The notes below the pieces were generated by a model, which did not search any database, was not told where the DNA came from, and saw only the letters and a list, made by a program, of their open reading frames with translations. The position numbers were made by a program, and so were the translations under genes. From Alphaproteobacteria bacterium (GTDB taxonomy: Bacteria; Pseudomonadota; Alphaproteobacteria; MPNO01; UBA830): a stretch of 64,000 nt of DNA. Below, one piece after another: positions 1 through 64,000 of the stretch. Numbering within the stretch: the stretch's first letter is position 1; every line of letters starts with the position of its first letter. The DNA lies in NCBI GenBank assembly GCA_965243135.1, contig OZ251539.1:384001-448000 (forward strand). The letters run 5' to 3'.

Positions 1-1274
1 CGCTCTTCCCGGACATAGAGCGTGGTCGCCTGCTCCAGAGCGATCTCGAAGCGGCTCACGAGTTTAAGCAGCGCGCGTCGATCGTCGGGTAATCCGGACC
101 ACTTGCTGCTGAGCGTTTCGCCGATGCTCCTTGCCAATCGCTCGGGCAGGTGTTTCCCGGGGTCGGCAAACATTTCGGCGACCAACGGCCAGGGATCGGC
201 GTTGTCGCCGGCCTTGTCGGCGAGGATGCGGGCGACGAAAGTACCGAACTCCAACCCGAACGCCTTCAGCGCCGGGCCGAGCCCGGGGCATGGACCTCGC
301 GCTTTCCACAGTTCACCGAGCCGCGCATCGATCCATTGCAGGCACCTGTCCCAAGGCCCCGGCAGGATGCTTTCGGCCTTGCGGAGCGATTTGGCACACT
401 CAAGCAGCGAGGCAATGGCGCCGTCATGACTGACTAATTCCGAGCCGTACGAGAACTCGAGGAGACGGTCGGCGGGCGAGAAAGCGGCGATCTCCGCCGG
501 ATCGAACTCCGGGTCATCGGCCGCCTTATCGATGGCCGCATGATACGGTAGCAGGAAGCCATCCGCGAAGTCGGGGCGAATGGAGTGCTGGATCATGCGC
601 TCCCACAGCATCGCACGCAATTTTCCCTCGAGATCCCTCGTGGCGTAGTCGTACTCCCGTGCGTTGCCGATATCCTTCACGCGCCCGACGCCGATCAGGA
701 TACGTCCGCCGGGCGAATCCTCCACGAACGGCACCTGCTTGGCGTAGAAGAAGCAGAGCGAGCGCTCTGGTTTGAGATGGCTGGCGAAACAGTCGAGCAG
801 CGATGTTTGGTTTCGGTACTCCAGAATGAACTTTGTGGGGAATCCCAGATAGGGTTCGCGCTCAAGGTCGACATCGAGCCGGTGGTCTTTGCCAAGGGTC
901 TCGATCGCTTCGCGAAACATCCAGGCGAAGGGTACGGCGGGCGCAGAGTAGGGCGGATGTCGCAGCGGCGTCCGCTTGAAGTGACCGTGCTTCGTCTCAG
1001 GGCCGCGGTTGTAGGGGTGATCGGCCATGCGAACGTATTCGAAGGGCGCCATGAAAGCGGCGCGCTCAGCAATGCACGATGGCCATTGCTCCTGCGAAAG
1101 ATTCCGGATGCTTTCTCCTGAGACGGAATCCTCCGCGTCGTCGTTCCGGCTTTTCGCAATGCGCTTGAGCTTGAGGCAAGCGCCATTCAGTCGCGGCGCG
1201 GCGCAGACGTTTCCGTCCCATCCGGTATCGTGCCATGGGACGCGGATGGAGATATGTCTCAACGGATAGTCCAT
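1..1274 (-). CDS. Large RecD-like/AAA helicase family protein, N-terminal part (runs off the left edge)
   Basis: Absent from the ORF track because there is no stop in the window. Manual translation from ATG at 1274 gives MDYPLRHISIRVPWHDTGWDGNVCAAPRLNGACLKLKRI...SLCFFYAKQVPF...RILIGVGRV...DGFLLPYH...EFSYGSELV, open to the edge. I recognise this N-terminus from large RecD-like helicases of defence islands; the helicase motifs themselves lie outside the window. Confidence 0.65.
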   Translation of the reverse strand, partial: MDYPLRHISIRVPWHDTGWDGNVCAAPRLNGACLKLKRIAKSRNDDAEDSVSGESIRNLSQEQWPSCIAERAAFMAPFEYVRMADHPYNRGPETKHGHFKRTPLRHPPYSAPAVPFAWMFREAIETLGKDHRLDVDLEREPYLGFPTKFILEYRNQTSLLDCFASHLKPERSLCFFYAKQVPFVEDSPGGRILIGVGRVKDIGNAREYDYATRDLEGKLRAMLWERMIQHSIRPDFADGFLLPYHAAIDKAADDPEFDPAEIAAFSPADRLLEFSYGSELVSHDGAIASLLECAKSLRKAESILPGPWDRCLQWIDARLGELWKARGPCPGLGPALKAFGLEFGTFVARILADKAGDNADPWPLVAEMFADPGKHLPERLARSIGETLSSKWSGLPDDRRALLKLVSRFEIALEQATTLYVREE

Positions 1275-1642
1275 TGCCGTTCCGAGCCGTGAGGATCTTC
1301 AAGTCCCTCCGCCAACGCGGCGCAGGAAGCAGTATTCCGTTCGCTATATCAGTGCGCACGGGCCGTCAAGCTCTGCCCCGCAAATTGTGGCGCCGCTCGC
1401 TGCATCCTGCCCCGACGCTGGGGGTTTCCTCGGCCGAACCAGCACGCGAGCATCGGCCGGCAGCAGAATCAAATCCTGATACAGCGGCGCGATAGGATAG
1501 CTCGGCATCGTTCTTCGCCATTGTGCGGTACGATGGCGCGGTCCGGCGGCGGTAGACCGACCGACCGTAGCCAGCGCCAGCGGGCCGCTTCGGCCGGAGC
1601 GGGCGGGTCGCCGGACGACCTTCAACAGCAAGTCCCGGAGAA

Positions 1643-1668
1643 ACCATTGCGCCAGCCGGCGCAATGGT
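1643..1668 (-). terminator. Perfect 11-bp hairpin directly downstream of the array (terminator-like)
   Basis: ACCATTGCGCC-AGCC-GGCGCAATGGT, followed by TTC on the minus strand; 2 bp from the last repeat. Confidence 0.45.
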
Positions 1669-1670
1669 CG

Positions 1671-1882
1671 CCATCGGCCCACGCGCACGCGGGCGGAAAG
1701 GAAGATCTCGTGCGCGCCAACGGTGCCGATCACATCGGCCCACGCGCACGCGGGCGGAAAGCCTCCGCGTTGGCCAGGATCAGGTCCTGGAGCCATCGGC
1801 CCACGCGCACGCGGGCGGAAATCATCCGCCTGGACGGTTGGCCGCCAAACGGCCCATCGGCCCACGCGCGCACGGGCGGAAA
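1671..1882 (-). CRISPR. Orphan CRISPR-like mini-array: 4 x 29-bp repeats, 3 x 32-bp unique spacers
   Basis: Repeats start at 1671, 1732, 1793 and 1854 (exact 61-bp period). Plus-strand consensus CCATCGGCCCACGCGCACGCGGGCGGAAA. The minus-strand RNA folds GCCCGCG-UGCG-CGUGGGC with a G-U wobble, which would be an A-C mismatch on plus. Spacers are unrelated to each other. Confidence 0.85.
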
Positions 1883-1939
1883 CAGTGTGATACGGGATCA
1901 CATTATTTTTTCGGGACCGCAACATGCGGTAGGCCCGAG

Positions 1940-2080
1940 AGGCGAGTCGCGTTTTCATGCCCACTACATATCGAGCAAATTTGCCCGATTACCGGCGGGA
2001 TCAAGGCCAGGGTCCGGGTCCACGAGTACCCCGACCATACCCGCGCCGTTTTCCACGCTTCTGGACGCCTCGCACGCTAA
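1940..2080 (+). pseudogene. Transposase C-terminal remnant (ISNCY/IS1202-like)
   Basis: IKARVRVHEYPDHTRAVFHASGRLAR resembles the VKAxVxVHEYPDGxxAxFHGPxxLARY tail of ISNCY transposases. Confidence 0.45.
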
Positions 2081-2421
2081 CGGACCGATGGGTCTTCGCA
2101 ATGCAAACCAGAAAGCCGTGCAACCGGCTCCGACGCGACCCTCTGGAGCAGAGAGCCGCTTCGTGCCTAACCGCCTCCCCGCAGGCCCGACCATTGGAAC
2201 GGAAACGGCAAGCCGCCAAGGCGAGCCCGAAGTGTTATGATGCTGCAAGTCGAGTACTTACCTGAAAGACATCCCGCCGAGGGCGTTCTTCTACCCCATC
2301 CGAACTCGGGAGATAAGTCGTTATTTGTCCGAAACCGGCAGATAGTCAGTTCCATGTGTCTCAGGAAACGGCTTGCGCCGTTTGTGTTTCGCAAAGCCGC
2401 AAGGCCGACGGAGGTTGCAAC

Positions 2422-4533
2422 ATGAGGATTCGTTCCCGTGAATTACTGCGGCTGGTTGCGATCTTCGTCTCGACGGCAGCGGTCGCAGGGGCGGCGGATC
2501 GGCTTGCTGCCCAGAAACTTGGCGAACCCGCCGCGAAACCCGAAACCGGAATTGCGCTGCCTGACCGCCGCCCGCCGCCGACAACCCAACAGATGCCGGA
2601 CGATGCGGCAGTTGTCGAAATTGAACGCCGCTTCATCGAACTCCAGAACGAAGACATCGAACTTAGGAAGGAAAACAACGAACTCAGGAAGGAAATTCTC
2701 CTGGGCCGCAGCAAATTGGTCGACTGGTGGCTTGCCGCAGTTGCCGTGCTGCTGACCACGTTCGGCGTTATTCTCGCCATTGCCGGTTTTTTCGGTTTCA
2801 GGCGATTTCGCGAAATCGAGAAGGAGGCGAGGGAGAGCGTGAGCGCGGCCGAGCGACAATTCGAAAAGGCTGCGACCCTCGTTGACAACATCAAGACAAC
2901 GAAACAACAGGCCGACTTTATTCTCGGTAGCCTAAAGGAAACTACTTCGGAATTCGTTCGCGACAATCCGGAAAGAGCGGACGAAGTCGCAAGAAGCGTT
3001 CGGGAAAATCCGATGGCGACCTTAGTGGATCGGGCGATCGCAGACGCCATCTCGCTTCAGGGATCGGAAGATTTTGAGGCGGCAATCGAAAAATGGCGAT
3101 CGATTGCCAACCTTTCGGAAGGGACCGATCGAGGCCTCGCGGCGCGGTCGTGGTTTTCCGTCGGATATCTGTGTCAGGAAATTTCCGACACCGAAGCGGC
3201 GATAATGGCCTATGACAGAGCCCTGCAAATGAACCCTGGTTCGGCCGCTGCCTACAACAACCGCGGCAACGCCAATTGCGATCTGGGACTGCACGAAGAG
3301 GCCCTCGCGGATTACGGCGCGGCGATCCGGCTCAGCCCGGACGATGCCGCTGCCTACTACAACCGCGGCGCCGCCAAGAGCGATCTGGGACTGCACGAAG
3401 AGGCCCTCGCGGATTACAGCGAGGCGATCCGGCTCAAGCCGGACTATGCCGAAGCGTACAACAACCGCGGCAACGCCAAGAAAGATCTGGGACTGCACGA
3501 AGAGGCCCTCGCGGATTATAGCGAGGCAATCCGGCTCAAGCCGGACTATGCCGAAGCGTACAGCAACCGCGGCATCGCCAAGAAAGATCTGGGACTGCAC
3601 GAAGAGGCCCTCGCGGATTATAGCGAGGCAATCCGGCTCAAGCCGGACTATGCCGAAGCGTACAGCAACCGCGGCGTCGCCAATTGCGATCTGGGACGGC
3701 ACGAAGAGGCCCTCGCGGATTACGGCGAGGCGATCCGGCTCAAGCCGGACTATGCCGAAGCGTACAACAATCGCGGCAATGCCAAGAGCGATCTGGGACG
3801 GCGCGAAGAGGCCCTCGCGGATTACGGCGAGGCGATCCGGCTCAGGCCGGACTTTGCCGAAGCGTACAACAACCGCGGCATCGCCAGGAGAAATCTGGGA
3901 CAGCACGAGGAGGCCCTCGCGGATTACGGCGAGGCGGTCCGGCTCAAGCCGGACGATGCCGTTGCCTACTGCAACCGAGGCGTCGCCAAGAGCGATCTGG
4001 GACGGCACGAAGAGGCCCTCGCGGATTACGGCGAGGCGATCCGGCTCAAGCCGGACTATGCCGAAGCGTACAACAACCGCGGCAACGCCAAGAAAGATCT
4101 GGGACTGCACGAAGAGGCCCTCGCGGATTACGGCGAGGCGATCCGGCTCAAGCCGGACGATGCCGAAGCGTACAACAACCGCGGCAATGCCAAGAGCGAT
4201 CTGGGACGGCGCGAAGAGGCCCTCGCGGATTACGGCGAGGCGATCCGGCTCAAGCCGGACGATGCCGAAGCGTACAACAACCGAGGCGTCGCCAAGAGCG
4301 ATCTGGGACGGCACGAAGAGGCCATCGCGGATTACGGCGAGGCGGTCCGGCTCAGCCCGGACTTTATCTCTACATATTACAATCGGGGGCGGGCAAATAT
4401 GGAATTGGGACATGCGAGCAAAGCGCGGCAAGACTTCATGACAACGATGGCCTTGGCTCAAGAAAAAGGCGACGAGAAACTTGCCCGTGCCGCGAGAGAA
4501 GCCCTTGGAACATCGCTCGACGAAAACGAATGA
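2422..4533 (+). CDS. Membrane-anchored tetratricopeptide repeat protein
   Basis: Signal peptide, coiled coil, TM segment (WWLAAVAVLLTTFGVILAIAGFFG), then about 12-13 34-aa TPRs (AEAYNNRGxAxxDLGxHEEALADYxEAIRLKPD). GGAGG RBS before ATG 2422. Confidence 0.9.
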   Translation: MRIRSRELLRLVAIFVSTAAVAGAADRLAAQKLGEPAAKPETGIALPDRRPPPTTQQMPDDAAVVEIERRFIELQNEDIELRKENNELRKEILLGRSKLVDWWLAAVAVLLTTFGVILAIAGFFGFRRFREIEKEARESVSAAERQFEKAATLVDNIKTTKQQADFILGSLKETTSEFVRDNPERADEVARSVRENPMATLVDRAIADAISLQGSEDFEAAIEKWRSIANLSEGTDRGLAARSWFSVGYLCQEISDTEAAIMAYDRALQMNPGSAAAYNNRGNANCDLGLHEEALADYGAAIRLSPDDAAAYYNRGAAKSDLGLHEEALADYSEAIRLKPDYAEAYNNRGNAKKDLGLHEEALADYSEAIRLKPDYAEAYSNRGIAKKDLGLHEEALADYSEAIRLKPDYAEAYSNRGVANCDLGRHEEALADYGEAIRLKPDYAEAYNNRGNAKSDLGRREEALADYGEAIRLRPDFAEAYNNRGIARRNLGQHEEALADYGEAVRLKPDDAVAYCNRGVAKSDLGRHEEALADYGEAIRLKPDYAEAYNNRGNAKKDLGLHEEALADYGEAIRLKPDDAEAYNNRGNAKSDLGRREEALADYGEAIRLKPDDAEAYNNRGVAKSDLGRHEEAIADYGEAVRLSPDFISTYYNRGRANMELGHASKARQDFMTTMALAQEKGDEKLARAAREALGTSLDENE
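3244..4365 (+). repeat. About 11 near-identical 102-bp tandem repeats encoding TPRs
   Basis: gaagaggccctcgcggatta...atccggctcaagccggac recurs every 102 bp. Confidence 0.9.
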
Positions 4534-5560
4534 TGTACACGCCCGGCGCTGCGGATCCCGGCGAGCTTCGGCAGCGGACTCCGAAAACATCCCCCTCTTT
4601 CAATTCAGAAACGCGACGCAAGCGGTCGGAATCATCGGACGCCCGCTCGCGAATGCGCAGCTGCCCGAACAGTTGAAACGCCTGAACGGAAGGCGATGGC
4701 GTTTCGCCGAATGGAGCATGTTCGCTTGAAGAACGAGTGCGAAGTGGCACCCGAAGTTTTGTGCCGCGGAGACGCGGCTCGCCCGAGTGCCGCTGGAGAA
4801 GGAGTGCTCGTGGGTGAATGACGAGAGCTGGGACAGCGGCCCCGCAGCCGGGTGGTCAATCGGGGATCTCGACGGAGCGGAGATCAGTCGCACCGTCGAG
4901 GAGGCGGTCCGCCGCCGACGGCTATCGGATCCGGAGACCCGGGAACCACCCGGCATGCTGCGCGCTCTGGGGCTTCTCGTCGACGATGCCCCGCGGCGCG
5001 CGAGCGTCGTGCTGTTCGGGCGCGCTGAACGCCCGATGATGCCGCGATGCCTGTGCGCTCGCATACGCGGCCGTTCCGAGTATCTGGACGACCGGCGGTT
5101 CAACGGCAACGTCTTCACGCTTCTTGCAAAGGCGGAGCGATTCCTGCTCGATACGCTGCCGATAGCGGGCAGGTTCGAGGCCGGACGATTCGATCGGATC
5201 GACGAGCCGCTGTACCCGCCGCTCGCGACACGCGAGGCTCTCGTGAACGCCTTTTGCCATCAGGACTACGCGATGCGCGGCGGCCTCGTGAACGTGACGG
5301 TCTACGACGACCGCCTGGAGATCGCGTCCTCCGGCAATCTGGCTTCCGGGTCGAGTCCGGGAAAACCGTTCGCGCCGCACGAGCACCTGCCGCCGAACCC
5401 GCGGATCGCCCGCACCTTGCATCTGCGGGGCGTTATCGAGGCGCGCGGAGGCGGAATTCCGAGGATGGCGGAATGGACCTCCTTGGCGGGGCAGCCGCGC
5501 CCGGAATTCGTGGAAAGCGACGATGTCTTGATGGTCCGGTTTCGACGCGGCCGGGCGTAG
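4533..5560 (+). pseudogene. Degenerate AlbA/Schlafen-HATPase_c_4 type ATP-binding protein
   Basis: 4787-5560 carries YPPLATREALVNAFCHQDY...VYDDRLEIASSG...NPRIA...GVIEARGGGI. The N-terminal part is broken and no C-terminal HTH is seen. Confidence 0.6.
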
Positions 5561-5627
5561 TTTCCACCCCACAGGCGCACGCTGCCCCACGGATCCGCAC
5601 GCTCGCGGCGCATTTTCGCGAACATAC

Positions 5628-6112
5628 CAAACGCTCATGATCGGAGCCTGCTCGCCCCGTAGCATGTAACTTTGGGGGTGGTTCTCCCGGCCTCGCGCCA
5701 TGCGCCGACATAACCGTTCCGCGTTCGGGCGTCGAGGCGCGAAGACAGGGCTATACGGGGCTGCCCTCAGTGTCACGCTCCTCTCGAACGGCGAGCGCCG
5801 CCGCGAAAAAATCTCGCGGAACGGTTTCGTGTGGCCGGCAGATCAGGGTAGTTACACAACAACAAACGCTCATGATCGGAGCCTGCTCACCCCGTAGCAT
5901 GTAACTTTGGGGGTGGTTCTCCCGGCGTCGCGCCGCTATCATGCGCCCACATAACCGTTCCGCGTTCGGGCGTCGCGGCGTGAAGACAGGGCTATACGGG
6001 GCAGCCCTCAGCGTCACGCTCCTCTCGAACGACCAGCGCCGCCGCGAAAAATCTTCGATTCGCGGAATGGTTTTTTGCGGCCGGCAGCTCGGAGGTAGTT
6101 ACACAGCAAACG
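5628..6112. repeat. Tandem direct duplication of a ~235-244-bp non-coding unit
   Basis: CAAACG boundaries at 5628, 5863 and 6107. The two units align throughout (atgatcggagcctgctc...gcatgtaactttgggggtggttctcccggc...gacagggctatacgggg...ggtagttacac) with scattered substitutions and indels. Confidence 0.9.
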
Positions 6113-6219
6113 AAGGTCTTTTTCGGCCGGGCGTCTGGACATCCGGAATTTTTTTGCCCGTCGGGGCATGTCATGATTCTTTCCGCGCCGTGCTAGAAGA
6201 AGGTCAAGGCGGTAACAGA

Positions 6220-7443
6220 ATGGCCAGCATGCTGCTTTCCCGACCGGCTGCCTCTTCGGCCGATCCGCTCCCTGTCGCGGACATCCAGACCGGGCGCGCG
6301 ATCTATCTCGACTACGCCGCGACGACGCCGGTAGATCCTTCCGTCGCCAAGACAATGGCTGGATTCCTCACGGTCGACGGCGATTTCGGCAATCCCGCCT
6401 CGACCACCCACGAATTCGGCCGGGTTGCGGCAGACGCCGTTGAGGATGCCCGCGGGGAAGTCGCGAAGCTGCTTGCGGCAAAGCCTCGGGAAATCGTCTG
6501 GACCTCCGGCGCCACCGAAGCGATCAATCTCGCCATGAAGGGAACCGCGCTTGCCCGCGGGGGCCGCGGCGCGCACATCGTCACATCGGCTCTGGAACAC
6601 AAGGCGGTCCTGGACACGGCGGCCTGGCTCGAATCCCAGGGTTTCGACGTCGACCGCATCCGACCCGGCGGCGGAACGGTCACCGCCGAGAGTCTTGCCG
6701 AGGTCTTGCGACCGGACACCGTCCTCGTATCGCTGATGCACGTCAACAACGAGACCGGAACCGTCACCGATATCGCGGAACTCGGTTCCCTGATTCGGGA
6801 GCACGGAGCTTTGTTTCACGTGGACGCGGTGCAAAGCGCCGCCCGGCTTCCTCTCGACGATATTGCCGCCGCAGCCGATCTGATCTCGATCAGTGCGCAC
6901 AAGATGTACGGGCCAAAGGGAATCGGCGCGCTTCACGTTCGCGGACGCCTCGCCGCCGAACTGGAGCCCCTGATGCACGGAGGCGGACACGAACGCGGAT
7001 TGCGCCCGGGAACGCTCCCGGTGCACCAGATCGTCGGCATGGGGCACGCAGCCCGACTTGCGCTCCAGCGGCGCGATAGCGACACGGAACGCGTCGGCGC
7101 GCTCGATGAGCGGCTCCGCGACCACATCGAACGGATCGAGGGCGCCGAGATCAACGGGAACCCCGATTGGCGCGTCCCCGGCATTCTCAGCGTTCATTTT
7201 CCGGGCGTCGAGGCTGAATCGCTGATGGTCGCGCTCGACAATCTTGCGGTCTCCTCAGGTTCCGCCTGCACGTCGGCCGATGTCGAGCCGTCGCATGTCC
7301 TGCGCTCTCTCGGCTACGACGCCGAACGCGCGCTTTCGTCGGTGCGCATAAGCTTCGGGCGGTTCACGACCGCCCGTGAGATCGACTGCGCCGGAGAACT
7401 GCTTCGGGAAACGGTAACAATCCTTCGGAGAATTGCACGATGA
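6220..7443 (+). CDS. dndA: Cysteine desulfurase (DndA/IscS-like)
   Basis: IYLDYAATTP, FGNPAS, WTSGATEA, MHVNNETG, HVDAVQ, SAHKMYGPKG (PLP lysine), SSGSACTS (catalytic Cys). ATGA overlap with the dndC-like gene. Confidence 0.85.
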   Translation: MASMLLSRPAASSADPLPVADIQTGRAIYLDYAATTPVDPSVAKTMAGFLTVDGDFGNPASTTHEFGRVAADAVEDARGEVAKLLAAKPREIVWTSGATEAINLAMKGTALARGGRGAHIVTSALEHKAVLDTAAWLESQGFDVDRIRPGGGTVTAESLAEVLRPDTVLVSLMHVNNETGTVTDIAELGSLIREHGALFHVDAVQSAARLPLDDIAAAADLISISAHKMYGPKGIGALHVRGRLAAELEPLMHGGGHERGLRPGTLPVHQIVGMGHAARLALQRRDSDTERVGALDERLRDHIERIEGAEINGNPDWRVPGILSVHFPGVEAESLMVALDNLAVSSGSACTSADVEPSHVLRSLGYDAERALSSVRISFGRFTTAREIDCAGELLRETVTILRRIAR

Positions 7444-8615
7444 CCGCCACTCGGGACAATGCCGTCGCGACTCTTCCTGATCGACTGGACGCAATCCTCT
7501 GCACGCTCCGGAAGGAGTACCGGAGGAGGCATCGGCATCCTTGGATCGTCGCTTATTCGGGCGGGAAGGATTCCACTTTGCTGCTGCAATTCGTCTGGGA
7601 AACCGTTGCCGGACTTGCGGAGGCGGAACGCAAGCGGCCGGTGTTCGTCGTCGGAAACGACACGCTCGTGGAATCCCCCCTGGTCATCCGGCACCTCCGG
7701 GACTCGCTGGAGACTGTCGGTGCCGCCGCCGAGCGCGAGGGCCTTCCGCTCGAAACCGAAATCACCGAGCCATGCATCGACCAGACTTTCTGGGTCAACG
7801 TCATTGGCCGCGGGTACATCCCTCCGACCAGGAACTTCCGCTGGTGCACCGACAGGATGAAGATCGTACCGACCAACCGGTTGCTGGAACAGGTGGTCCG
7901 TGAAACCGGAGGAGCGATTCTCCTGATCGGCAGCCGCAGGGCCGAGTCGGACAACCGCAAGCGGGCGATGGACCGCCGGAAAGTTTCCGCCCTGCGCATG
8001 AACCCGCACAGCTCCGTCGCCGGATGCAGGATGTTCGCTCCGCTCGCGGACCTCTCCGACGACGATGTGTGGATGACGCTGATGCAACGCAAACCGCCGT
8101 GGGGCGGGACGCATCGACGGTTGATCACGCTCTACAGGAACGCGGGCGGCGGGGAATGCCCTCTGGTGATGACGAAAGAACAGGCTCCGTCCTGCGGAAC
8201 CTCTTCGCCGCGTTTCGGCTGCTGGACCTGCACCGTCGTAACCAAGGACCGCAGCCTCCGCGGGCTGATCGAATCCGGACATGCGGAGGCGGCGAAGATG
8301 GAGGCTCTCGGAGATTTCCGGGAGTGGCTGGTCGAGACTCGCGAGAACAATGCGAACCGGCTGCCGGTCCGGAGGAACGGGAACGCGAAGCGGCGGGCCG
8401 ATGGATCGACGGTCTTCGGCCCGTTCAGGCTGGAAGTCCGGAAGGAAATTTTGAAACGCTTGCGCGATCTTGAAACGGAAATCGGGGAAGATCTCATCCT
8501 TCCTGCGGAAGTCGAATGCATCGAAGACATGTGGTGGCGCGACGAAATCCGCGAGAACGCGCGACAGGCTCTCGACCGGCGCATGTTCGCCGACGCCGAG
8601 GAAGTCGCCGCATGA
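7440..8615 (+). CDS. dndC: DndC-like PAPS-reductase-family sulfurtransferase
   Basis: WIVAYSGGKDS (PP-loop), DTLVESP, FWVNVIGRGY.PPTRNFRWCTDRMKI, ECPLV...PSCG...RFGCWTCTVV.KDRS, GPF: DndC signatures. Confidence 0.88.
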   Translation: MTATRDNAVATLPDRLDAILCTLRKEYRRRHRHPWIVAYSGGKDSTLLLQFVWETVAGLAEAERKRPVFVVGNDTLVESPLVIRHLRDSLETVGAAAEREGLPLETEITEPCIDQTFWVNVIGRGYIPPTRNFRWCTDRMKIVPTNRLLEQVVRETGGAILLIGSRRAESDNRKRAMDRRKVSALRMNPHSSVAGCRMFAPLADLSDDDVWMTLMQRKPPWGGTHRRLITLYRNAGGGECPLVMTKEQAPSCGTSSPRFGCWTCTVVTKDRSLRGLIESGHAEAAKMEALGDFREWLVETRENNANRLPVRRNGNAKRRADGSTVFGPFRLEVRKEILKRLRDLETEIGEDLILPAEVECIEDMWWRDEIRENARQALDRRMFADAEEVAA

Positions 8616-10381
8616 TCAGGGTTACCTCTAAGGTTTCGCTCATTTCCGAGGTGCTGGACTCGGGGCGGCTCGAGGTTCCGTGGCATCAGCGTTACTACGA
8701 CTGGAAGGAGGAGCAGGTCGGCGATCTGCTCTTCGACCTCAGGGACGCCGTGGGCGCCGGCAAGTCGTGCTACTTCCTCGGGTCGATCATGTTGGTCAAG
8801 ATGCCCGGCGGAAGACTGCGGCGGATCAACGACGGCCAGCAGCGCCTGATCACGCTGTCCCTGATCGTCGCCGCGCTTTGCCGCCGGTTCGCACGGAGGC
8901 AGCCTCGCGACGGGAAACGGGAAATGCTCGGGCTGCGTGTGCTGTTCGAACGCTCGCCGAACGAGACCTCCCAGCTGGCGCAGGCGTCGAGATACACGCC
9001 GCGGATTGAACCGCCGAGAAACGACAAGTCGCGCTACGTCCAAGTCATTCGCGGGCACGACATCGGGACGAACGGTCTCCTCACCGCCGCGTGGAGCGTG
9101 ATCGAAATCTTCGTCGACGTGATGAGCACGGCGGACGCCGAGGCGTTCTTCGACTTTCTCATGCAGAAGGTGGAAGTGTCCGTTCTGGACATACCGGCGG
9201 ACGTCGACGCGAATTCCGTCTTCGAGGCGCTGAACGCGCGCGGCAAGCCGCTCGACGACGTCGATCTGATACGGAACCGGCTGTATTCGTATTTCTCGGG
9301 GCCGGAGGAATCGACCCGCCGCGAGACGGTTCACGAGAACCTGGAACGCACCCTCGTGATCGGCCGCCTCGCCAGCAAGGTGCAGGAGTATTTCCGCTGC
9401 TACCTGCAGTGCCGTTACGGCTATCTGCAAAAGGCGCGGTTCTACCGGGACGCGCGCAACAACATTGAAAAAGCGATCGGTTCGCAAAATGCGGCTGATT
9501 ACATCTTTGAGCTCGTCGAAGGGCTGGGGAGAGAGGAGGGGATCGAGCTGTTCCGGACGATCACCTCCACGCGTCCCAACCCGAACTTCGAGAAGCTTTT
9601 GCCGACGGCCTCCGCGAAACGCGGACCGACCGTTCTGTTGGGAGAACTGCAGGGCTACAAGGTGTCGCATCCGTTGGTGTTCGCGTTGCTGCATCGCTTC
9701 ATCGACGGAAACGACCGGAATGCCAAGCGGCGAATCTGGCAGGCGGCGCTGCGCAGCCTGAAAAACCTGTCGTCGTTCGTGATGCGCACTGCCTTTGCCG
9801 CGCCGAAATTCGAGCCGTCCAAGTTCGAAGCCGCTTTCGCGAACATGGCGAAGAGCGTGTTCGAGGGCGACGACTTCCAGTCTCTCGACATCCTCGACGA
9901 TCTTGAGGCGAACGACGAATACAGCGTCATGAACGATGCGAACTTCGTCCGGCGCATGACCGATATCGAGTTCCGCGACGCGAAGAAGGCAAGGCGTTAC
10001 CTGTTCGGCATCAACGCCAGAAACCAGCCGGGGTCGGGGGTGCTGAGAGAAGACCGCTGCAGCCTGGAGCATGTGCTGCCGCAGTCCGAAGACCACTGGG
10101 TGGGATGGCCGGAATTCGGCGATCCGGAACGTTGGGTTCACCGGGCCGGCAACATGGTCGTGGTCGCGGACAAGGAGAACAGGCCGGGTGCCGACTACAA
10201 TCGGGATTACGCCGCGAAGAAGCGGGTCTTTGCCGGCAGCGCGTTGCTCATGCCGCGCGAGGTGGCGGAAGCCTGCGAAGAATGGACGTCCGAGGTGGTG
10301 GAGCGGCGTTCTGCGGAGCTGGCGAAAGAAGCCGCAGAAACCTGGCAGTTCGTGAACAACCAGGGGCATAGAAGGAAATGA
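8612..10381 (+). CDS. DUF262 + DUF1524 (HNH-like) protein, GmrSD/SspE-like nuclease
   Basis: VPWHQRYYDW, YFLGSI, INDGQQRLITL, VFEALNARGKPL..DLIRN (DUF262); SLEHVLPQS...GNMVVV...N (DUF1524). ATGA overlap with the dndC stop. Confidence 0.88.
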   Translation: MIRVTSKVSLISEVLDSGRLEVPWHQRYYDWKEEQVGDLLFDLRDAVGAGKSCYFLGSIMLVKMPGGRLRRINDGQQRLITLSLIVAALCRRFARRQPRDGKREMLGLRVLFERSPNETSQLAQASRYTPRIEPPRNDKSRYVQVIRGHDIGTNGLLTAAWSVIEIFVDVMSTADAEAFFDFLMQKVEVSVLDIPADVDANSVFEALNARGKPLDDVDLIRNRLYSYFSGPEESTRRETVHENLERTLVIGRLASKVQEYFRCYLQCRYGYLQKARFYRDARNNIEKAIGSQNAADYIFELVEGLGREEGIELFRTITSTRPNPNFEKLLPTASAKRGPTVLLGELQGYKVSHPLVFALLHRFIDGNDRNAKRRIWQAALRSLKNLSSFVMRTAFAAPKFEPSKFEAAFANMAKSVFEGDDFQSLDILDDLEANDEYSVMNDANFVRRMTDIEFRDAKKARRYLFGINARNQPGSGVLREDRCSLEHVLPQSEDHWVGWPEFGDPERWVHRAGNMVVVADKENRPGADYNRDYAAKKRVFAGSALLMPREVAEACEEWTSEVVERRSAELAKEAAETWQFVNNQGHRRK

Positions 10382-10509
10382 TCGGGCGCGGCAGGCGGTG
10401 TTGACGGCCGAGCCGCAGTTTCGGATTTGCAGAGATCGCCAAAAACTGGTTTCTTGGACGGAAGCGGGCAAGTAAGGTGCGGCCCGCTAATCCCGAAAGG
10501 AAGGACACT

Positions 10510-11037
10510 ATGAGAAACAAGTGCATGATCGAGGCTGCCCTGATTGCGGCGTTCGTTCTTGGAGCGTGCAATCATCAGTATCGTCCCAAGGTGATACCTG
10601 TCACGACACAGTTCGATCCTCATGAGGTTAGTTATATCAACGACGTGGGGGATAATGAGATAAAAGGGCAAGCGTTTTTGAGGCAGAAAGGTGGTGGGAT
10701 AGTTACATGCGCTGGGTTCGAAGTCTACCTTATTCCAAGAGGGGCTTATTCGAAGGAAAGGTTTTTTATTATCTACGGGACAACGGAAAGGGTCGCGCAT
10801 GCGCAATTGAGAAGGAGTAGCGTTCCAAGTGACCCAGAACCTATGTACTTGCAAATGGTAAAATCTACCAAGTGCGACGCACAAGGTGATTTTACTTTCT
10901 CTGGTGTAGCTGACGGTAGTTATTTTGTCGCAACGACCGTGTATTGGCAGGTGGGTAAAATTGAGCAGGGATTCCGACTGATGTCGCCGGTTACAGTTAA
11001 GGGTGAAGAAACAAGGGCTCTCATCATCTCTATTTGA
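10510..11037 (+). CDS. Putative lipoprotein with beta-sandwich domain
   Basis: Lipobox LGAC; IKGQAFLRQKGGGIVTCAG, CDAQGDFTFSGVADGSYFV; AT-richer than its flanks. Confidence 0.7.
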   Translation: MRNKCMIEAALIAAFVLGACNHQYRPKVIPVTTQFDPHEVSYINDVGDNEIKGQAFLRQKGGGIVTCAGFEVYLIPRGAYSKERFFIIYGTTERVAHAQLRRSSVPSDPEPMYLQMVKSTKCDAQGDFTFSGVADGSYFVATTVYWQVGKIEQGFRLMSPVTVKGEETRALIISI

Positions 11038-11303
11038 GGGGATTTCCAAGCAGGTTATTGAGAAACGGGCCTCATAGCGAGGCGCGGCCGCTTTCGTTCA
11101 TCTTGTTCCTCGCGTCATCGCCTGCCGGATGGGTTTTCCTTATTCATCGTTTCCGGTCATGGTGCTTCCACAGAGCTGATGCCGGGGCCGGGGATTTATC
11201 CTGGACACCGACATACCGAAGTCGTACGGCTTGATCAGGGAACAACGGGTCGGCGCTAACCGCGAAAATTGGACAGATGATTGACGGGATTGATAGGATG
11301 TGA

Positions 11304-13013
11304 ATGGCAAGAGATTTCGGGGAAGGAAATATGCGACGGTTTCGTTTTTCCGCGATGGTGCCGTTTGCGGCGGCAGCGGTGCTGTCTGCTGCGACCTCCG
11401 TCAATGCGATAGTCGATAGTGAAAACGAACTTTGGAGCGCCGTGCGGATATCGGGCAATCCCGATACCGCCCAGCGGTCGCCTGCCGTGGGCGCGAACCC
11501 GAACGTTCCGCAAAGCGCTGGCCGAACCGCGGTTCGTCTGGCGTCCGATACGACTTCGCCAGCGGTGCGGCCGGGCGGCGGCGCACCGGAACGCAAGGCC
11601 GATGTTGCGAACGGAAAAGGCGAAACTTCTCTCCGCCTCGTGGCCGAAGCGCATCGATCCTCCGCTGGCTTGCTATGGAGTGCCGCTCGGACGCCGGGCA
11701 ATCTGGAAATCGTCCGCCGGCTGCTTGCCTCGGGCGTGAATCCGAACATTCCGGACGATGCGGGCCGAACAGCGGTTCATCGGGCAGCGAGCGGCGGCGG
11801 TCCTCGGATACTCGCTGCGCTGCTTCGCGCGGGCGGCAAACCGAACGTTCGTGATCGCGACGGCAACGCGCCGTTGCACATCGCCATCAAGGCGGGCGGG
11901 AGCGAAGGCAAAGTCGAGGCCGTCGAGGCGCTTCTGGCGGCCGGAGCGGATCCATGCCTCAAGGATGCAACGGGGCTGACACCGTACCGCATGGCCGCGG
12001 ACGGCGGCCCCATCCGCCGCGCTCTTGGCCGGGCCGGGGGCAACGAGTGGACGTGCGGGAGAAACGGAAAGCGCACCATGCGGGTTGCGGCTCGCACCAA
12101 CGTGAGGTCGGGACCGGGACCGCACCACGCCAGGATCGGAACGCTAGACGCTGGCTACGAGGTCAAGGTGGCGGGGAAAATCGGTGACTGGTTGCGCATT
12201 GAGATGCCGGGCGGAGAAGGATATGTCCGCGTCGAGCGGATGATCGATACGGCGTTCGTCGCCAGCCTTGAGCCGAAATGCGATGGATTTTCCCACGAGT
12301 GCTTGGATTGCGGGCTCTTGCCTGACAGGCCCGCATGCCGGATCTGCCGGGACTTCCCCGTTTGCTGGAGACAGCTCTCCAATCGTCCGGAATGCTATCT
12401 GCTGGTTCCCAATAATGATGGTCGCAATCGGTCCCTGAATTGGTCGGGATCCTGTTCCGGCGGCGTCGCCAACGGCCAAGGGAAGCTATCGTCGTCACGG
12501 AACTCGATTGTAGAGACCGGAATGCTCGTGGGCGGCAAGAAACATGGACCATGGATCGGTGAATTTTTGAGTTCTTTTTCCTCGGCACTAGATTTTGCTA
12601 CCTATGTGGACGGAAAGAGAGATGGGCTGTGGATCAGCAGGTCCAAGCTCAGGATAGGCAAGAGCAACGAGGTGAGCACGAATATTAGCGCCTATGTGAA
12701 CGGCAAGGAAGATGGAAAATCATCGTTCAGTGTGAGAAATGGTGGTGCCTCCATGGGCGCTTATGTAAACGGCAAGAGGCACGGACAATGGGTCGATGTA
12801 TCCAACTCCCTCGTCACCGTAGGCGCCTATGTAAACGGCAAGAGGCACGGACGATGGGTTGAACTGTTTGGATTAAGCCGACCCGGCGGAGTAGTCTCGA
12901 CAGGTGTCTATGTGGACGGTCGGAAGCACGGACGATGGAAGAGACGCTCGATCACGACCTGCGAAATCGTCGAATACGAATCGGGCTGGTTTGCAAGAAA
13001 AAGAAAATGCTGA
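11304..13013 (+). CDS. Secreted ankyrin + SH3b + MORN-like repeat protein
   Basis: Signal peptide; ankyrin repeats (GRTAVHRAA, GNAPLHIAI, LLAAGADP); SH3b (TNVRSGPG...IGTL...GDWLRI); Cys-rich linker; GAYVNGKRHGxW repeats. Confidence 0.8.
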   Translation: MARDFGEGNMRRFRFSAMVPFAAAAVLSAATSVNAIVDSENELWSAVRISGNPDTAQRSPAVGANPNVPQSAGRTAVRLASDTTSPAVRPGGGAPERKADVANGKGETSLRLVAEAHRSSAGLLWSAARTPGNLEIVRRLLASGVNPNIPDDAGRTAVHRAASGGGPRILAALLRAGGKPNVRDRDGNAPLHIAIKAGGSEGKVEAVEALLAAGADPCLKDATGLTPYRMAADGGPIRRALGRAGGNEWTCGRNGKRTMRVAARTNVRSGPGPHHARIGTLDAGYEVKVAGKIGDWLRIEMPGGEGYVRVERMIDTAFVASLEPKCDGFSHECLDCGLLPDRPACRICRDFPVCWRQLSNRPECYLLVPNNDGRNRSLNWSGSCSGGVANGQGKLSSSRNSIVETGMLVGGKKHGPWIGEFLSSFSSALDFATYVDGKRDGLWISRSKLRIGKSNEVSTNISAYVNGKEDGKSSFSVRNGGASMGAYVNGKRHGQWVDVSNSLVTVGAYVNGKRHGRWVELFGLSRPGGVVSTGVYVDGRKHGRWKRRSITTCEIVEYESGWFARKRKC

Positions 13014-13393
13014 CAGAGGTTCCCGGATCCGCATGGTCCGGCGTCTGCCGTCGTCGGCGGTCGAGCTTTCGGAAGCGGAACGGATAGCGCGAGGTTTGCA
13101 GGGATGCGCATCGCAGCCAGAGACGAAACAAGGGCATTGCGCCGCGACGTTCGCGCTCAATGTGAAACCGTGCGTCGGCGCGCCTTTCAGGCACCGTTAG
13201 CGCGTTCGGGCAACCTCTCGGCGATCTCCCCGCTTTCGGGCGGCCGGTTGCGGTCTTTTGATCGGGAGGCCCCGGACCTGTTCGCTTGCTGCACGGTGAA
13301 TTCCGTCCGAATCGGAGCGAGACGCTCCGTCATCGTTCCTGCTGGCTTCCCTGGGCGTTTGAGAGAGAGAAAGGTTTCCTGGATATCTCTCGG

Positions 13394-14776
13394 ATGACCG
13401 ACTCGAGCGACGCTTTGCAGTTGCGCCATCGCGCCGAAAAACGGCTCGGGGTGCCGGCCTCATTGCACGACTACCAGTGGGAAGGCGTCTCCTTTCTGTA
13501 CCGGTCCCGCTCCGCGCTTCTCGCCGACGAGATGGGCCTCGGGAAGACGGTGCAGACTTCGGTTGCGCTCGCGCTTCTCCTCAACGGACGAAGCGGCGTC
13601 GGCCGCGTCCTGATCGTCGCGCCGGCGTCCCTGACGACGAACTGGATGGACGAACTCGAAACCTGGGCGCCCACCATCGCCGCCCGGCGCATGCAGGGAA
13701 ACGCCCGCGCCCGCGAGGCGTTCTACCTGCTCCCGATCCCGGTCCTCGTCGGATCCTACGAGCAGATCCGGCAAGACGGCCTTGACCGTATCCCGGCCAA
13801 CACCTTCGACCTCGTCGTCCTCGACGAGGCACAACGGATCAAGAACAGGAACTCCGCCACGGCGCTGGCCTGCCGGCTGCTGCCGCGGACGCGTTCTTGG
13901 GCGCTTTCGGCCACCCCGCTCGAGAACGACCCCAGCGACGTGGTCTCGATCCTGAGTTTTCTCGATCCGGAAATCAGACCCGGCGAATCCCCGTTTCGCC
14001 TGCGCGCCCGTCTCGACGCGATGATGCTGCGACGGCGCAAGCTTGAGGTCCGGGCCGAGTTGCCGCCGGTCATCCTTCAGGATCTCAGGCTCGATCTCTC
14101 CGGGGTTCAGCGCAATGCCTATGACGAGCTGTGGGAAAAGCGCGCGGAGACGATCAGAGAAGGAGCGGAGGGCGGCGACCCCGGCGCGGCCATACTCGGC
14201 CTGATCACGCGACTCAAGATGGTCTGCAATTTCGTCGAGGATGCCTCTTCCAAATTCGAGGCGCTCGAGGTGATCGCCGAAGGGGCGGGGAAGTCCGGCA
14301 GGATTCTCGTGTTCTCGCAGTTCGTGAGAACGCTGCAGTGGGCTTCCGACCGGTTGAAGCTTCCACACGGATTTCTTACGGGGGCGATGACGCCCGCCGA
14401 AAGGCAGGCGGCCATCGACGAATTCAGGCACGGGCCGGCGCCGAGAGTCCTTTTGGTATCCCTCCGCGCCGGCGGCGTGGGCCTCAATCTGGGCGAGGCC
14501 ACCCATGTGGTCCTCTTCGACAGGTGGTGGAACCCGGCCGTCGAGAACCAGGCGATCTACCGCGCGCACCGCTTCGACCGCGAAGAGCCGTTGCATGTCG
14601 TCCGATTTCTGGCTACGGATACGATCGAAGAGCGCATCTCTGAGATCCTGGAGCAAAAGGAGCTTCTGTTCGACGAGGTCGTGGAGACGGCCGGGGCCGA
14701 AGCGCGGCGCTTTACCCGCAATGAATTGATCCGTATTCTTGAGATCTCGAATCTCTTTCCGGCGTCGGAGGCGTAA
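13394..14776 (+). CDS. SNF2-family helicase/ATPase (compact, about 460 aa)
   Basis: LHDYQWEGV, LLADEMGLGKT, VLDEAQRIKN, LSATPLEN, LVFSQF, AGGVGLNL, DRWWNPAVENQAIYRAHR. Confidence 0.92.
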   Translation: MTDSSDALQLRHRAEKRLGVPASLHDYQWEGVSFLYRSRSALLADEMGLGKTVQTSVALALLLNGRSGVGRVLIVAPASLTTNWMDELETWAPTIAARRMQGNARAREAFYLLPIPVLVGSYEQIRQDGLDRIPANTFDLVVLDEAQRIKNRNSATALACRLLPRTRSWALSATPLENDPSDVVSILSFLDPEIRPGESPFRLRARLDAMMLRRRKLEVRAELPPVILQDLRLDLSGVQRNAYDELWEKRAETIREGAEGGDPGAAILGLITRLKMVCNFVEDASSKFEALEVIAEGAGKSGRILVFSQFVRTLQWASDRLKLPHGFLTGAMTPAERQAAIDEFRHGPAPRVLLVSLRAGGVGLNLGEATHVVLFDRWWNPAVENQAIYRAHRFDREEPLHVVRFLATDTIEERISEILEQKELLFDEVVETAGAEARRFTRNELIRILEISNLFPASEA

Positions 14777-14779
14777 GTC

Positions 14780-15607
14780 ATGGCGAAGATCGTCGCATAC
14801 AGGGAAATACCGCTCGACAGCTTGACCATAGGCAAGGGACAAGCGGGTACGCATACGGAGTCGCGCATCAAGGAGCTCGATGAACTGGCCGAGAGCATTA
14901 AGGTGCAGGGTTTGCTGCAACCGATTGTCGTCTGCGAGGCACGGGAAGCCGGAAAATGGGAAATTCTTGCCGGTCAGCGGCGTTTCCTCGCGCACAGGCA
15001 TCTGAAAAGGGAGACGATATCCGCTGCGGTTCTCGACGGCCGCATCGACCCGACCGACGCGAAGGCCATTTCGGTCACCGAGAACCTGGTAAGGCTTCAG
15101 CTTTCCGGGAAGGAACTAACGGACAGTATCCGGGTTCTGTACAATAGGTACGCAAGCGTAAGAGCAGTGGCGGAGGCGACCGGCATTCCCCAAGCGAAAA
15201 TCAGACGCTACCTGAAATCCGACCGGCTCATTCCTGAGTTGAAGAGAATGGTCGACGATAACGAAATCGATATCAACGCTGCCTTGGATGCCCAAGACGC
15301 TGCCGACGACGACGGACAACCGGATCCCGACGTCGCCGTTAAGTTGGCGTGGGAAATGAAGCCGATGACGAACGTGCAGCGGCGGAAGCTCGCCGATAAG
15401 CGCAGGGAAAATCCGGAGAAGCCGATCGACGACGTTATCGAGGAAGCGAAGACCGGGGTGAAAGTGATCCAGGTCGTCGCGACAGTGACGCAGACAACGC
15501 ACAGCGCCATCCGGAGATACGCGAGAGAAGAAAAAACCAACCAGGATGAGGCTGTGGTCGCCCTTATCGAAGAGGCGTTGACCGGCCACGGTCTCTTGGA
15601 ACAGTAG
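14780..15607 (+). CDS. ParB/Spo0J-family protein
   Basis: LDELAESIKVQGLLQPIVV, EILAGQRRFLA, TENLVRLQLS, HTH (SVRAVAEATGIPQAKIRRYL), possible C-terminal RHH. Confidence 0.85.
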   Translation: MAKIVAYREIPLDSLTIGKGQAGTHTESRIKELDELAESIKVQGLLQPIVVCEAREAGKWEILAGQRRFLAHRHLKRETISAAVLDGRIDPTDAKAISVTENLVRLQLSGKELTDSIRVLYNRYASVRAVAEATGIPQAKIRRYLKSDRLIPELKRMVDDNEIDINAALDAQDAADDDGQPDPDVAVKLAWEMKPMTNVQRRKLADKRRENPEKPIDDVIEEAKTGVKVIQVVATVTQTTHSAIRRYAREEKTNQDEAVVALIEEALTGHGLLEQ

Positions 15608-16333
15608 ATGCTGCCGGGACTGAACGCGCTCGAGCTCGGGCGCCTTCGGCTGTCGGTCGGGTACGGGACGCACAAGAAGGGGCGCCCGTTATCCCCGGCC
15701 GAGGTCGGCCAACTGCTTCGCCAAGCCCGCAGCGCCGGAGTCACTCTCAAGGATTGCGCGAAAGCGATCCAGCTGAACGGGACGGGCCATATCGGCCGTT
15801 TTCTTCGCATTCTGGAATTGCCCCAGGACGTCCTTCACCTGGTGGATTGGGGGCATCCCGGCGACGGCGTCGCGTTTTCCTGCGCCGTGGAAATGACAAG
15901 TCTGGAGAACGACGACGACAAGCGTGCCGTCGCCCGATCGATTCTTGCCCATGGTCTGGAAAGCAAGGAGGTTCGTCAGGTTGCGCAACTCCGAAAACGT
16001 TCCGGGCGTTTCATCGGCGAATGCGTTGAAGAGATCCTAGGCATGCGTCCGACGGTCGAGAAGCGTTATGTCTTCATCGGGGTGGTCACTGAAGAAAGCC
16101 TTGCAAATGCTCTCGGCGAGCTCACGCAGCGCGAACGGGATGCGATTTTGGATTCCGGTATCGAACGGCTTGAGCTTTCCGGCGGCTCCGGCCGGCTCGG
16201 GCAAAGATTTTTCACCCTTGTCGGCGATGACCGGTTCGGGGCCTCGATGGAGCGCATCGGCAAGGACAACATTGAGACGATGCTTCTGGCGCAGATTGGC
16301 GAGGCGATCGACGATGCCGCCGCCCATTGTTGA
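15608..16333 (+). CDS. ParB/KorB-like HTH protein lacking the CTPase domain
   Basis: LSPAEVG...GVTLKDCAKAI...HIGRFLRILELPQDVLHLV resembles the central HTH of ParB. Starts immediately after the previous stop (TAGATG). Confidence 0.55.
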   Translation: MLPGLNALELGRLRLSVGYGTHKKGRPLSPAEVGQLLRQARSAGVTLKDCAKAIQLNGTGHIGRFLRILELPQDVLHLVDWGHPGDGVAFSCAVEMTSLENDDDKRAVARSILAHGLESKEVRQVAQLRKRSGRFIGECVEEILGMRPTVEKRYVFIGVVTEESLANALGELTQRERDAILDSGIERLELSGGSGRLGQRFFTLVGDDRFGASMERIGKDNIETMLLAQIGEAIDDAAAHC

Positions 16334-17348
16334 CGTGTTCGCCAGCGGAACTGTTCGCCTCGGTTCGAAGGTCGTGTGCGACGGATACGCGGAGGGATAT
16401 CCGTTCAGGGTTCAGACGCATGTGCACGAAGACCACATGTCGGAATTCAACAGGAGCAAAGGCGAGCAGGACTTTCTGCTGAGTCCCGAGACGCATGAAC
16501 TGTTGATTGCGGAGCGCAATGCGGACCTCGAATATCGCGACAATTTCATCCGGGTCGCGCGCGGCGCCGAGCGGGAACTCGACGACGGTTCAAGGCTCTC
16601 GCTCGTTGCGTCCAACCACATGCTCGGAGCTTGCCAAGTGGCTCTGGAACTCCCCGACGGAATGCGGATCGGCTATTCCAGCGACTTCGGATGGCCGCTC
16701 GACGAAGTCATCGCGGTGGACGAGCTTGTGGTCGACAGCACATATGGCAGCCCCCGGAGAAGCGTGCGTGGTTATACCCAGGACGAAGCCGAAGCGAGCC
16801 TTTTCGAGATCGTTCACGAACGCCTTCGACATGGCTCCGTGCATATCCATGCCTATTCGGGAACGATCGAGCGGGTTCTGTCCGTTCTCGGAGATAACGT
16901 TGGCGTTCCCATCGTGGCCTCCCGGCAACTGATCCAGAGAGTCGAGGTATATCAGAAGCATGGATTCGCGCCGGGAAGCCTGGAGGAGCTCCGGTCGGAC
17001 GAGGCCCGGCGCGCGATAGCGCACGGCTCCTATGTCCGGCTTTATTCGAAGGGCGACGGCTTCGGCAACGAGCGCCTGGAAGGCACGACGATCACCTGCA
17101 GCGCCTATATGGTGGACACCCGCAACCCGTTGATGATTTTTTCGGACCGGTCCTACAGAGTCGCATTGTCCAACCATGCGGATTTCGAGGAAACGCTCGC
17201 TTACGTCGAAGCGACCGGCGCCAAGCGGGTCGTTACGGACAACACGCGGAGTCATGGCTGCGAACTCGCCATAGCCATCAATGAGCGGCTCGACGACGTG
17301 CGGGCCGTTCCGTCCAGCAACTGTCCGGCTTCTTCCCGGAATACGTGA
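16314..17348 (+). CDS. Metallo-beta-lactamase fold beta-CASP nuclease
   Basis: THVHEDH, NHMLGA, YSSDF, VVDSTYG, LSNHADF; overlaps the upstream gene by 20 bp. Confidence 0.85.
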   Translation: MPPPIVDVFASGTVRLGSKVVCDGYAEGYPFRVQTHVHEDHMSEFNRSKGEQDFLLSPETHELLIAERNADLEYRDNFIRVARGAERELDDGSRLSLVASNHMLGACQVALELPDGMRIGYSSDFGWPLDEVIAVDELVVDSTYGSPRRSVRGYTQDEAEASLFEIVHERLRHGSVHIHAYSGTIERVLSVLGDNVGVPIVASRQLIQRVEVYQKHGFAPGSLEELRSDEARRAIAHGSYVRLYSKGDGFGNERLEGTTITCSAYMVDTRNPLMIFSDRSYRVALSNHADFEETLAYVEATGAKRVVTDNTRSHGCELAIAINERLDDVRAVPSSNCPASSRNT

Positions 17349-17571
17349 CGGGTTCCCCGAGATCGCTGTCTGCTGCGATGCGGACGTTCCCATGGGCACC
17401 CGGAAAACGGATCCTGGCAACGAACCGGCCGCCGGCACCGATGGCCGGTCTTCCAGCTACAGGTGAAAATTGGAAGATTTACCGGGTGGGTCGGGCGAAT
17501 TGTTCCGTTCGCGGCAACGGGAGCGATGCAAAACTGACCCCCAGGTCCAGACGGAACGAAGGAGGCAATTC

Positions 17572-18450
17572 ATGGACGACGATTTTCTCGACCGGATCGA
17601 GCGCATCAACGTTCTGCAGACCAAGAAATACCGTGCGCCTCACAAACCGCTGTTGCTTCTTCTCGCCCTCGGTCGCGTTTGGGCCGGGGAACCCCGGCTT
17701 GCGCCTTATGAAACGTTCGAGAGGCCGCTGAAAAAGCTGCTCCTTGATTTCGGACCTCCCCGCAAGGTTCTCCACCCCGAATATCCGTTCGGACATCTTC
17801 TTGCGGACGATCTCTGGCATATTCCCGGCAGCCGCCGTCTACCCACCAGGAAGGGCTCGATTCCCCGGAAAGAGCTGATCCGGACGCAAGGTGGCTTTCC
17901 AAAGCAATTCTACGCGCTTCTCCATAACGACCGGAGGCTCGTTCGGCTTGCCGCGCAACTGTTGCTGGACGGACATTTCCCGCCCTCGCTGCACGACGAC
18001 ATCCTGGCGGCGGCGGGCATGGGATCGATGTTGCGCACGGCCGAGGGTCTGGAAGAAGATCGGGAGTTCAAGGCGAACATCTTTCAGGCCTACGATCGGC
18101 GCTGCGCCATATGCGGCCTCGATCTCCGGATAAATGACAAGCCTGTCGATCTGGACGCGGCGCATATCAGGTGGCGCGCCCAGTGCGGTCCCAACTGCAC
18201 CTCGAACGGGCTTGCGTTGTGCACGCTTCACCACAAGGCTTTCGACAGGGGCGCGCTCGGCCTCAAGCCCGACCGCGGCGGTTACGCGGTGATGGTGTCG
18301 AACCACGTCGCCGGGCGAACCCGGCAGCGGTTTCAGCGTCTTCAAAACAAACAGGTCATTCGTCCCGTAAGCGATACCGATGCGCCGGATCCCGGTTTCG
18401 TAGGTTGGCACCGCCGAGAGGTTTTTCGCTCTCCGGATCTGGGTAGTTGA
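17572..18450 (+). CDS. SBD-HNH phosphorothioated-DNA-dependent endonuclease
   Basis: RAPHKPLLLL and HPEYPFGHL (sulfur-binding-domain motifs of the ScoMcrA family) plus CAICG...LDAAHI...SNGLALCTLHHKAFDRG. GGAGG RBS. Confidence 0.82.
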   Translation: MDDDFLDRIERINVLQTKKYRAPHKPLLLLLALGRVWAGEPRLAPYETFERPLKKLLLDFGPPRKVLHPEYPFGHLLADDLWHIPGSRRLPTRKGSIPRKELIRTQGGFPKQFYALLHNDRRLVRLAAQLLLDGHFPPSLHDDILAAAGMGSMLRTAEGLEEDREFKANIFQAYDRRCAICGLDLRINDKPVDLDAAHIRWRAQCGPNCTSNGLALCTLHHKAFDRGALGLKPDRGGYAVMVSNHVAGRTRQRFQRLQNKQVIRPVSDTDAPDPGFVGWHRREVFRSPDLGS

Positions 18451-18755
18451 CAGCTTCCATGACCGCCGGCGGTCATCGCCCTCCGAAATGGCCGGAGGTT
18501 CTTTTGCCTTTCCCGGACCGACGACCTGTTGCCTGCGGTTTCAGGCTATCGAGCGACGACTGCACCCGGCGGTCGCCAACCCCGCCGCCGCCCGGAGCAA
18601 AGCGGAGGCCGCGCCCAGGACTTGGTGTGGAAATCAGCGTACCAAGTGCTTGATCCGAATCGGCAGGTAGCGATGATGAAGCGGTTCGGAGTCGATCGAT
18701 ACTCGGGCGGTCTCGGCATCGAGCGCGCTAAAGCAACGGGGAAGGGATCCTGGCG

Positions 18756-19694
18756 GTGTCCGTCCGACTTCAGGAAAGTTTCGAGTGGGACCAGAGGAAC
18801 GAACCGTCCCGCGATGACTACGCGCCCGCGCCCGCCCGCACGAACGCATTCCGTTCGATCGGGGAGGACGACGGTCCCGTGGACTCTCTTTCGCAGTCTC
18901 TTCTCGTTCACGGGCACGCGGTGGACGCGCTGGATCTCGTTCCCGAGGAGAGCGTCCAGACCGTGGTCACGTCGCCCCCTTACTGGTCTCTGCGGGACTA
19001 CGAAGTGGACCGGCAGATCGGCAGGGACGATTCTCTCGAGGAGTACGTTTCCGGTATCGTCGACACCTTCGCGAAGGTTCGGAGGGTTCTCGCGGCGGAC
19101 GGCACCGTCTGGCTGAACGTCGGAGACTCGTACACGTCCGGGAACCGGACGTACCGGGCCCCCGACCGTAAGAATCGGGCGCGGGCCATGGCCGTGCGTC
19201 CGCCGACGCCGGAAGGGTTGAAGCCGAAGGATTTGATCGGCGTTCCCTGGCGTCTGGCGCTGGCTCTGCAGGAAGACGGCTGGTGGCTGCGCTCCGAAGT
19301 GGTTTGGTGCAAGCCGAACGCGCATCCGGAGTCCGTTCGAGACCGCCCGACGAAGGCTCACGAGACCGTGTTCCTCCTGTCGAAGAACCAGAACTACTAT
19401 TACGACGAAGAGGCCGTGCGGGGGCCGAACGGCCGGCGCTTGCGGACGATCTGGGAAATTGCCACCGAACCGCGAAAGCGGCCCAACGGCGAAGACCACC
19501 CTGCGGTCATGCCGATGGCGTTGGCTCGGCGTTGCCTCCGCATGACGAGCCGGGCCGGCGACTTCGTTCTGGATCCGTATGCCGGTTCCGGCACGACGCT
19601 GCTTGCGGCCCAGAGCATGGATCGGCGGTGGGTCGGCGTTGAGCTGAAAGAGAAATACGTGAGGTTGATCGAACGCAGGCTCCGCGGGCCATGA
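18756..19694 (+). CDS. Beta-class amino-methyltransferase (probably m4C, M.SmaI-like)
   Basis: VTSPPYW, VWLNVGDSY, KPKDLIGVPWRLA, HPAVMP, VLDPYAGSGTT. Confidence 0.9.
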   Translation: MSVRLQESFEWDQRNEPSRDDYAPAPARTNAFRSIGEDDGPVDSLSQSLLVHGHAVDALDLVPEESVQTVVTSPPYWSLRDYEVDRQIGRDDSLEEYVSGIVDTFAKVRRVLAADGTVWLNVGDSYTSGNRTYRAPDRKNRARAMAVRPPTPEGLKPKDLIGVPWRLALALQEDGWWLRSEVVWCKPNAHPESVRDRPTKAHETVFLLSKNQNYYYDEEAVRGPNGRRLRTIWEIATEPRKRPNGEDHPAVMPMALARRCLRMTSRAGDFVLDPYAGSGTTLLAAQSMDRRWVGVELKEKYVRLIERRLRGP

Positions 19695-20452
19695 CGCTCG
19701 CCGAACTGAAGGAGCGTCTGGAATCGCTGTCTCCCACGGCGACCCGTTTCGTCGCGAGAATGGTGGACTCCCTCTCGTCCCCGCCTGCGGTTCGGTTGAG
19801 CGATTCGGAGACGTGGCTCACGGCCGTCGCGGAGTGGGTCGAGTATTTCGGGCTGGCGCTGTCCGTACACCACGGCACGACTACCGAGCCGCTCGCGCAA
19901 AAGGGTTTCGAAGCCGTGTTCAGGAACGCCTGCGAAGCCGTCGAATGGGACGTCGGGGAGCCGGCTTCGGAAACGCAGAGATTTCTCGACCTCACCTTGC
20001 GACGCGGAGATCTGCCCGAACAGAAGCTGTCGCTGAAGTCTACGGCCGCGAAGAATATTTCCCGGTCGACGGCGCATATTTCCAAGCTCACCGAGGCCGC
20101 GTGGGTGCAGGACATGCGCACCGTCCGAGAACGTCGCGACCGCACCCTCGAACTGTTCCGGGCCTACGCCGAGGCCGTGGACGCAATAATGATGCTGCGC
20201 GCCTTCCGCAAGGGAAAGGAAATCCCCGTTCGATACCAACTGCTGGAGATCCCGACTGCGATTTTTCGGTCGCTACAAGACGCCCCCGTAGCGGCCTTCA
20301 ACGCCGACGGGCCCACCATCGATTGCGCCTATGGAGGGTCGCCGGCTGCAGCGCGCGTGTCGCTCGACCGGTCTGACGCGAAGATCACGGTCAAGCAAAT
20401 CCGGCTTTCGGTCTGTACCGTGCATGCCGAATGGCAAATGACCGGAACCTGA
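19691..20452 (+). CDS. Type II restriction endonuclease, SmaI-like
   Basis: ATGA-coupled to the MTase. HH.TT.PL...FE, LSLKSTAAKNISRS.AHISK, YQLLEIP and CTVHAEW match R.SmaI motifs as I recall them. Confidence 0.7.
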   Translation: MTLAELKERLESLSPTATRFVARMVDSLSSPPAVRLSDSETWLTAVAEWVEYFGLALSVHHGTTTEPLAQKGFEAVFRNACEAVEWDVGEPASETQRFLDLTLRRGDLPEQKLSLKSTAAKNISRSTAHISKLTEAAWVQDMRTVRERRDRTLELFRAYAEAVDAIMMLRAFRKGKEIPVRYQLLEIPTAIFRSLQDAPVAAFNADGPTIDCAYGGSPAAARVSLDRSDAKITVKQIRLSVCTVHAEWQMTGT

Positions 20453-20590
20453 GATAGTCACTGCTGCATGGCGACTTCGTCGAGGTTGGGCCGAATCGGC
20501 GCGTGCGCGTCGGCGCAGTCCTGATCGTCGGCGTTTTCCGGCTTTCTGGAACGGGCCGGAACGATCCGGCAAATTTGTCGCGACAGTTCA

Positions 20591-21550
20591 TTGCCTGAGG
20601 ACGAACGCATCGTGAGTGATTCCCGTTACCGTCGCGCCCCGTCGGAGGAGTTTCGGAAACTCCTTGAAAACGAGTTTGCATGTCTTCCCACCTTGGACGG
20701 GCGGCAGATGCTCGGCGTTGATCTGAACGTTCATCTGCGCCGTGACGATGAACTTCACGTCTATTGCGGCCGCACGCGACTTGTCAAAGTCCGCTGGAGG
20801 AACACGGTTCGACAGATCCACGTCGACGCTCACTCGTCATACAAGAGGCAGCCGTGCGCAGGCAGCTTGTTCAACTCATGGAATCCGGGCGATTCGCATG
20901 AATTCACGAAGGCTCTGCATGCATACCTCGACGAGGTCGTTGTTGGCGGCCAGCAAGTGCAGGGCGAGGGCGAACTGCAGTTTCGATGGTCGCGCGTGGT
21001 TGATCCATGGATCCCCTTCGATCGGGAGGCCGAGCTCGAATCCGGCCTCGTTTTGACCCCGAAAGCCCGAGCCAGGCTTCGAAACGCGGAAAAAGAGCTT
21101 TCCGGCCGAATTAAACGCGACGCGGACGAGTGGAGAACTCGGAAGTCGAACTCCGGGCGAAGCGGCAAAATCGACCAGCTGGCGGTCGATCCGAATGGTC
21201 ATCTGGTGCTCGTCGAACTGAAGAATGTCGAGAGAAGCAACAGTTCTTCCTACTATGCGCCGTTCCAACTACTTCGTTACGTCTGGGAATGGCATTGCGC
21301 CCTGGACAGCGCGTACGAAGAGCTGAACAAGATGATCGAGGCGCGAAAAAAACTGAACCTTACGTTGCGCGAAGCATCCCGCATCAAGGGCGGTCTGAGA
21401 GCCGCCGTTTGCTTCGGGGCCGATCGGCGAAGTTGCGAAATCCGGCGGCGCTATTGCATCGTGCTCGAAATCGCCAACCGCCATCTCCCGGACGGCGTTC
21501 CGCCAATCGAAACATGGGCGTTCGAGGGCAGTAGGCCTGTGCGGCTTTAG
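20591..21550 (+). CDS. Hypothetical protein with PD-(D/E)XK-like nuclease motif
   Basis: KIDQLAVDPNGHLVLVELK...FQLLRY resembles the D-x-ExK-QxxxY of NucS/RecB-type nucleases. Confidence 0.55.
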   Translation: MPEDERIVSDSRYRRAPSEEFRKLLENEFACLPTLDGRQMLGVDLNVHLRRDDELHVYCGRTRLVKVRWRNTVRQIHVDAHSSYKRQPCAGSLFNSWNPGDSHEFTKALHAYLDEVVVGGQQVQGEGELQFRWSRVVDPWIPFDREAELESGLVLTPKARARLRNAEKELSGRIKRDADEWRTRKSNSGRSGKIDQLAVDPNGHLVLVELKNVERSNSSSYYAPFQLLRYVWEWHCALDSAYEELNKMIEARKKLNLTLREASRIKGGLRAAVCFGADRRSCEIRRRYCIVLEIANRHLPDGVPPIETWAFEGSRPVRL

Positions 21551-21973
21551 GCAAGGGTTGCGGCGTTGCGGAAACGGTTTCAGAAGGATGGCGGACGGCG
21601 GCGAATTCGGAGCTCGCGGCGTGGCGGCCGATGCGCGAGGTGAACCAGCAAGACGTCGGTCGAGGAAGAACGGCAAACGGAGGTCGCCATGCCAACGGCG
21701 CGTGTGCGGCGACGCCGTGAGCGCGAGAATTTCGCCGACGGCTTCATGCGGGCCGGCGCGAGCGGCCGCTATCCGCAGGTCGCTTTTTTCATACTCGCCG
21801 AAGGAACGAGCGCAAACCCGGTACGATTCGCAACCCTCTCTGCGCGGATTGGTTTCCTGACGGCATTCGCCCGGCGAGTCGTGAGCTCGTCTCTTTCATT
21901 TCCGGGCGAACGCCGGAACCCATAACGGAATCCGCACGGCAGGTTCCGGCAACGCTTGACGGATGAGCATCGC

Positions 21974-24900
21974 ATGAAGATTTCAGGCATCGATTTTCCT
22001 TCTGCGCTGATGGCCGCGCTCCGCGACGGCCGGTTGGTCGTTTTTGCCGGGGCGGGCGTCTCAAGGGGAGAACCGGCCCTGCTTCCGAACTTCGAGGAAC
22101 TGGTGGAGGAAGTGGCACGAGGGACCGGCAAGAAGCCGAAGGACGACGAGACGGAAGACCGCTTTCTGGGACGGCTTCTGCAAGACGGCGTTAAGGTCCA
22201 CGACCGTGTCGTTCGGATCCTGAAAGGGAACGGCAGAACGCCCGCGCCCACCGATCTGCATCGCGATTTACTTCGGCTTTATCCAGATCCTGGATCGGTG
22301 CGGGTCGTCACCACCAATTTCGATCTACTGTTCGAGCGTGCTGCCGAAACGGTCTTCGAGCAGCCGCCGACGGCCTATACGGCACCGGCGCTGCCCCTTG
22401 GGCGGGAGTTCGACGGAATTATCCACGTTCATGGATCGCTTGACCGGACCGGAAGCATGGTGCTGACGGACGAAGACTTCGGACGCGCCTATCTCGTCGA
22501 TGGATGGGCGCGCCGCTTTCTCGTCGAGATGTTCACCACGTTCACGGTCCTCTTCGTCGGATACGGTCATAACGACACGATCATCAATTATCTTGCGAGA
22601 TCCCTGCCGGGCGGCGGCGGTGACAAACGTTTTGCGCTTGTGTCCAAATGCGAGGATACGGTGCGCTGGCGTCACCTCGGAATCGAACCGGTCACCTATC
22701 CGCCGGACGACGGCCGCGCCGCTTTGCGCGGCGGGGTTGGTCGGCTGGCGGACTACAGCCGTCGCGGCCTTCTGGACTGGCGGCGAGAGATATCTGAGCT
22801 TGCCCAAAAGGGACCGCACGGTCTCGGCGTCGAGGACACGGATATCCTCGACGATGCGCTGTCCGACCGGGCGAAGGCCGGATTTTTCGTACAGGCCGTA
22901 AAATCCCCCGACTGGATCGAGTGGCTCGACAGCCGAAACCATCTGGCTTTTCTCTTCGGCGACAGCGATTGGGGAGAACGCGAGGGTATCATCGCCCGCT
23001 GGCTTGCAAACCAATTCGTTCACGAACATCCGGACCGCGTCCTCGCTCTTGTCGCCGGTCAACATATGCATCCGAAGATGCATCCGAATTTCTGGTTCGA
23101 ATTGGGAAGGAACATAGGAGATGGCGAAAGAACTCTCGATCCCGAGGCGCTCGCCCGCTGGGTAACGCTGCTTCTTGCCAAAGCTCCGGAGAAACCCGAG
23201 AGGCATGTCTGGCTATGTCTGGGAGAGCGCTGCGCGGAAACCGGATTGACCGATAGCCTCATCGAAATTTTCGCCGCCATAGCGGCTCCACGGCTCGCGG
23301 TTCTGAGTACCTGGTTCGATGGCAACAACGGGAAGATGTTGTCCTTGGTCGAAGCTGGGCCTTCGGTCGATCACTACGTGATCAGCGAATTTTGGAAAAA
23401 GTCGCTGAAACCCAATATTGAGCAAGTGCCGGAAAGTTTGCTCGCTGTCGCTGTCGAACACTTGATGTCGCAACACCGGCTGCTGGTCGCCTGGCGGCAT
23501 GCAGACAGGTCTTGGAGCACGACGTCGATGAACCGCCATGCGATCGAACCCCACGAAGACGACGAATATCCCGAGAACATCGACGTCGTGATCGATGCCG
23601 CGCGGGATTGCCTGGAGTGGCTTGAAGGCCGTCGGCCGGAGGCGGCGTCGCATTGGCGCGAACGGCTCGCCGGATCGGAGGCGCCTGTCCTGCGGAGGCT
23701 GGCCGTGCATGCTCTGTCGGAACGCACGGTTTCTGACCCGAACGGAAAGATCGATTGGTTCCTGGCTCATCTGGATCTTCAGGACGAGGCGGCCGGGCGG
23801 GAGATTTCGCGATTGGTGAAACTGGCATATCCCGAAGCCGACCGAGATCGAAGGCGGGCGGTCATTGAGGCAGTGTGCGATTGCCGTTTTCCGGGAGACC
23901 CCGAGGAAGCGGAACGACGCGCCGCCGACTATCGTTATTGGTGGTTTCGCTTTCTTGTCGACGCGGCGCCGGACTGCGATCTGGCTAGCGAAGCGCTGGG
24001 GCAGTTGCTGAAACAGTATCCGGAACTTTCCGGCCGGCGAGAAACTGGAACCGGTTTGAAACCCGTCCCGACCGCCGCGAAATTGCTGGCGAGCCCGGCC
24101 GTCGAATGGACCGACGAACTGTCCTCCATCTACCCGGCGGCGGGAGCGAGCCAGGGTCGGCGCGCCGAAAGCGTCGAGCAGGCGGTCAGGCAGAATGCGG
24201 ACTGGGGCCTCGATCTGGCGGATGCGTTGGAGAGAAGCGAAAACTGGAACCCCGCTCTGTGGGAAGCTCTCCTGAACGCTTGGAGGGACGCGAAACCCGA
24301 CGACGGAGAATGCCGGAAGATTCTCGCGCATCTACGACAGCCGGAGTTGCAGCAGGGGCACGCGGTCGCGATCGCCCGGTTTTTGCCGGATTTGGCAAGG
24401 GACGACCGCATATCGGATCCGTCGCTGAACGTGGCGAAGGGGATCGCTGGCGCTCTATGGCGAGACTTCGACAGGGGCAGTCCGGCCGTCAGAATTCACA
24501 AGGATTGGCTGATGACCGCCATCAATTGCACTCCTGGATTGATCGCCGAATTCTGGCTGCAGGTGCTGTCCCGCTGGAGGAAACGCCAGGATTCCGTACC
24601 AGCCGCCCTTGGTGGCGTGTACGAAAAAGCGTTGTCAGACATTGTGGAGGATCGGTCGGATGCCGGGACGCTTGGAAAAACGGTGCTGGCGAGCCAGCTG
24701 GCTTTTCTTTTGGCGGTCGACGAAGACTGGACAAAAGAACGGTTGCTTCCGCTGTTTACCGATAATCGGCATCCGGAAGACAGGGACGCGGTTTGGGACG
24801 GTTTTCTCGTCCGGTTGCGTTTCACGCCCCGGCTGGCGGAACTGACCGAAGACGCATTTCTGAATGCCGTTGAACGCGTCGATACCGGGTTTTCCGCCCG

Positions 24901-25453
24901 GCGCAGGAATTTCATCCGAGGCTACGTCATTCAGTTGGCGTATTTCTCGGACGACCCGTCGAAAAATTGGATTCCGAAGTTTTTCGACCACGCCGGCAAG
25001 GGCGCGCGAAGCGGTTTCGCTACGCATGTCGGCCTTGAGCTCCACAAAATGAACGAGGCCCGGCAGGAAGAATGGTGGGACCGGTGGTTGGGCGAATACT
25101 GGAGAGGCCGCCTGGACGGCAAGCCGAAGCAGCTGGACGACGGCGAAATCGGTTGCATGCTCAAATGGTTGCCTGGTCTGGCTTCCGTGTTTCCGAAAGC
25201 GGTCGACTTGGCGATCGAGATGCCGCCTGTCGAACTGAAACGAAGCATGATCGTCTACGAAATCGATCAATCCGACTTGTGGAAGCGTTACCCGGATGCG
25301 GTGGCCAAGTTATTGTTGCATTTGCGGCAGTCTGGCTCCCCTGGTTACATTTGGTACAGGGGCAAGGAACTTGTCGCCAAACTCCTCGAAATGAACATCC
25401 CGTCCCATCTCGCAGACAAGCTTCGGGAGCTTGACGCCGAAGCGGGCTGGTAA
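21974..25453 (+). CDS. SIR2-domain protein with long helical C-terminus (DUF4020-like; DSR-type candidate)
   Basis: LVVFAGAGVS, VVTTNFDLLFE, IHVHGS, VLTDEDFGRAYL, VLFVGYG; Trp-rich tail WWDRWLGEYWRGRLDG. Confidence 0.85.
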   Translation: MKISGIDFPSALMAALRDGRLVVFAGAGVSRGEPALLPNFEELVEEVARGTGKKPKDDETEDRFLGRLLQDGVKVHDRVVRILKGNGRTPAPTDLHRDLLRLYPDPGSVRVVTTNFDLLFERAAETVFEQPPTAYTAPALPLGREFDGIIHVHGSLDRTGSMVLTDEDFGRAYLVDGWARRFLVEMFTTFTVLFVGYGHNDTIINYLARSLPGGGGDKRFALVSKCEDTVRWRHLGIEPVTYPPDDGRAALRGGVGRLADYSRRGLLDWRREISELAQKGPHGLGVEDTDILDDALSDRAKAGFFVQAVKSPDWIEWLDSRNHLAFLFGDSDWGEREGIIARWLANQFVHEHPDRVLALVAGQHMHPKMHPNFWFELGRNIGDGERTLDPEALARWVTLLLAKAPEKPERHVWLCLGERCAETGLTDSLIEIFAAIAAPRLAVLSTWFDGNNGKMLSLVEAGPSVDHYVISEFWKKSLKPNIEQVPESLLAVAVEHLMSQHRLLVAWRHADRSWSTTSMNRHAIEPHEDDEYPENIDVVIDAARDCLEWLEGRRPEAASHWRERLAGSEAPVLRRLAVHALSERTVSDPNGKIDWFLAHLDLQDEAAGREISRLVKLAYPEADRDRRRAVIEAVCDCRFPGDPEEAERRAADYRYWWFRFLVDAAPDCDLASEALGQLLKQYPELSGRRETGTGLKPVPTAAKLLASPAVEWTDELSSIYPAAGASQGRRAESVEQAVRQNADWGLDLADALERSENWNPALWEALLNAWRDAKPDDGECRKILAHLRQPELQQGHAVAIARFLPDLARDDRISDPSLNVAKGIAGALWRDFDRGSPAVRIHKDWLMTAINCTPGLIAEFWLQVLSRWRKRQDSVPAALGGVYEKALSDIVEDRSDAGTLGKTVLASQLAFLLAVDEDWTKERLLPLFTDNRHPEDRDAVWDGFLVRLRFTPRLAELTEDAFLNAVERVDTGFSARRRNFIRGYVIQLAYFSDDPSKNWIPKFFDHAGKGARSGFATHVGLELHKMNEARQEEWWDRWLGEYWRGRLDGKPKQLDDGEIGCMLKWLPGLASVFPKAVDLAIEMPPVELKRSMIVYEIDQSDLWKRYPDAVAKLLLHLRQSGSPGYIWYRGKELVAKLLEMNIPSHLADKLRELDAEAGW

Positions 25454-25496
25454 CGCGATGAAATTCGAGGCGCGGCGCTTCAAGCATGGCAAGACC

Positions 25497-25582
25497 AAAC
25501 GGAAACGCCTTCCTTCCGGGCGCGGATCATACTTCCTTGATTATTTTGCACCTGAAACTGCCGATTATCGTGACTGCTCACA
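25497..25582 (+). repeat. Dispersed ~86-bp intergenic repeat, copy 1
   Basis: aaacggaaacgccttccttcc...gattattttgYacctgaaactgccgattatcgtgactgctcaca also occurs at 57864-57949. Confidence 0.85.
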
Positions 25583-25752
25583 GTTGCACAACAAATGCTT
25601 GCATCAACGGAGGCCGCCATGCACGAGCGCTAGGCAGTGGATGACGGAGGAAGGCGACGGACTTGACGAACACCAGCGAAATGCCAACATGAACCGGATG
25701 GGACAATCCTCCGTCGGCGGCGGTCGAACGAGAGGTAGGCTGACGATACAGG

Positions 25753-26508
25753 ATGACAGGCGTGACCCTCGGAGAAATGAAGAAACCGCGTTACGTTATC
25801 GCCGCCGCGTTCTTGGTCATGGTAACGGTCGGCACGGTCGCCGACATCTTCTACGGCTTCCGGCCGGTGATCGAAAACGCCCGGGCGCAGGCCATGGAAC
25901 GGCGGCCGTCCGCCACGCCACCTGCCGTGAAGACGCTGCAAGACCTATATGCAGAGCTGCAGCAGTTCAAGGACGATCCAGAGTTTCGCCGAGTCGGGTA
26001 TGGGCGATGCTGCAAGTACTTCCAATGGATGCAGCGGGTAGAAGCGTTGCAGGGGCAGGCCAGCCCCAAGGAGTTCATGGATGGCTTCGGCATTCTCCCA
26101 AGAGAGCTGGTGCAGCTGGGATGGGAATACTTCGGAGGGCATGAAGAAAGCGCACAATACTGGGAAAAGCAGATTGCCGGGGCGAGAAACCCAGTATCAA
26201 GCCTGCCAAAAGTCGACCGAGCCGAAGAAGATGGCCTGATCGGATCATGGACGACGACGAGCTTGTTCAGGGGGAAACGAACAGATTTCGTGATGCACAG
26301 GGAGGACGGACAGATCATTCTCACCTCAAGCTACCACGATGGGTCATCGAGAAAGCAGGTGCTCGATGAGATCGAGCCGCAAGCAGGACAGCTCCGACGA
26401 TTCCGGGAGAGAGACGGCGAGTGGAACGAAACTATGGTCATCCTCAAGGACGGAGGACTCGGCATGTACGATACCGACGGGCTCATCTTCCGAGCCGACC
26501 GGCAGTAA
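25753..26508 (+). CDS. Hypothetical membrane-anchored protein
   Basis: 251-aa ORF with an N-terminal hydrophobic segment. Confidence 0.6.
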   Translation: MTGVTLGEMKKPRYVIAAAFLVMVTVGTVADIFYGFRPVIENARAQAMERRPSATPPAVKTLQDLYAELQQFKDDPEFRRVGYGRCCKYFQWMQRVEALQGQASPKEFMDGFGILPRELVQLGWEYFGGHEESAQYWEKQIAGARNPVSSLPKVDRAEEDGLIGSWTTTSLFRGKRTDFVMHREDGQIILTSSYHDGSSRKQVLDEIEPQAGQLRRFRERDGEWNETMVILKDGGLGMYDTDGLIFRADRQ

Positions 26509-27045
26509 GCTTCAGAAGGAGATGCGCGGGCTTTCATCAGATCCTTGCACAGCCACGGCATGCCGTTGTTCCTTGGCACTCGGTAGATTTGAACGTAGGC
26601 CTTGAAGTAGCCGTAGCCCTGCCAAGCGGTCCCCGGGCAACGGCTCGCGTTTGGAGAATTAGAAGCCTGCGGGCCGCTCTGCGACGACCACGAAGGTCTG
26701 GACATCGAGGTTTTCGGGCGGTGCCCTACTTTTGACCATGACTCGTTCGGCGAGGTAGAGCACCGCGATTTCATCTGCCCCCGTCAACTCCGAGAATCGC
26801 CTGAACAATGGCAAGCTACCGTCTCGGCGGTCGGCTGATCTGACGGGAACGTCGTCCGGTGGCTTTGTTTCAACTTCGACCTTCCCCGGTCCTTGTCGCT
26901 GTTCCGCCTGCCGGAGCCAGCACCTCCTTGGTCTGGAAGCGTTCTAAATCTGGACGTATCGTCTGTTACTGACACCGCCATTCGGCCTGTCTTGACAACG
27001 CCGCCTGGTCGGGTCAGCATTCTCATCGTCTGTTGGCGGGGTACG

Positions 27046-27864
27046 ATGAAAGTGTTCGACCTGACTCCGATCATCCGCGGAGCGATCGCGGCTGGATTTT
27101 TGCTTGCGATTTCCGAAGCCTCTGCCCAAACCGAGGATTCTAGTAAGGCCAATGGTGCGGCGTCCGAGTCGCCTCAGGTCACCGAGGCATTCTGGCGGCT
27201 TGACCGGCTTGCAGCGGAACTCGAAAAACGGCGGCGCAAGTTGATCGGCAACCGCCGTTCTCTTTCTGCCGACGGGAGAACTGCAACGCCGCCGCCAACT
27301 CTTCCTCGGTCGGCGGTTTCGCCGCAAGCGGCCTCGGGCGTTCCCTCGGGCACGCCTCTCTCCGCTCCCGCAAACCTGTCGCAGGCCGGGATTTTCCGAG
27401 GCGCGCCGCGGTGCGATGCTCGCGAACTGCTTGCGAAGAAGGTGGAGACTCACCTTCGCATCAACAAGGAGCACGGCAGGCTCATCAACAGGGTGAACGA
27501 AAAGCTCGTTCGGTACCGAATGCGTGTTCTGGACATCGAACGCGTGTGCAAGGAACGGTTGCAGAAGGACATCGAGTCCGATATTGCGCGGCTCGAAAGG
27601 CTCGATCTCGAAACGCAACGGCGGGCGGTCGGCGAGGCCGTGGCATGTTTCGATGCCCTGCGCAGGGCTACCGAAAGCGAGGCCTCCGCAACGCGATCGA
27701 CCATTCGGATACAGCGTCTCGTCGCGGAAAGGGCGCGGCTCGACAAGCTGAGCAAGCACACGATGGAACTTGAACGGGCGTTGGAGCGCGGCGTGAGCAA
27801 GAGGAAACGGCTCATGCTGGAACTGACGGAATTTCAGCAGGAGATCCGGAGTGCATGCAGCTGA
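27046..27864 (+). CDS. Exported coiled-coil protein
   Basis: Signal peptide (ASA-Q) and helical body; first gene of a tightly packed operon. Confidence 0.65.
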   Translation: MKVFDLTPIIRGAIAAGFLLAISEASAQTEDSSKANGAASESPQVTEAFWRLDRLAAELEKRRRKLIGNRRSLSADGRTATPPPTLPRSAVSPQAASGVPSGTPLSAPANLSQAGIFRGAPRCDARELLAKKVETHLRINKEHGRLINRVNEKLVRYRMRVLDIERVCKERLQKDIESDIARLERLDLETQRRAVGEAVACFDALRRATESEASATRSTIRIQRLVAERARLDKLSKHTMELERALERGVSKRKRLMLELTEFQQEIRSACS

Positions 27865-27865
27865 C

Positions 27866-28531
27866 ATGGGGCGTCTTGGGCGGCGCGAGGGAGGACCGGG
27901 GCTGGCCTTCCGGGTCTTCCTCGTTCTCGCGATCTGCGTCGCGGGGTGGGCTGCTGCAGCGGCGCAGGAGAACGCGGTCAATCGGGAGAGCATCGACGAA
28001 AGTTTCTCGGAAATCACGAAACTGCTCACCGAGTTGGACGGCGCCACTGCATCCGCCCAAAGCGCACTGGAAAACGTGAAGAACATGGACATCGAAAAAC
28101 GCCGCGTGGCGACCGACAAGCTCTTCGAAAACCTTAAGCGGGAAATCAACAAGGTGCTTGACGGTTTTTCTCCGAACAGCGTCCTCGTGGACAATCTGGA
28201 GGGAGCCAACGCCAGGATGATCGTTCTGAAGAGATGGTTGGAACGCCAGCCTCCGGACTATCCTCGGCGCGACCAGCTCATCATCGAAGTCGACGGCACG
28301 ATCAAGAGGTATGGCGAACTCGGCCGGTCGATTCAATCCGGTCGGCGGCAAGCGCAGAACGCGTTGCGCGAGCTCGCGCGCACGCAATTCTATCTGGAAA
28401 TCGAATCGATGGTGACCTCAGCCTCGCACAGCGTGAAAATGACCGAAAATCTCGTCAGTACGCTGCGAAAACTCAGCACCAAGGTAAGCGAGCTGGCGAA
28501 GCAGAAGACCCCTCGCGCAGTTCCGAACTGA
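27866..28531 (+). CDS. Exported coiled-coil protein
   Basis: Signal peptide (AAA-Q), heptad pattern. Confidence 0.7.
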   Translation: MGRLGRREGGPGLAFRVFLVLAICVAGWAAAAAQENAVNRESIDESFSEITKLLTELDGATASAQSALENVKNMDIEKRRVATDKLFENLKREINKVLDGFSPNSVLVDNLEGANARMIVLKRWLERQPPDYPRRDQLIIEVDGTIKRYGELGRSIQSGRRQAQNALRELARTQFYLEIESMVTSASHSVKMTENLVSTLRKLSTKVSELAKQKTPRAVPN

Positions 28532-28557
28532 CCTCGACCCCGGGAAAGGATCCAAAA

Positions 28558-29208
28558 ATGATAACTCTCGCCGCCGCTGCCGTGGCTTTTCTCATGGCCT
28601 TCGCCCCACTGACCGCGAAAGCCCAGACCGGCGGTTCGGTTGCGAACGATGCCGTGGACGGGAAACAACCAAGCGTTGCCCGCTTGCTCGGTGACGTGGG
28701 CGAGGTCGCTGACCGGCTTACCAAGAACATGGCCGACGTGCAGGAGGCCCTTGCCAAGTCCGTGAAGAGCCGCGACGAAGGAACAAAGCTTTTGGAGCAG
28801 GTGAAGGCGGCCGTGGAATCCGTCCACGGCAGCCTGGCGAAAGAAAGCGGCATCTGGACCGAACTGACCAAGGCGATTCAGGTTTGGGACGATAACCGCA
28901 CGGCCGCGCTCGAAAAGGCGGAGACCAACCCTGCCTTCGACGAAATTGCCGAGCAATGGGGGGCGAGGATCGAGCAAGCCGGTTCGTTGCGCGAGCAGAT
29001 CCTCACTCAGCGAGCGGAGGCCAAGGCGTTGCTTGACCGGATTCTGTCGGACCGCGAGCTCGTACTGGCCTACTATGACCTGGAACAGGCTGATCGCGCT
29101 TTGGAGGCCTTGCAGATGGTCAGCAAGGAATTGAGCGTCATGAACGATTCCATGCAGAAGATTGTCGATCAGGTGCAGATGGTTGCCGCTCCGGCGGTTG
29201 CCCAATAG
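28558..29208 (+). CDS. Exported coiled-coil protein
   Basis: AAGGA RBS, signal peptide (AKA-Q), heptad pattern. Confidence 0.75.
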   Translation: MITLAAAAVAFLMAFAPLTAKAQTGGSVANDAVDGKQPSVARLLGDVGEVADRLTKNMADVQEALAKSVKSRDEGTKLLEQVKAAVESVHGSLAKESGIWTELTKAIQVWDDNRTAALEKAETNPAFDEIAEQWGARIEQAGSLREQILTQRAEAKALLDRILSDRELVLAYYDLEQADRALEALQMVSKELSVMNDSMQKIVDQVQMVAAPAVAQ

Positions 29209-29236
29209 AACGAACGAGACGGATCGCTTCCTCCGG

Positions 29237-29653
29237 ATGCCCGAGGCCCGGTTCCGGCGGACGATGCCCGGCGGTCCTTCGCATTGGCGCATGGCTTCGG
29301 CTGCATGGTTGATCGCGGGTATCGGTCTGACGTTTTCCCTGGCGGTTATGGCGGATCCCGCGATGCCGCCGCCAACCCGCGGTTTGCCGATGGGCGACGC
29401 TGCGGCTTCCGTCGCGGCGAGCCTCGAAAAGGTCGATCTCCTGCTCTCGGAGATCGAGGCGCGTATTGGCAGCGCGCGCCGTCAGGCGCAGAACCTGCTT
29501 GACCGCGCCGACGCCGCTCAAGACCCTGACGAGCAGTCGCGCTTGGAGGAACTGCACGGGAGGTTCACGGCGGTAGCGGAGAGGCTTGAGGATCAGAGGT
29601 CGCGATTGCAGGAAACGCGCGAAGAACTGATCGCCGCCGGAATGCGCCCGTGA
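29237..29653 (+). CDS. Small exported helical protein
   Basis: Hydrophobic leader and coiled coil; GTGA overlap with the next gene. Start uncertain. Confidence 0.6.
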   Translation: MPEARFRRTMPGGPSHWRMASAAWLIAGIGLTFSLAVMADPAMPPPTRGLPMGDAAASVAASLEKVDLLLSEIEARIGSARRQAQNLLDRADAAQDPDEQSRLEELHGRFTAVAERLEDQRSRLQETREELIAAGMRP

Positions 29654-30423
29654 CCCCGAACCCCGGGGCGGCGGCGGAAATCGCCTTTGCTCATTTCGCT
29701 CGCAACGCGGCGCGCCGCCATGTGATGCCGCCCCTTATCCTGTCTGTCGCAGTTTCGACGGCGGCCGTCGCCACGTTTCTGTCGGCGCATGGAGAGATCC
29801 CGCCTTTCGCCGACCGCTTCATCGGAAATGAATTCAGCCGCGTCATGGCGATCCTGTTTCTGGCGGCGGTGTTTTACGGAGCGTTGCAGTTCGCAGGCCT
29901 TGCGTTGGATCGGAAGCGGCTGCGGTCACTCGAACGTCCGTCGGACGGCGGTTGCTGGTTTGCCGTGTTCGCCGGACGTCCGTCCCGTCGACCTTCCCTC
30001 GAGGCCGACTGGGCGCGCGCGATGCCGAACGCCGCGGAGGATGTTGCCGACCGGTTCAGGTATCAGCTGGAGCGGTACTCCGATAACGGCCTGTTGCCGC
30101 TGCGCTTTGCAGTCTGGGTGTTGCCGCTGCTGGGTTTCATCGGCACTGTGGTCGGGGTCGCGCGGGCCATCGTCGGGCTGGAAACGGTCATCGCAACCGG
30201 CAGCCGTTCGACCGATGGCCTGCTGACCGTGCTTGGCGGACTGCAGTTCGCCTTCGATACGACGCTGCTCGGCCTTGCGGCCGTCATCCCGGTTATGCTC
30301 ATGCAGATGTTCCTGGAAAGCAGGGGGAGCGATCTCGCCGAGGAAGGGTACCGCGGCGTACTGGCTTTCTTCGCGCAGGCGACGCTGCCGTCCGAGGGAC
30401 GGAGCGCAACGGTTCGGCGATGA
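29650..30423 (+). CDS. MotA/TolQ/ExbB proton-channel family protein
   Basis: WVLPLLGFIGTVVG...GLQFAFDTTLLGL. Confidence 0.85.
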   Translation: MTPNPGAAAEIAFAHFARNAARRHVMPPLILSVAVSTAAVATFLSAHGEIPPFADRFIGNEFSRVMAILFLAAVFYGALQFAGLALDRKRLRSLERPSDGGCWFAVFAGRPSRRPSLEADWARAMPNAAEDVADRFRYQLERYSDNGLLPLRFAVWVLPLLGFIGTVVGVARAIVGLETVIATGSRSTDGLLTVLGGLQFAFDTTLLGLAAVIPVMLMQMFLESRGSDLAEEGYRGVLAFFAQATLPSEGRSATVRR

Positions 30424-30914
30424 GCGTCGCGGAAACTGGCGGCCGGATCCGTTTCGGGGCGCGGCGCCGCGGCGGGCGCATGGGCGCGGTCGTAAGCCTT
30501 CTCCCTTTTCTCGATATCGTTTTCGGCATGATCGGCGTCTTCATCGTCGTCTTCGCGCTTCAGAATATTGTCGAGGACGGTGCGCCGCCGAGCGTAGACA
30601 GCATCGTGACTTGCGTTGAAGAAGGTCGCCTGACCGCTTACTGGCCGGGCGGAGAGATCGCAGGCGTTTCCACGTCCGATCGCAGCTTCGAACTTCTGCG
30701 GAGCCTGGCGGAAGACGGCCGGCCTTTTCGCAGCCTCATTCTCGCGGTTGGTCCGGAATGCGCCCGCCAAGCGTTCATGGAGGGCTTTGAACGGTATCTG
30801 CAGGCTGCGGTACGAGACGAACGGCGGCCCGTCGGACTGCTGCTTGAGCTTTACCCTGTCGGCGGTGCGGCCGGGGCGGCGGCGTTGCTCGAGGAGTGGC
30901 GCGGCGAGCGATGA
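30420..30914 (+). CDS. ExbD/TolR-like protein
   Basis: SLLPFLDIVFGMIGVFIV: TM segment with the conserved Asp; ATGA overlaps at both ends. Confidence 0.65.
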   Translation: MSVAETGGRIRFGARRRGGRMGAVVSLLPFLDIVFGMIGVFIVVFALQNIVEDGAPPSVDSIVTCVEEGRLTAYWPGGEIAGVSTSDRSFELLRSLAEDGRPFRSLILAVGPECARQAFMEGFERYLQAAVRDERRPVGLLLELYPVGGAAGAAALLEEWRGER

Positions 30915-31537
30915 AAACGTTCGACGCGAGCTTTCTCGATGTTGCGACCAACGCGCTGGCGATCGTGGTCATCGTGACCATGTTCGCCTTGTTGACGGTC
31001 AAGCCCGAGACCGGAACCGTCCGCGATCCGCGCTTTGCGGAGGACGAAGGCCTGAAACTGCGCACGCAGTTGCAGCTGCCGGAACGCCCGTTCCACGACT
31101 ACTATTTCGTGTTCGACGGACGGATCGTTAGATGGGAACAGGAACGTTACGTCGAACGGTTGATCGCGGACGGCCTGCGCGATGCGATCGATCTGCCCGG
31201 CGGCAAGCTGCGCGTGAGCGCCGTGCTGGAGCCTCGCGATCCGGATTCCTTTACGGCGAGTTTCTTTCCCGACTTTTCGGCAATGAGGTCGCGCGGGATC
31301 GAGATAACGCCGGGCACCGTGGATGTCCTCTCGGCGCAAATCTCGCATCGCCAGAAAGAGCGCGGGTTGGCTCCAAATTTCGTCGTCTATTCCTCGGGGA
31401 TGGAGGCCTTCGCGACGCTTTACCGCAAGCTGCGAAACGAGCCGATCTGGCTCCGTTGGTTTCTGTGGACGGAAGACGAACCGCTCAGGATCGAGCGAAG
31501 GGTCAAGCACTTTGCTCGTTACGAGTACGATTTTTAG
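30911..31537 (+). CDS. Second ExbD-like single-pass membrane protein
   Basis: SFLDVATNALAIVVIVTM: TM segment with Asp. Confidence 0.55.
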   Translation: MKTFDASFLDVATNALAIVVIVTMFALLTVKPETGTVRDPRFAEDEGLKLRTQLQLPERPFHDYYFVFDGRIVRWEQERYVERLIADGLRDAIDLPGGKLRVSAVLEPRDPDSFTASFFPDFSAMRSRGIEITPGTVDVLSAQISHRQKERGLAPNFVVYSSGMEAFATLYRKLRNEPIWLRWFLWTEDEPLRIERRVKHFARYEYDF

Positions 31538-31541
31538 CACG

Positions 31542-32510
31542 ATGCAGAGCGTTGCCGGAACCCGGATGGTTGCATCTGCCTTGATGCTGGGGCTGATGCT
31601 TTTCATCGGCATAATCGTCTTCCGTCCGCCGGACGCTTCATGCGCGGACGACGCGGCGCAGGCCGCATCCGGGAACGACACCGACCTTCAAGTCGCGCTT
31701 GATGCCTGGACGAGAATGTGGGCCGAGTTCGACAAGGAAGGCCTTTCGGCGCTGGATCCGAACTTGCGCGTCGCGGGCGCCCGTTTCGCTGGCGACACGT
31801 GCGGGATGCGATATCGCCGCCTTTATCGTGGCGTTGATCACGCGATACGCGAACAACTGGCGATCGCCGCGTTCGCCAACGATCCCGATACGAAGCAGCG
31901 CATCCTGCGGCAATCGCTGTCGGAATCGTCCAACGCGCAGATCCGGGCGCGCATTGCCGTCGAACTGGCCAGAGTTGCGGCGCGGCGCGGCGATTCGGTC
32001 GCCGCGGAAGTTGCCCTTCGGCAAGCGGCCGAACAGGCGCTGCCGCCGCCGTGCGAAGCCGACATCCATTATCTGCAAGGACGCATCGCCCTCCATCGGG
32101 GCAATCCGCGAGAGGCCCTCGAAGCTCTGGCCGCCGCCACGGCCCTGGACCCCGGCTACTGGAACGCCTGGCGCGATCAGATCCCGGCGCTTATACGCTT
32201 GTTGCGGGAGCCAGGGATGCGTCCGGCAGACTGCCTCGACAGGACGCGCCGTCTGATCCGAGCGCTCGGACTGCTTCCGCAGCTTGCCAATGACACACGC
32301 CAGTTCTCTATGCTGGCGCTTTCGCTTGAGCGGCACGATCCGCATCGTTCGGCGACCCTTCTTGCCTTGGGGCTTACTTGGTCGTGGGCGGGTCAAGAGC
32401 AATACGCTCGTGGCGTTCTCTTTCGCGCGCTGGAGGCGCCCGAAGCGTTGCCCGACGTTTGCGAACATGCAATTCGGTCGAGGGTCACGGCCGCCTTGGA
32501 GGGCACATGA
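31542..32510 (+). CDS. Membrane-anchored TPR-like protein
   Basis: N-terminal TM; ADIHYLQGRIALHRGNPREALEALAAATALDP. Confidence 0.65.
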   Translation: MQSVAGTRMVASALMLGLMLFIGIIVFRPPDASCADDAAQAASGNDTDLQVALDAWTRMWAEFDKEGLSALDPNLRVAGARFAGDTCGMRYRRLYRGVDHAIREQLAIAAFANDPDTKQRILRQSLSESSNAQIRARIAVELARVAARRGDSVAAEVALRQAAEQALPPPCEADIHYLQGRIALHRGNPREALEALAAATALDPGYWNAWRDQIPALIRLLREPGMRPADCLDRTRRLIRALGLLPQLANDTRQFSMLALSLERHDPHRSATLLALGLTWSWAGQEQYARGVLFRALEAPEALPDVCEHAIRSRVTAALEGT

Positions 32511-32559
32511 AGCCGGAAGCAATGGAGCTTTCGGCGCTTGGGTTCGGTGCGGCGGCAAC

Positions 32560-33201
32560 ATGACGAACGGCAACCGAGAAAGATCGCTTTCTTCGGGGAC
32601 GGGGGCCGGACTGGCCTGCCTTTTCGCGGTTGTCGCCGTGATGTGGGCGAGGGAGGCGAATCCCGGTGCGCAGAACGCTGAAGCTTGGGGAGCTTTGTGG
32701 GTTTACGCTTTGGCTCTCGTCATCGAATGGCGACGCTCTGGAATTGAAGCGGCTGCCAGGCGCGCCTTGTTCAGCGTAGTCTTGGCGGCGGGAGGCGTGT
32801 CGCTCGTCGGCGTCTGTCTCCTCGCTTGGGGATATGCCGTTCCGGCGACAGCGTGCACCAACCTTGCGATCGCCCCGGCCTCACCAGCCGTGGCGGCCGT
32901 AGCCGGTTTGGGGCTGGCGTTGCTTCCGCTGGCTGGGGTAGCTTGCTTCGGAACCGCGGTTCCGCCGCTTTCCGCAGCAGCAGCCTGCGTCGTCGCGGCT
33001 GTCTGGATGCAACCCGCCTTGCCGCCGTTGGCGTGGTTGCCGATCTCTCCGGTCGCGGGCGCGGCGCTGGCCGGAACCTTGGTCGCAGCGACCATGATCG
33101 TTGGATGCACGGCGGCCAGAGGGGCGTTCGCGGCTATCGGCGGGCTGACGGTCTATTTTGCGATGAGCGTGGGTGGTGCCATGCTGCTCGGAAGGTTGTG
33201 A
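32560..33201 (+). CDS. Polytopic membrane protein
   Basis: Several hydrophobic segments; its 3' part is duplicated at about 38595-39020. Confidence 0.6.
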   Translation: MTNGNRERSLSSGTGAGLACLFAVVAVMWAREANPGAQNAEAWGALWVYALALVIEWRRSGIEAAARRALFSVVLAAGGVSLVGVCLLAWGYAVPATACTNLAIAPASPAVAAVAGLGLALLPLAGVACFGTAVPPLSAAAACVVAAVWMQPALPPLAWLPISPVAGAALAGTLVAATMIVGCTAARGAFAAIGGLTVYFAMSVGGAMLLGRL

Positions 33202-33612
33202 GGGGCGGTAGCGAACGAGGTTCGAATCGCGGATCACGCAGGCGCGTTGACCGCGGCAATTCCTTCCCCCTATCAACTCCGAAGCGGCAGCTTTCCGCAG
33301 CCACGTCAGCGAGCAGGGTGAAAACTGGTGTAGGCCAACTTGCATGGCCCGTTGAATAAAACGAATCGGCACCGAGAGTTAAGCATGGGCACATGACAGT
33401 TTTTCATTTGTCCCGAGATCGCTTGCCGCGATCTCGCTTCGCGGGTGTTGAGTCTATCGTTGCAGGCGATGGAGGCGGATTTATTCGAAATGTTCGCCGA
33501 GCAGCCACGCCTCGGCAATCATTCTGGTGCGCGCCAGGCACAGCTGGAAATTGTCGAAAATCGAAAAACTGCTCGACAAGATTCGTACCGCGCTGGTCTA
33601 GGGCCGCCGGAG

Positions 33613-35160
33613 GGGTGTGAATCTCATATTGCCAAAGTCAAGTTTTCCATTGTCAGGCTGCGATGGCCTCCTGATCGTCGTTCGCGATGCTTGCTCCGAC
33701 CATTGCTTGCCATGCCGAATCGGTCTGACTTTATCAATGCCCTGAAGGTGAGGACGTTCTGACCGCATGCTCCAACGCGCCCGTTTCATGCGCTGGTTGA
33801 CCAGCACCTTGTTGGCGGCTTCGACAACACCCGACCCGATCGTGTAACCCATGGCATTCAGGGCCGCGTAACGCATGCGGCGCCTGTGCTTCTGGAAAAA
33901 CCTGAGTTCGCGTTCGAGATCCTTGAGTGCCGTCGCAGTCGTCGCCTTGTCGCGAAGATGGCGGATCGCCCGAATGACCTACCGTTGGCATCGTCGCGCA
34001 GGATGGCACGGTACTTGTCGTACCAATCGGTTGCGACGGTCGGCGACGTCGCTGAGATGTTCGCATGCATGGAAGAAACGCCCGCTCGTCGGGCTGAAGC
34101 CTCTCAAGAAACGTCCAGTTGTCGGCTGCGGCGTCGGCGACGAGTTGAAGATCGGGTCTCACTTTCCGGATGTGGGCGACCTCTTCCGCGATCTGCGCTT
34201 TCAGCGTTACCTTGCCGGCTTCCGGCATAAAAATACAATGTTTCCAAGCGATTGCCGTCCGCGTCATGGAAACTGACCGTCCCGCAAGACGCTTCGCGCC
34301 AGCATGCTTCTTCGCGCCCGTTGGGGCGAAGCGCAACCCCATCGAGCGAGACAGCGAAAGAAACCGCCTCCGTCGGCACCGGTTTCGCCTTCCGGATTTC
34401 GTCCATGGCCGCCTCGCCTTTCTCCTTCCAGAGATCGCCCGCCGTAACCAAAAGACGTTGCAGATGGCTCGTCGACGGGTTCATGCCCCCCAGTTTTTCG
34501 AAGAGTTTGACCGCGTCTCTCGGCGTACAGTGGTCCATGGAGAGCGCGGTAAGCGGCTGGAACCGTGAGATAACCGTCGACCAGCCCCAGGCTTTCATCG
34601 ACCGGCGGACGAACTTCCCGAATGCAACCGCGAGCGGGAGAACGTGACAGGACCGAACAATGTGTGGATGGTCTTTTGCGTCGGTGCAGCCCGGTAGAAA
34701 ACCTGACCCTCCCGGCGAACCGGGCCTTCCTCCACGTCCCGCGCTTCAATGTAATCGCCTACGGCCGCCCGGCAGATCGCGTAGGTATGCTGGAACAACT
34801 CGGTTTCGAAACCGGCGAACGCCTCGGAACCCTGATCTTGTCGTTCCACCCACTCGAAGGCTGCGGCTGACTGGAATGCCTCGGCAGTCGCCGCGGGGAG
34901 CTTCGAGAAGGACAAACCGGCCGAAGGCTGTAATGCTGGCATGGGAATGATGTTGTGGTGCCAACATTTTACCGCATCTTGCGGCTTGGAGCATTCCTTT
35001 TTTCGCCCCCCCCCCCCCCCCCGCCATCGTGACAAAATCCGCGCCCGGTTGTCACGAAATCGCTGATTTTGGCCTTGAAGCGCTATCGCGCAAACTTTGT
35101 TAATCCTTAAAAATCAACACCTTATAGATTTTTCAATTTGGCAATATCAGATTTGCACCC
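33613..35160 (-). mobile_element. ISKra4/ISLre2-like IS with frameshifted transposase
   Basis: TIRs GGGTGTGAATCTCATATTGCCAAA and GGGTGCAAATCTGATATTGCCAAA; 8-bp TSD CGCCGGAG at 33605-33612 and 35161-35168; motifs SLDGV, WREASCGTV, ADAAADNW, IGSGVVEAANK. Confidence 0.85.
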
Positions 35161-35263
35161 CGCCGGAGGCTCGTGATTTCGCGGTTGAGCCAGCGGCCCA
35201 AGGTCAGCAAACGCAAAGCGGCCGGCGCAAGGAACGCGTCGCCGACATGGAAATCCACTGCTA

Positions 35264-36482
35264 GTGCTTTATCAGAATATTATATTAGGATAAACTGATT
35301 TCAACTTGCAACGGGCGTCGTCGATTTTCATCTGCCAGTCCACGCCCCGCTGCCGCTCGTTGACGTCGACAGCCCACGCCGAGATTTCGGCCTGGAGGGT
35401 CTCGAGGTCGCCGAGCCGACGATGGCGCAGGCACTGCCGGGTCATGGAGCTGAGTTCGTTCTCCGCGATGTTCAGCCAACTCCCATGCTTCGGCGTGTAG
35501 CAGAACTCGATTCGCTTGACCAACTTCCGTGCCCGCTCGGGTTCGAACGCCTCGTAGAAAGCTCCTGGCGTATGGGTGTTGAGGTTGTCGCACACGAGGG
35601 TGACCTTCTCGCAGTCCGCGTAGCGGCCCTCCAGCAGGTCGGCGACTTCCTCGGCCCAGTCCACTTTCGTCCTGCGCTTGCGCGCTGTCGCCCGTCGCCA
35701 GGAGGACAGGGCCTCGCAGAACATGAAGATCGACGCGGTGCCCGCCCGTTCGTACTCGTAGTCGACGCGTCGCGGATGATCTTTGGTGGCGGGAATCGGC
35801 ACGCGCGTTTCCTTGATGAGCTGCACGGGTTGCTCGTCCATGCAGACCACCGGACGCTCGAGATCGTAAGGTTTTTCATATGTTTCAAGCACTTGTTCCA
35901 TGTGCGCGGCAAACTCCGCATCGCCGTCGGGCGGAATCACCCAGTGCTGGACTTTCCTTTTGCAGGAGAAGCCGTTTTTTTTAGCGTCTGTCGCACCGTT
36001 TCATAGCTTATGGAGTCCACGATCCCCAATTCCACCACCTTCCCGGCCAGCAACCGCAACGACCAGTTGGCGTACCCTTTCGGGGGATCCCCCTGACGCA
36101 AGGCAATGACCTTGGCCTCCGCCTCGCCGTCGAGAATCTTCGGTCTCGGCGGCGTCTCCCGCCGCTTCCGCTCCAGCGCCCGCCCCTCCCTCGACAAAAT
36201 TCTGGCGGATGTTCTCCACCGTCTTCGTCCGACACGAGAACGCCTCCGCGATCTTCCGGTCGGTCCACGCCGGCCCGTCGGCGTCGGTCTTCAACAGAAT
36301 CTGGGCGCGGCGAACCCTCTCGCTGCTCCCCTTCAGCCTGCGGATCGTTTCGTGGCAGGTCTCCCGTTCCTCGGCCGTCAGCCGGACGATGTACTTCTTG
36401 TGCATGAAAGCACGTAGCCTACGTTAGCTACTCGATAGCAAATACTGTATAAAAAATCTAATTTTTTATTTGGATAAAGCAC
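35264..36482 (-). mobile_element. IS630-family element
   Basis: TIR GTGCTTTATC/GATAAAGCAC flanked by TA. Transposase lies in pieces over 36405-35272 (MHKKYIVRLT, CMDEQP, DYEYERAG, CDNLNTH, YTPKHGSWLNIAE) with an A-rich slippery site near 35980 and one extra frameshift. Confidence 0.92.
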
Positions 36483-37065
36483 TAGACTGTCCTGTTGCCG
36501 CCGCCGTGGGACCGCACCGAATTCCCGTCCGTTCACGTGAGCGAGCCGGAACCGCCTGAAGGTGCCAAACCGGTGGATCCTGATCACCACAGTCGCCATT
36601 TCCTCCGTGGATGACGCGTTGCAGGTCATAGCCTGGTACGCTTGGCGGATTGAAGATTGGCATCGTGCGTTGAAATCCAAGTGTGAAATCGAGGAGACAG
36701 GCCCCGCAGCCTGCCTCGAACGAGTGACCAACGCCGTCATCGCATGGCGCATCATGTTGATGATCCTGTTGGCCCGCAAGACACCGACAGCTCCTGACGA
36801 ACTCCTGTTTTTGGACTTGGAATCGCTCGTCATCTACGCAACGAAACTGCTGTCGGCGAGAAGGCACGGGAAAGGTTCCGCTGCAGGCGTTGCGACAGAA
36901 AAGCGCTAGCACGAGCGTTAATTGCGATGCGCTGGTGCGGGTCGACCGCGCAAGCTCGATGCTGCCCTACAACGCGGCGACTATGACCTCGAAGATTCCG
37001 CTTTCGCGATTGACGCCATGACATTGCGCGGGGCCGCCGATGACGAAGACACCAGATCCATGTCA

Positions 37066-37335
37066 TCAGCGTCGTCGGCCACTAAACGTCCTTCGCGCAT
37101 GTTCGGGAAAGGTCGGAAAGCCGCCGACCGGAGCGCCAACTGGCCCGCCCGGAGGCCGCTGCACGCGCCAGCTGCGTCTCTTCATCTCCGTGCAGAAGGG
37201 GCGATATGACCGCCCCGACCCGTTCGGCCGCAGCCTCCACGCCCTGTCCGCGACATGCGCATATCGAAGCGTCATCTGGACATTCTGGTGGTCGGCCAGG
37301 CGTGCCACCACCGGCAGCGGAATGCCTTGCACCAC
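37066..37335 (-). pseudogene. Tyrosine recombinase/integrase C-terminal fragment
   Basis: GIPLPVVARLADHQNVQMTLRYAHVAD (box II H...Y). Confidence 0.7.
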
Positions 37336-37548
37336 CGCATGGCTGGCAAAAGTATGCAGCAGATCGTGCAGACGGACATTCGAGTTGACGGGGGACTACT
37401 TGACAATGGCAACATCCCCTGCCAGACTTACCCTCCTTGTGATCGTGGTGGATCGAGAAGTTCCTTAGCCTTGATGACGGTCTGGAGTGGAAATGCCGCT
37501 CGCTGCTGCCCTAGACACCTTGACACTGAGTGAACATGGAGGCATGAC

Positions 37549-37893
37549 ATGTCTGAACAACCAAAGAAAAAACGCGGTTTGTGGTGGAAACTCCCAGCAA
37601 TCGGGGTAATCGTAATTGTAGCAGTTAGCATGCTCTCCGACAATGGTACCATTGAAACTTGTGATGATTTGGCTCCTCGTATCATTGACCTAAGTAAAGA
37701 ACAAAAAAATCCCTTCTCGCCATCGATACTAAAGATTTATGATATTACTGAGCAGGAAAAAACCGGAAATCAGATATTAAACTGCCATGGAAATGCTAAA
37801 CTAAGCCGGGGAGATCTAGATCCAAATGTGAATTTTTATCTGCAACAGGATGATGATGGTGATCGGTTTTTTGGCTACAATATCGAACGTTAA
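37549..37893 (+). CDS. Small AT-rich membrane-anchored hypothetical protein
   Basis: GGAGG RBS, TM segment, two Cys; composition distinct from flanks. Confidence 0.7.
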   Translation: MSEQPKKKRGLWWKLPAIGVIVIVAVSMLSDNGTIETCDDLAPRIIDLSKEQKNPFSPSILKIYDITEQEKTGNQILNCHGNAKLSRGDLDPNVNFYLQQDDDGDRFFGYNIER

Positions 37894-38169
37894 TAGAGGA
37901 TCTACTGAGGACATTGTTAAATGTTATGTTGCTGTCGATTCCTAATTTAACTCATGAATTAAACCTGAAGTGTAACAACCTATTCGTTAAGGTCAGTACG
38001 GTTGAAATTCTCAATAAATTTGTCGCGGAATGTGGTATCGAGATATTTTTATAGAACTCTGTTTTTGTTTCCGGATCGGGATTTTCGCCGTCAGGCGGCG
38101 TTCACCGCCTAATTGTCATTTGTGGCGTGCGTTCCGGTTATCGCTCGCTAGGCGGCGGCGAAGCGGCCC

Positions 38170-38582
38170 GACATTGCCCTAAAGGCGAGGATGTTCTGAC
38201 CGCCTTCGATGCTCCAGCACATGTCGGCCCGCTTCATGCGCTGGTTGATCAACACCTTGTTGACGGCTTCGATAACGCCCAACCCGATCATGTAACCGCT
38301 CAGGCCGCGTGGCGTATGCGGCGTTTGTGCTTCAAGAAAAACCTGAGCTCTCGTCGAGATCCTTGGGCACTGTCGCTGTCGTCACCTTGTCGCGGAGAGC
38401 GCACGGATGACCTTGTTGATGCCGTTGGCGTCGTCACGCAGGACAGCCCGGTACTTGTGGTAGTCAGTCGCGATGGCGTGAACGTCGCTGAGATGTTCGC
38501 ATGCAAAAAAAATCGGGCGGCTGTTCGTCGGGCCGAAGTCTCTCAAGAAACGTTCAATTGTCGGCTGCGGCATCAGCGACAA
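38170..38582 (-). pseudogene. Diverged remnant of the ISKra4-like transposase
   Basis: Aligns with about 33740-34140 (CEHLSDV...YRAVLRDDANGINKVIRAL; RELRFFLKHKRRIR). Confidence 0.75.
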
Positions 38583-38594
38583 CGTACAGCGTGT

Positions 38595-39020
38595 ACAGTG
38601 TGCGCCGACCTTGCGGTCGCCCCGGCGTCACCAGCCGTGGCGGCCGTGGATGCTTTGGAGCTGGCGTTGCTTCCGCTGGCTGGGTAGCTTGCTTCGGAAC
38701 CGCGGTTCCCCCTTTCCGTTGCAGCAGCCCGCGTCGTCGCGGCTGTCTGGTTGCAACCCGCCTTGCCGCCGTTGGCGTGGTTGCCGACCTTTCCGGTCGC
38801 GGGCGCGGCTCTGGCCGGAACCCCGGTCGCAGCGACCATGATCGTTGGATGCACGGCGGCCAGAGGGGCGTTCGCGGTTATCGGCGGGCTGACGGTCTAT
38901 TTTGCGATGAGCGTGGGTGGCGCCGTGCTCCTCGGAAGGTTGTGAGGGAGCGGTAGCGAACGAGGGTCGAACCGCGGACCGTGCTGGCACCGACGCTTCG
39001 ACCGCGGCAATTCCTTCCTT
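38595..39020 (+). repeat. Diverged direct duplicate of about 32850-33270
   Basis: Same sequence (QPALPPLAWLP...GGLTVYFAMSVGGA.LLGRL*) with indels. Confidence 0.85.
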
Positions 39021-39272
39021 CCGTTCCGTACAGCGGAGGAGATGTCTCCCGAGCCGATCGATCTTCCGCAACCAGGAGGCGCGGCAACCGCTGGGCAGGC
39101 GACAGGTTTCATCGGTCGGATGCGTTACGGAGATATGCCTGCGGCATCGGCGATCATCGCTTTCCGCAGCCGCCGCATCGGAATTCCGAACACGCGAAGC
39201 GTTATCTTTCTGTCGCCAAAGGCACGGGATTTTGCAATAATCCCCGTGCTACGATGGAGATGACGATAAGCT

Positions 39273-40804
39273 ATGCGGCGTTGTGCCCGTCACATGCTCG
39301 CGTTCTTTGCGGCCGCAGGCGCTGGTCTGTCGGTGGCTGCGTGGGCCGATCAAGCTGTCGATCTTGAGAACGAAATCGCCGCCGCTCTCCAACAGGCGCA
39401 GTCGGCGCTGGATCAGGAATCCGCACGGCTGGACGAACTGGCCGACCGGCAGAAACTCTTGGCGTTGCCCGACGGTACTCCCAGCGCCGCGCAGGCTGCA
39501 GCCAACATTCGTCTCTATGAAATAACAATCCGTGAACTTGAGGCGAGCTGGATTGCGCACCAGAAGTCGCTCACCGGCGCGCTGAACGGGCTCCGTCCGG
39601 AACTAGAGGCGCTAGTGAAACGCCTGTCCGGCTCCACCTCCATTTACGCGTCGGGCGAGAACTCCTTGGGATTAGACCGTAAGGACCGCGCCTCAATCCA
39701 GCGGGGATTAACGGCCCTCGGTTTCGATGCCGGTCCGTCGGACGGACTGTTCGGCAATCGGACTCGCTCGGCAATCCGCGGATGGCAGGCGGATACGGGT
39801 CATCAAGAAACCGGTTACCTTACGCGAGAGCAAGCCGACTCTCTGCTTTCCGCCGGACAGGAAGGGAGCGGAAGCGGCTCGTCCAGAACGCCTCCCGTGC
39901 AGCCGGAAGCCGAACCTGATCCTTCGACTCGAAGCATCCGTCGACCGGCTCATGGTCGCGAGGCTTCCTCCGAAGAGGCGGCGTTCGGAGTCGGCAAACT
40001 CTTCCGGGATTGTTCGGCTTGCCCGGAGATGGTCGTGATTCCGGCCGGTACGTTCCGAATGGGGTCCGCGCCGTCAGAGCATGGCCGCCGCAACAATGAG
40101 GGGCCCGTTCATTCCGTCAGTATTTCGCCTGCTCTCGCGGTCGGGGTCCATGAGGTGACGAAGCTTGAGTTCACCGCCTTCACTGCCGAAACCGGACACC
40201 GAACAGGAGATAGCTGTCTGATTCAGCTTGACAGGATGGAAGAGCGGCGAGGCAGGGGCTGGCGGAACCCTGGCTTTCCGGAGACGCATCGCAATCCGGT
40301 GGTATGCGTCAACTGGAGCGACGCGCAGGCTTACATAGAGTGGCTGCTCCAGAAAACCGGAGCCAGATACCGCCTGCTCACCGAATCGGAGTGGGAATAC
40401 GCGGCGCGGGCTGGAACGGAGATGCCTCGTTGGTGGGGCGATGCGTCGCAATGCAGCCATGCGAACGGAGCCGACAAGACCCATCCCGGAGCGGCGGGCG
40501 TCGACTGTCACGACGGGCATCGCTGGACAGCCCCGGCAGGCAGCTTTCGTGCCAGCCCTTGGGGCTTCACGATATGTTGGGAAACGTTTGGGAGTGGACG
40601 CAGGACTGTTGGAAGGACAGCTACCGGAATGCGTGGCCGGACGGCAGGGCTCGGGAAGAGCCGGATTGTTCCGGGCGCGTACTTCGCGGCGGTTCCTGGA
40701 ACCTCGATGCGGCCGGCCTGCGGGCCGCCAATCGTAGCTGGAGTTTCCATGAAGTCCGAAGCATCGATATCGGCTTTCGGGTTGCAAGGGATATATCGCA
40801 ATGA
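39273..40804 (+). CDS. Exported coiled-coil + peptidoglycan-binding + FGE-sulfatase (SUMF1) domain protein, frameshifted near 40560
   Basis: IQRGLTALGFDAGPSDGLFGNRTRSAIRGWQ; CPEMVVIPAGTFRMGS, RLLTESEWEYAARAG; continues in another frame as GLHDMLGNVWEW...RVLRGGSW...IGFRVAR. Confidence 0.85.
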
Positions 40805-40949
40805 CGTTGCGAGCGGCGATCAATGCGTGCAGGCGGTTGCGGGTTCCCGACCGCACGGAAGGCAATGTGCATTCGGGGACGGTTCGGTCGCTTGGTTCAT
40901 TTCGAGAGACATTCGGGGAACGGTTGCGATTTTCTGAAGAGGTTTCCGC

Positions 40950-41936
40950 ATGAAGAAGCGAGAGGTGCGTGGCATCTTCTTGACCCTCTGTATCGGCTTC
41001 GCAATTGGAACCGCGTCCGCGCAGTCCGATCCTCAAGTCATCCCGGCAGCGGATCTGCAGGTCCAAAAAGAGGCACTCGAACGCCTTGCGGCACAGCTTG
41101 CGGAGCAGTGGAAATCGCTGGACGAGCGGCGGCGCGAACTTAACCGAGAACGCCTGCTTTTGTTGGCGGGGGACCGACCTGCAGACAAGGCGCAACTTGA
41201 TATCTGGTTCAAGCGCGAGAGGGTGGCCAAAAGTCTCGAAAGCGACATTGATAGCTTGAAACGGTTGAAAACGGTCATCGCGTCCGGAGCACTTGCCCGA
41301 GTTCGACGACCGCGCATGCAACAGGCTATCGCGTTCGTTCCCTCCCCGGGTTTGGCGAGGGCCAATCTCGCGGTCAATCTGCGCGATGCGCCGGACGGTG
41401 AACGGATAAGGGTCTTGCAATCAGACGAACTCGTGATCCGGCTGGCCAGCGGCGGCGGTTGGAGCGTTGTCGCGACGACTGATGGAATTGCGTTCGTTCC
41501 TACGTCACAGTTGAAACAACTGGCCGACACGATGGATAAAGAAACACTTGCGGGCACCACATTGCTGAAGGGCAACGCCGAGACGCTCGCTTCGCCGTCT
41601 GCCGCTTTGGCCATTCGGCGGACCTCCATGGTCGAAGAGAACGCCCCCTTGGCCCCTGCAGGAGGCAGCGAGGCGGGGCGACCCTCCCGGATCGTGGTCC
41701 ATGCGGTCGCAAAGAGCTACGTTCTGGTTCGGGACACGGACGGCAACGAACTATACTCTGGGGTGATGCAGGCCGGAGACGCCTACGAAGCACCGCTGGG
41801 CGAGAATCTCCTGCTAGACACCGGAAACGCTGGTGGTCTCCGCGTGACCGTCGATGGACAGGAGGCTCCGCCTCTCGGTTCTATCGGCGATGTTATGCGT
41901 GGGATTCCGCTTGATCGAAGACTTCTCAGCCGGTGA
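40950..41936 (+). CDS. Exported coiled-coil + SH3b + DUF4115 (RodZ C-terminal-like) protein
   Basis: VNLRDAPDG; SYVLVRDTDG.ELYSG....GD...LLLDTGNAGGLRVTVDG...LG..GDV. Confidence 0.75.
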   Translation: MKKREVRGIFLTLCIGFAIGTASAQSDPQVIPAADLQVQKEALERLAAQLAEQWKSLDERRRELNRERLLLLAGDRPADKAQLDIWFKRERVAKSLESDIDSLKRLKTVIASGALARVRRPRMQQAIAFVPSPGLARANLAVNLRDAPDGERIRVLQSDELVIRLASGGGWSVVATTDGIAFVPTSQLKQLADTMDKETLAGTTLLKGNAETLASPSAALAIRRTSMVEENAPLAPAGGSEAGRPSRIVVHAVAKSYVLVRDTDGNELYSGVMQAGDAYEAPLGENLLLDTGNAGGLRVTVDGQEAPPLGSIGDVMRGIPLDRRLLSR

Positions 41937-41960
41937 TGCGGCAATGCGGCGGCAATCTGC

Positions 41961-42341
41961 ATGCCGCGTCCGCGAAAGCCCAGCGGCGTTGAGCGGCCGC
42001 TCGTCGCCGGGGAGCGGCGTCTGAGTTTTTGTTGCGCGAGGGAGGGGTGCGGCTGTTGCGTCACGCCGCCCTCGGTGCGGTACTTCGGGCGCCGGGTGTA
42101 CGTGGCCTTCGTCTTCGTGTTCCTGACAGCCATGTCGCAGGGGGTTCGGAGTCCCGAGTTCCGTCTGGTTGTCGATCGTCTGGGCATCGACAAACGCACG
42201 CTTCAGCGCTGGCGGCGTAGGTGGCGCAAGACTTTCGTCGAGACCTCCCTGTGGCGAAAGCCGCGGCCCGTGAGCCGACATGTGCGGTTGTTTCTCTTGG
42301 TGCGGTGTGTGGTGTGGTGTGTGGTGTTCACGACGCGCTGA
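41961..42341 (+). pseudogene. Transposon-associated Cys-rich/HTH accessory gene fragment
   Basis: RLSFCCAREGC...TPPSVRYFGRRVY...LGIDKRTLQRWRRRW; ends in a TGTGG low-complexity tract. Confidence 0.5.
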
Positions 42342-42521
42342 AACCGATTTCCCCGGCGCGGGACTTGTGCTCCGTGTCGGCTGCTCTACATCCCGAACCG
42401 CCTCTCGACGAAATGGGAGCGCCGAGCTTTCGATCTTTCCGCTTCGATGCGCCCTTTCGAAAGTGATCGAGGCGATCGAAGTTCGGATACGACCGTGATT
42501 TCAACTTGTACTCCACTCGTT

Positions 42522-43304
42522 CTATGCGCCGGAGCGATCGATATGGACCCGCACTCGACTTATTTGTCGACGCTGCCACTCGCCCTGACGATACTGCGGG
42601 CGGCCCCGAAGATTGCCGACGATGTTCGAGTTCGGCTTGATGTTCGCGGCATTCCATGGAACGGTCTCATCCGTACCGTCTGTAAAATAAGTCGTGATCC
42701 ACGCCCAACCCTTGGACAACAGCGCTTCCTTAAATGCGCCGCTCGGTCCTTCAGGATCGAATTCGATGGGAAGAATGCTGCTGCGCGGTCGGAAAGCCGA
42801 CTCCGGGATTTCCTCCGGCAGTTCTACCTCATGCCCTGCCAGACTCCTCAGGTAGCCGTAGTTCGTCTCGCACAGCTTCGTAATCATCTCATACTGCGCT
42901 TCGCAGTAGCTGCGCAGATCCGCGAACATCTCGGATTGTCTGCGATAATCTGCATGTTCGATGAAACATTCCAGCCTCTTCAACGTTGCGGGCTTGTTTT
43001 TCAGGAATTCTCTGTAGTGCTTTCCACTCTTCAGCCGGTTCGTTTCCGCAGCAGTCGGCACGACATTTCCGTACAGGTCGAGGCCGCAATGATGCCTGTT
43101 CATCGGTACGGCGTGATCCATTTCTCTATCGTCCTCCGTGAGCGTGTCGCCCGTGTAAGCGCAACACCCGTCAAACCACTCGAGGGTCTTCTTCCAGTGT
43201 TCGTCGGTGAAACCTCCGGCAAGGAGGCTGGCGTCGGTCAGGAGGACGCGCACGAAACGGTTCGCGGCGTCTCCCGGACGGTTTTTGGCAATTTTGCGTG
43301 GCAT
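42522..43304 (-). CDS. HNH endonuclease with extra C-terminal domain
   Basis: CCAYTG...MDHAVPM...GLDLYGNVVPT...NRLK; GGAGA RBS. Confidence 0.8.
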   Translation of the reverse strand: MPRKIAKNRPGDAANRFVRVLLTDASLLAGGFTDEHWKKTLEWFDGCCAYTGDTLTEDDREMDHAVPMNRHHCGLDLYGNVVPTAAETNRLKSGKHYREFLKNKPATLKRLECFIEHADYRRQSEMFADLRSYCEAQYEMITKLCETNYGYLRSLAGHEVELPEEIPESAFRPRSSILPIEFDPEGPSGAFKEALLSKGWAWITTYFTDGTDETVPWNAANIKPNSNIVGNLRGRPQYRQGEWQRRQISRVRVHIDRSGA

Positions 43305-43334
43305 TGTTCGATCTCCATATGCTGCGACGGACCG

Positions 43335-43790
43335 GCCGCCTTCATACTCTTCTCAGCCATCTTCGTCTCTCCGTTCCGGGCCGCGCAGGTTCTCCGGCGT
43401 CAGTGCCAGCAGCCGCTCCCGCGACGGAATTCGCCCCGGAAACGACCGTTCTCGATGAACGCCGCAAGCGAGCGTTCCCTGACGATGACGCCCCTGGTCG
43501 CCAGCCGGGCACAGAGGATCTCCGCGGGGTCACCTTCGTCGACGCGGCGCATCAGCAGGCTCTGCGGCTGCTCCACCGCTTCGCAGTATCTCGGTCCTCC
43601 GGTCGGGGACTTTTTCGATTTCGGCGCGCAGCTTTTCGAGGCGCATGCACGGTGTTACCGCTTCTGGAATGGTCTACCGACAGACGCGGCCCGCCGCCAT
43701 CCGACGTGCCGGAAAACGCAGAATTCCCGTGAGGACGGACCGAAGGCGAGGGCGCAATCCGGTTTTCCGAAGCGCTGTTGCGGATACCAA
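43335..43790 (-). pseudogene. Frameshifted copy of the mobilisation accessory region (paralog of about 48710-49160)
   Basis: MRLEKLRAEIEKVP then a frameshift, followed by truncated MAEKSMKA. Confidence 0.75.
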
Positions 43791-44167
43791 GAGCCGAACT
43801 CGCCTCATGACGAACCGGCGGCGGCCGCCTTTCGCGTTCGCTCGTCGGATGCCGTGCCGGAACTGTTTCGCCCACATGGCCTCCGACCGGAGAAAATCCG
43901 CCGCTGATCCGTTGGCGGAGCAGGGAACGCTTCTTTCCGCCGCTGATGTCTCCGCGACCGGCCGTGGATGCTCCGCAAAACCCCATGAGCATTCAGCGCA
44001 CACTATCGATCCGGAAACGCAACACAGGCATCGGCAATCTCCGTCGTGGGGCCGGGTGAGCTGGCGGGTGGCGGCGGCGCGGCACTCGCTTCAGAGAATA
44101 CCCCTTTTCCCGGCTGGTGCCGTGACATTACCGAGATGAAAGGCGTCCCGTGCGTCGAAATGGGACG

Positions 44168-44962
44168 CTAACAGGCCGTGTCCGCCGGCGGCAGAACCCG
44201 AAATATCCAGTCGGTCATGACGAGCATGTTCATGCTGTGCTTGTGGTCGGCATATACGACCAGGCCGTGCACTGCGGCATGCCGGTTCGGCAGGAAGTCC
44301 TTTTCGACCTCGGTGGTATCGTTCGGAGGCACATGCTCGTAGATATGCCGGTACAACCGATCCAGTATCAGATACCCGAAGAACGTCCCTTCGGCGATTT
44401 CTTCCAACGGCCTCATTTCGACGAGCGTCTGGAGCAATTGTTTCGAGCCCATGTGGTCGGGGGTCGGCATTCGGGATCGCAGCACCCGTTCGATTTCCGG
44501 AAAGAGCGAACGAACGACGCACCGGTAAAGGCGTTCTTCATGAGCTTGCAGCGCTTCACGGAACGCCGCTTTCGTTTCGTCGTCGACGTGATATCCGTCC
44601 AGATTCTCTTCGAAGGATTGCCGTATCTCGCTCCAATGTTTATCGTAGTACGATGACATGCAGGCGTCGAGGCGTGCGGCATCTCCACCGCTTTGCTCCA
44701 TGCAATGGTACGGCGCATGATCGAACGGCAACCAACCGGTTTCGTTGAGCGCGTCGACCAGTTCCGCCTGTTTTCCGATCAGGGCGAGATACGGCTTTAT
44801 CACGGAAACGAGTTCCGGCACGGCATTTTTCAGCGCCTCGAAGTGAGGGGCGAGTTCCTCCTCGTTCTCCCTGAGGTATTCCTGCAGTTTCTCTAGGTGA
44901 GGTTTGAATCCTTCCAAGACGGACTCGAATATTTCGGACAGGTCCGGACGGTGGTCGGTCAT
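44168..44962 (-). CDS. Hypothetical protein (possible HEPN-like RxxxxH)
   Basis: 264 aa; PNRHAAVHG near the C-terminus. Confidence 0.6.
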   Translation of the reverse strand: MTDHRPDLSEIFESVLEGFKPHLEKLQEYLRENEEELAPHFEALKNAVPELVSVIKPYLALIGKQAELVDALNETGWLPFDHAPYHCMEQSGGDAARLDACMSSYYDKHWSEIRQSFEENLDGYHVDDETKAAFREALQAHEERLYRCVVRSLFPEIERVLRSRMPTPDHMGSKQLLQTLVEMRPLEEIAEGTFFGYLILDRLYRHIYEHVPPNDTTEVEKDFLPNRHAAVHGLVVYADHKHSMNMLVMTDWIFRVLPPADTAC

Positions 44963-45545
44963 CTGGCAGTTTCTCCTGCAAAAGTTCCCGCGCCGAATGT
45001 CGGCGGCCGCTCAGGACTCTCGGAACCAGCCGCGCTCCAGTGCGTCCTGCTCGCTTTCGGCACCGTTTCCGAGCGGTGCCGGTTGATGCGCAGCCGCGCG
45101 ACCCGCTGCTCCAAGGGCGGGAGGTTCCCGTGGCGTTCAATTTCCGCTTGGTCGAGCATTTCGCCACGTTCGTTGCTGTCGAAAATCCCTCGGGAGAGCC
45201 TGACCTGCATCTCTTCCGAAAGCTGCTGCATTCGGTCGTCGTCGAAGAACTCGGCTCCCCTTTGCGGCACACGGTAGAGCGCGTCGTCGTGGACTACGCC
45301 GCCTGTCCGAGGGGAACTGTCGTACGATTCCGACTCGTGCCTCCATCCTTTCGATGCAGTCACCGTCGCATCATTCCGGATGGAACACAAGCACCTATCG
45401 GACAGGTGCCGGAGTTCCTCTCGAAGCGAATGGCTCCTTTGGGCGGACGAAGACTGCGTTCAAGGACGCTCCGCCGTGTAGCGTGGCGGCGCATCGTTAC
45501 AACGAGTGCCGACCTCTTGTCCGGTTTCCGACAGGCTGTGCGAAA

Positions 45546-45863
45546 TCAGTTCGGCAACCGCTCCTCTTGTGCGGGCCTGTTCGGGAGGGTTTCGGGCGCG
45601 GGCGGCTTTGTCCTTACCGGCTTCCTTTCCGGCAGCTTGCCAGTGTCCAGAAAGGCCCCCAAAGACCGCTCGCCGACCTTGACCCCCTGCCGGGCCAGCG
45701 CGTCGGCGAGCGCCTTGACGGAGGCTCCCTCCGCAACCTTCTCCTTCAGGAGCGAGGCCATTTCCTCCAATATCTCCTGGTAGGTCACGCGCTCCGGCCT
45801 GACCTTCCGGATCTCCGCACGCAGCGCGTCGGCGTCGACCGCCTTCATGCTCTTCTCAGCCAT
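45546..45863 (-). CDS. Small mobilisation-associated helical protein, copy 2
   Basis: Near-identical to 48403-48732 up to ERKPVRTK, with a different tail. Confidence 0.75.
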   Translation of the reverse strand: MAEKSMKAVDADALRAEIRKVRPERVTYQEILEEMASLLKEKVAEGASVKALADALARQGVKVGERSLGAFLDTGKLPERKPVRTKPPAPETLPNRPAQEERLPN

Positions 45864-45915
45864 CTCTCCTGTCCGTGCCGGGGCCGCGCAGGTCCTCCGG
45901 CGTCAGCGCAAGCAA

Positions 45916-46680
45916 CCGCTCCCGGTTCCGTCCTGATCCGCGGACTCGCGGGAGAGGGGCGGGAGGTGGAGTTTTCTCCCGACGAGATCGCGGACAGTCG
46001 GGGGAACGTCCAGCTGGACCACGGCTACGCACGAACGATCTCTTCGGCCTGGGGAGAGGCGGTCGACCGGGTGTTCCTGTTCGCCGACGACAAGCTGGAG
46101 GCCTCGATGATCCGGCGCACGGAAGCGCTTCGGCGGGACGGACTCGACATCTACGTCGATCGCGAGCCGTTGCGCGCGGGAGACGCGGCGAACTATCTCG
46201 CCGAACGCTGGCGGCGTCCGCCGCCGCCGGACGGCCCCGTCGAAATTCCCGCGAACGGCGGCGGTCCGGCGGAGGGCAACGCGGCGCGGTTCCCGGAGCG
46301 CCCCGAAGAACGCGGCGCCCGCGAGCGGCCGACGGATCCGGACGGCCGGGGCGCGGCGGACTGGCTGGCGGCGAACGGAAGCGTTTGGGAAAGGGACATG
46401 GCCCGCGTCATCCGCCGCGCCGCGTCGGAGTTGCGCGAGCGCGTCGGCGGGGATGTTTCGGAGAACCGGCAAGAGCCGCGGGAACGGACGGCCGCCGAGG
46501 GCGGCCGCGCGACGTCCGGGACGGGAGGAGACGCGGCGCTGCAGACGGCGCCGCATCCGCGGAAACTTTCGGCGGCTCTCGCCGGACGGGCCGAAGAGAT
46601 CTGCCGGGCTTCCGGGCGGGAAGCGGACCGGGAACTACTGGCAGGCGGGCTCGGTCGCGGGAGAACGGGGCGCTCGCTCT
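45916..46680 (+). pseudogene. Internal fragment duplicate of the relaxase gene (about 51617-52380)
   Basis: Near-identical DNA (APGSVLIRGLAGEGREVEFSPDEIAD...). Confidence 0.9.
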
Positions 46681-46709
46681 CGGTGCGACGCGGGGTGAAG
46701 CCACCGGTG

Positions 46710-47621
46710 TCAGGTGCCCGCAAACGCCCGCTCGAGTGCGGCGACGTCGAGTTTCGTCATCGGCAGCATGGCCTCGAAGACGCGCTCCCGCGCCGCGTCG
46801 GCGGCGTCGGTTCCGAGCCAGTCCAGCCACTGTTTCGGCACCACCTGCCAACTGATGCCGAAACGGTCCTTCAGCCAGCCGCATTGCCCCGGTTCGCCGC
46901 GCCGCGAGAGTTCGTTCCAATGATGGTCCACGTCCGGCTGGCCGTCGCAGAGCACTTGCAGCGACACGGCCTCGTTGAAGCCGAAGGCGTGGTCGCCCGG
47001 GCTGTCCATCGCCGCGAAATGCTGCCCGGCGAGAACGAAGCGGCCGATCTTGACCATCCCTGCTCCGTCTTCGTCCGGCCCGATTCGCTCCACTTCCCCG
47101 ATTCGGGAATCGTGGAAGACGCCGCAGAAGTGCTCCATCGCGGCCATGGCGTTGCCGAGTTGCCCGCCGCAGAACATCAGGCACGGCACGATGGGCGGCA
47201 AGCCGGGATCCGGGGAAACCGTCACCTGCCAGGAGACGCCGAAGCGATCCGCCGTCCAGCCGAAGCAGGGACTCCAGGGGTAGGCGTCGAGCGGCATCAG
47301 CACCGCGCCGTCGCTCGACAGCTTGGCGAACAGGCGCTCGGCCGTCGCGGAACCGACGTGGGCGAAGAACGAGATGCTGGGATTGATGACGAACTGCGGC
47401 CCGCCGTTGACCGCCGTGAAGCGCCGGCCGCAGATCTCGAAGTCCACGCTCATCACGCTGCCGCGCGGCTTGCCGGCCGGATTGTCGGACGAGCGCGGAT
47501 AACGCGAGCGGGCGATCACGCGGCCCGCTTCAGGCGTCTCGACGTAGAACGCCGCCGCTTCCTCGGCCTTGTCGTCGAACCACAGACAGGGCGCGACGGT
47601 CGGGTTGTTCAGGGTGTTCAT
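46710..47621 (-). CDS. VOC/PhnB family protein (3-demethylubiquinone-9 3-methyltransferase-like, two domains)
   Basis: PCLWFDDKAEEAAAFY, NGGPQF, DRFGVSWQ, CGWLKDRFGISWQVVP. Confidence 0.9.
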   Translation of the reverse strand: MNTLNNPTVAPCLWFDDKAEEAAAFYVETPEAGRVIARSRYPRSSDNPAGKPRGSVMSVDFEICGRRFTAVNGGPQFVINPSISFFAHVGSATAERLFAKLSSDGAVLMPLDAYPWSPCFGWTADRFGVSWQVTVSPDPGLPPIVPCLMFCGGQLGNAMAAMEHFCGVFHDSRIGEVERIGPDEDGAGMVKIGRFVLAGQHFAAMDSPGDHAFGFNEAVSLQVLCDGQPDVDHHWNELSRRGEPGQCGWLKDRFGISWQVVPKQWLDWLGTDAADAARERVFEAMLPMTKLDVAALERAFAGT

Positions 47622-48402
47622 GGCAACTCTCTCCTTATACTCGGCAGCGCGTCGAGCGAAGGCGCCCGCCCGGGTGGCATCTCATGATGCCTTGCTTCAG
47701 CAGCCGCGTCGCCCTTCCAGAACACGACCGCGGCGGCAGCGACGCAAGGCGAATGTGCGCCCCGGCGGCACCTCACGACGCCTTGCCCGGTTGCTCGCGA
47801 CGATGCCGCTCTCGCTCATCCCATAGAGCTGGTACACTCTTGCGAGGATCATGGCGGCGGGGCTCCGACCGCAACCCGGCAGGCCACGTGACCCGCTTCG
47901 ACGCGGTCCTCCGGAGGCCTGAAGTGGACAGCCGCTTCGCGCCTGACCACTTCCCCACAGGCCCAACCACTACAACGGAAGCGGTCAACTAATTTGGTAC
48001 ATACCAGTTCAAAATGTTCTTGACAGCCGAGACGCCTCGGAGAATCGTGACACGGCGCATGATCGTCTTGGGAAGGTTGGACTTCGGATGTTTGCCGCTG
48101 CAGCGACGGAGGACGGTCTCTGACGATCGCTGCACTGTCGGCGAACGTTTCCACACGCTTCTTCAACTCGGAACCTTCCCGAGCGAATGAATGCCCCCGT
48201 TGCTACTTCGGCGGCAACCGTCTGTCGTCAGGTTTGCTTTTGCGCTTCGCCTTCACGAAACATATCTGGCCGCCGGTCGAGGGGCTCTACACGCGAAAAG
48301 CGTTCTCCCCCACTAGAGCAGGCCTGACCACTCACTTTCCATTTGTAGAGCAGGTCGCCCTCGGCGTTTAGCGCGATCTTCCAAGTCCACAAACGAAATT
48401 CG

Positions 48403-48732
48403 TCAGGCATCGACTCGTCTCTCCGGTCTGCGCGGCGCTTCGGGCGGGCTCGCGGGATTATCGGTCGCCTTCGTCCGCACCGGCTTCCTTTCCGGCAGCT
48501 TGCCAGTGTCCAGAAAGGCCTTCAAAGACCGCTCGCCGACCTTGACCCCCTGCCGGGCCAGCGCGTCGGCGAGCGCCTTGACGGAGGCTCCCTCCGCAAC
48601 CTTCTCCTTCAGGAGCGAGGCCATTTCCTCCAATATCTCCTGGTAGGTCACGCGCTCCGGCCTGACCTTCCGGATCTCCGCGCGCAGCGCGTCCGCGTCG
48701 AATTCGACCGCCTTCATGCTCTTCTCAGCCAT
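48403..48732 (-). CDS. Small mobilisation-associated helical protein
   Basis: Divergent from the relaxase; paralogous to the neighbouring gene (LRAEI.K...LA..GV.V.E.SL.AF..TG). Confidence 0.7.
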   Translation of the reverse strand: MAEKSMKAVEFDADALRAEIRKVRPERVTYQEILEEMASLLKEKVAEGASVKALADALARQGVKVGERSLKAFLDTGKLPERKPVRTKATDNPASPPEAPRRPERRVDA

Positions 48733-49024
48733 CTTCTTCTCTCCTGTCCGTGCCGGGGCCGCGCAGGTCCACCGGCGTCAGCGCCAGCAACCGCTCCCGC
48801 GACGGAATCCGCCCCGGAAACCGGCCGGTCTCGATGAACGCCGCAAGCGAGCTTTCTTTGACGATGACGCCCTTCGCCGCCAGCCGGGCGCAGAGGATTT
48901 CCGCGGGGTCGCCTTCGTCGACGCGGCGCATCAGCAAGGCCCGGAACCGGTCCACCGCTTCGCGGTAACTCGGTCCGCCCGTCGGGATTTTTTCGATTTC
49001 GGCGCGCAGCCTGTCGAGGCGCAT
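48725..49024 (-). CDS. Small mobilisation-associated helical protein (relaxosome accessory candidate)
   Basis: MRLDRLRAEIEKIP...; overlaps the downstream paralog. Confidence 0.65.
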   Translation of the reverse strand: MRLDRLRAEIEKIPTGGPSYREAVDRFRALLMRRVDEGDPAEILCARLAAKGVIVKESSLAAFIETGRFPGRIPSRERLLALTPVDLRGPGTDRREEDG

Positions 49025-49692
49025 GTGCGGCGTTACCGTTTCCGGAACGGTCCGTCGACAGACACGACCCGGCCCGCCGCCATCCGGCGCGCCGGGAAAC
49101 TCAGAATACCCTCGCGGACGGACTGGATGCAAGGGGTGGCGATCCGGTTTTCCGGAGCGCCGCCGCGGGAACCGGCCAGGCGCCGGGAGCGCGACCCGGC
49201 CATTCCCTCGAAGGCGGGGAACCTGGAATTCCGCTCCGGCGCGCCGACGCTGCGCGTCGTTTCCCGAACTCGCCGCAAGACGGAACGGCGGTCGGGCCGC
49301 CTGTCGGGCTACGGTTTCTCGCCGCCGCGGAAACCGGCTCCGTCGGCGCGACTGTCCGCCGGAGAAACCAGGCAGCCGATTCGCCGAAGGAGCCGGGAAC
49401 GCTCCTTTCGACAGGAGCGCGCCGCGGGAGACTGTTTCCCGTCCGCCGACGGCGACGCTCGCTCCTGACTGGACCCGCCCCTTGACTGGAACGGGCGGGA
49501 AACGCAAATTCCTGCCGACGGAGAGGCCGTATTGCGGATCGTACAGCCTTCACACTTATGCACTAAACCGCCCCGCGGTCGCGGCGGGGCCGTCCCGACG
49601 TTTCCCGGCGGCCCGCCGAGACGTCCGAAGGCCGGGCCGGCTGCGACGGCGCCTAGCGAAACTGCGGGAAGGCGCTTCCGCGGGCCGGCCGC

Positions 49693-52600
49693 ATGGTAGC
49701 GTCGATCGGCCAGGCGGCCGCCGCGGAATACTACCTCGAATCCCAGCGGTCGTACCGCCCGGCCGATGCCTGGTTCGTCCCCGGCGAAGAGCCCGACGGC
49801 GCCTGGTGCAACCCGTCCGGGCTGTTCGATATCGCCGACGGCAGCAGGGTGGAGACGCCCGACTGGCTGGCGCTCTACGGCGGCTTCTCGCCGGCCGGCG
49901 GCGCGCGGCTGACGCGCAATTCGGGCAGCGCGTCCCGGTCAGCCGGCCTCGACGTGACCTGCAGCGCCGACAAGACGATCTCCGCCCTCTGGGCGGTCGC
50001 GGACCCCGGGCTGCGGGAGGGGATCGAGCGTGCGCACGCCGCCGCGGCCCGCGCCGCGCTGGAGGAGATCGTCTTCCGCCATTGCGGCTACACCCGCGTC
50101 CGCAAGCGCGACGGAGAGATCCGCGTCGTTCCCGCCCGCCCGATCGCCGCCATGTTTCCGCACGGATCGTCGCGCGCCGGGGATCCGCAGCTGCACATGC
50201 ATTGCGTGATCCTGAACGTGGCGAGGACGGAGGCCGACGGCAGGTTCCGGGCGGTCCACCAGTATCCGGTCTATCTGTGGCGGAAGGCCGCCGGTTCGGC
50301 CTACCGCAACGCACTCGCCTGGCGTCTTCGCGAGGATCTCGGCCTGCCGGTGGAACGCTACGGCGAGCGCGGGGAATTCACGCGGGTCGCCGGCGTTCCG
50401 GTCGGCCTCGTGAAGCGCTGGTCGAAGCGGCGCGAGAAGCTCGAGAAGCAGGCGGCCGCGATGGGCTACGCCGTCAAGGGCAACGCCGCGCGGCTGGCGG
50501 CGGCGAACCTCGCCGGACGCCCGAGGAAGGATCGCCACGATATCGAATGCCGCCATGAACGCTGGCGGAACGAGGCGGCGGCGCTGAACGCGGCCGGGCT
50601 CGCGGAGTCGGTGGCGGAAGCCGGAAGGCGGTCCGTCGCGCCGCGGTTGCCGGACGGCCTCGAGGAGTTGCCGCTCGAACTGGTCCGCCGAACCGCCTCC
50701 TTCCGGCTGCCGGAACTCGTCGAACGGGTGGAGAATGCGACGGCGGGCGCGCTCGACCGCGCCGGCGTCCGGGCCTGTCTAAAGCGCGCGCTGGAGCGGG
50801 ACGATCTGGTTCTTCTGGACGGGCCGAAGAAGTCGGCGGACGCCCGCGCGGGCCTCGCGCACACGAAAGTCTGGTCGACCCCGACCGAAGTCGTCGCGGC
50901 GGCGGTCGGCGGGCGGGACGGGGCCGCGGGAGAGGGCGAACGGGCCGCGGCGGGCGAGCGCGCGGAAGGCGCGGCGCTCCTCGCCGCCGGCGGTTACGAG
51001 TTGATCGCCGCGGCCCGCGACTGGAAGGCCGCTAAGGCGCTTGGAACGGATCGCGGCATGCGGCCCGTCACGATCGACCGGCTGCTTCGGATGGAGCTCG
51101 GCAGCAAAACCGCGGTCCAGGTCGACGGGACGCTGACGGAACGCGAGGCGCGCTGCCTGGCGGAACTGGCGAAACGCACCGGCGCGACGATCCTGCCGGC
51201 CGGCGGAGCGCGGCGGAACGGACAAGGGGGACGCGACATGAAACGGCTTTCCGAGTTGCTGCCTGCAGTGGGCGGCGCGGTCGGCGTCGGGGGGATGCCG
51301 GGGAACCTTCATCTCGGACGCGACCTTGAAGACGCGATGAAGTCGCTTGTCAGCGATTGGGATCGCTTCCGGCGATCCGGCGGAACGGCGATGGTTCTCG
51401 CGCGCACCCGGGCGGAAGCGCAGGCGCTGTCCTTCCTGCTTCGCACGCGCGCGCTGGAAGGACGCGGCGGGTCGGCTGCGATCCGCGTCGCGGGCGGCGG
51501 GAGCCGCCGGACGGCGCTTCTGGAAATCGCGCCGGGCGACCTCGTCCGGCTCGGCGCGCCGCACCGCGGGCTGAAGCTGCCCGCCGGAACCGTCGTCGCC
51601 GTGAAGGAGGTCGAGGCCGCTCCCGGTTCCGTCCTGATCCGCGGACTCGCGGGAGAGGGGCGGGAGGTGGAGTTTTCTCCCGACGAGATCGCGGACCGTC
51701 GGGGGAACGCCCAGCTGGACCACGGCTACGCGCAAACGATCTCTTCGGCCCGGGGAGAGGCGGTCGACCGGGTGTTCCTGTTCGCCGACGACAAGCTGAC
51801 GGCCTCGATGATCCGGCTCGCGGAAGCGCTTCGGCGGGACGGTCTCGACATCTACGTCGACCGCGAGCCGTTGCCCGCGGGAGACGCGGCGAACTATCTC
51901 GCCGAACGCTGGCGGCGTCCGTCGCCGCCGGACGGCCCCGTCGAAATTCCCGCGAACGGCGGCGGTCCGGCGGAGGGCAACGCGGCGCGGATCCCGGAGC
52001 GCCCCGAAGAACGCGGCGCCCGCGAGCGGCCGACGGATCCGGACGGCCGGGGCGCGGCGGACTGGCTGGCGGCGAACGGAAGCGTCTGGGGAAGGGACAT
52101 GGCCCGCGTCATCCGTCGCGCCGCGTCGGAGTTGCGCGAGCGCGTCGGCGGGGACGTTCCGGGGAACCGGCAAGAGCCGCGGGAACGGACGGCCGCCGGG
52201 AGCGGCCGCGCGCCGTCCGGGACGGGAGAAGACATGGCGCTGCAGGCGACGCCGCGGGAACTGTCGGCGGCGCTCGCCGGACGGGCCGAAGAGATCTGCC
52301 GCGCGTATCTTCCGGGCGGGAAGCGGACCGGGAACTACTGGCAGGCGGGCTCGGTCGCGGGAGAACGGGGACGCTCGCTCTACGTTCATCTCGCGGGCGG
52401 CCGGCGCGGCCGCTGGGTCGACGAAGCCACCGGCGAGAAGGGCGATCTCCTCGACCTGATCCGCGCCGCGCGCGGCCATTCGCGCATGAGCGACGCGATG
52501 CGGGAAGCCGCGTCGATCGTCGGCGGCAGCGCGCCCGAACCGCGCGAGGCCGTCGCGCCCGCAACGCCGGCGGCGGACCCCCGCCGCCTCGAAAACTTCC

Positions 52601-62782: not shown

Positions 62783-63452
62783 TCCCGCGTGAGAGGTGAT
62801 ACCCGTGTATGAGTGACGCGGAGACCAACTCCCTGAGAACGCTGCTGACGGTGCTGGCACGCATTTGCGCTGCGTTCCGGATCTGCCGCTGAGAAAGCGG
62901 GCTGTCGGCAAGCAGGCTGCGTTGGCGAGGCGACGTGTCGGGCGCTTCGGAGGCGGCCTCGACGATCTGCAGCGACAGGACCGGCGTCTCGCGCAGAGCG
63001 ATCTCGTCAGGGCTTGCGGAAGCCCGATGCTCGACAGTCAGCAAACGCTTCTTGCGTCGTAGGTTGGAGTCGCCCCAAGCGTGCAGTTCGGAAGAGCCGC
63101 GCAACGCCTGTCCGCCTCGCGCATGGGCGCTCTTGCGGGCATGGTGGACGAGGACGATGGCGGCGTCGAAGTTGCGTTGCAGGTCGCGGAGACAGGCAAG
63201 CAACGGCGCGACTTCGCCGGCGGCATTCTCGGCGGTGGAGGCGAACCAAGGGGCCCAGCAGGCGTGGCCGGACGCGGCGAACCGTCAGGCGCTGCCTGTC
63301 GTCGGCCAGGTCGAGGCGCACGGCGGGAACGTCGATCACGTCGATATCGAGGTTGTCGAGGTCAGTGCCGGCGGCTCTCGCGATACCGTCAAGGCGCTCG
63401 CGAACGACATGGCCGGCATCTTCGGCGGCGAACAGCAGAACGCGGCCGGAAG
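62748..63452 (-). pseudogene. AAA_25/RepA-like ATPase fragment interrupted by an IS
   Basis: VLLFAAED..., AIVLVHHARK, GQALRGSSELHAWGDS; several frameshifts. Confidence 0.7.
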
Positions 63453-64000
63453 GGGTGTGAATCTCATATTGCCAAAGTCAAGTTTTCCATTGTCAGGCTG
63501 CGATGGCCTCCTGATCGTCGTTCGCGATGCTTGCTCCGACCATTGCTTGCCATGCCGAATCGGTCTGACTTTATCAATGCCCTGAAGGTGAGGACGTTCT
63601 GACCGCATGCTCCAACGCGCCCGTTTCATGCGCTGGTTGACCAGCACCTTGTTGGCGGCTTCGACAACACCCGACCCGATCGTGTAACCCATGGCATTCA
63701 GGGCCGCGTAACGCATGCGGCGCCTGTGCTTCTGGAAAAACCTGAGTTCGCGTTCGAGATCCTTGAGTGCCGTCGCAGTCGTCGCCTTGTCGCGAAGATG
63801 GCGGATCGCCCGAATGACCTTGTCGATACCGTTGGCATCGTCGCGCAGGATGGCACGGTACTTGTCGTACCAATCGGTTGCGACGGTCGGCGACGTCGCT
63901 GAGATGTTCGCATGCATGGAAGAAATCGATCGCCCGCTCGTCGGGCTGAAGCCTCTCAAGAAACGTCCAGTTGTCGGCTGCGGCGTCGGCGACAGCGACG
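63453..64000 (-). mobile_element. Second copy of the ISKra4-like element (runs off the right edge)
   Basis: Same TIR and near-identical to about 33613-34140. Confidence 0.9.

Follow-up and report, generated by a model that had tools for sequence, protein, structure and literature searches.

A horizontally exchanged seven-gene cassette of DndA, a short DndC, a DndI-like nuclease and a four-gene module: a candidate for DndD/E-independent DNA-sulfur modification and restriction

Introduction

Three overlapping genes encoding a DndA-like desulfurase, a DndC-like enzyme and a DUF262/DUF1524 nuclease raise the question of whether such a trio can mark and restrict DNA by itself. They lie in the window analyzed here, a 64-kb stretch of DNA (contig positions 384001-448000). 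Compared with canonical DndABCDE, the window cassette is without the DndD-DndE pair, which the available part of a published comparative work describes as an obligate core (PMC10853773). A sequence-only reading of the window had proposed a minimal three-gene system in which a Dnd-type writer is coupled directly to the nuclease and the DUF262 protein may replace DndD. These proposals were followed up with profile searches, structure prediction and surveys of related loci and genomes.

Results

Gene structure of the core trio

The three genes were confirmed as intact open reading frames on the + strand, and the DNA letters themselves show the two ATGA overlaps described for them, at 7440-7443 and 8612-8615. 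The first gene (6220-7443) encodes a DndA-type cysteine desulfurase of 407 aa (Aminotran_5, 8e-78), the second (7440-8615) a short DndC-type PP-loop sulfurtransferase of 391 aa, and the third (8612-10381) a DndI-like GmrSD-family protein of 589 aa with a DUF262 NTPase and a DUF1524 HNH-type nuclease domain. Profile matches from Pfam, PADLOC and NCBIfam upheld the original family assignments. The desulfurase matched the PADLOC profiles of SspA (1.2e-144) and DndA (2.1e-142), both in the range of about 1e-144, and the DndA/IscS component of the canonical Dnd system is present by the PADLOC DndA profile. It stayed under the equivalog cut-offs for IscS, NifS, and DndA (for DndA, TIGR03235, 403.8 vs 480). 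The PLP lysine K228 and the catalytic C350 belong to the positions with at least 95% conservation, of which the window protein retains 107 out of 108.

Conservation of the trio in related loci

The survey covered 80 loci related to the window trio, spread over at least 11 phyla. A full-length nuclease gene lies directly 3' of dndC in 68 of them and a full-length dndA homologue directly 5' in 64, while all three genes are full-length in 53, and the trio thus recurs as a unit. In 14 loci dndA was absent within 10 kb, and in seven the nuclease match was missing or short; one locus in each group (L081 and L058, respectively) ends at a contig edge. Close homologues do not sit in dndABCDE loci, contrary to what was expected of a deletion remnant: DndE was matched in 0 of the 80 loci and DndD-C weakly in two. 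By gene content and conservation, the three genes form the conserved, intact core of a cassette that has been exchanged widely.

The nuclease and its predicted contact with DndC

The nuclease carries GmrSD_N (7e-24, 85.4 bits, cut-off 33.2) and GmrSD_C (5.5e-17, 62.4 bits, cut-off 23), the domain pair of GmrSD-family type IV enzymes. PADLOC ranked HEC-06 (222.6 bits) first, followed by Orf5 and the SspE N-terminus. The DGQQR motif at 74-78 and H487, N514, and N530 were invariant among 42 sequences. The AF2 model reached a pLDDT of 91.2, and its best PDB fold in Foldseek was DndI (9jfl, E 1.2e-15, TM 0.60), followed by SspE (7drs, E 1.6e-13) and BrxU (E 9e-5). The protein has the DndI/SspE-type architecture, a DUF262 domain with DGQQR and an HNH-type DUF1524 domain in the same overall fold.

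The predicted complex of DndC and the nuclease scored 0.75, while the highest-scoring of three controls reached 0.00; this supports the direct coupling of writer and nuclease that had been proposed. Of 80 solved complexes, 58 reach 0.75, as do 2 of 110 mismatched pairs; these counts are only rough because the alignments here were our own. The runs shared at least 93% of contacts, the pLDDT of the partners was at least 82, and the predicted interface comprises DndC 355-389 with the invariant residues E357, I361, W365, D368, and R375. DndC is thus predicted to bind the DndI-like nuclease, in a complex that rests on a model's confidence score.

A four-gene module and an insertion downstream of the trio

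The trio had been described as flanked by unrelated genes on both sides. This stood for the upstream genes and for a lipoprotein and an ankyrin gene, but not for four genes (X1-X4) at 13394-17348, which are 60-71% identical to genes directly after the trio in related loci. The first, X1 (13394-14776, + strand, 460 aa), encodes a SNF2-family helicase (SNF2-rel_dom 1e-44, Helicase_C 3e-20) that is 64-71% identical to the gene after the nuclease in L011, L015, and L050. Its GLGKT (48-52) and DEAQ (144-147) motifs are conserved, and the window copy is unchanged at 150 of 150 columns with conservation of 95% or more; in PADLOC, the L011 homologue matched ZorD and DpdE best. X2 (14780-15607, + strand, 275 aa) is a ParB_N-domain protein (9e-14, 51.7 bits, cut-off 26.3) with about 62% identity to its homologues in the same three loci and a conserved GQRR (65-68), deviating at 4 of 79 such columns. 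Its stop codon is directly abutted by the start codon of X3 (15608-16333, + strand, 241 aa), a ParB-HTH-like DNA-binding protein whose HTH_ParB match of 17.7 bits lies under the cut-off of 22.6 and whose closest cluster in the Atlas, with a score of 0.96, is "ParB HTH domain-containing protein". X3 is 59-66% identical to its homologues and keeps 40 of 40 conserved columns. X4 (16314-17348, + strand, 344 aa), overlapping X3 by 20 bp, is a putative nuclease of the MBL fold (beta-CASP-like) by its Atlas clusters (MBL fold / RMMBL, 0.97). Pfam gave no match to the window copy at E<=0.01, and Lactamase_B_2 matched the L011 homologue at E 1e-4, under the cut-off. The motif H36-x-H38-x-D40-H41 is conserved, 103 of 104 conserved columns are kept, and identity to homologues is 62-70%. 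Taken over the seven proteins of the trio and the module, almost every column with at least 95% conservation is retained, catalytic motifs included.

The complete module of SNF2 helicase, ParB_N, ParB-HTH, and MBL-type nuclease directly follows the trio in 43 of the 80 loci, and an alternative module of a GIY-YIG gene and a DndB-like gene follows it in 23. All or part of either module was present in 73 loci and neither in seven. The minimal three-gene system did not hold up against these counts, and by gene content the window cassette is one of seven genes, not three.

The cassette is split by a 3-kb insertion (10382-13393) with a lipoprotein-like ORF of 186 aa (10477-11037), for which Pfam found nothing, and a gene (11304-13013) for a 569-aa protein with Pfam ankyrin and SH3 domains. 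The distance from the nuclease to X1 is 3013 bp in the window, compared to -361 to +243 bp in 42 of 44 measured related loci, and window positions 10171-13118 have a paralogous copy at genome positions 336256-339861. The lipoprotein/ankyrin insertion is no part of the system, and because of it the trio and the module may no longer be transcribed together.

A sister arrangement was found in metagenome loci. The order long dndC-dndD-dndE-X1-X4-dndA occurred in 4 out of 10, displayed in full by L101 and L103 and truncated on the 5' side of dndE or dndD in L097 and L099, and the order dndC-nuclease-X1-X4 occurred in three, of which two are preceded by dndA. Since canonical dndC-dndD-dndE precedes the same four-gene module, the nuclease occupies the dndD-dndE position, in agreement with the earlier idea of a DUF262 protein in place of DndD. 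The module cannot be the DndD/E substitute, because it pairs with canonical dndCDE too.

The short DndC clade and its chemistry

The DndC component of canonical Dnd is present, with 338.9 bits to TIGR03183 against a cut-off of 290.4, in a match that spans only model positions 10-338 of 447; the PADLOC DndC match spans 11-375 of 481. The enzyme is not an SspD-type PAPS reductase, scoring 24.3 bits for SspD vs 374 bits for DndC models. Its best 120 homologues are 68-81% identical and all 383-419 aa long. Short DndC proteins of this kind thus make up a conserved clade, and the trio is no deletion remnant. SGGKDS (40-45) and C136, C240, C252, C261, and C264 were invariant among 37 sequences. By profile search the protein is the sole DndC in the whole genome, and a search of 30 relatives, four of them from the same genus, gave no short DndC.

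About 100 positions at the C-terminal end of the DndC models have no counterpart in the clade, whose best NCBIfam model is the unnamed PRK06850 family, under its cut-off. The best PDB folds for its AF2 model (pLDDT 71.8) are TtuA, LarE, and NcsA, PP-loop sulfurtransferases that thiolate bases or serve cofactors, some with Fe-S clusters, and no solved DndC or TdpC chain was among the fold matches. These features would suit a cassette of the same composition but of other chemistry, a DNA (or RNA) modification besides the backbone phosphorothioate that is read by the DndI-like nuclease. We regard this as unlikely, though worth serious consideration, since the curated DndC equivalog cut-off is exceeded, the top fold match of the nuclease is a phosphorothioate sensor, canonical dndCDE likewise precedes the same module, and the neighboring genes are all DNA-acting.

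Horizontal transfer and genomic setting

At least 23 changes of phylum and at least 11 switches of accessory module were counted on the DndC tree. Such rampant transfer fits a selfish element as well, in which phosphorothioate marks serve a non-defence role (gene regulation, redox protection) and the nucleases act against cells that lose the cassette (addiction). The toxicity of DndI to cells without the mark, as given in the available part of PMC11662687, points the same way. We consider this reading improbable. The trio locus lies within a defence island that also encodes an HNH nuclease, a DNA methylase, and a SIR2-like protein, and the two exchanged accessory modules bear nucleases; both observations speak for defence, while being compatible with addiction as well.

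Dnd and Ssp genes in the genome and in carrier genomes

Profile searches found no match to dndB, dndD, dndE, or sspB inside the 64-kb window, as had been noted from the sequence, and the only matches in the genome lie elsewhere on the contig, near 321-325 kb, 5.43 Mb, and 4.08 Mb. The best DndD match (TIGR03185), at about 324 kb and outside the window, is a fragment covering model positions 415-650 and is under the cut-off; no full-length DndD was found in the genome. Two orphan copies of dndE occur, at 324.6 kb and 5.43 Mb. The dndE copy at about 324 kb and the 3' third of dndD beside it are remains of another dnd locus, now decayed. That locus carries a dndA fragment of its own, with 45-50% identity to the window DndA. 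The presence of dndDE elsewhere in the genome, named beforehand as a finding that would refute the three-gene proposal, is thus formally true for about 324 kb and 5.43 Mb, yet it concerns a separate decayed locus and no full-length DndD. SspB (PF13182) had a single match in the genome. It belongs to an ssp locus of its own at 4.08 Mb, with sspA, sspB, sspC, and sspD, where sspC, beside sspB, is read as two ORFs. This locus could supply marks in trans.

Most of the 45 chromosome-level carrier genomes sampled are without DndD/E anywhere. DndE gave no match in 41 and exceeded the cut-off in two, DndD exceeded it in three and not in the other 42, and SspB was absent from 31 and present in 14. By our own tally, 29 of the 45 have neither DndD/E over the cut-off nor SspB. 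A dependence of the trio on distant helpers, whether from the 4.08-Mb ssp locus or from the orphan copies of dndE, would find its components in this genome and in the 14 SspB carriers, but it is very doubtful in view of the carriers that do without them and of a dndD reduced to a 3' fragment and an sspC read as two ORFs. That the trio is what a deletion left of dndABCDE beside an independent type IV (GmrSD) gene, with no joint function, is scarcely credible: decayed dnd pieces about 66 kb off, a region rich in IS and repeat elements, and the frequency of stand-alone GmrSD genes, which are often alone in defence islands, would favor it, but it is contradicted by the uniformly short best 120 homologues, linkage in 68 of 80 loci over at least 11 phyla, the ATGA overlaps, the retention of all invariant residues, the predicted complex, the merely 45-50% identity of the dndA fragment at 324 kb, and the DndD/E-poor carrier genomes.

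Comparison with known systems

In the available part of PMC11662687 (PDB 9JFL), the IscS-DndBCDE-DndI system of Salmonella enterica Cerro 87 likewise has a cysteine desulfurase, a DndC-type enzyme, and a DUF262-DUF1524 protein of about 590 aa, DndI, which is a phosphorothioate-sensing nickase. The window family resembles DndI in its conserved DGQQR and HNH-type motifs and in its best solved fold match, while its cassette is without DndB, DndD, and DndE and has a DndC with about 100 fewer residues. In sequence the nuclease resembles DndI weakly (phmmer E 9e-7), over an N-terminal stretch only, and in our own reading of the alignment the position of the sensing Y25 of DndI is H25 in the window nuclease family, adjoining W24. 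While a DndC-nuclease complex is predicted for the window cassette, none is reported for DndI in the available part of the same source. Canonical DndABCDE with DndFGH shares DndA and DndC homologues with the window, and the four-gene module follows its dndC-dndD-dndE too.

SspABCD-SspE likewise combines a cysteine desulfurase, a PAPS-reductase-type enzyme, and a DUF262/DUF1524 effector, and SspE ranked second by fold. The window cassette differs in being without SspB (DUF4007) and SspC and in an effector that is about 180 residues shorter (589 aa vs PADLOC SspE models of 766-775 positions). GmrSD and BrxU are stand-alone type IV enzymes that attack modified DNA. The window nuclease has GmrSD_N and GmrSD_C in common with these and with its best PADLOC model, HEC-06, but its gene adjoins dndC in 68 of 80 loci, and gene overlap and predicted contact tie it to this modification enzyme. 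TdpABC is a thermophile system in which one DndC-like writer, without DndD/E, stands beside a restriction part of helicase and nuclease. To our knowledge, a DUF262 protein is not among its components. The likeness to the window cassette is one of concept, a DndC-like writer with a helicase and nuclease part. According to the available part of PMC12914056, phosphorothioate synthesis in TdpABC needs tdpC only.

Discussion

We favor, with moderate confidence, the view that the locus is a cassette, mobile by horizontal transfer, for DNA-sulfur (phosphorothioate-type) modification and restriction independent of DndD/E, with the trio as its intact core. The cassette probably attaches sulfur to DNA with none of the customary helper proteins, and we infer phosphorothioate chemistry on the sole basis of DndC and DndA homology. 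In the mechanism proposed here, DndA would draw sulfur from cysteine, and the short DndC, as a PP-loop, Fe-S sulfurtransferase, would activate the DNA backbone with ATP and insert the sulfur. The DndI-like DUF262/DUF1524 protein would dock onto the C-terminal helix of DndC as an NTP-driven, DNA-scanning, mark-sensing nickase; in this capacity it is proposed to hold the place of canonical DndD and DndE, and it would restrict unmarked DNA too. The module of SNF2 helicase, ParB_N, ParB-HTH, and MBL-type nuclease may act as a second, exchangeable effector or regulator linked to the mark. For its carriers, the cassette would provide discrimination of self from non-self and defence.

Gene content of the cassette

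Three intact open reading frames on the + strand were confirmed by ORF reading at 6220-10381 of the window, and the two ATGA start/stop overlaps that join them (7440-7443 and 8612-8615) were read directly from the sequence. The first gene, dndA (6220-7443), encodes a class-V aminotransferase-fold cysteine desulfurase of 407 aa, which matched the PADLOC models SspA at 1.2e-144 and DndA at 2.1e-142 and scored below all NCBIfam equivalog cut-offs. The second, a short dndC (7440-8615; 391 aa), reached 338.9 bits on the curated DndC model TIGR03183 (cut-off 290.4), covering only model positions 10-338 of 447. The third gene (8612-10381) encodes a DUF262/DUF1524 nuclease of 589 aa with GmrSD_N and GmrSD_C, for which the top PADLOC models were, in order, HEC-06, 'Orf5', and the SspE N-terminus. 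In the alignments, SGGKDS at 40-45 and five cysteines were invariant in DndC, as were DGQQR at 74-78, H487, N514, and N530 in the nuclease. The DndC of the window retains every invariant column, and of the columns conserved at ≥95% the window keeps 107 of 108 in DndA and 56 of 56 in the nuclease.

The nuclease model (pLDDT 91.2) ranked closest to DndI among solved folds (9jfl, E 1.2e-15, TM 0.60), followed by SspE and then BrxU. DndI is described in the excerpted text of PMC11662687 as a phosphorothioate-sensing nickase, partner of IscS-DndBCDE, whose ATPase is stimulated by the mark. The DndC model (pLDDT 71.8) resembles the PP-loop sulfurtransferases TtuA, LarE, and NcsA, some of which are found with Fe-S clusters. 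Foldseek returned generic PP-loop sulfurtransferases only, with DndC, SspD, and TdpC chains not among the matches, and the comparison of DndC with PDB sequences gave 0 matches at E≤0.01. Set between this generic fold and the above-cut-off score on the DndC model, it appears rather unlikely that the cassette makes another sulfur modification. A non-defence or addiction role is considered improbable.

Promoter and terminator scans of 5400-17600 stayed at chance level, with 3 promoter-like sites (2.3 expected) and 14 terminator-like sites (11.5 expected), and no RNA run among the listed runs held trio sequence words. A long TPR-repeat protein is encoded at 2356-4533. Just upstream of dndA, two tandem repeat units of ~240 bp occupy 5628-6112; dozens of copies with 83-93% identity occur in the genome, and they look like MITE-type mobile repeats. 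A contig of the sequencing run X4 (not to be confused with the gene X4) skips from 5630 to 6108, which therefore represents a near-identical strain without both units.

Recurrence and independence from DndD and DndE

When one genome per species was scanned, 568 stretches encoding a relative emerged, of which the best 80 were analysed. These loci stem from MAGs of Binatia, Gammaproteobacteria, Acidobacteriota, Chloroflexota, Thermodesulfobacteriota, Gemmatimonadota, and others, amounting to 11 named phyla, and several candidate taxa bear names that hint at sponges. In tblastn searches, a full-length nuclease gene was located directly downstream of dndC in 68 of the 80 loci, was split or partial in 5, and was absent or short in 7, one of which (L058) ends 256 bp past dndC. 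Directly upstream of dndC, dndA was full-length in 64 loci and partial in 2; the other 14, one of which is at a contig end (L081), lacked it. Both neighbours were full-length in 53 of the 80 loci, so that the proposed survey for recurrence of the trio gave a positive answer.

DndE was matched by tblastn in none of the 80 loci, and a weak match to DndD-C occurred in 2. Among the 45 chromosome-level carrier genomes, DndE had no match in 41 and passed the cut-off in 2, DndD was unmatched at 1e-10 in 34 and passed the cut-off in 3, and SspB (DUF4007) was present in 14. A tally of these tables leaves 29 of the 45 genomes with neither DndD/E over the cut-off nor SspB. Dependence of the trio on ssp or dnd genes acting in trans, for which the SspB-bearing carriers would leave room, is thus judged very doubtful. 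The DndC tree requires at least 23 changes of phylum. Recurrence, carriers poor in DndD/E, and these changes of phylum together indicate that the cassette is an exchanged unit independent of DndD/E. None of 30 genomes related to that of the window, 4 of them of the same genus, yielded the short DndC; one relative carries a canonical DndC (532 aa, 44% identity). Viral contigs held one distant relative (24% identity) and no sign of phage carriage in that collection.

In one carrier genome (G042, locus L082), a full-length DndD over the cut-off is encoded ~2 kb downstream of the trio (14548-15270 of the locus; G042:C1:1199108-1201099), with no DndE match. This exception could be an intermediate arrangement. 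With regard to habitat, runs labelled 'sponge metagenome' hold approximately half of the sampled trio words, and the long contig pieces in these runs are 95-99% alike.

Accessory modules

The sequence-only reading had proposed a minimal three-gene system with unrelated genes on both sides. Its trio and gene overlaps stood; its minimality did not, as ORF clustering identified two alternative downstream modules among the 80 loci, one of which also lies in the window itself. This module consists of X1 (SNF2 helicase), X2 (ParB_N protein), X3 (ParB-HTH-like), and X4 (MBL-fold protein), and was complete in 43 loci and partial in 7. In 23 loci it was replaced by a DndB-like gene (PF14072), preceded in 19 of the 23 by a GIY-YIG nuclease gene of ~110 aa; 2 of these 19 were checked against Pfam, both exceeding the PF20815 cut-off. 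Neither module occurred in 7 loci. Mapped on the DndC tree, module type required at least 11 switches, compared to a mean of ~20 for shuffled labels.

In the window, X1-X4 are tightly packed at 13394-17348 and 59-71% identical to the cassette genes of three related loci (L011, L015, L050), so that for these four genes the flank is homologous and not unrelated. Columns conserved at ≥95% were kept in 150 of 150 cases for X1, 75 of 79 for X2, 40 of 40 for X3, and 103 of 104 for X4. The distance from nuclease end to X1 start was measured in 44 related loci and lay between -361 and +243 bp in 42 of them; in the window it is 3013 bp, and the gap contains, besides a lipoprotein-like ORF, an ankyrin/SH3 gene (11304-13013). 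The genome has many ankyrin paralogues, of which this one is inserted mid-cassette. Read contigs of run X4 left the bins 10713-11514 and 12317-13118 uncovered, with no contig joining across the insertion, and a contig of run X6 spans the left insertion junction (10149-10565).

A paralogue of window positions 10171-13118 is located at 336,256-339,861 of the genome contig (G000:C1), with main blocks 87-92% identical. Besides the last 69 nuclease codons it comprises an ankyrin gene and a lipoprotein ORF that is broken, and it is possibly what is left of a second cassette copy. An IS-like repeat with >40 genome copies is found just upstream of it, at 334,143-335,759. Directly downstream of the cassette in the window, defence-type genes extend over 17470-25453, encoding an HNH_2 endonuclease (17470-18450), an N6_N4 DNA methylase (18756-19694), and a SIR2_2 and DUF4020 protein of 1165 aa (21956-25453).

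Predicted coupling of DndC and nuclease

DndC is predicted to bind the nuclease. Complex prediction for this pair scored 0.75, whereas the highest of 3 controls scored 0.00. Of 80 solved complexes, 58 reached the score mark, as did 2 of 110 mismatched pairs, counts that apply only approximately because own alignments were used. Runs shared ≥93% of contacts and partner pLDDT was ≥82. In the predicted interface, the conserved helix at the C-terminus of DndC (355-389) contacts the central helical part of the nuclease (246-250, 308-329, and 360-376). The score expresses model confidence; since we are aware of no comparable solved complex, it is unlikely to echo a known structure.

A metagenome scan with X4 returned 10 loci. 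The order short dndC-nuclease-X1-X4 was found in 3 of them, 2 with dndA in front. In 4 others, a long dndC was followed by dndD-dndE-X1-X4-dndA; L101 and L103 are complete, the contigs of L097 and L099 are truncated ahead of dndE or dndD, and the assignment of dndE in these loci rests on tblastn. X4 was situated beside dndA-dndE-dndD on the other strand in 2 loci on short contigs, and the remaining locus had no such genes. Since X1-X4 also follow canonical dndC-dndD-dndE, they are a general partner of DndC-type writers and hence not a substitute for DndD/E. PADLOC v2 lacks models for X3 and X4 and gave only a weak methyltransferase match for X2; X1-X4 appear to form a phosphorothioation-linked module that has not been described. 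The nuclease gene takes exactly the position of dndD-dndE in the sister arrangement. From this equivalence and the predicted complex, the DUF262/HNH protein is proposed to take over the DNA handling of DndD and DndE as well as restriction.

Other dnd and ssp genes in the genome

The window occupies 384001-448000 of one 6.1-Mb contig, and its DndC is the only one in that genome. The sequence-only reading had counted dndD and dndE elsewhere in the genome as evidence against itself; an intact dndE and, of dndD, the 3' third (model 410-659) are in fact present, in a separate decayed dnd locus ~66 kb upstream of the trio (L009; G000:C1 about 320,900-325,050). This locus further holds a DndB-like ORF of 556 aa, a dndA fragment on the minus strand with 45-50% identity to the window's DndA, and, after dndE, an ORF with double HTH and GIY-YIG. 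Its dndE and flank are duplicated at G000:C1 5,428,605-5,431,276 with 94-95% identity. That the dndD and dndE pieces at ~324 kb form the other half of the trio cluster was rejected given the opposite-strand dndA fragment and the DndB-like ORF; because it has its own dndA piece, the locus is regarded as a defunct system in its own right.

The 120 best database hits of DndC were 68-81% identical and all 383-419 aa long, so the short length is a character of the clade, and truncation of DndC by the nuclease gene was rejected on that account. It is therefore extremely improbable that the trio is a remnant next to an unrelated nuclease, even with a decayed dnd locus nearby.

A separate ssp locus is located at G000:C1 about 4,080,250-4,086,600 (L095) with a divergent sspA followed by sspB, sspC, and sspD. 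Its sspC is read as two ORFs matching model positions 1-728 and 728-1044, a split that points to a frameshift or to a fault in the assembly; a helicase-like ORF follows.

Discussion

By its sequence, the cassette is a variant of a known system type with a putative function. The proposed hybrid of a Dnd-type writer and a nuclease effector gained from the recurrence of the trio without DndD/E and from the predicted DndC-nuclease complex, and lost its claim to be minimal. Tentatively, we read short DndC and the DndI-like protein as possibly one machine, in which a single ParB-superfamily NTPase-nickase would replace DndD and DndE, guide the writer, and cut unmarked DNA. It would then be the smallest self-contained phosphorothioate restriction-modification unit, with X1-X4 as a further phosphorothioate-linked effector fitting either kind of writer. 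[quoted passage not shown]

Three activities are named as the core of phosphorothioate writing in the excerpted text of PMC12707154: an enzyme of the PAPS-reductase type, an ATPase, which is DndD or SspC, and a partner that recognises DNA, which is DndE or SspB. Excerpts of PMC12914056 name a neighbourhood of dndC, P-loop, and DUF262 as a potential new system and cite tdpC as a single-gene writer, and those of PMC6790972 mention sponge Thaumarchaeota in which dndA and dndC occur together with a dndB-like gene with DUF262/DUF1524. Beyond such passing mentions (PMC6790972, PMC12914056), no experimental study of the cassette was found in the literature excerpts searched, although supplementary tables may list such loci; it is not described in the available portions of PMC12839542 and PMC3632139. 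A search for IbrA/IbrB found only unrelated papers.

DndD-DndE are presented as the obligate core in the excerpts of PMC10853773, where their absence in about 250 taxa is put down to poor assemblies. In contrast, the DndC clade described here is intact without DndD/E in most chromosome-level carriers and across many phyla. Should the one-machine reading be true, this 'obligate core' would be dispensable. If phosphorothioate is made, the cassette would be a compact pair of writer and effector that could be rebuilt in E. coli, and it would bear on the minimal machinery and on the reading of the mark. The cassette would then also account for the phosphorothioation genes that, in the excerpted text of PMC5099237, are enriched in sponge metagenomes and termed 'not functionally complete'.
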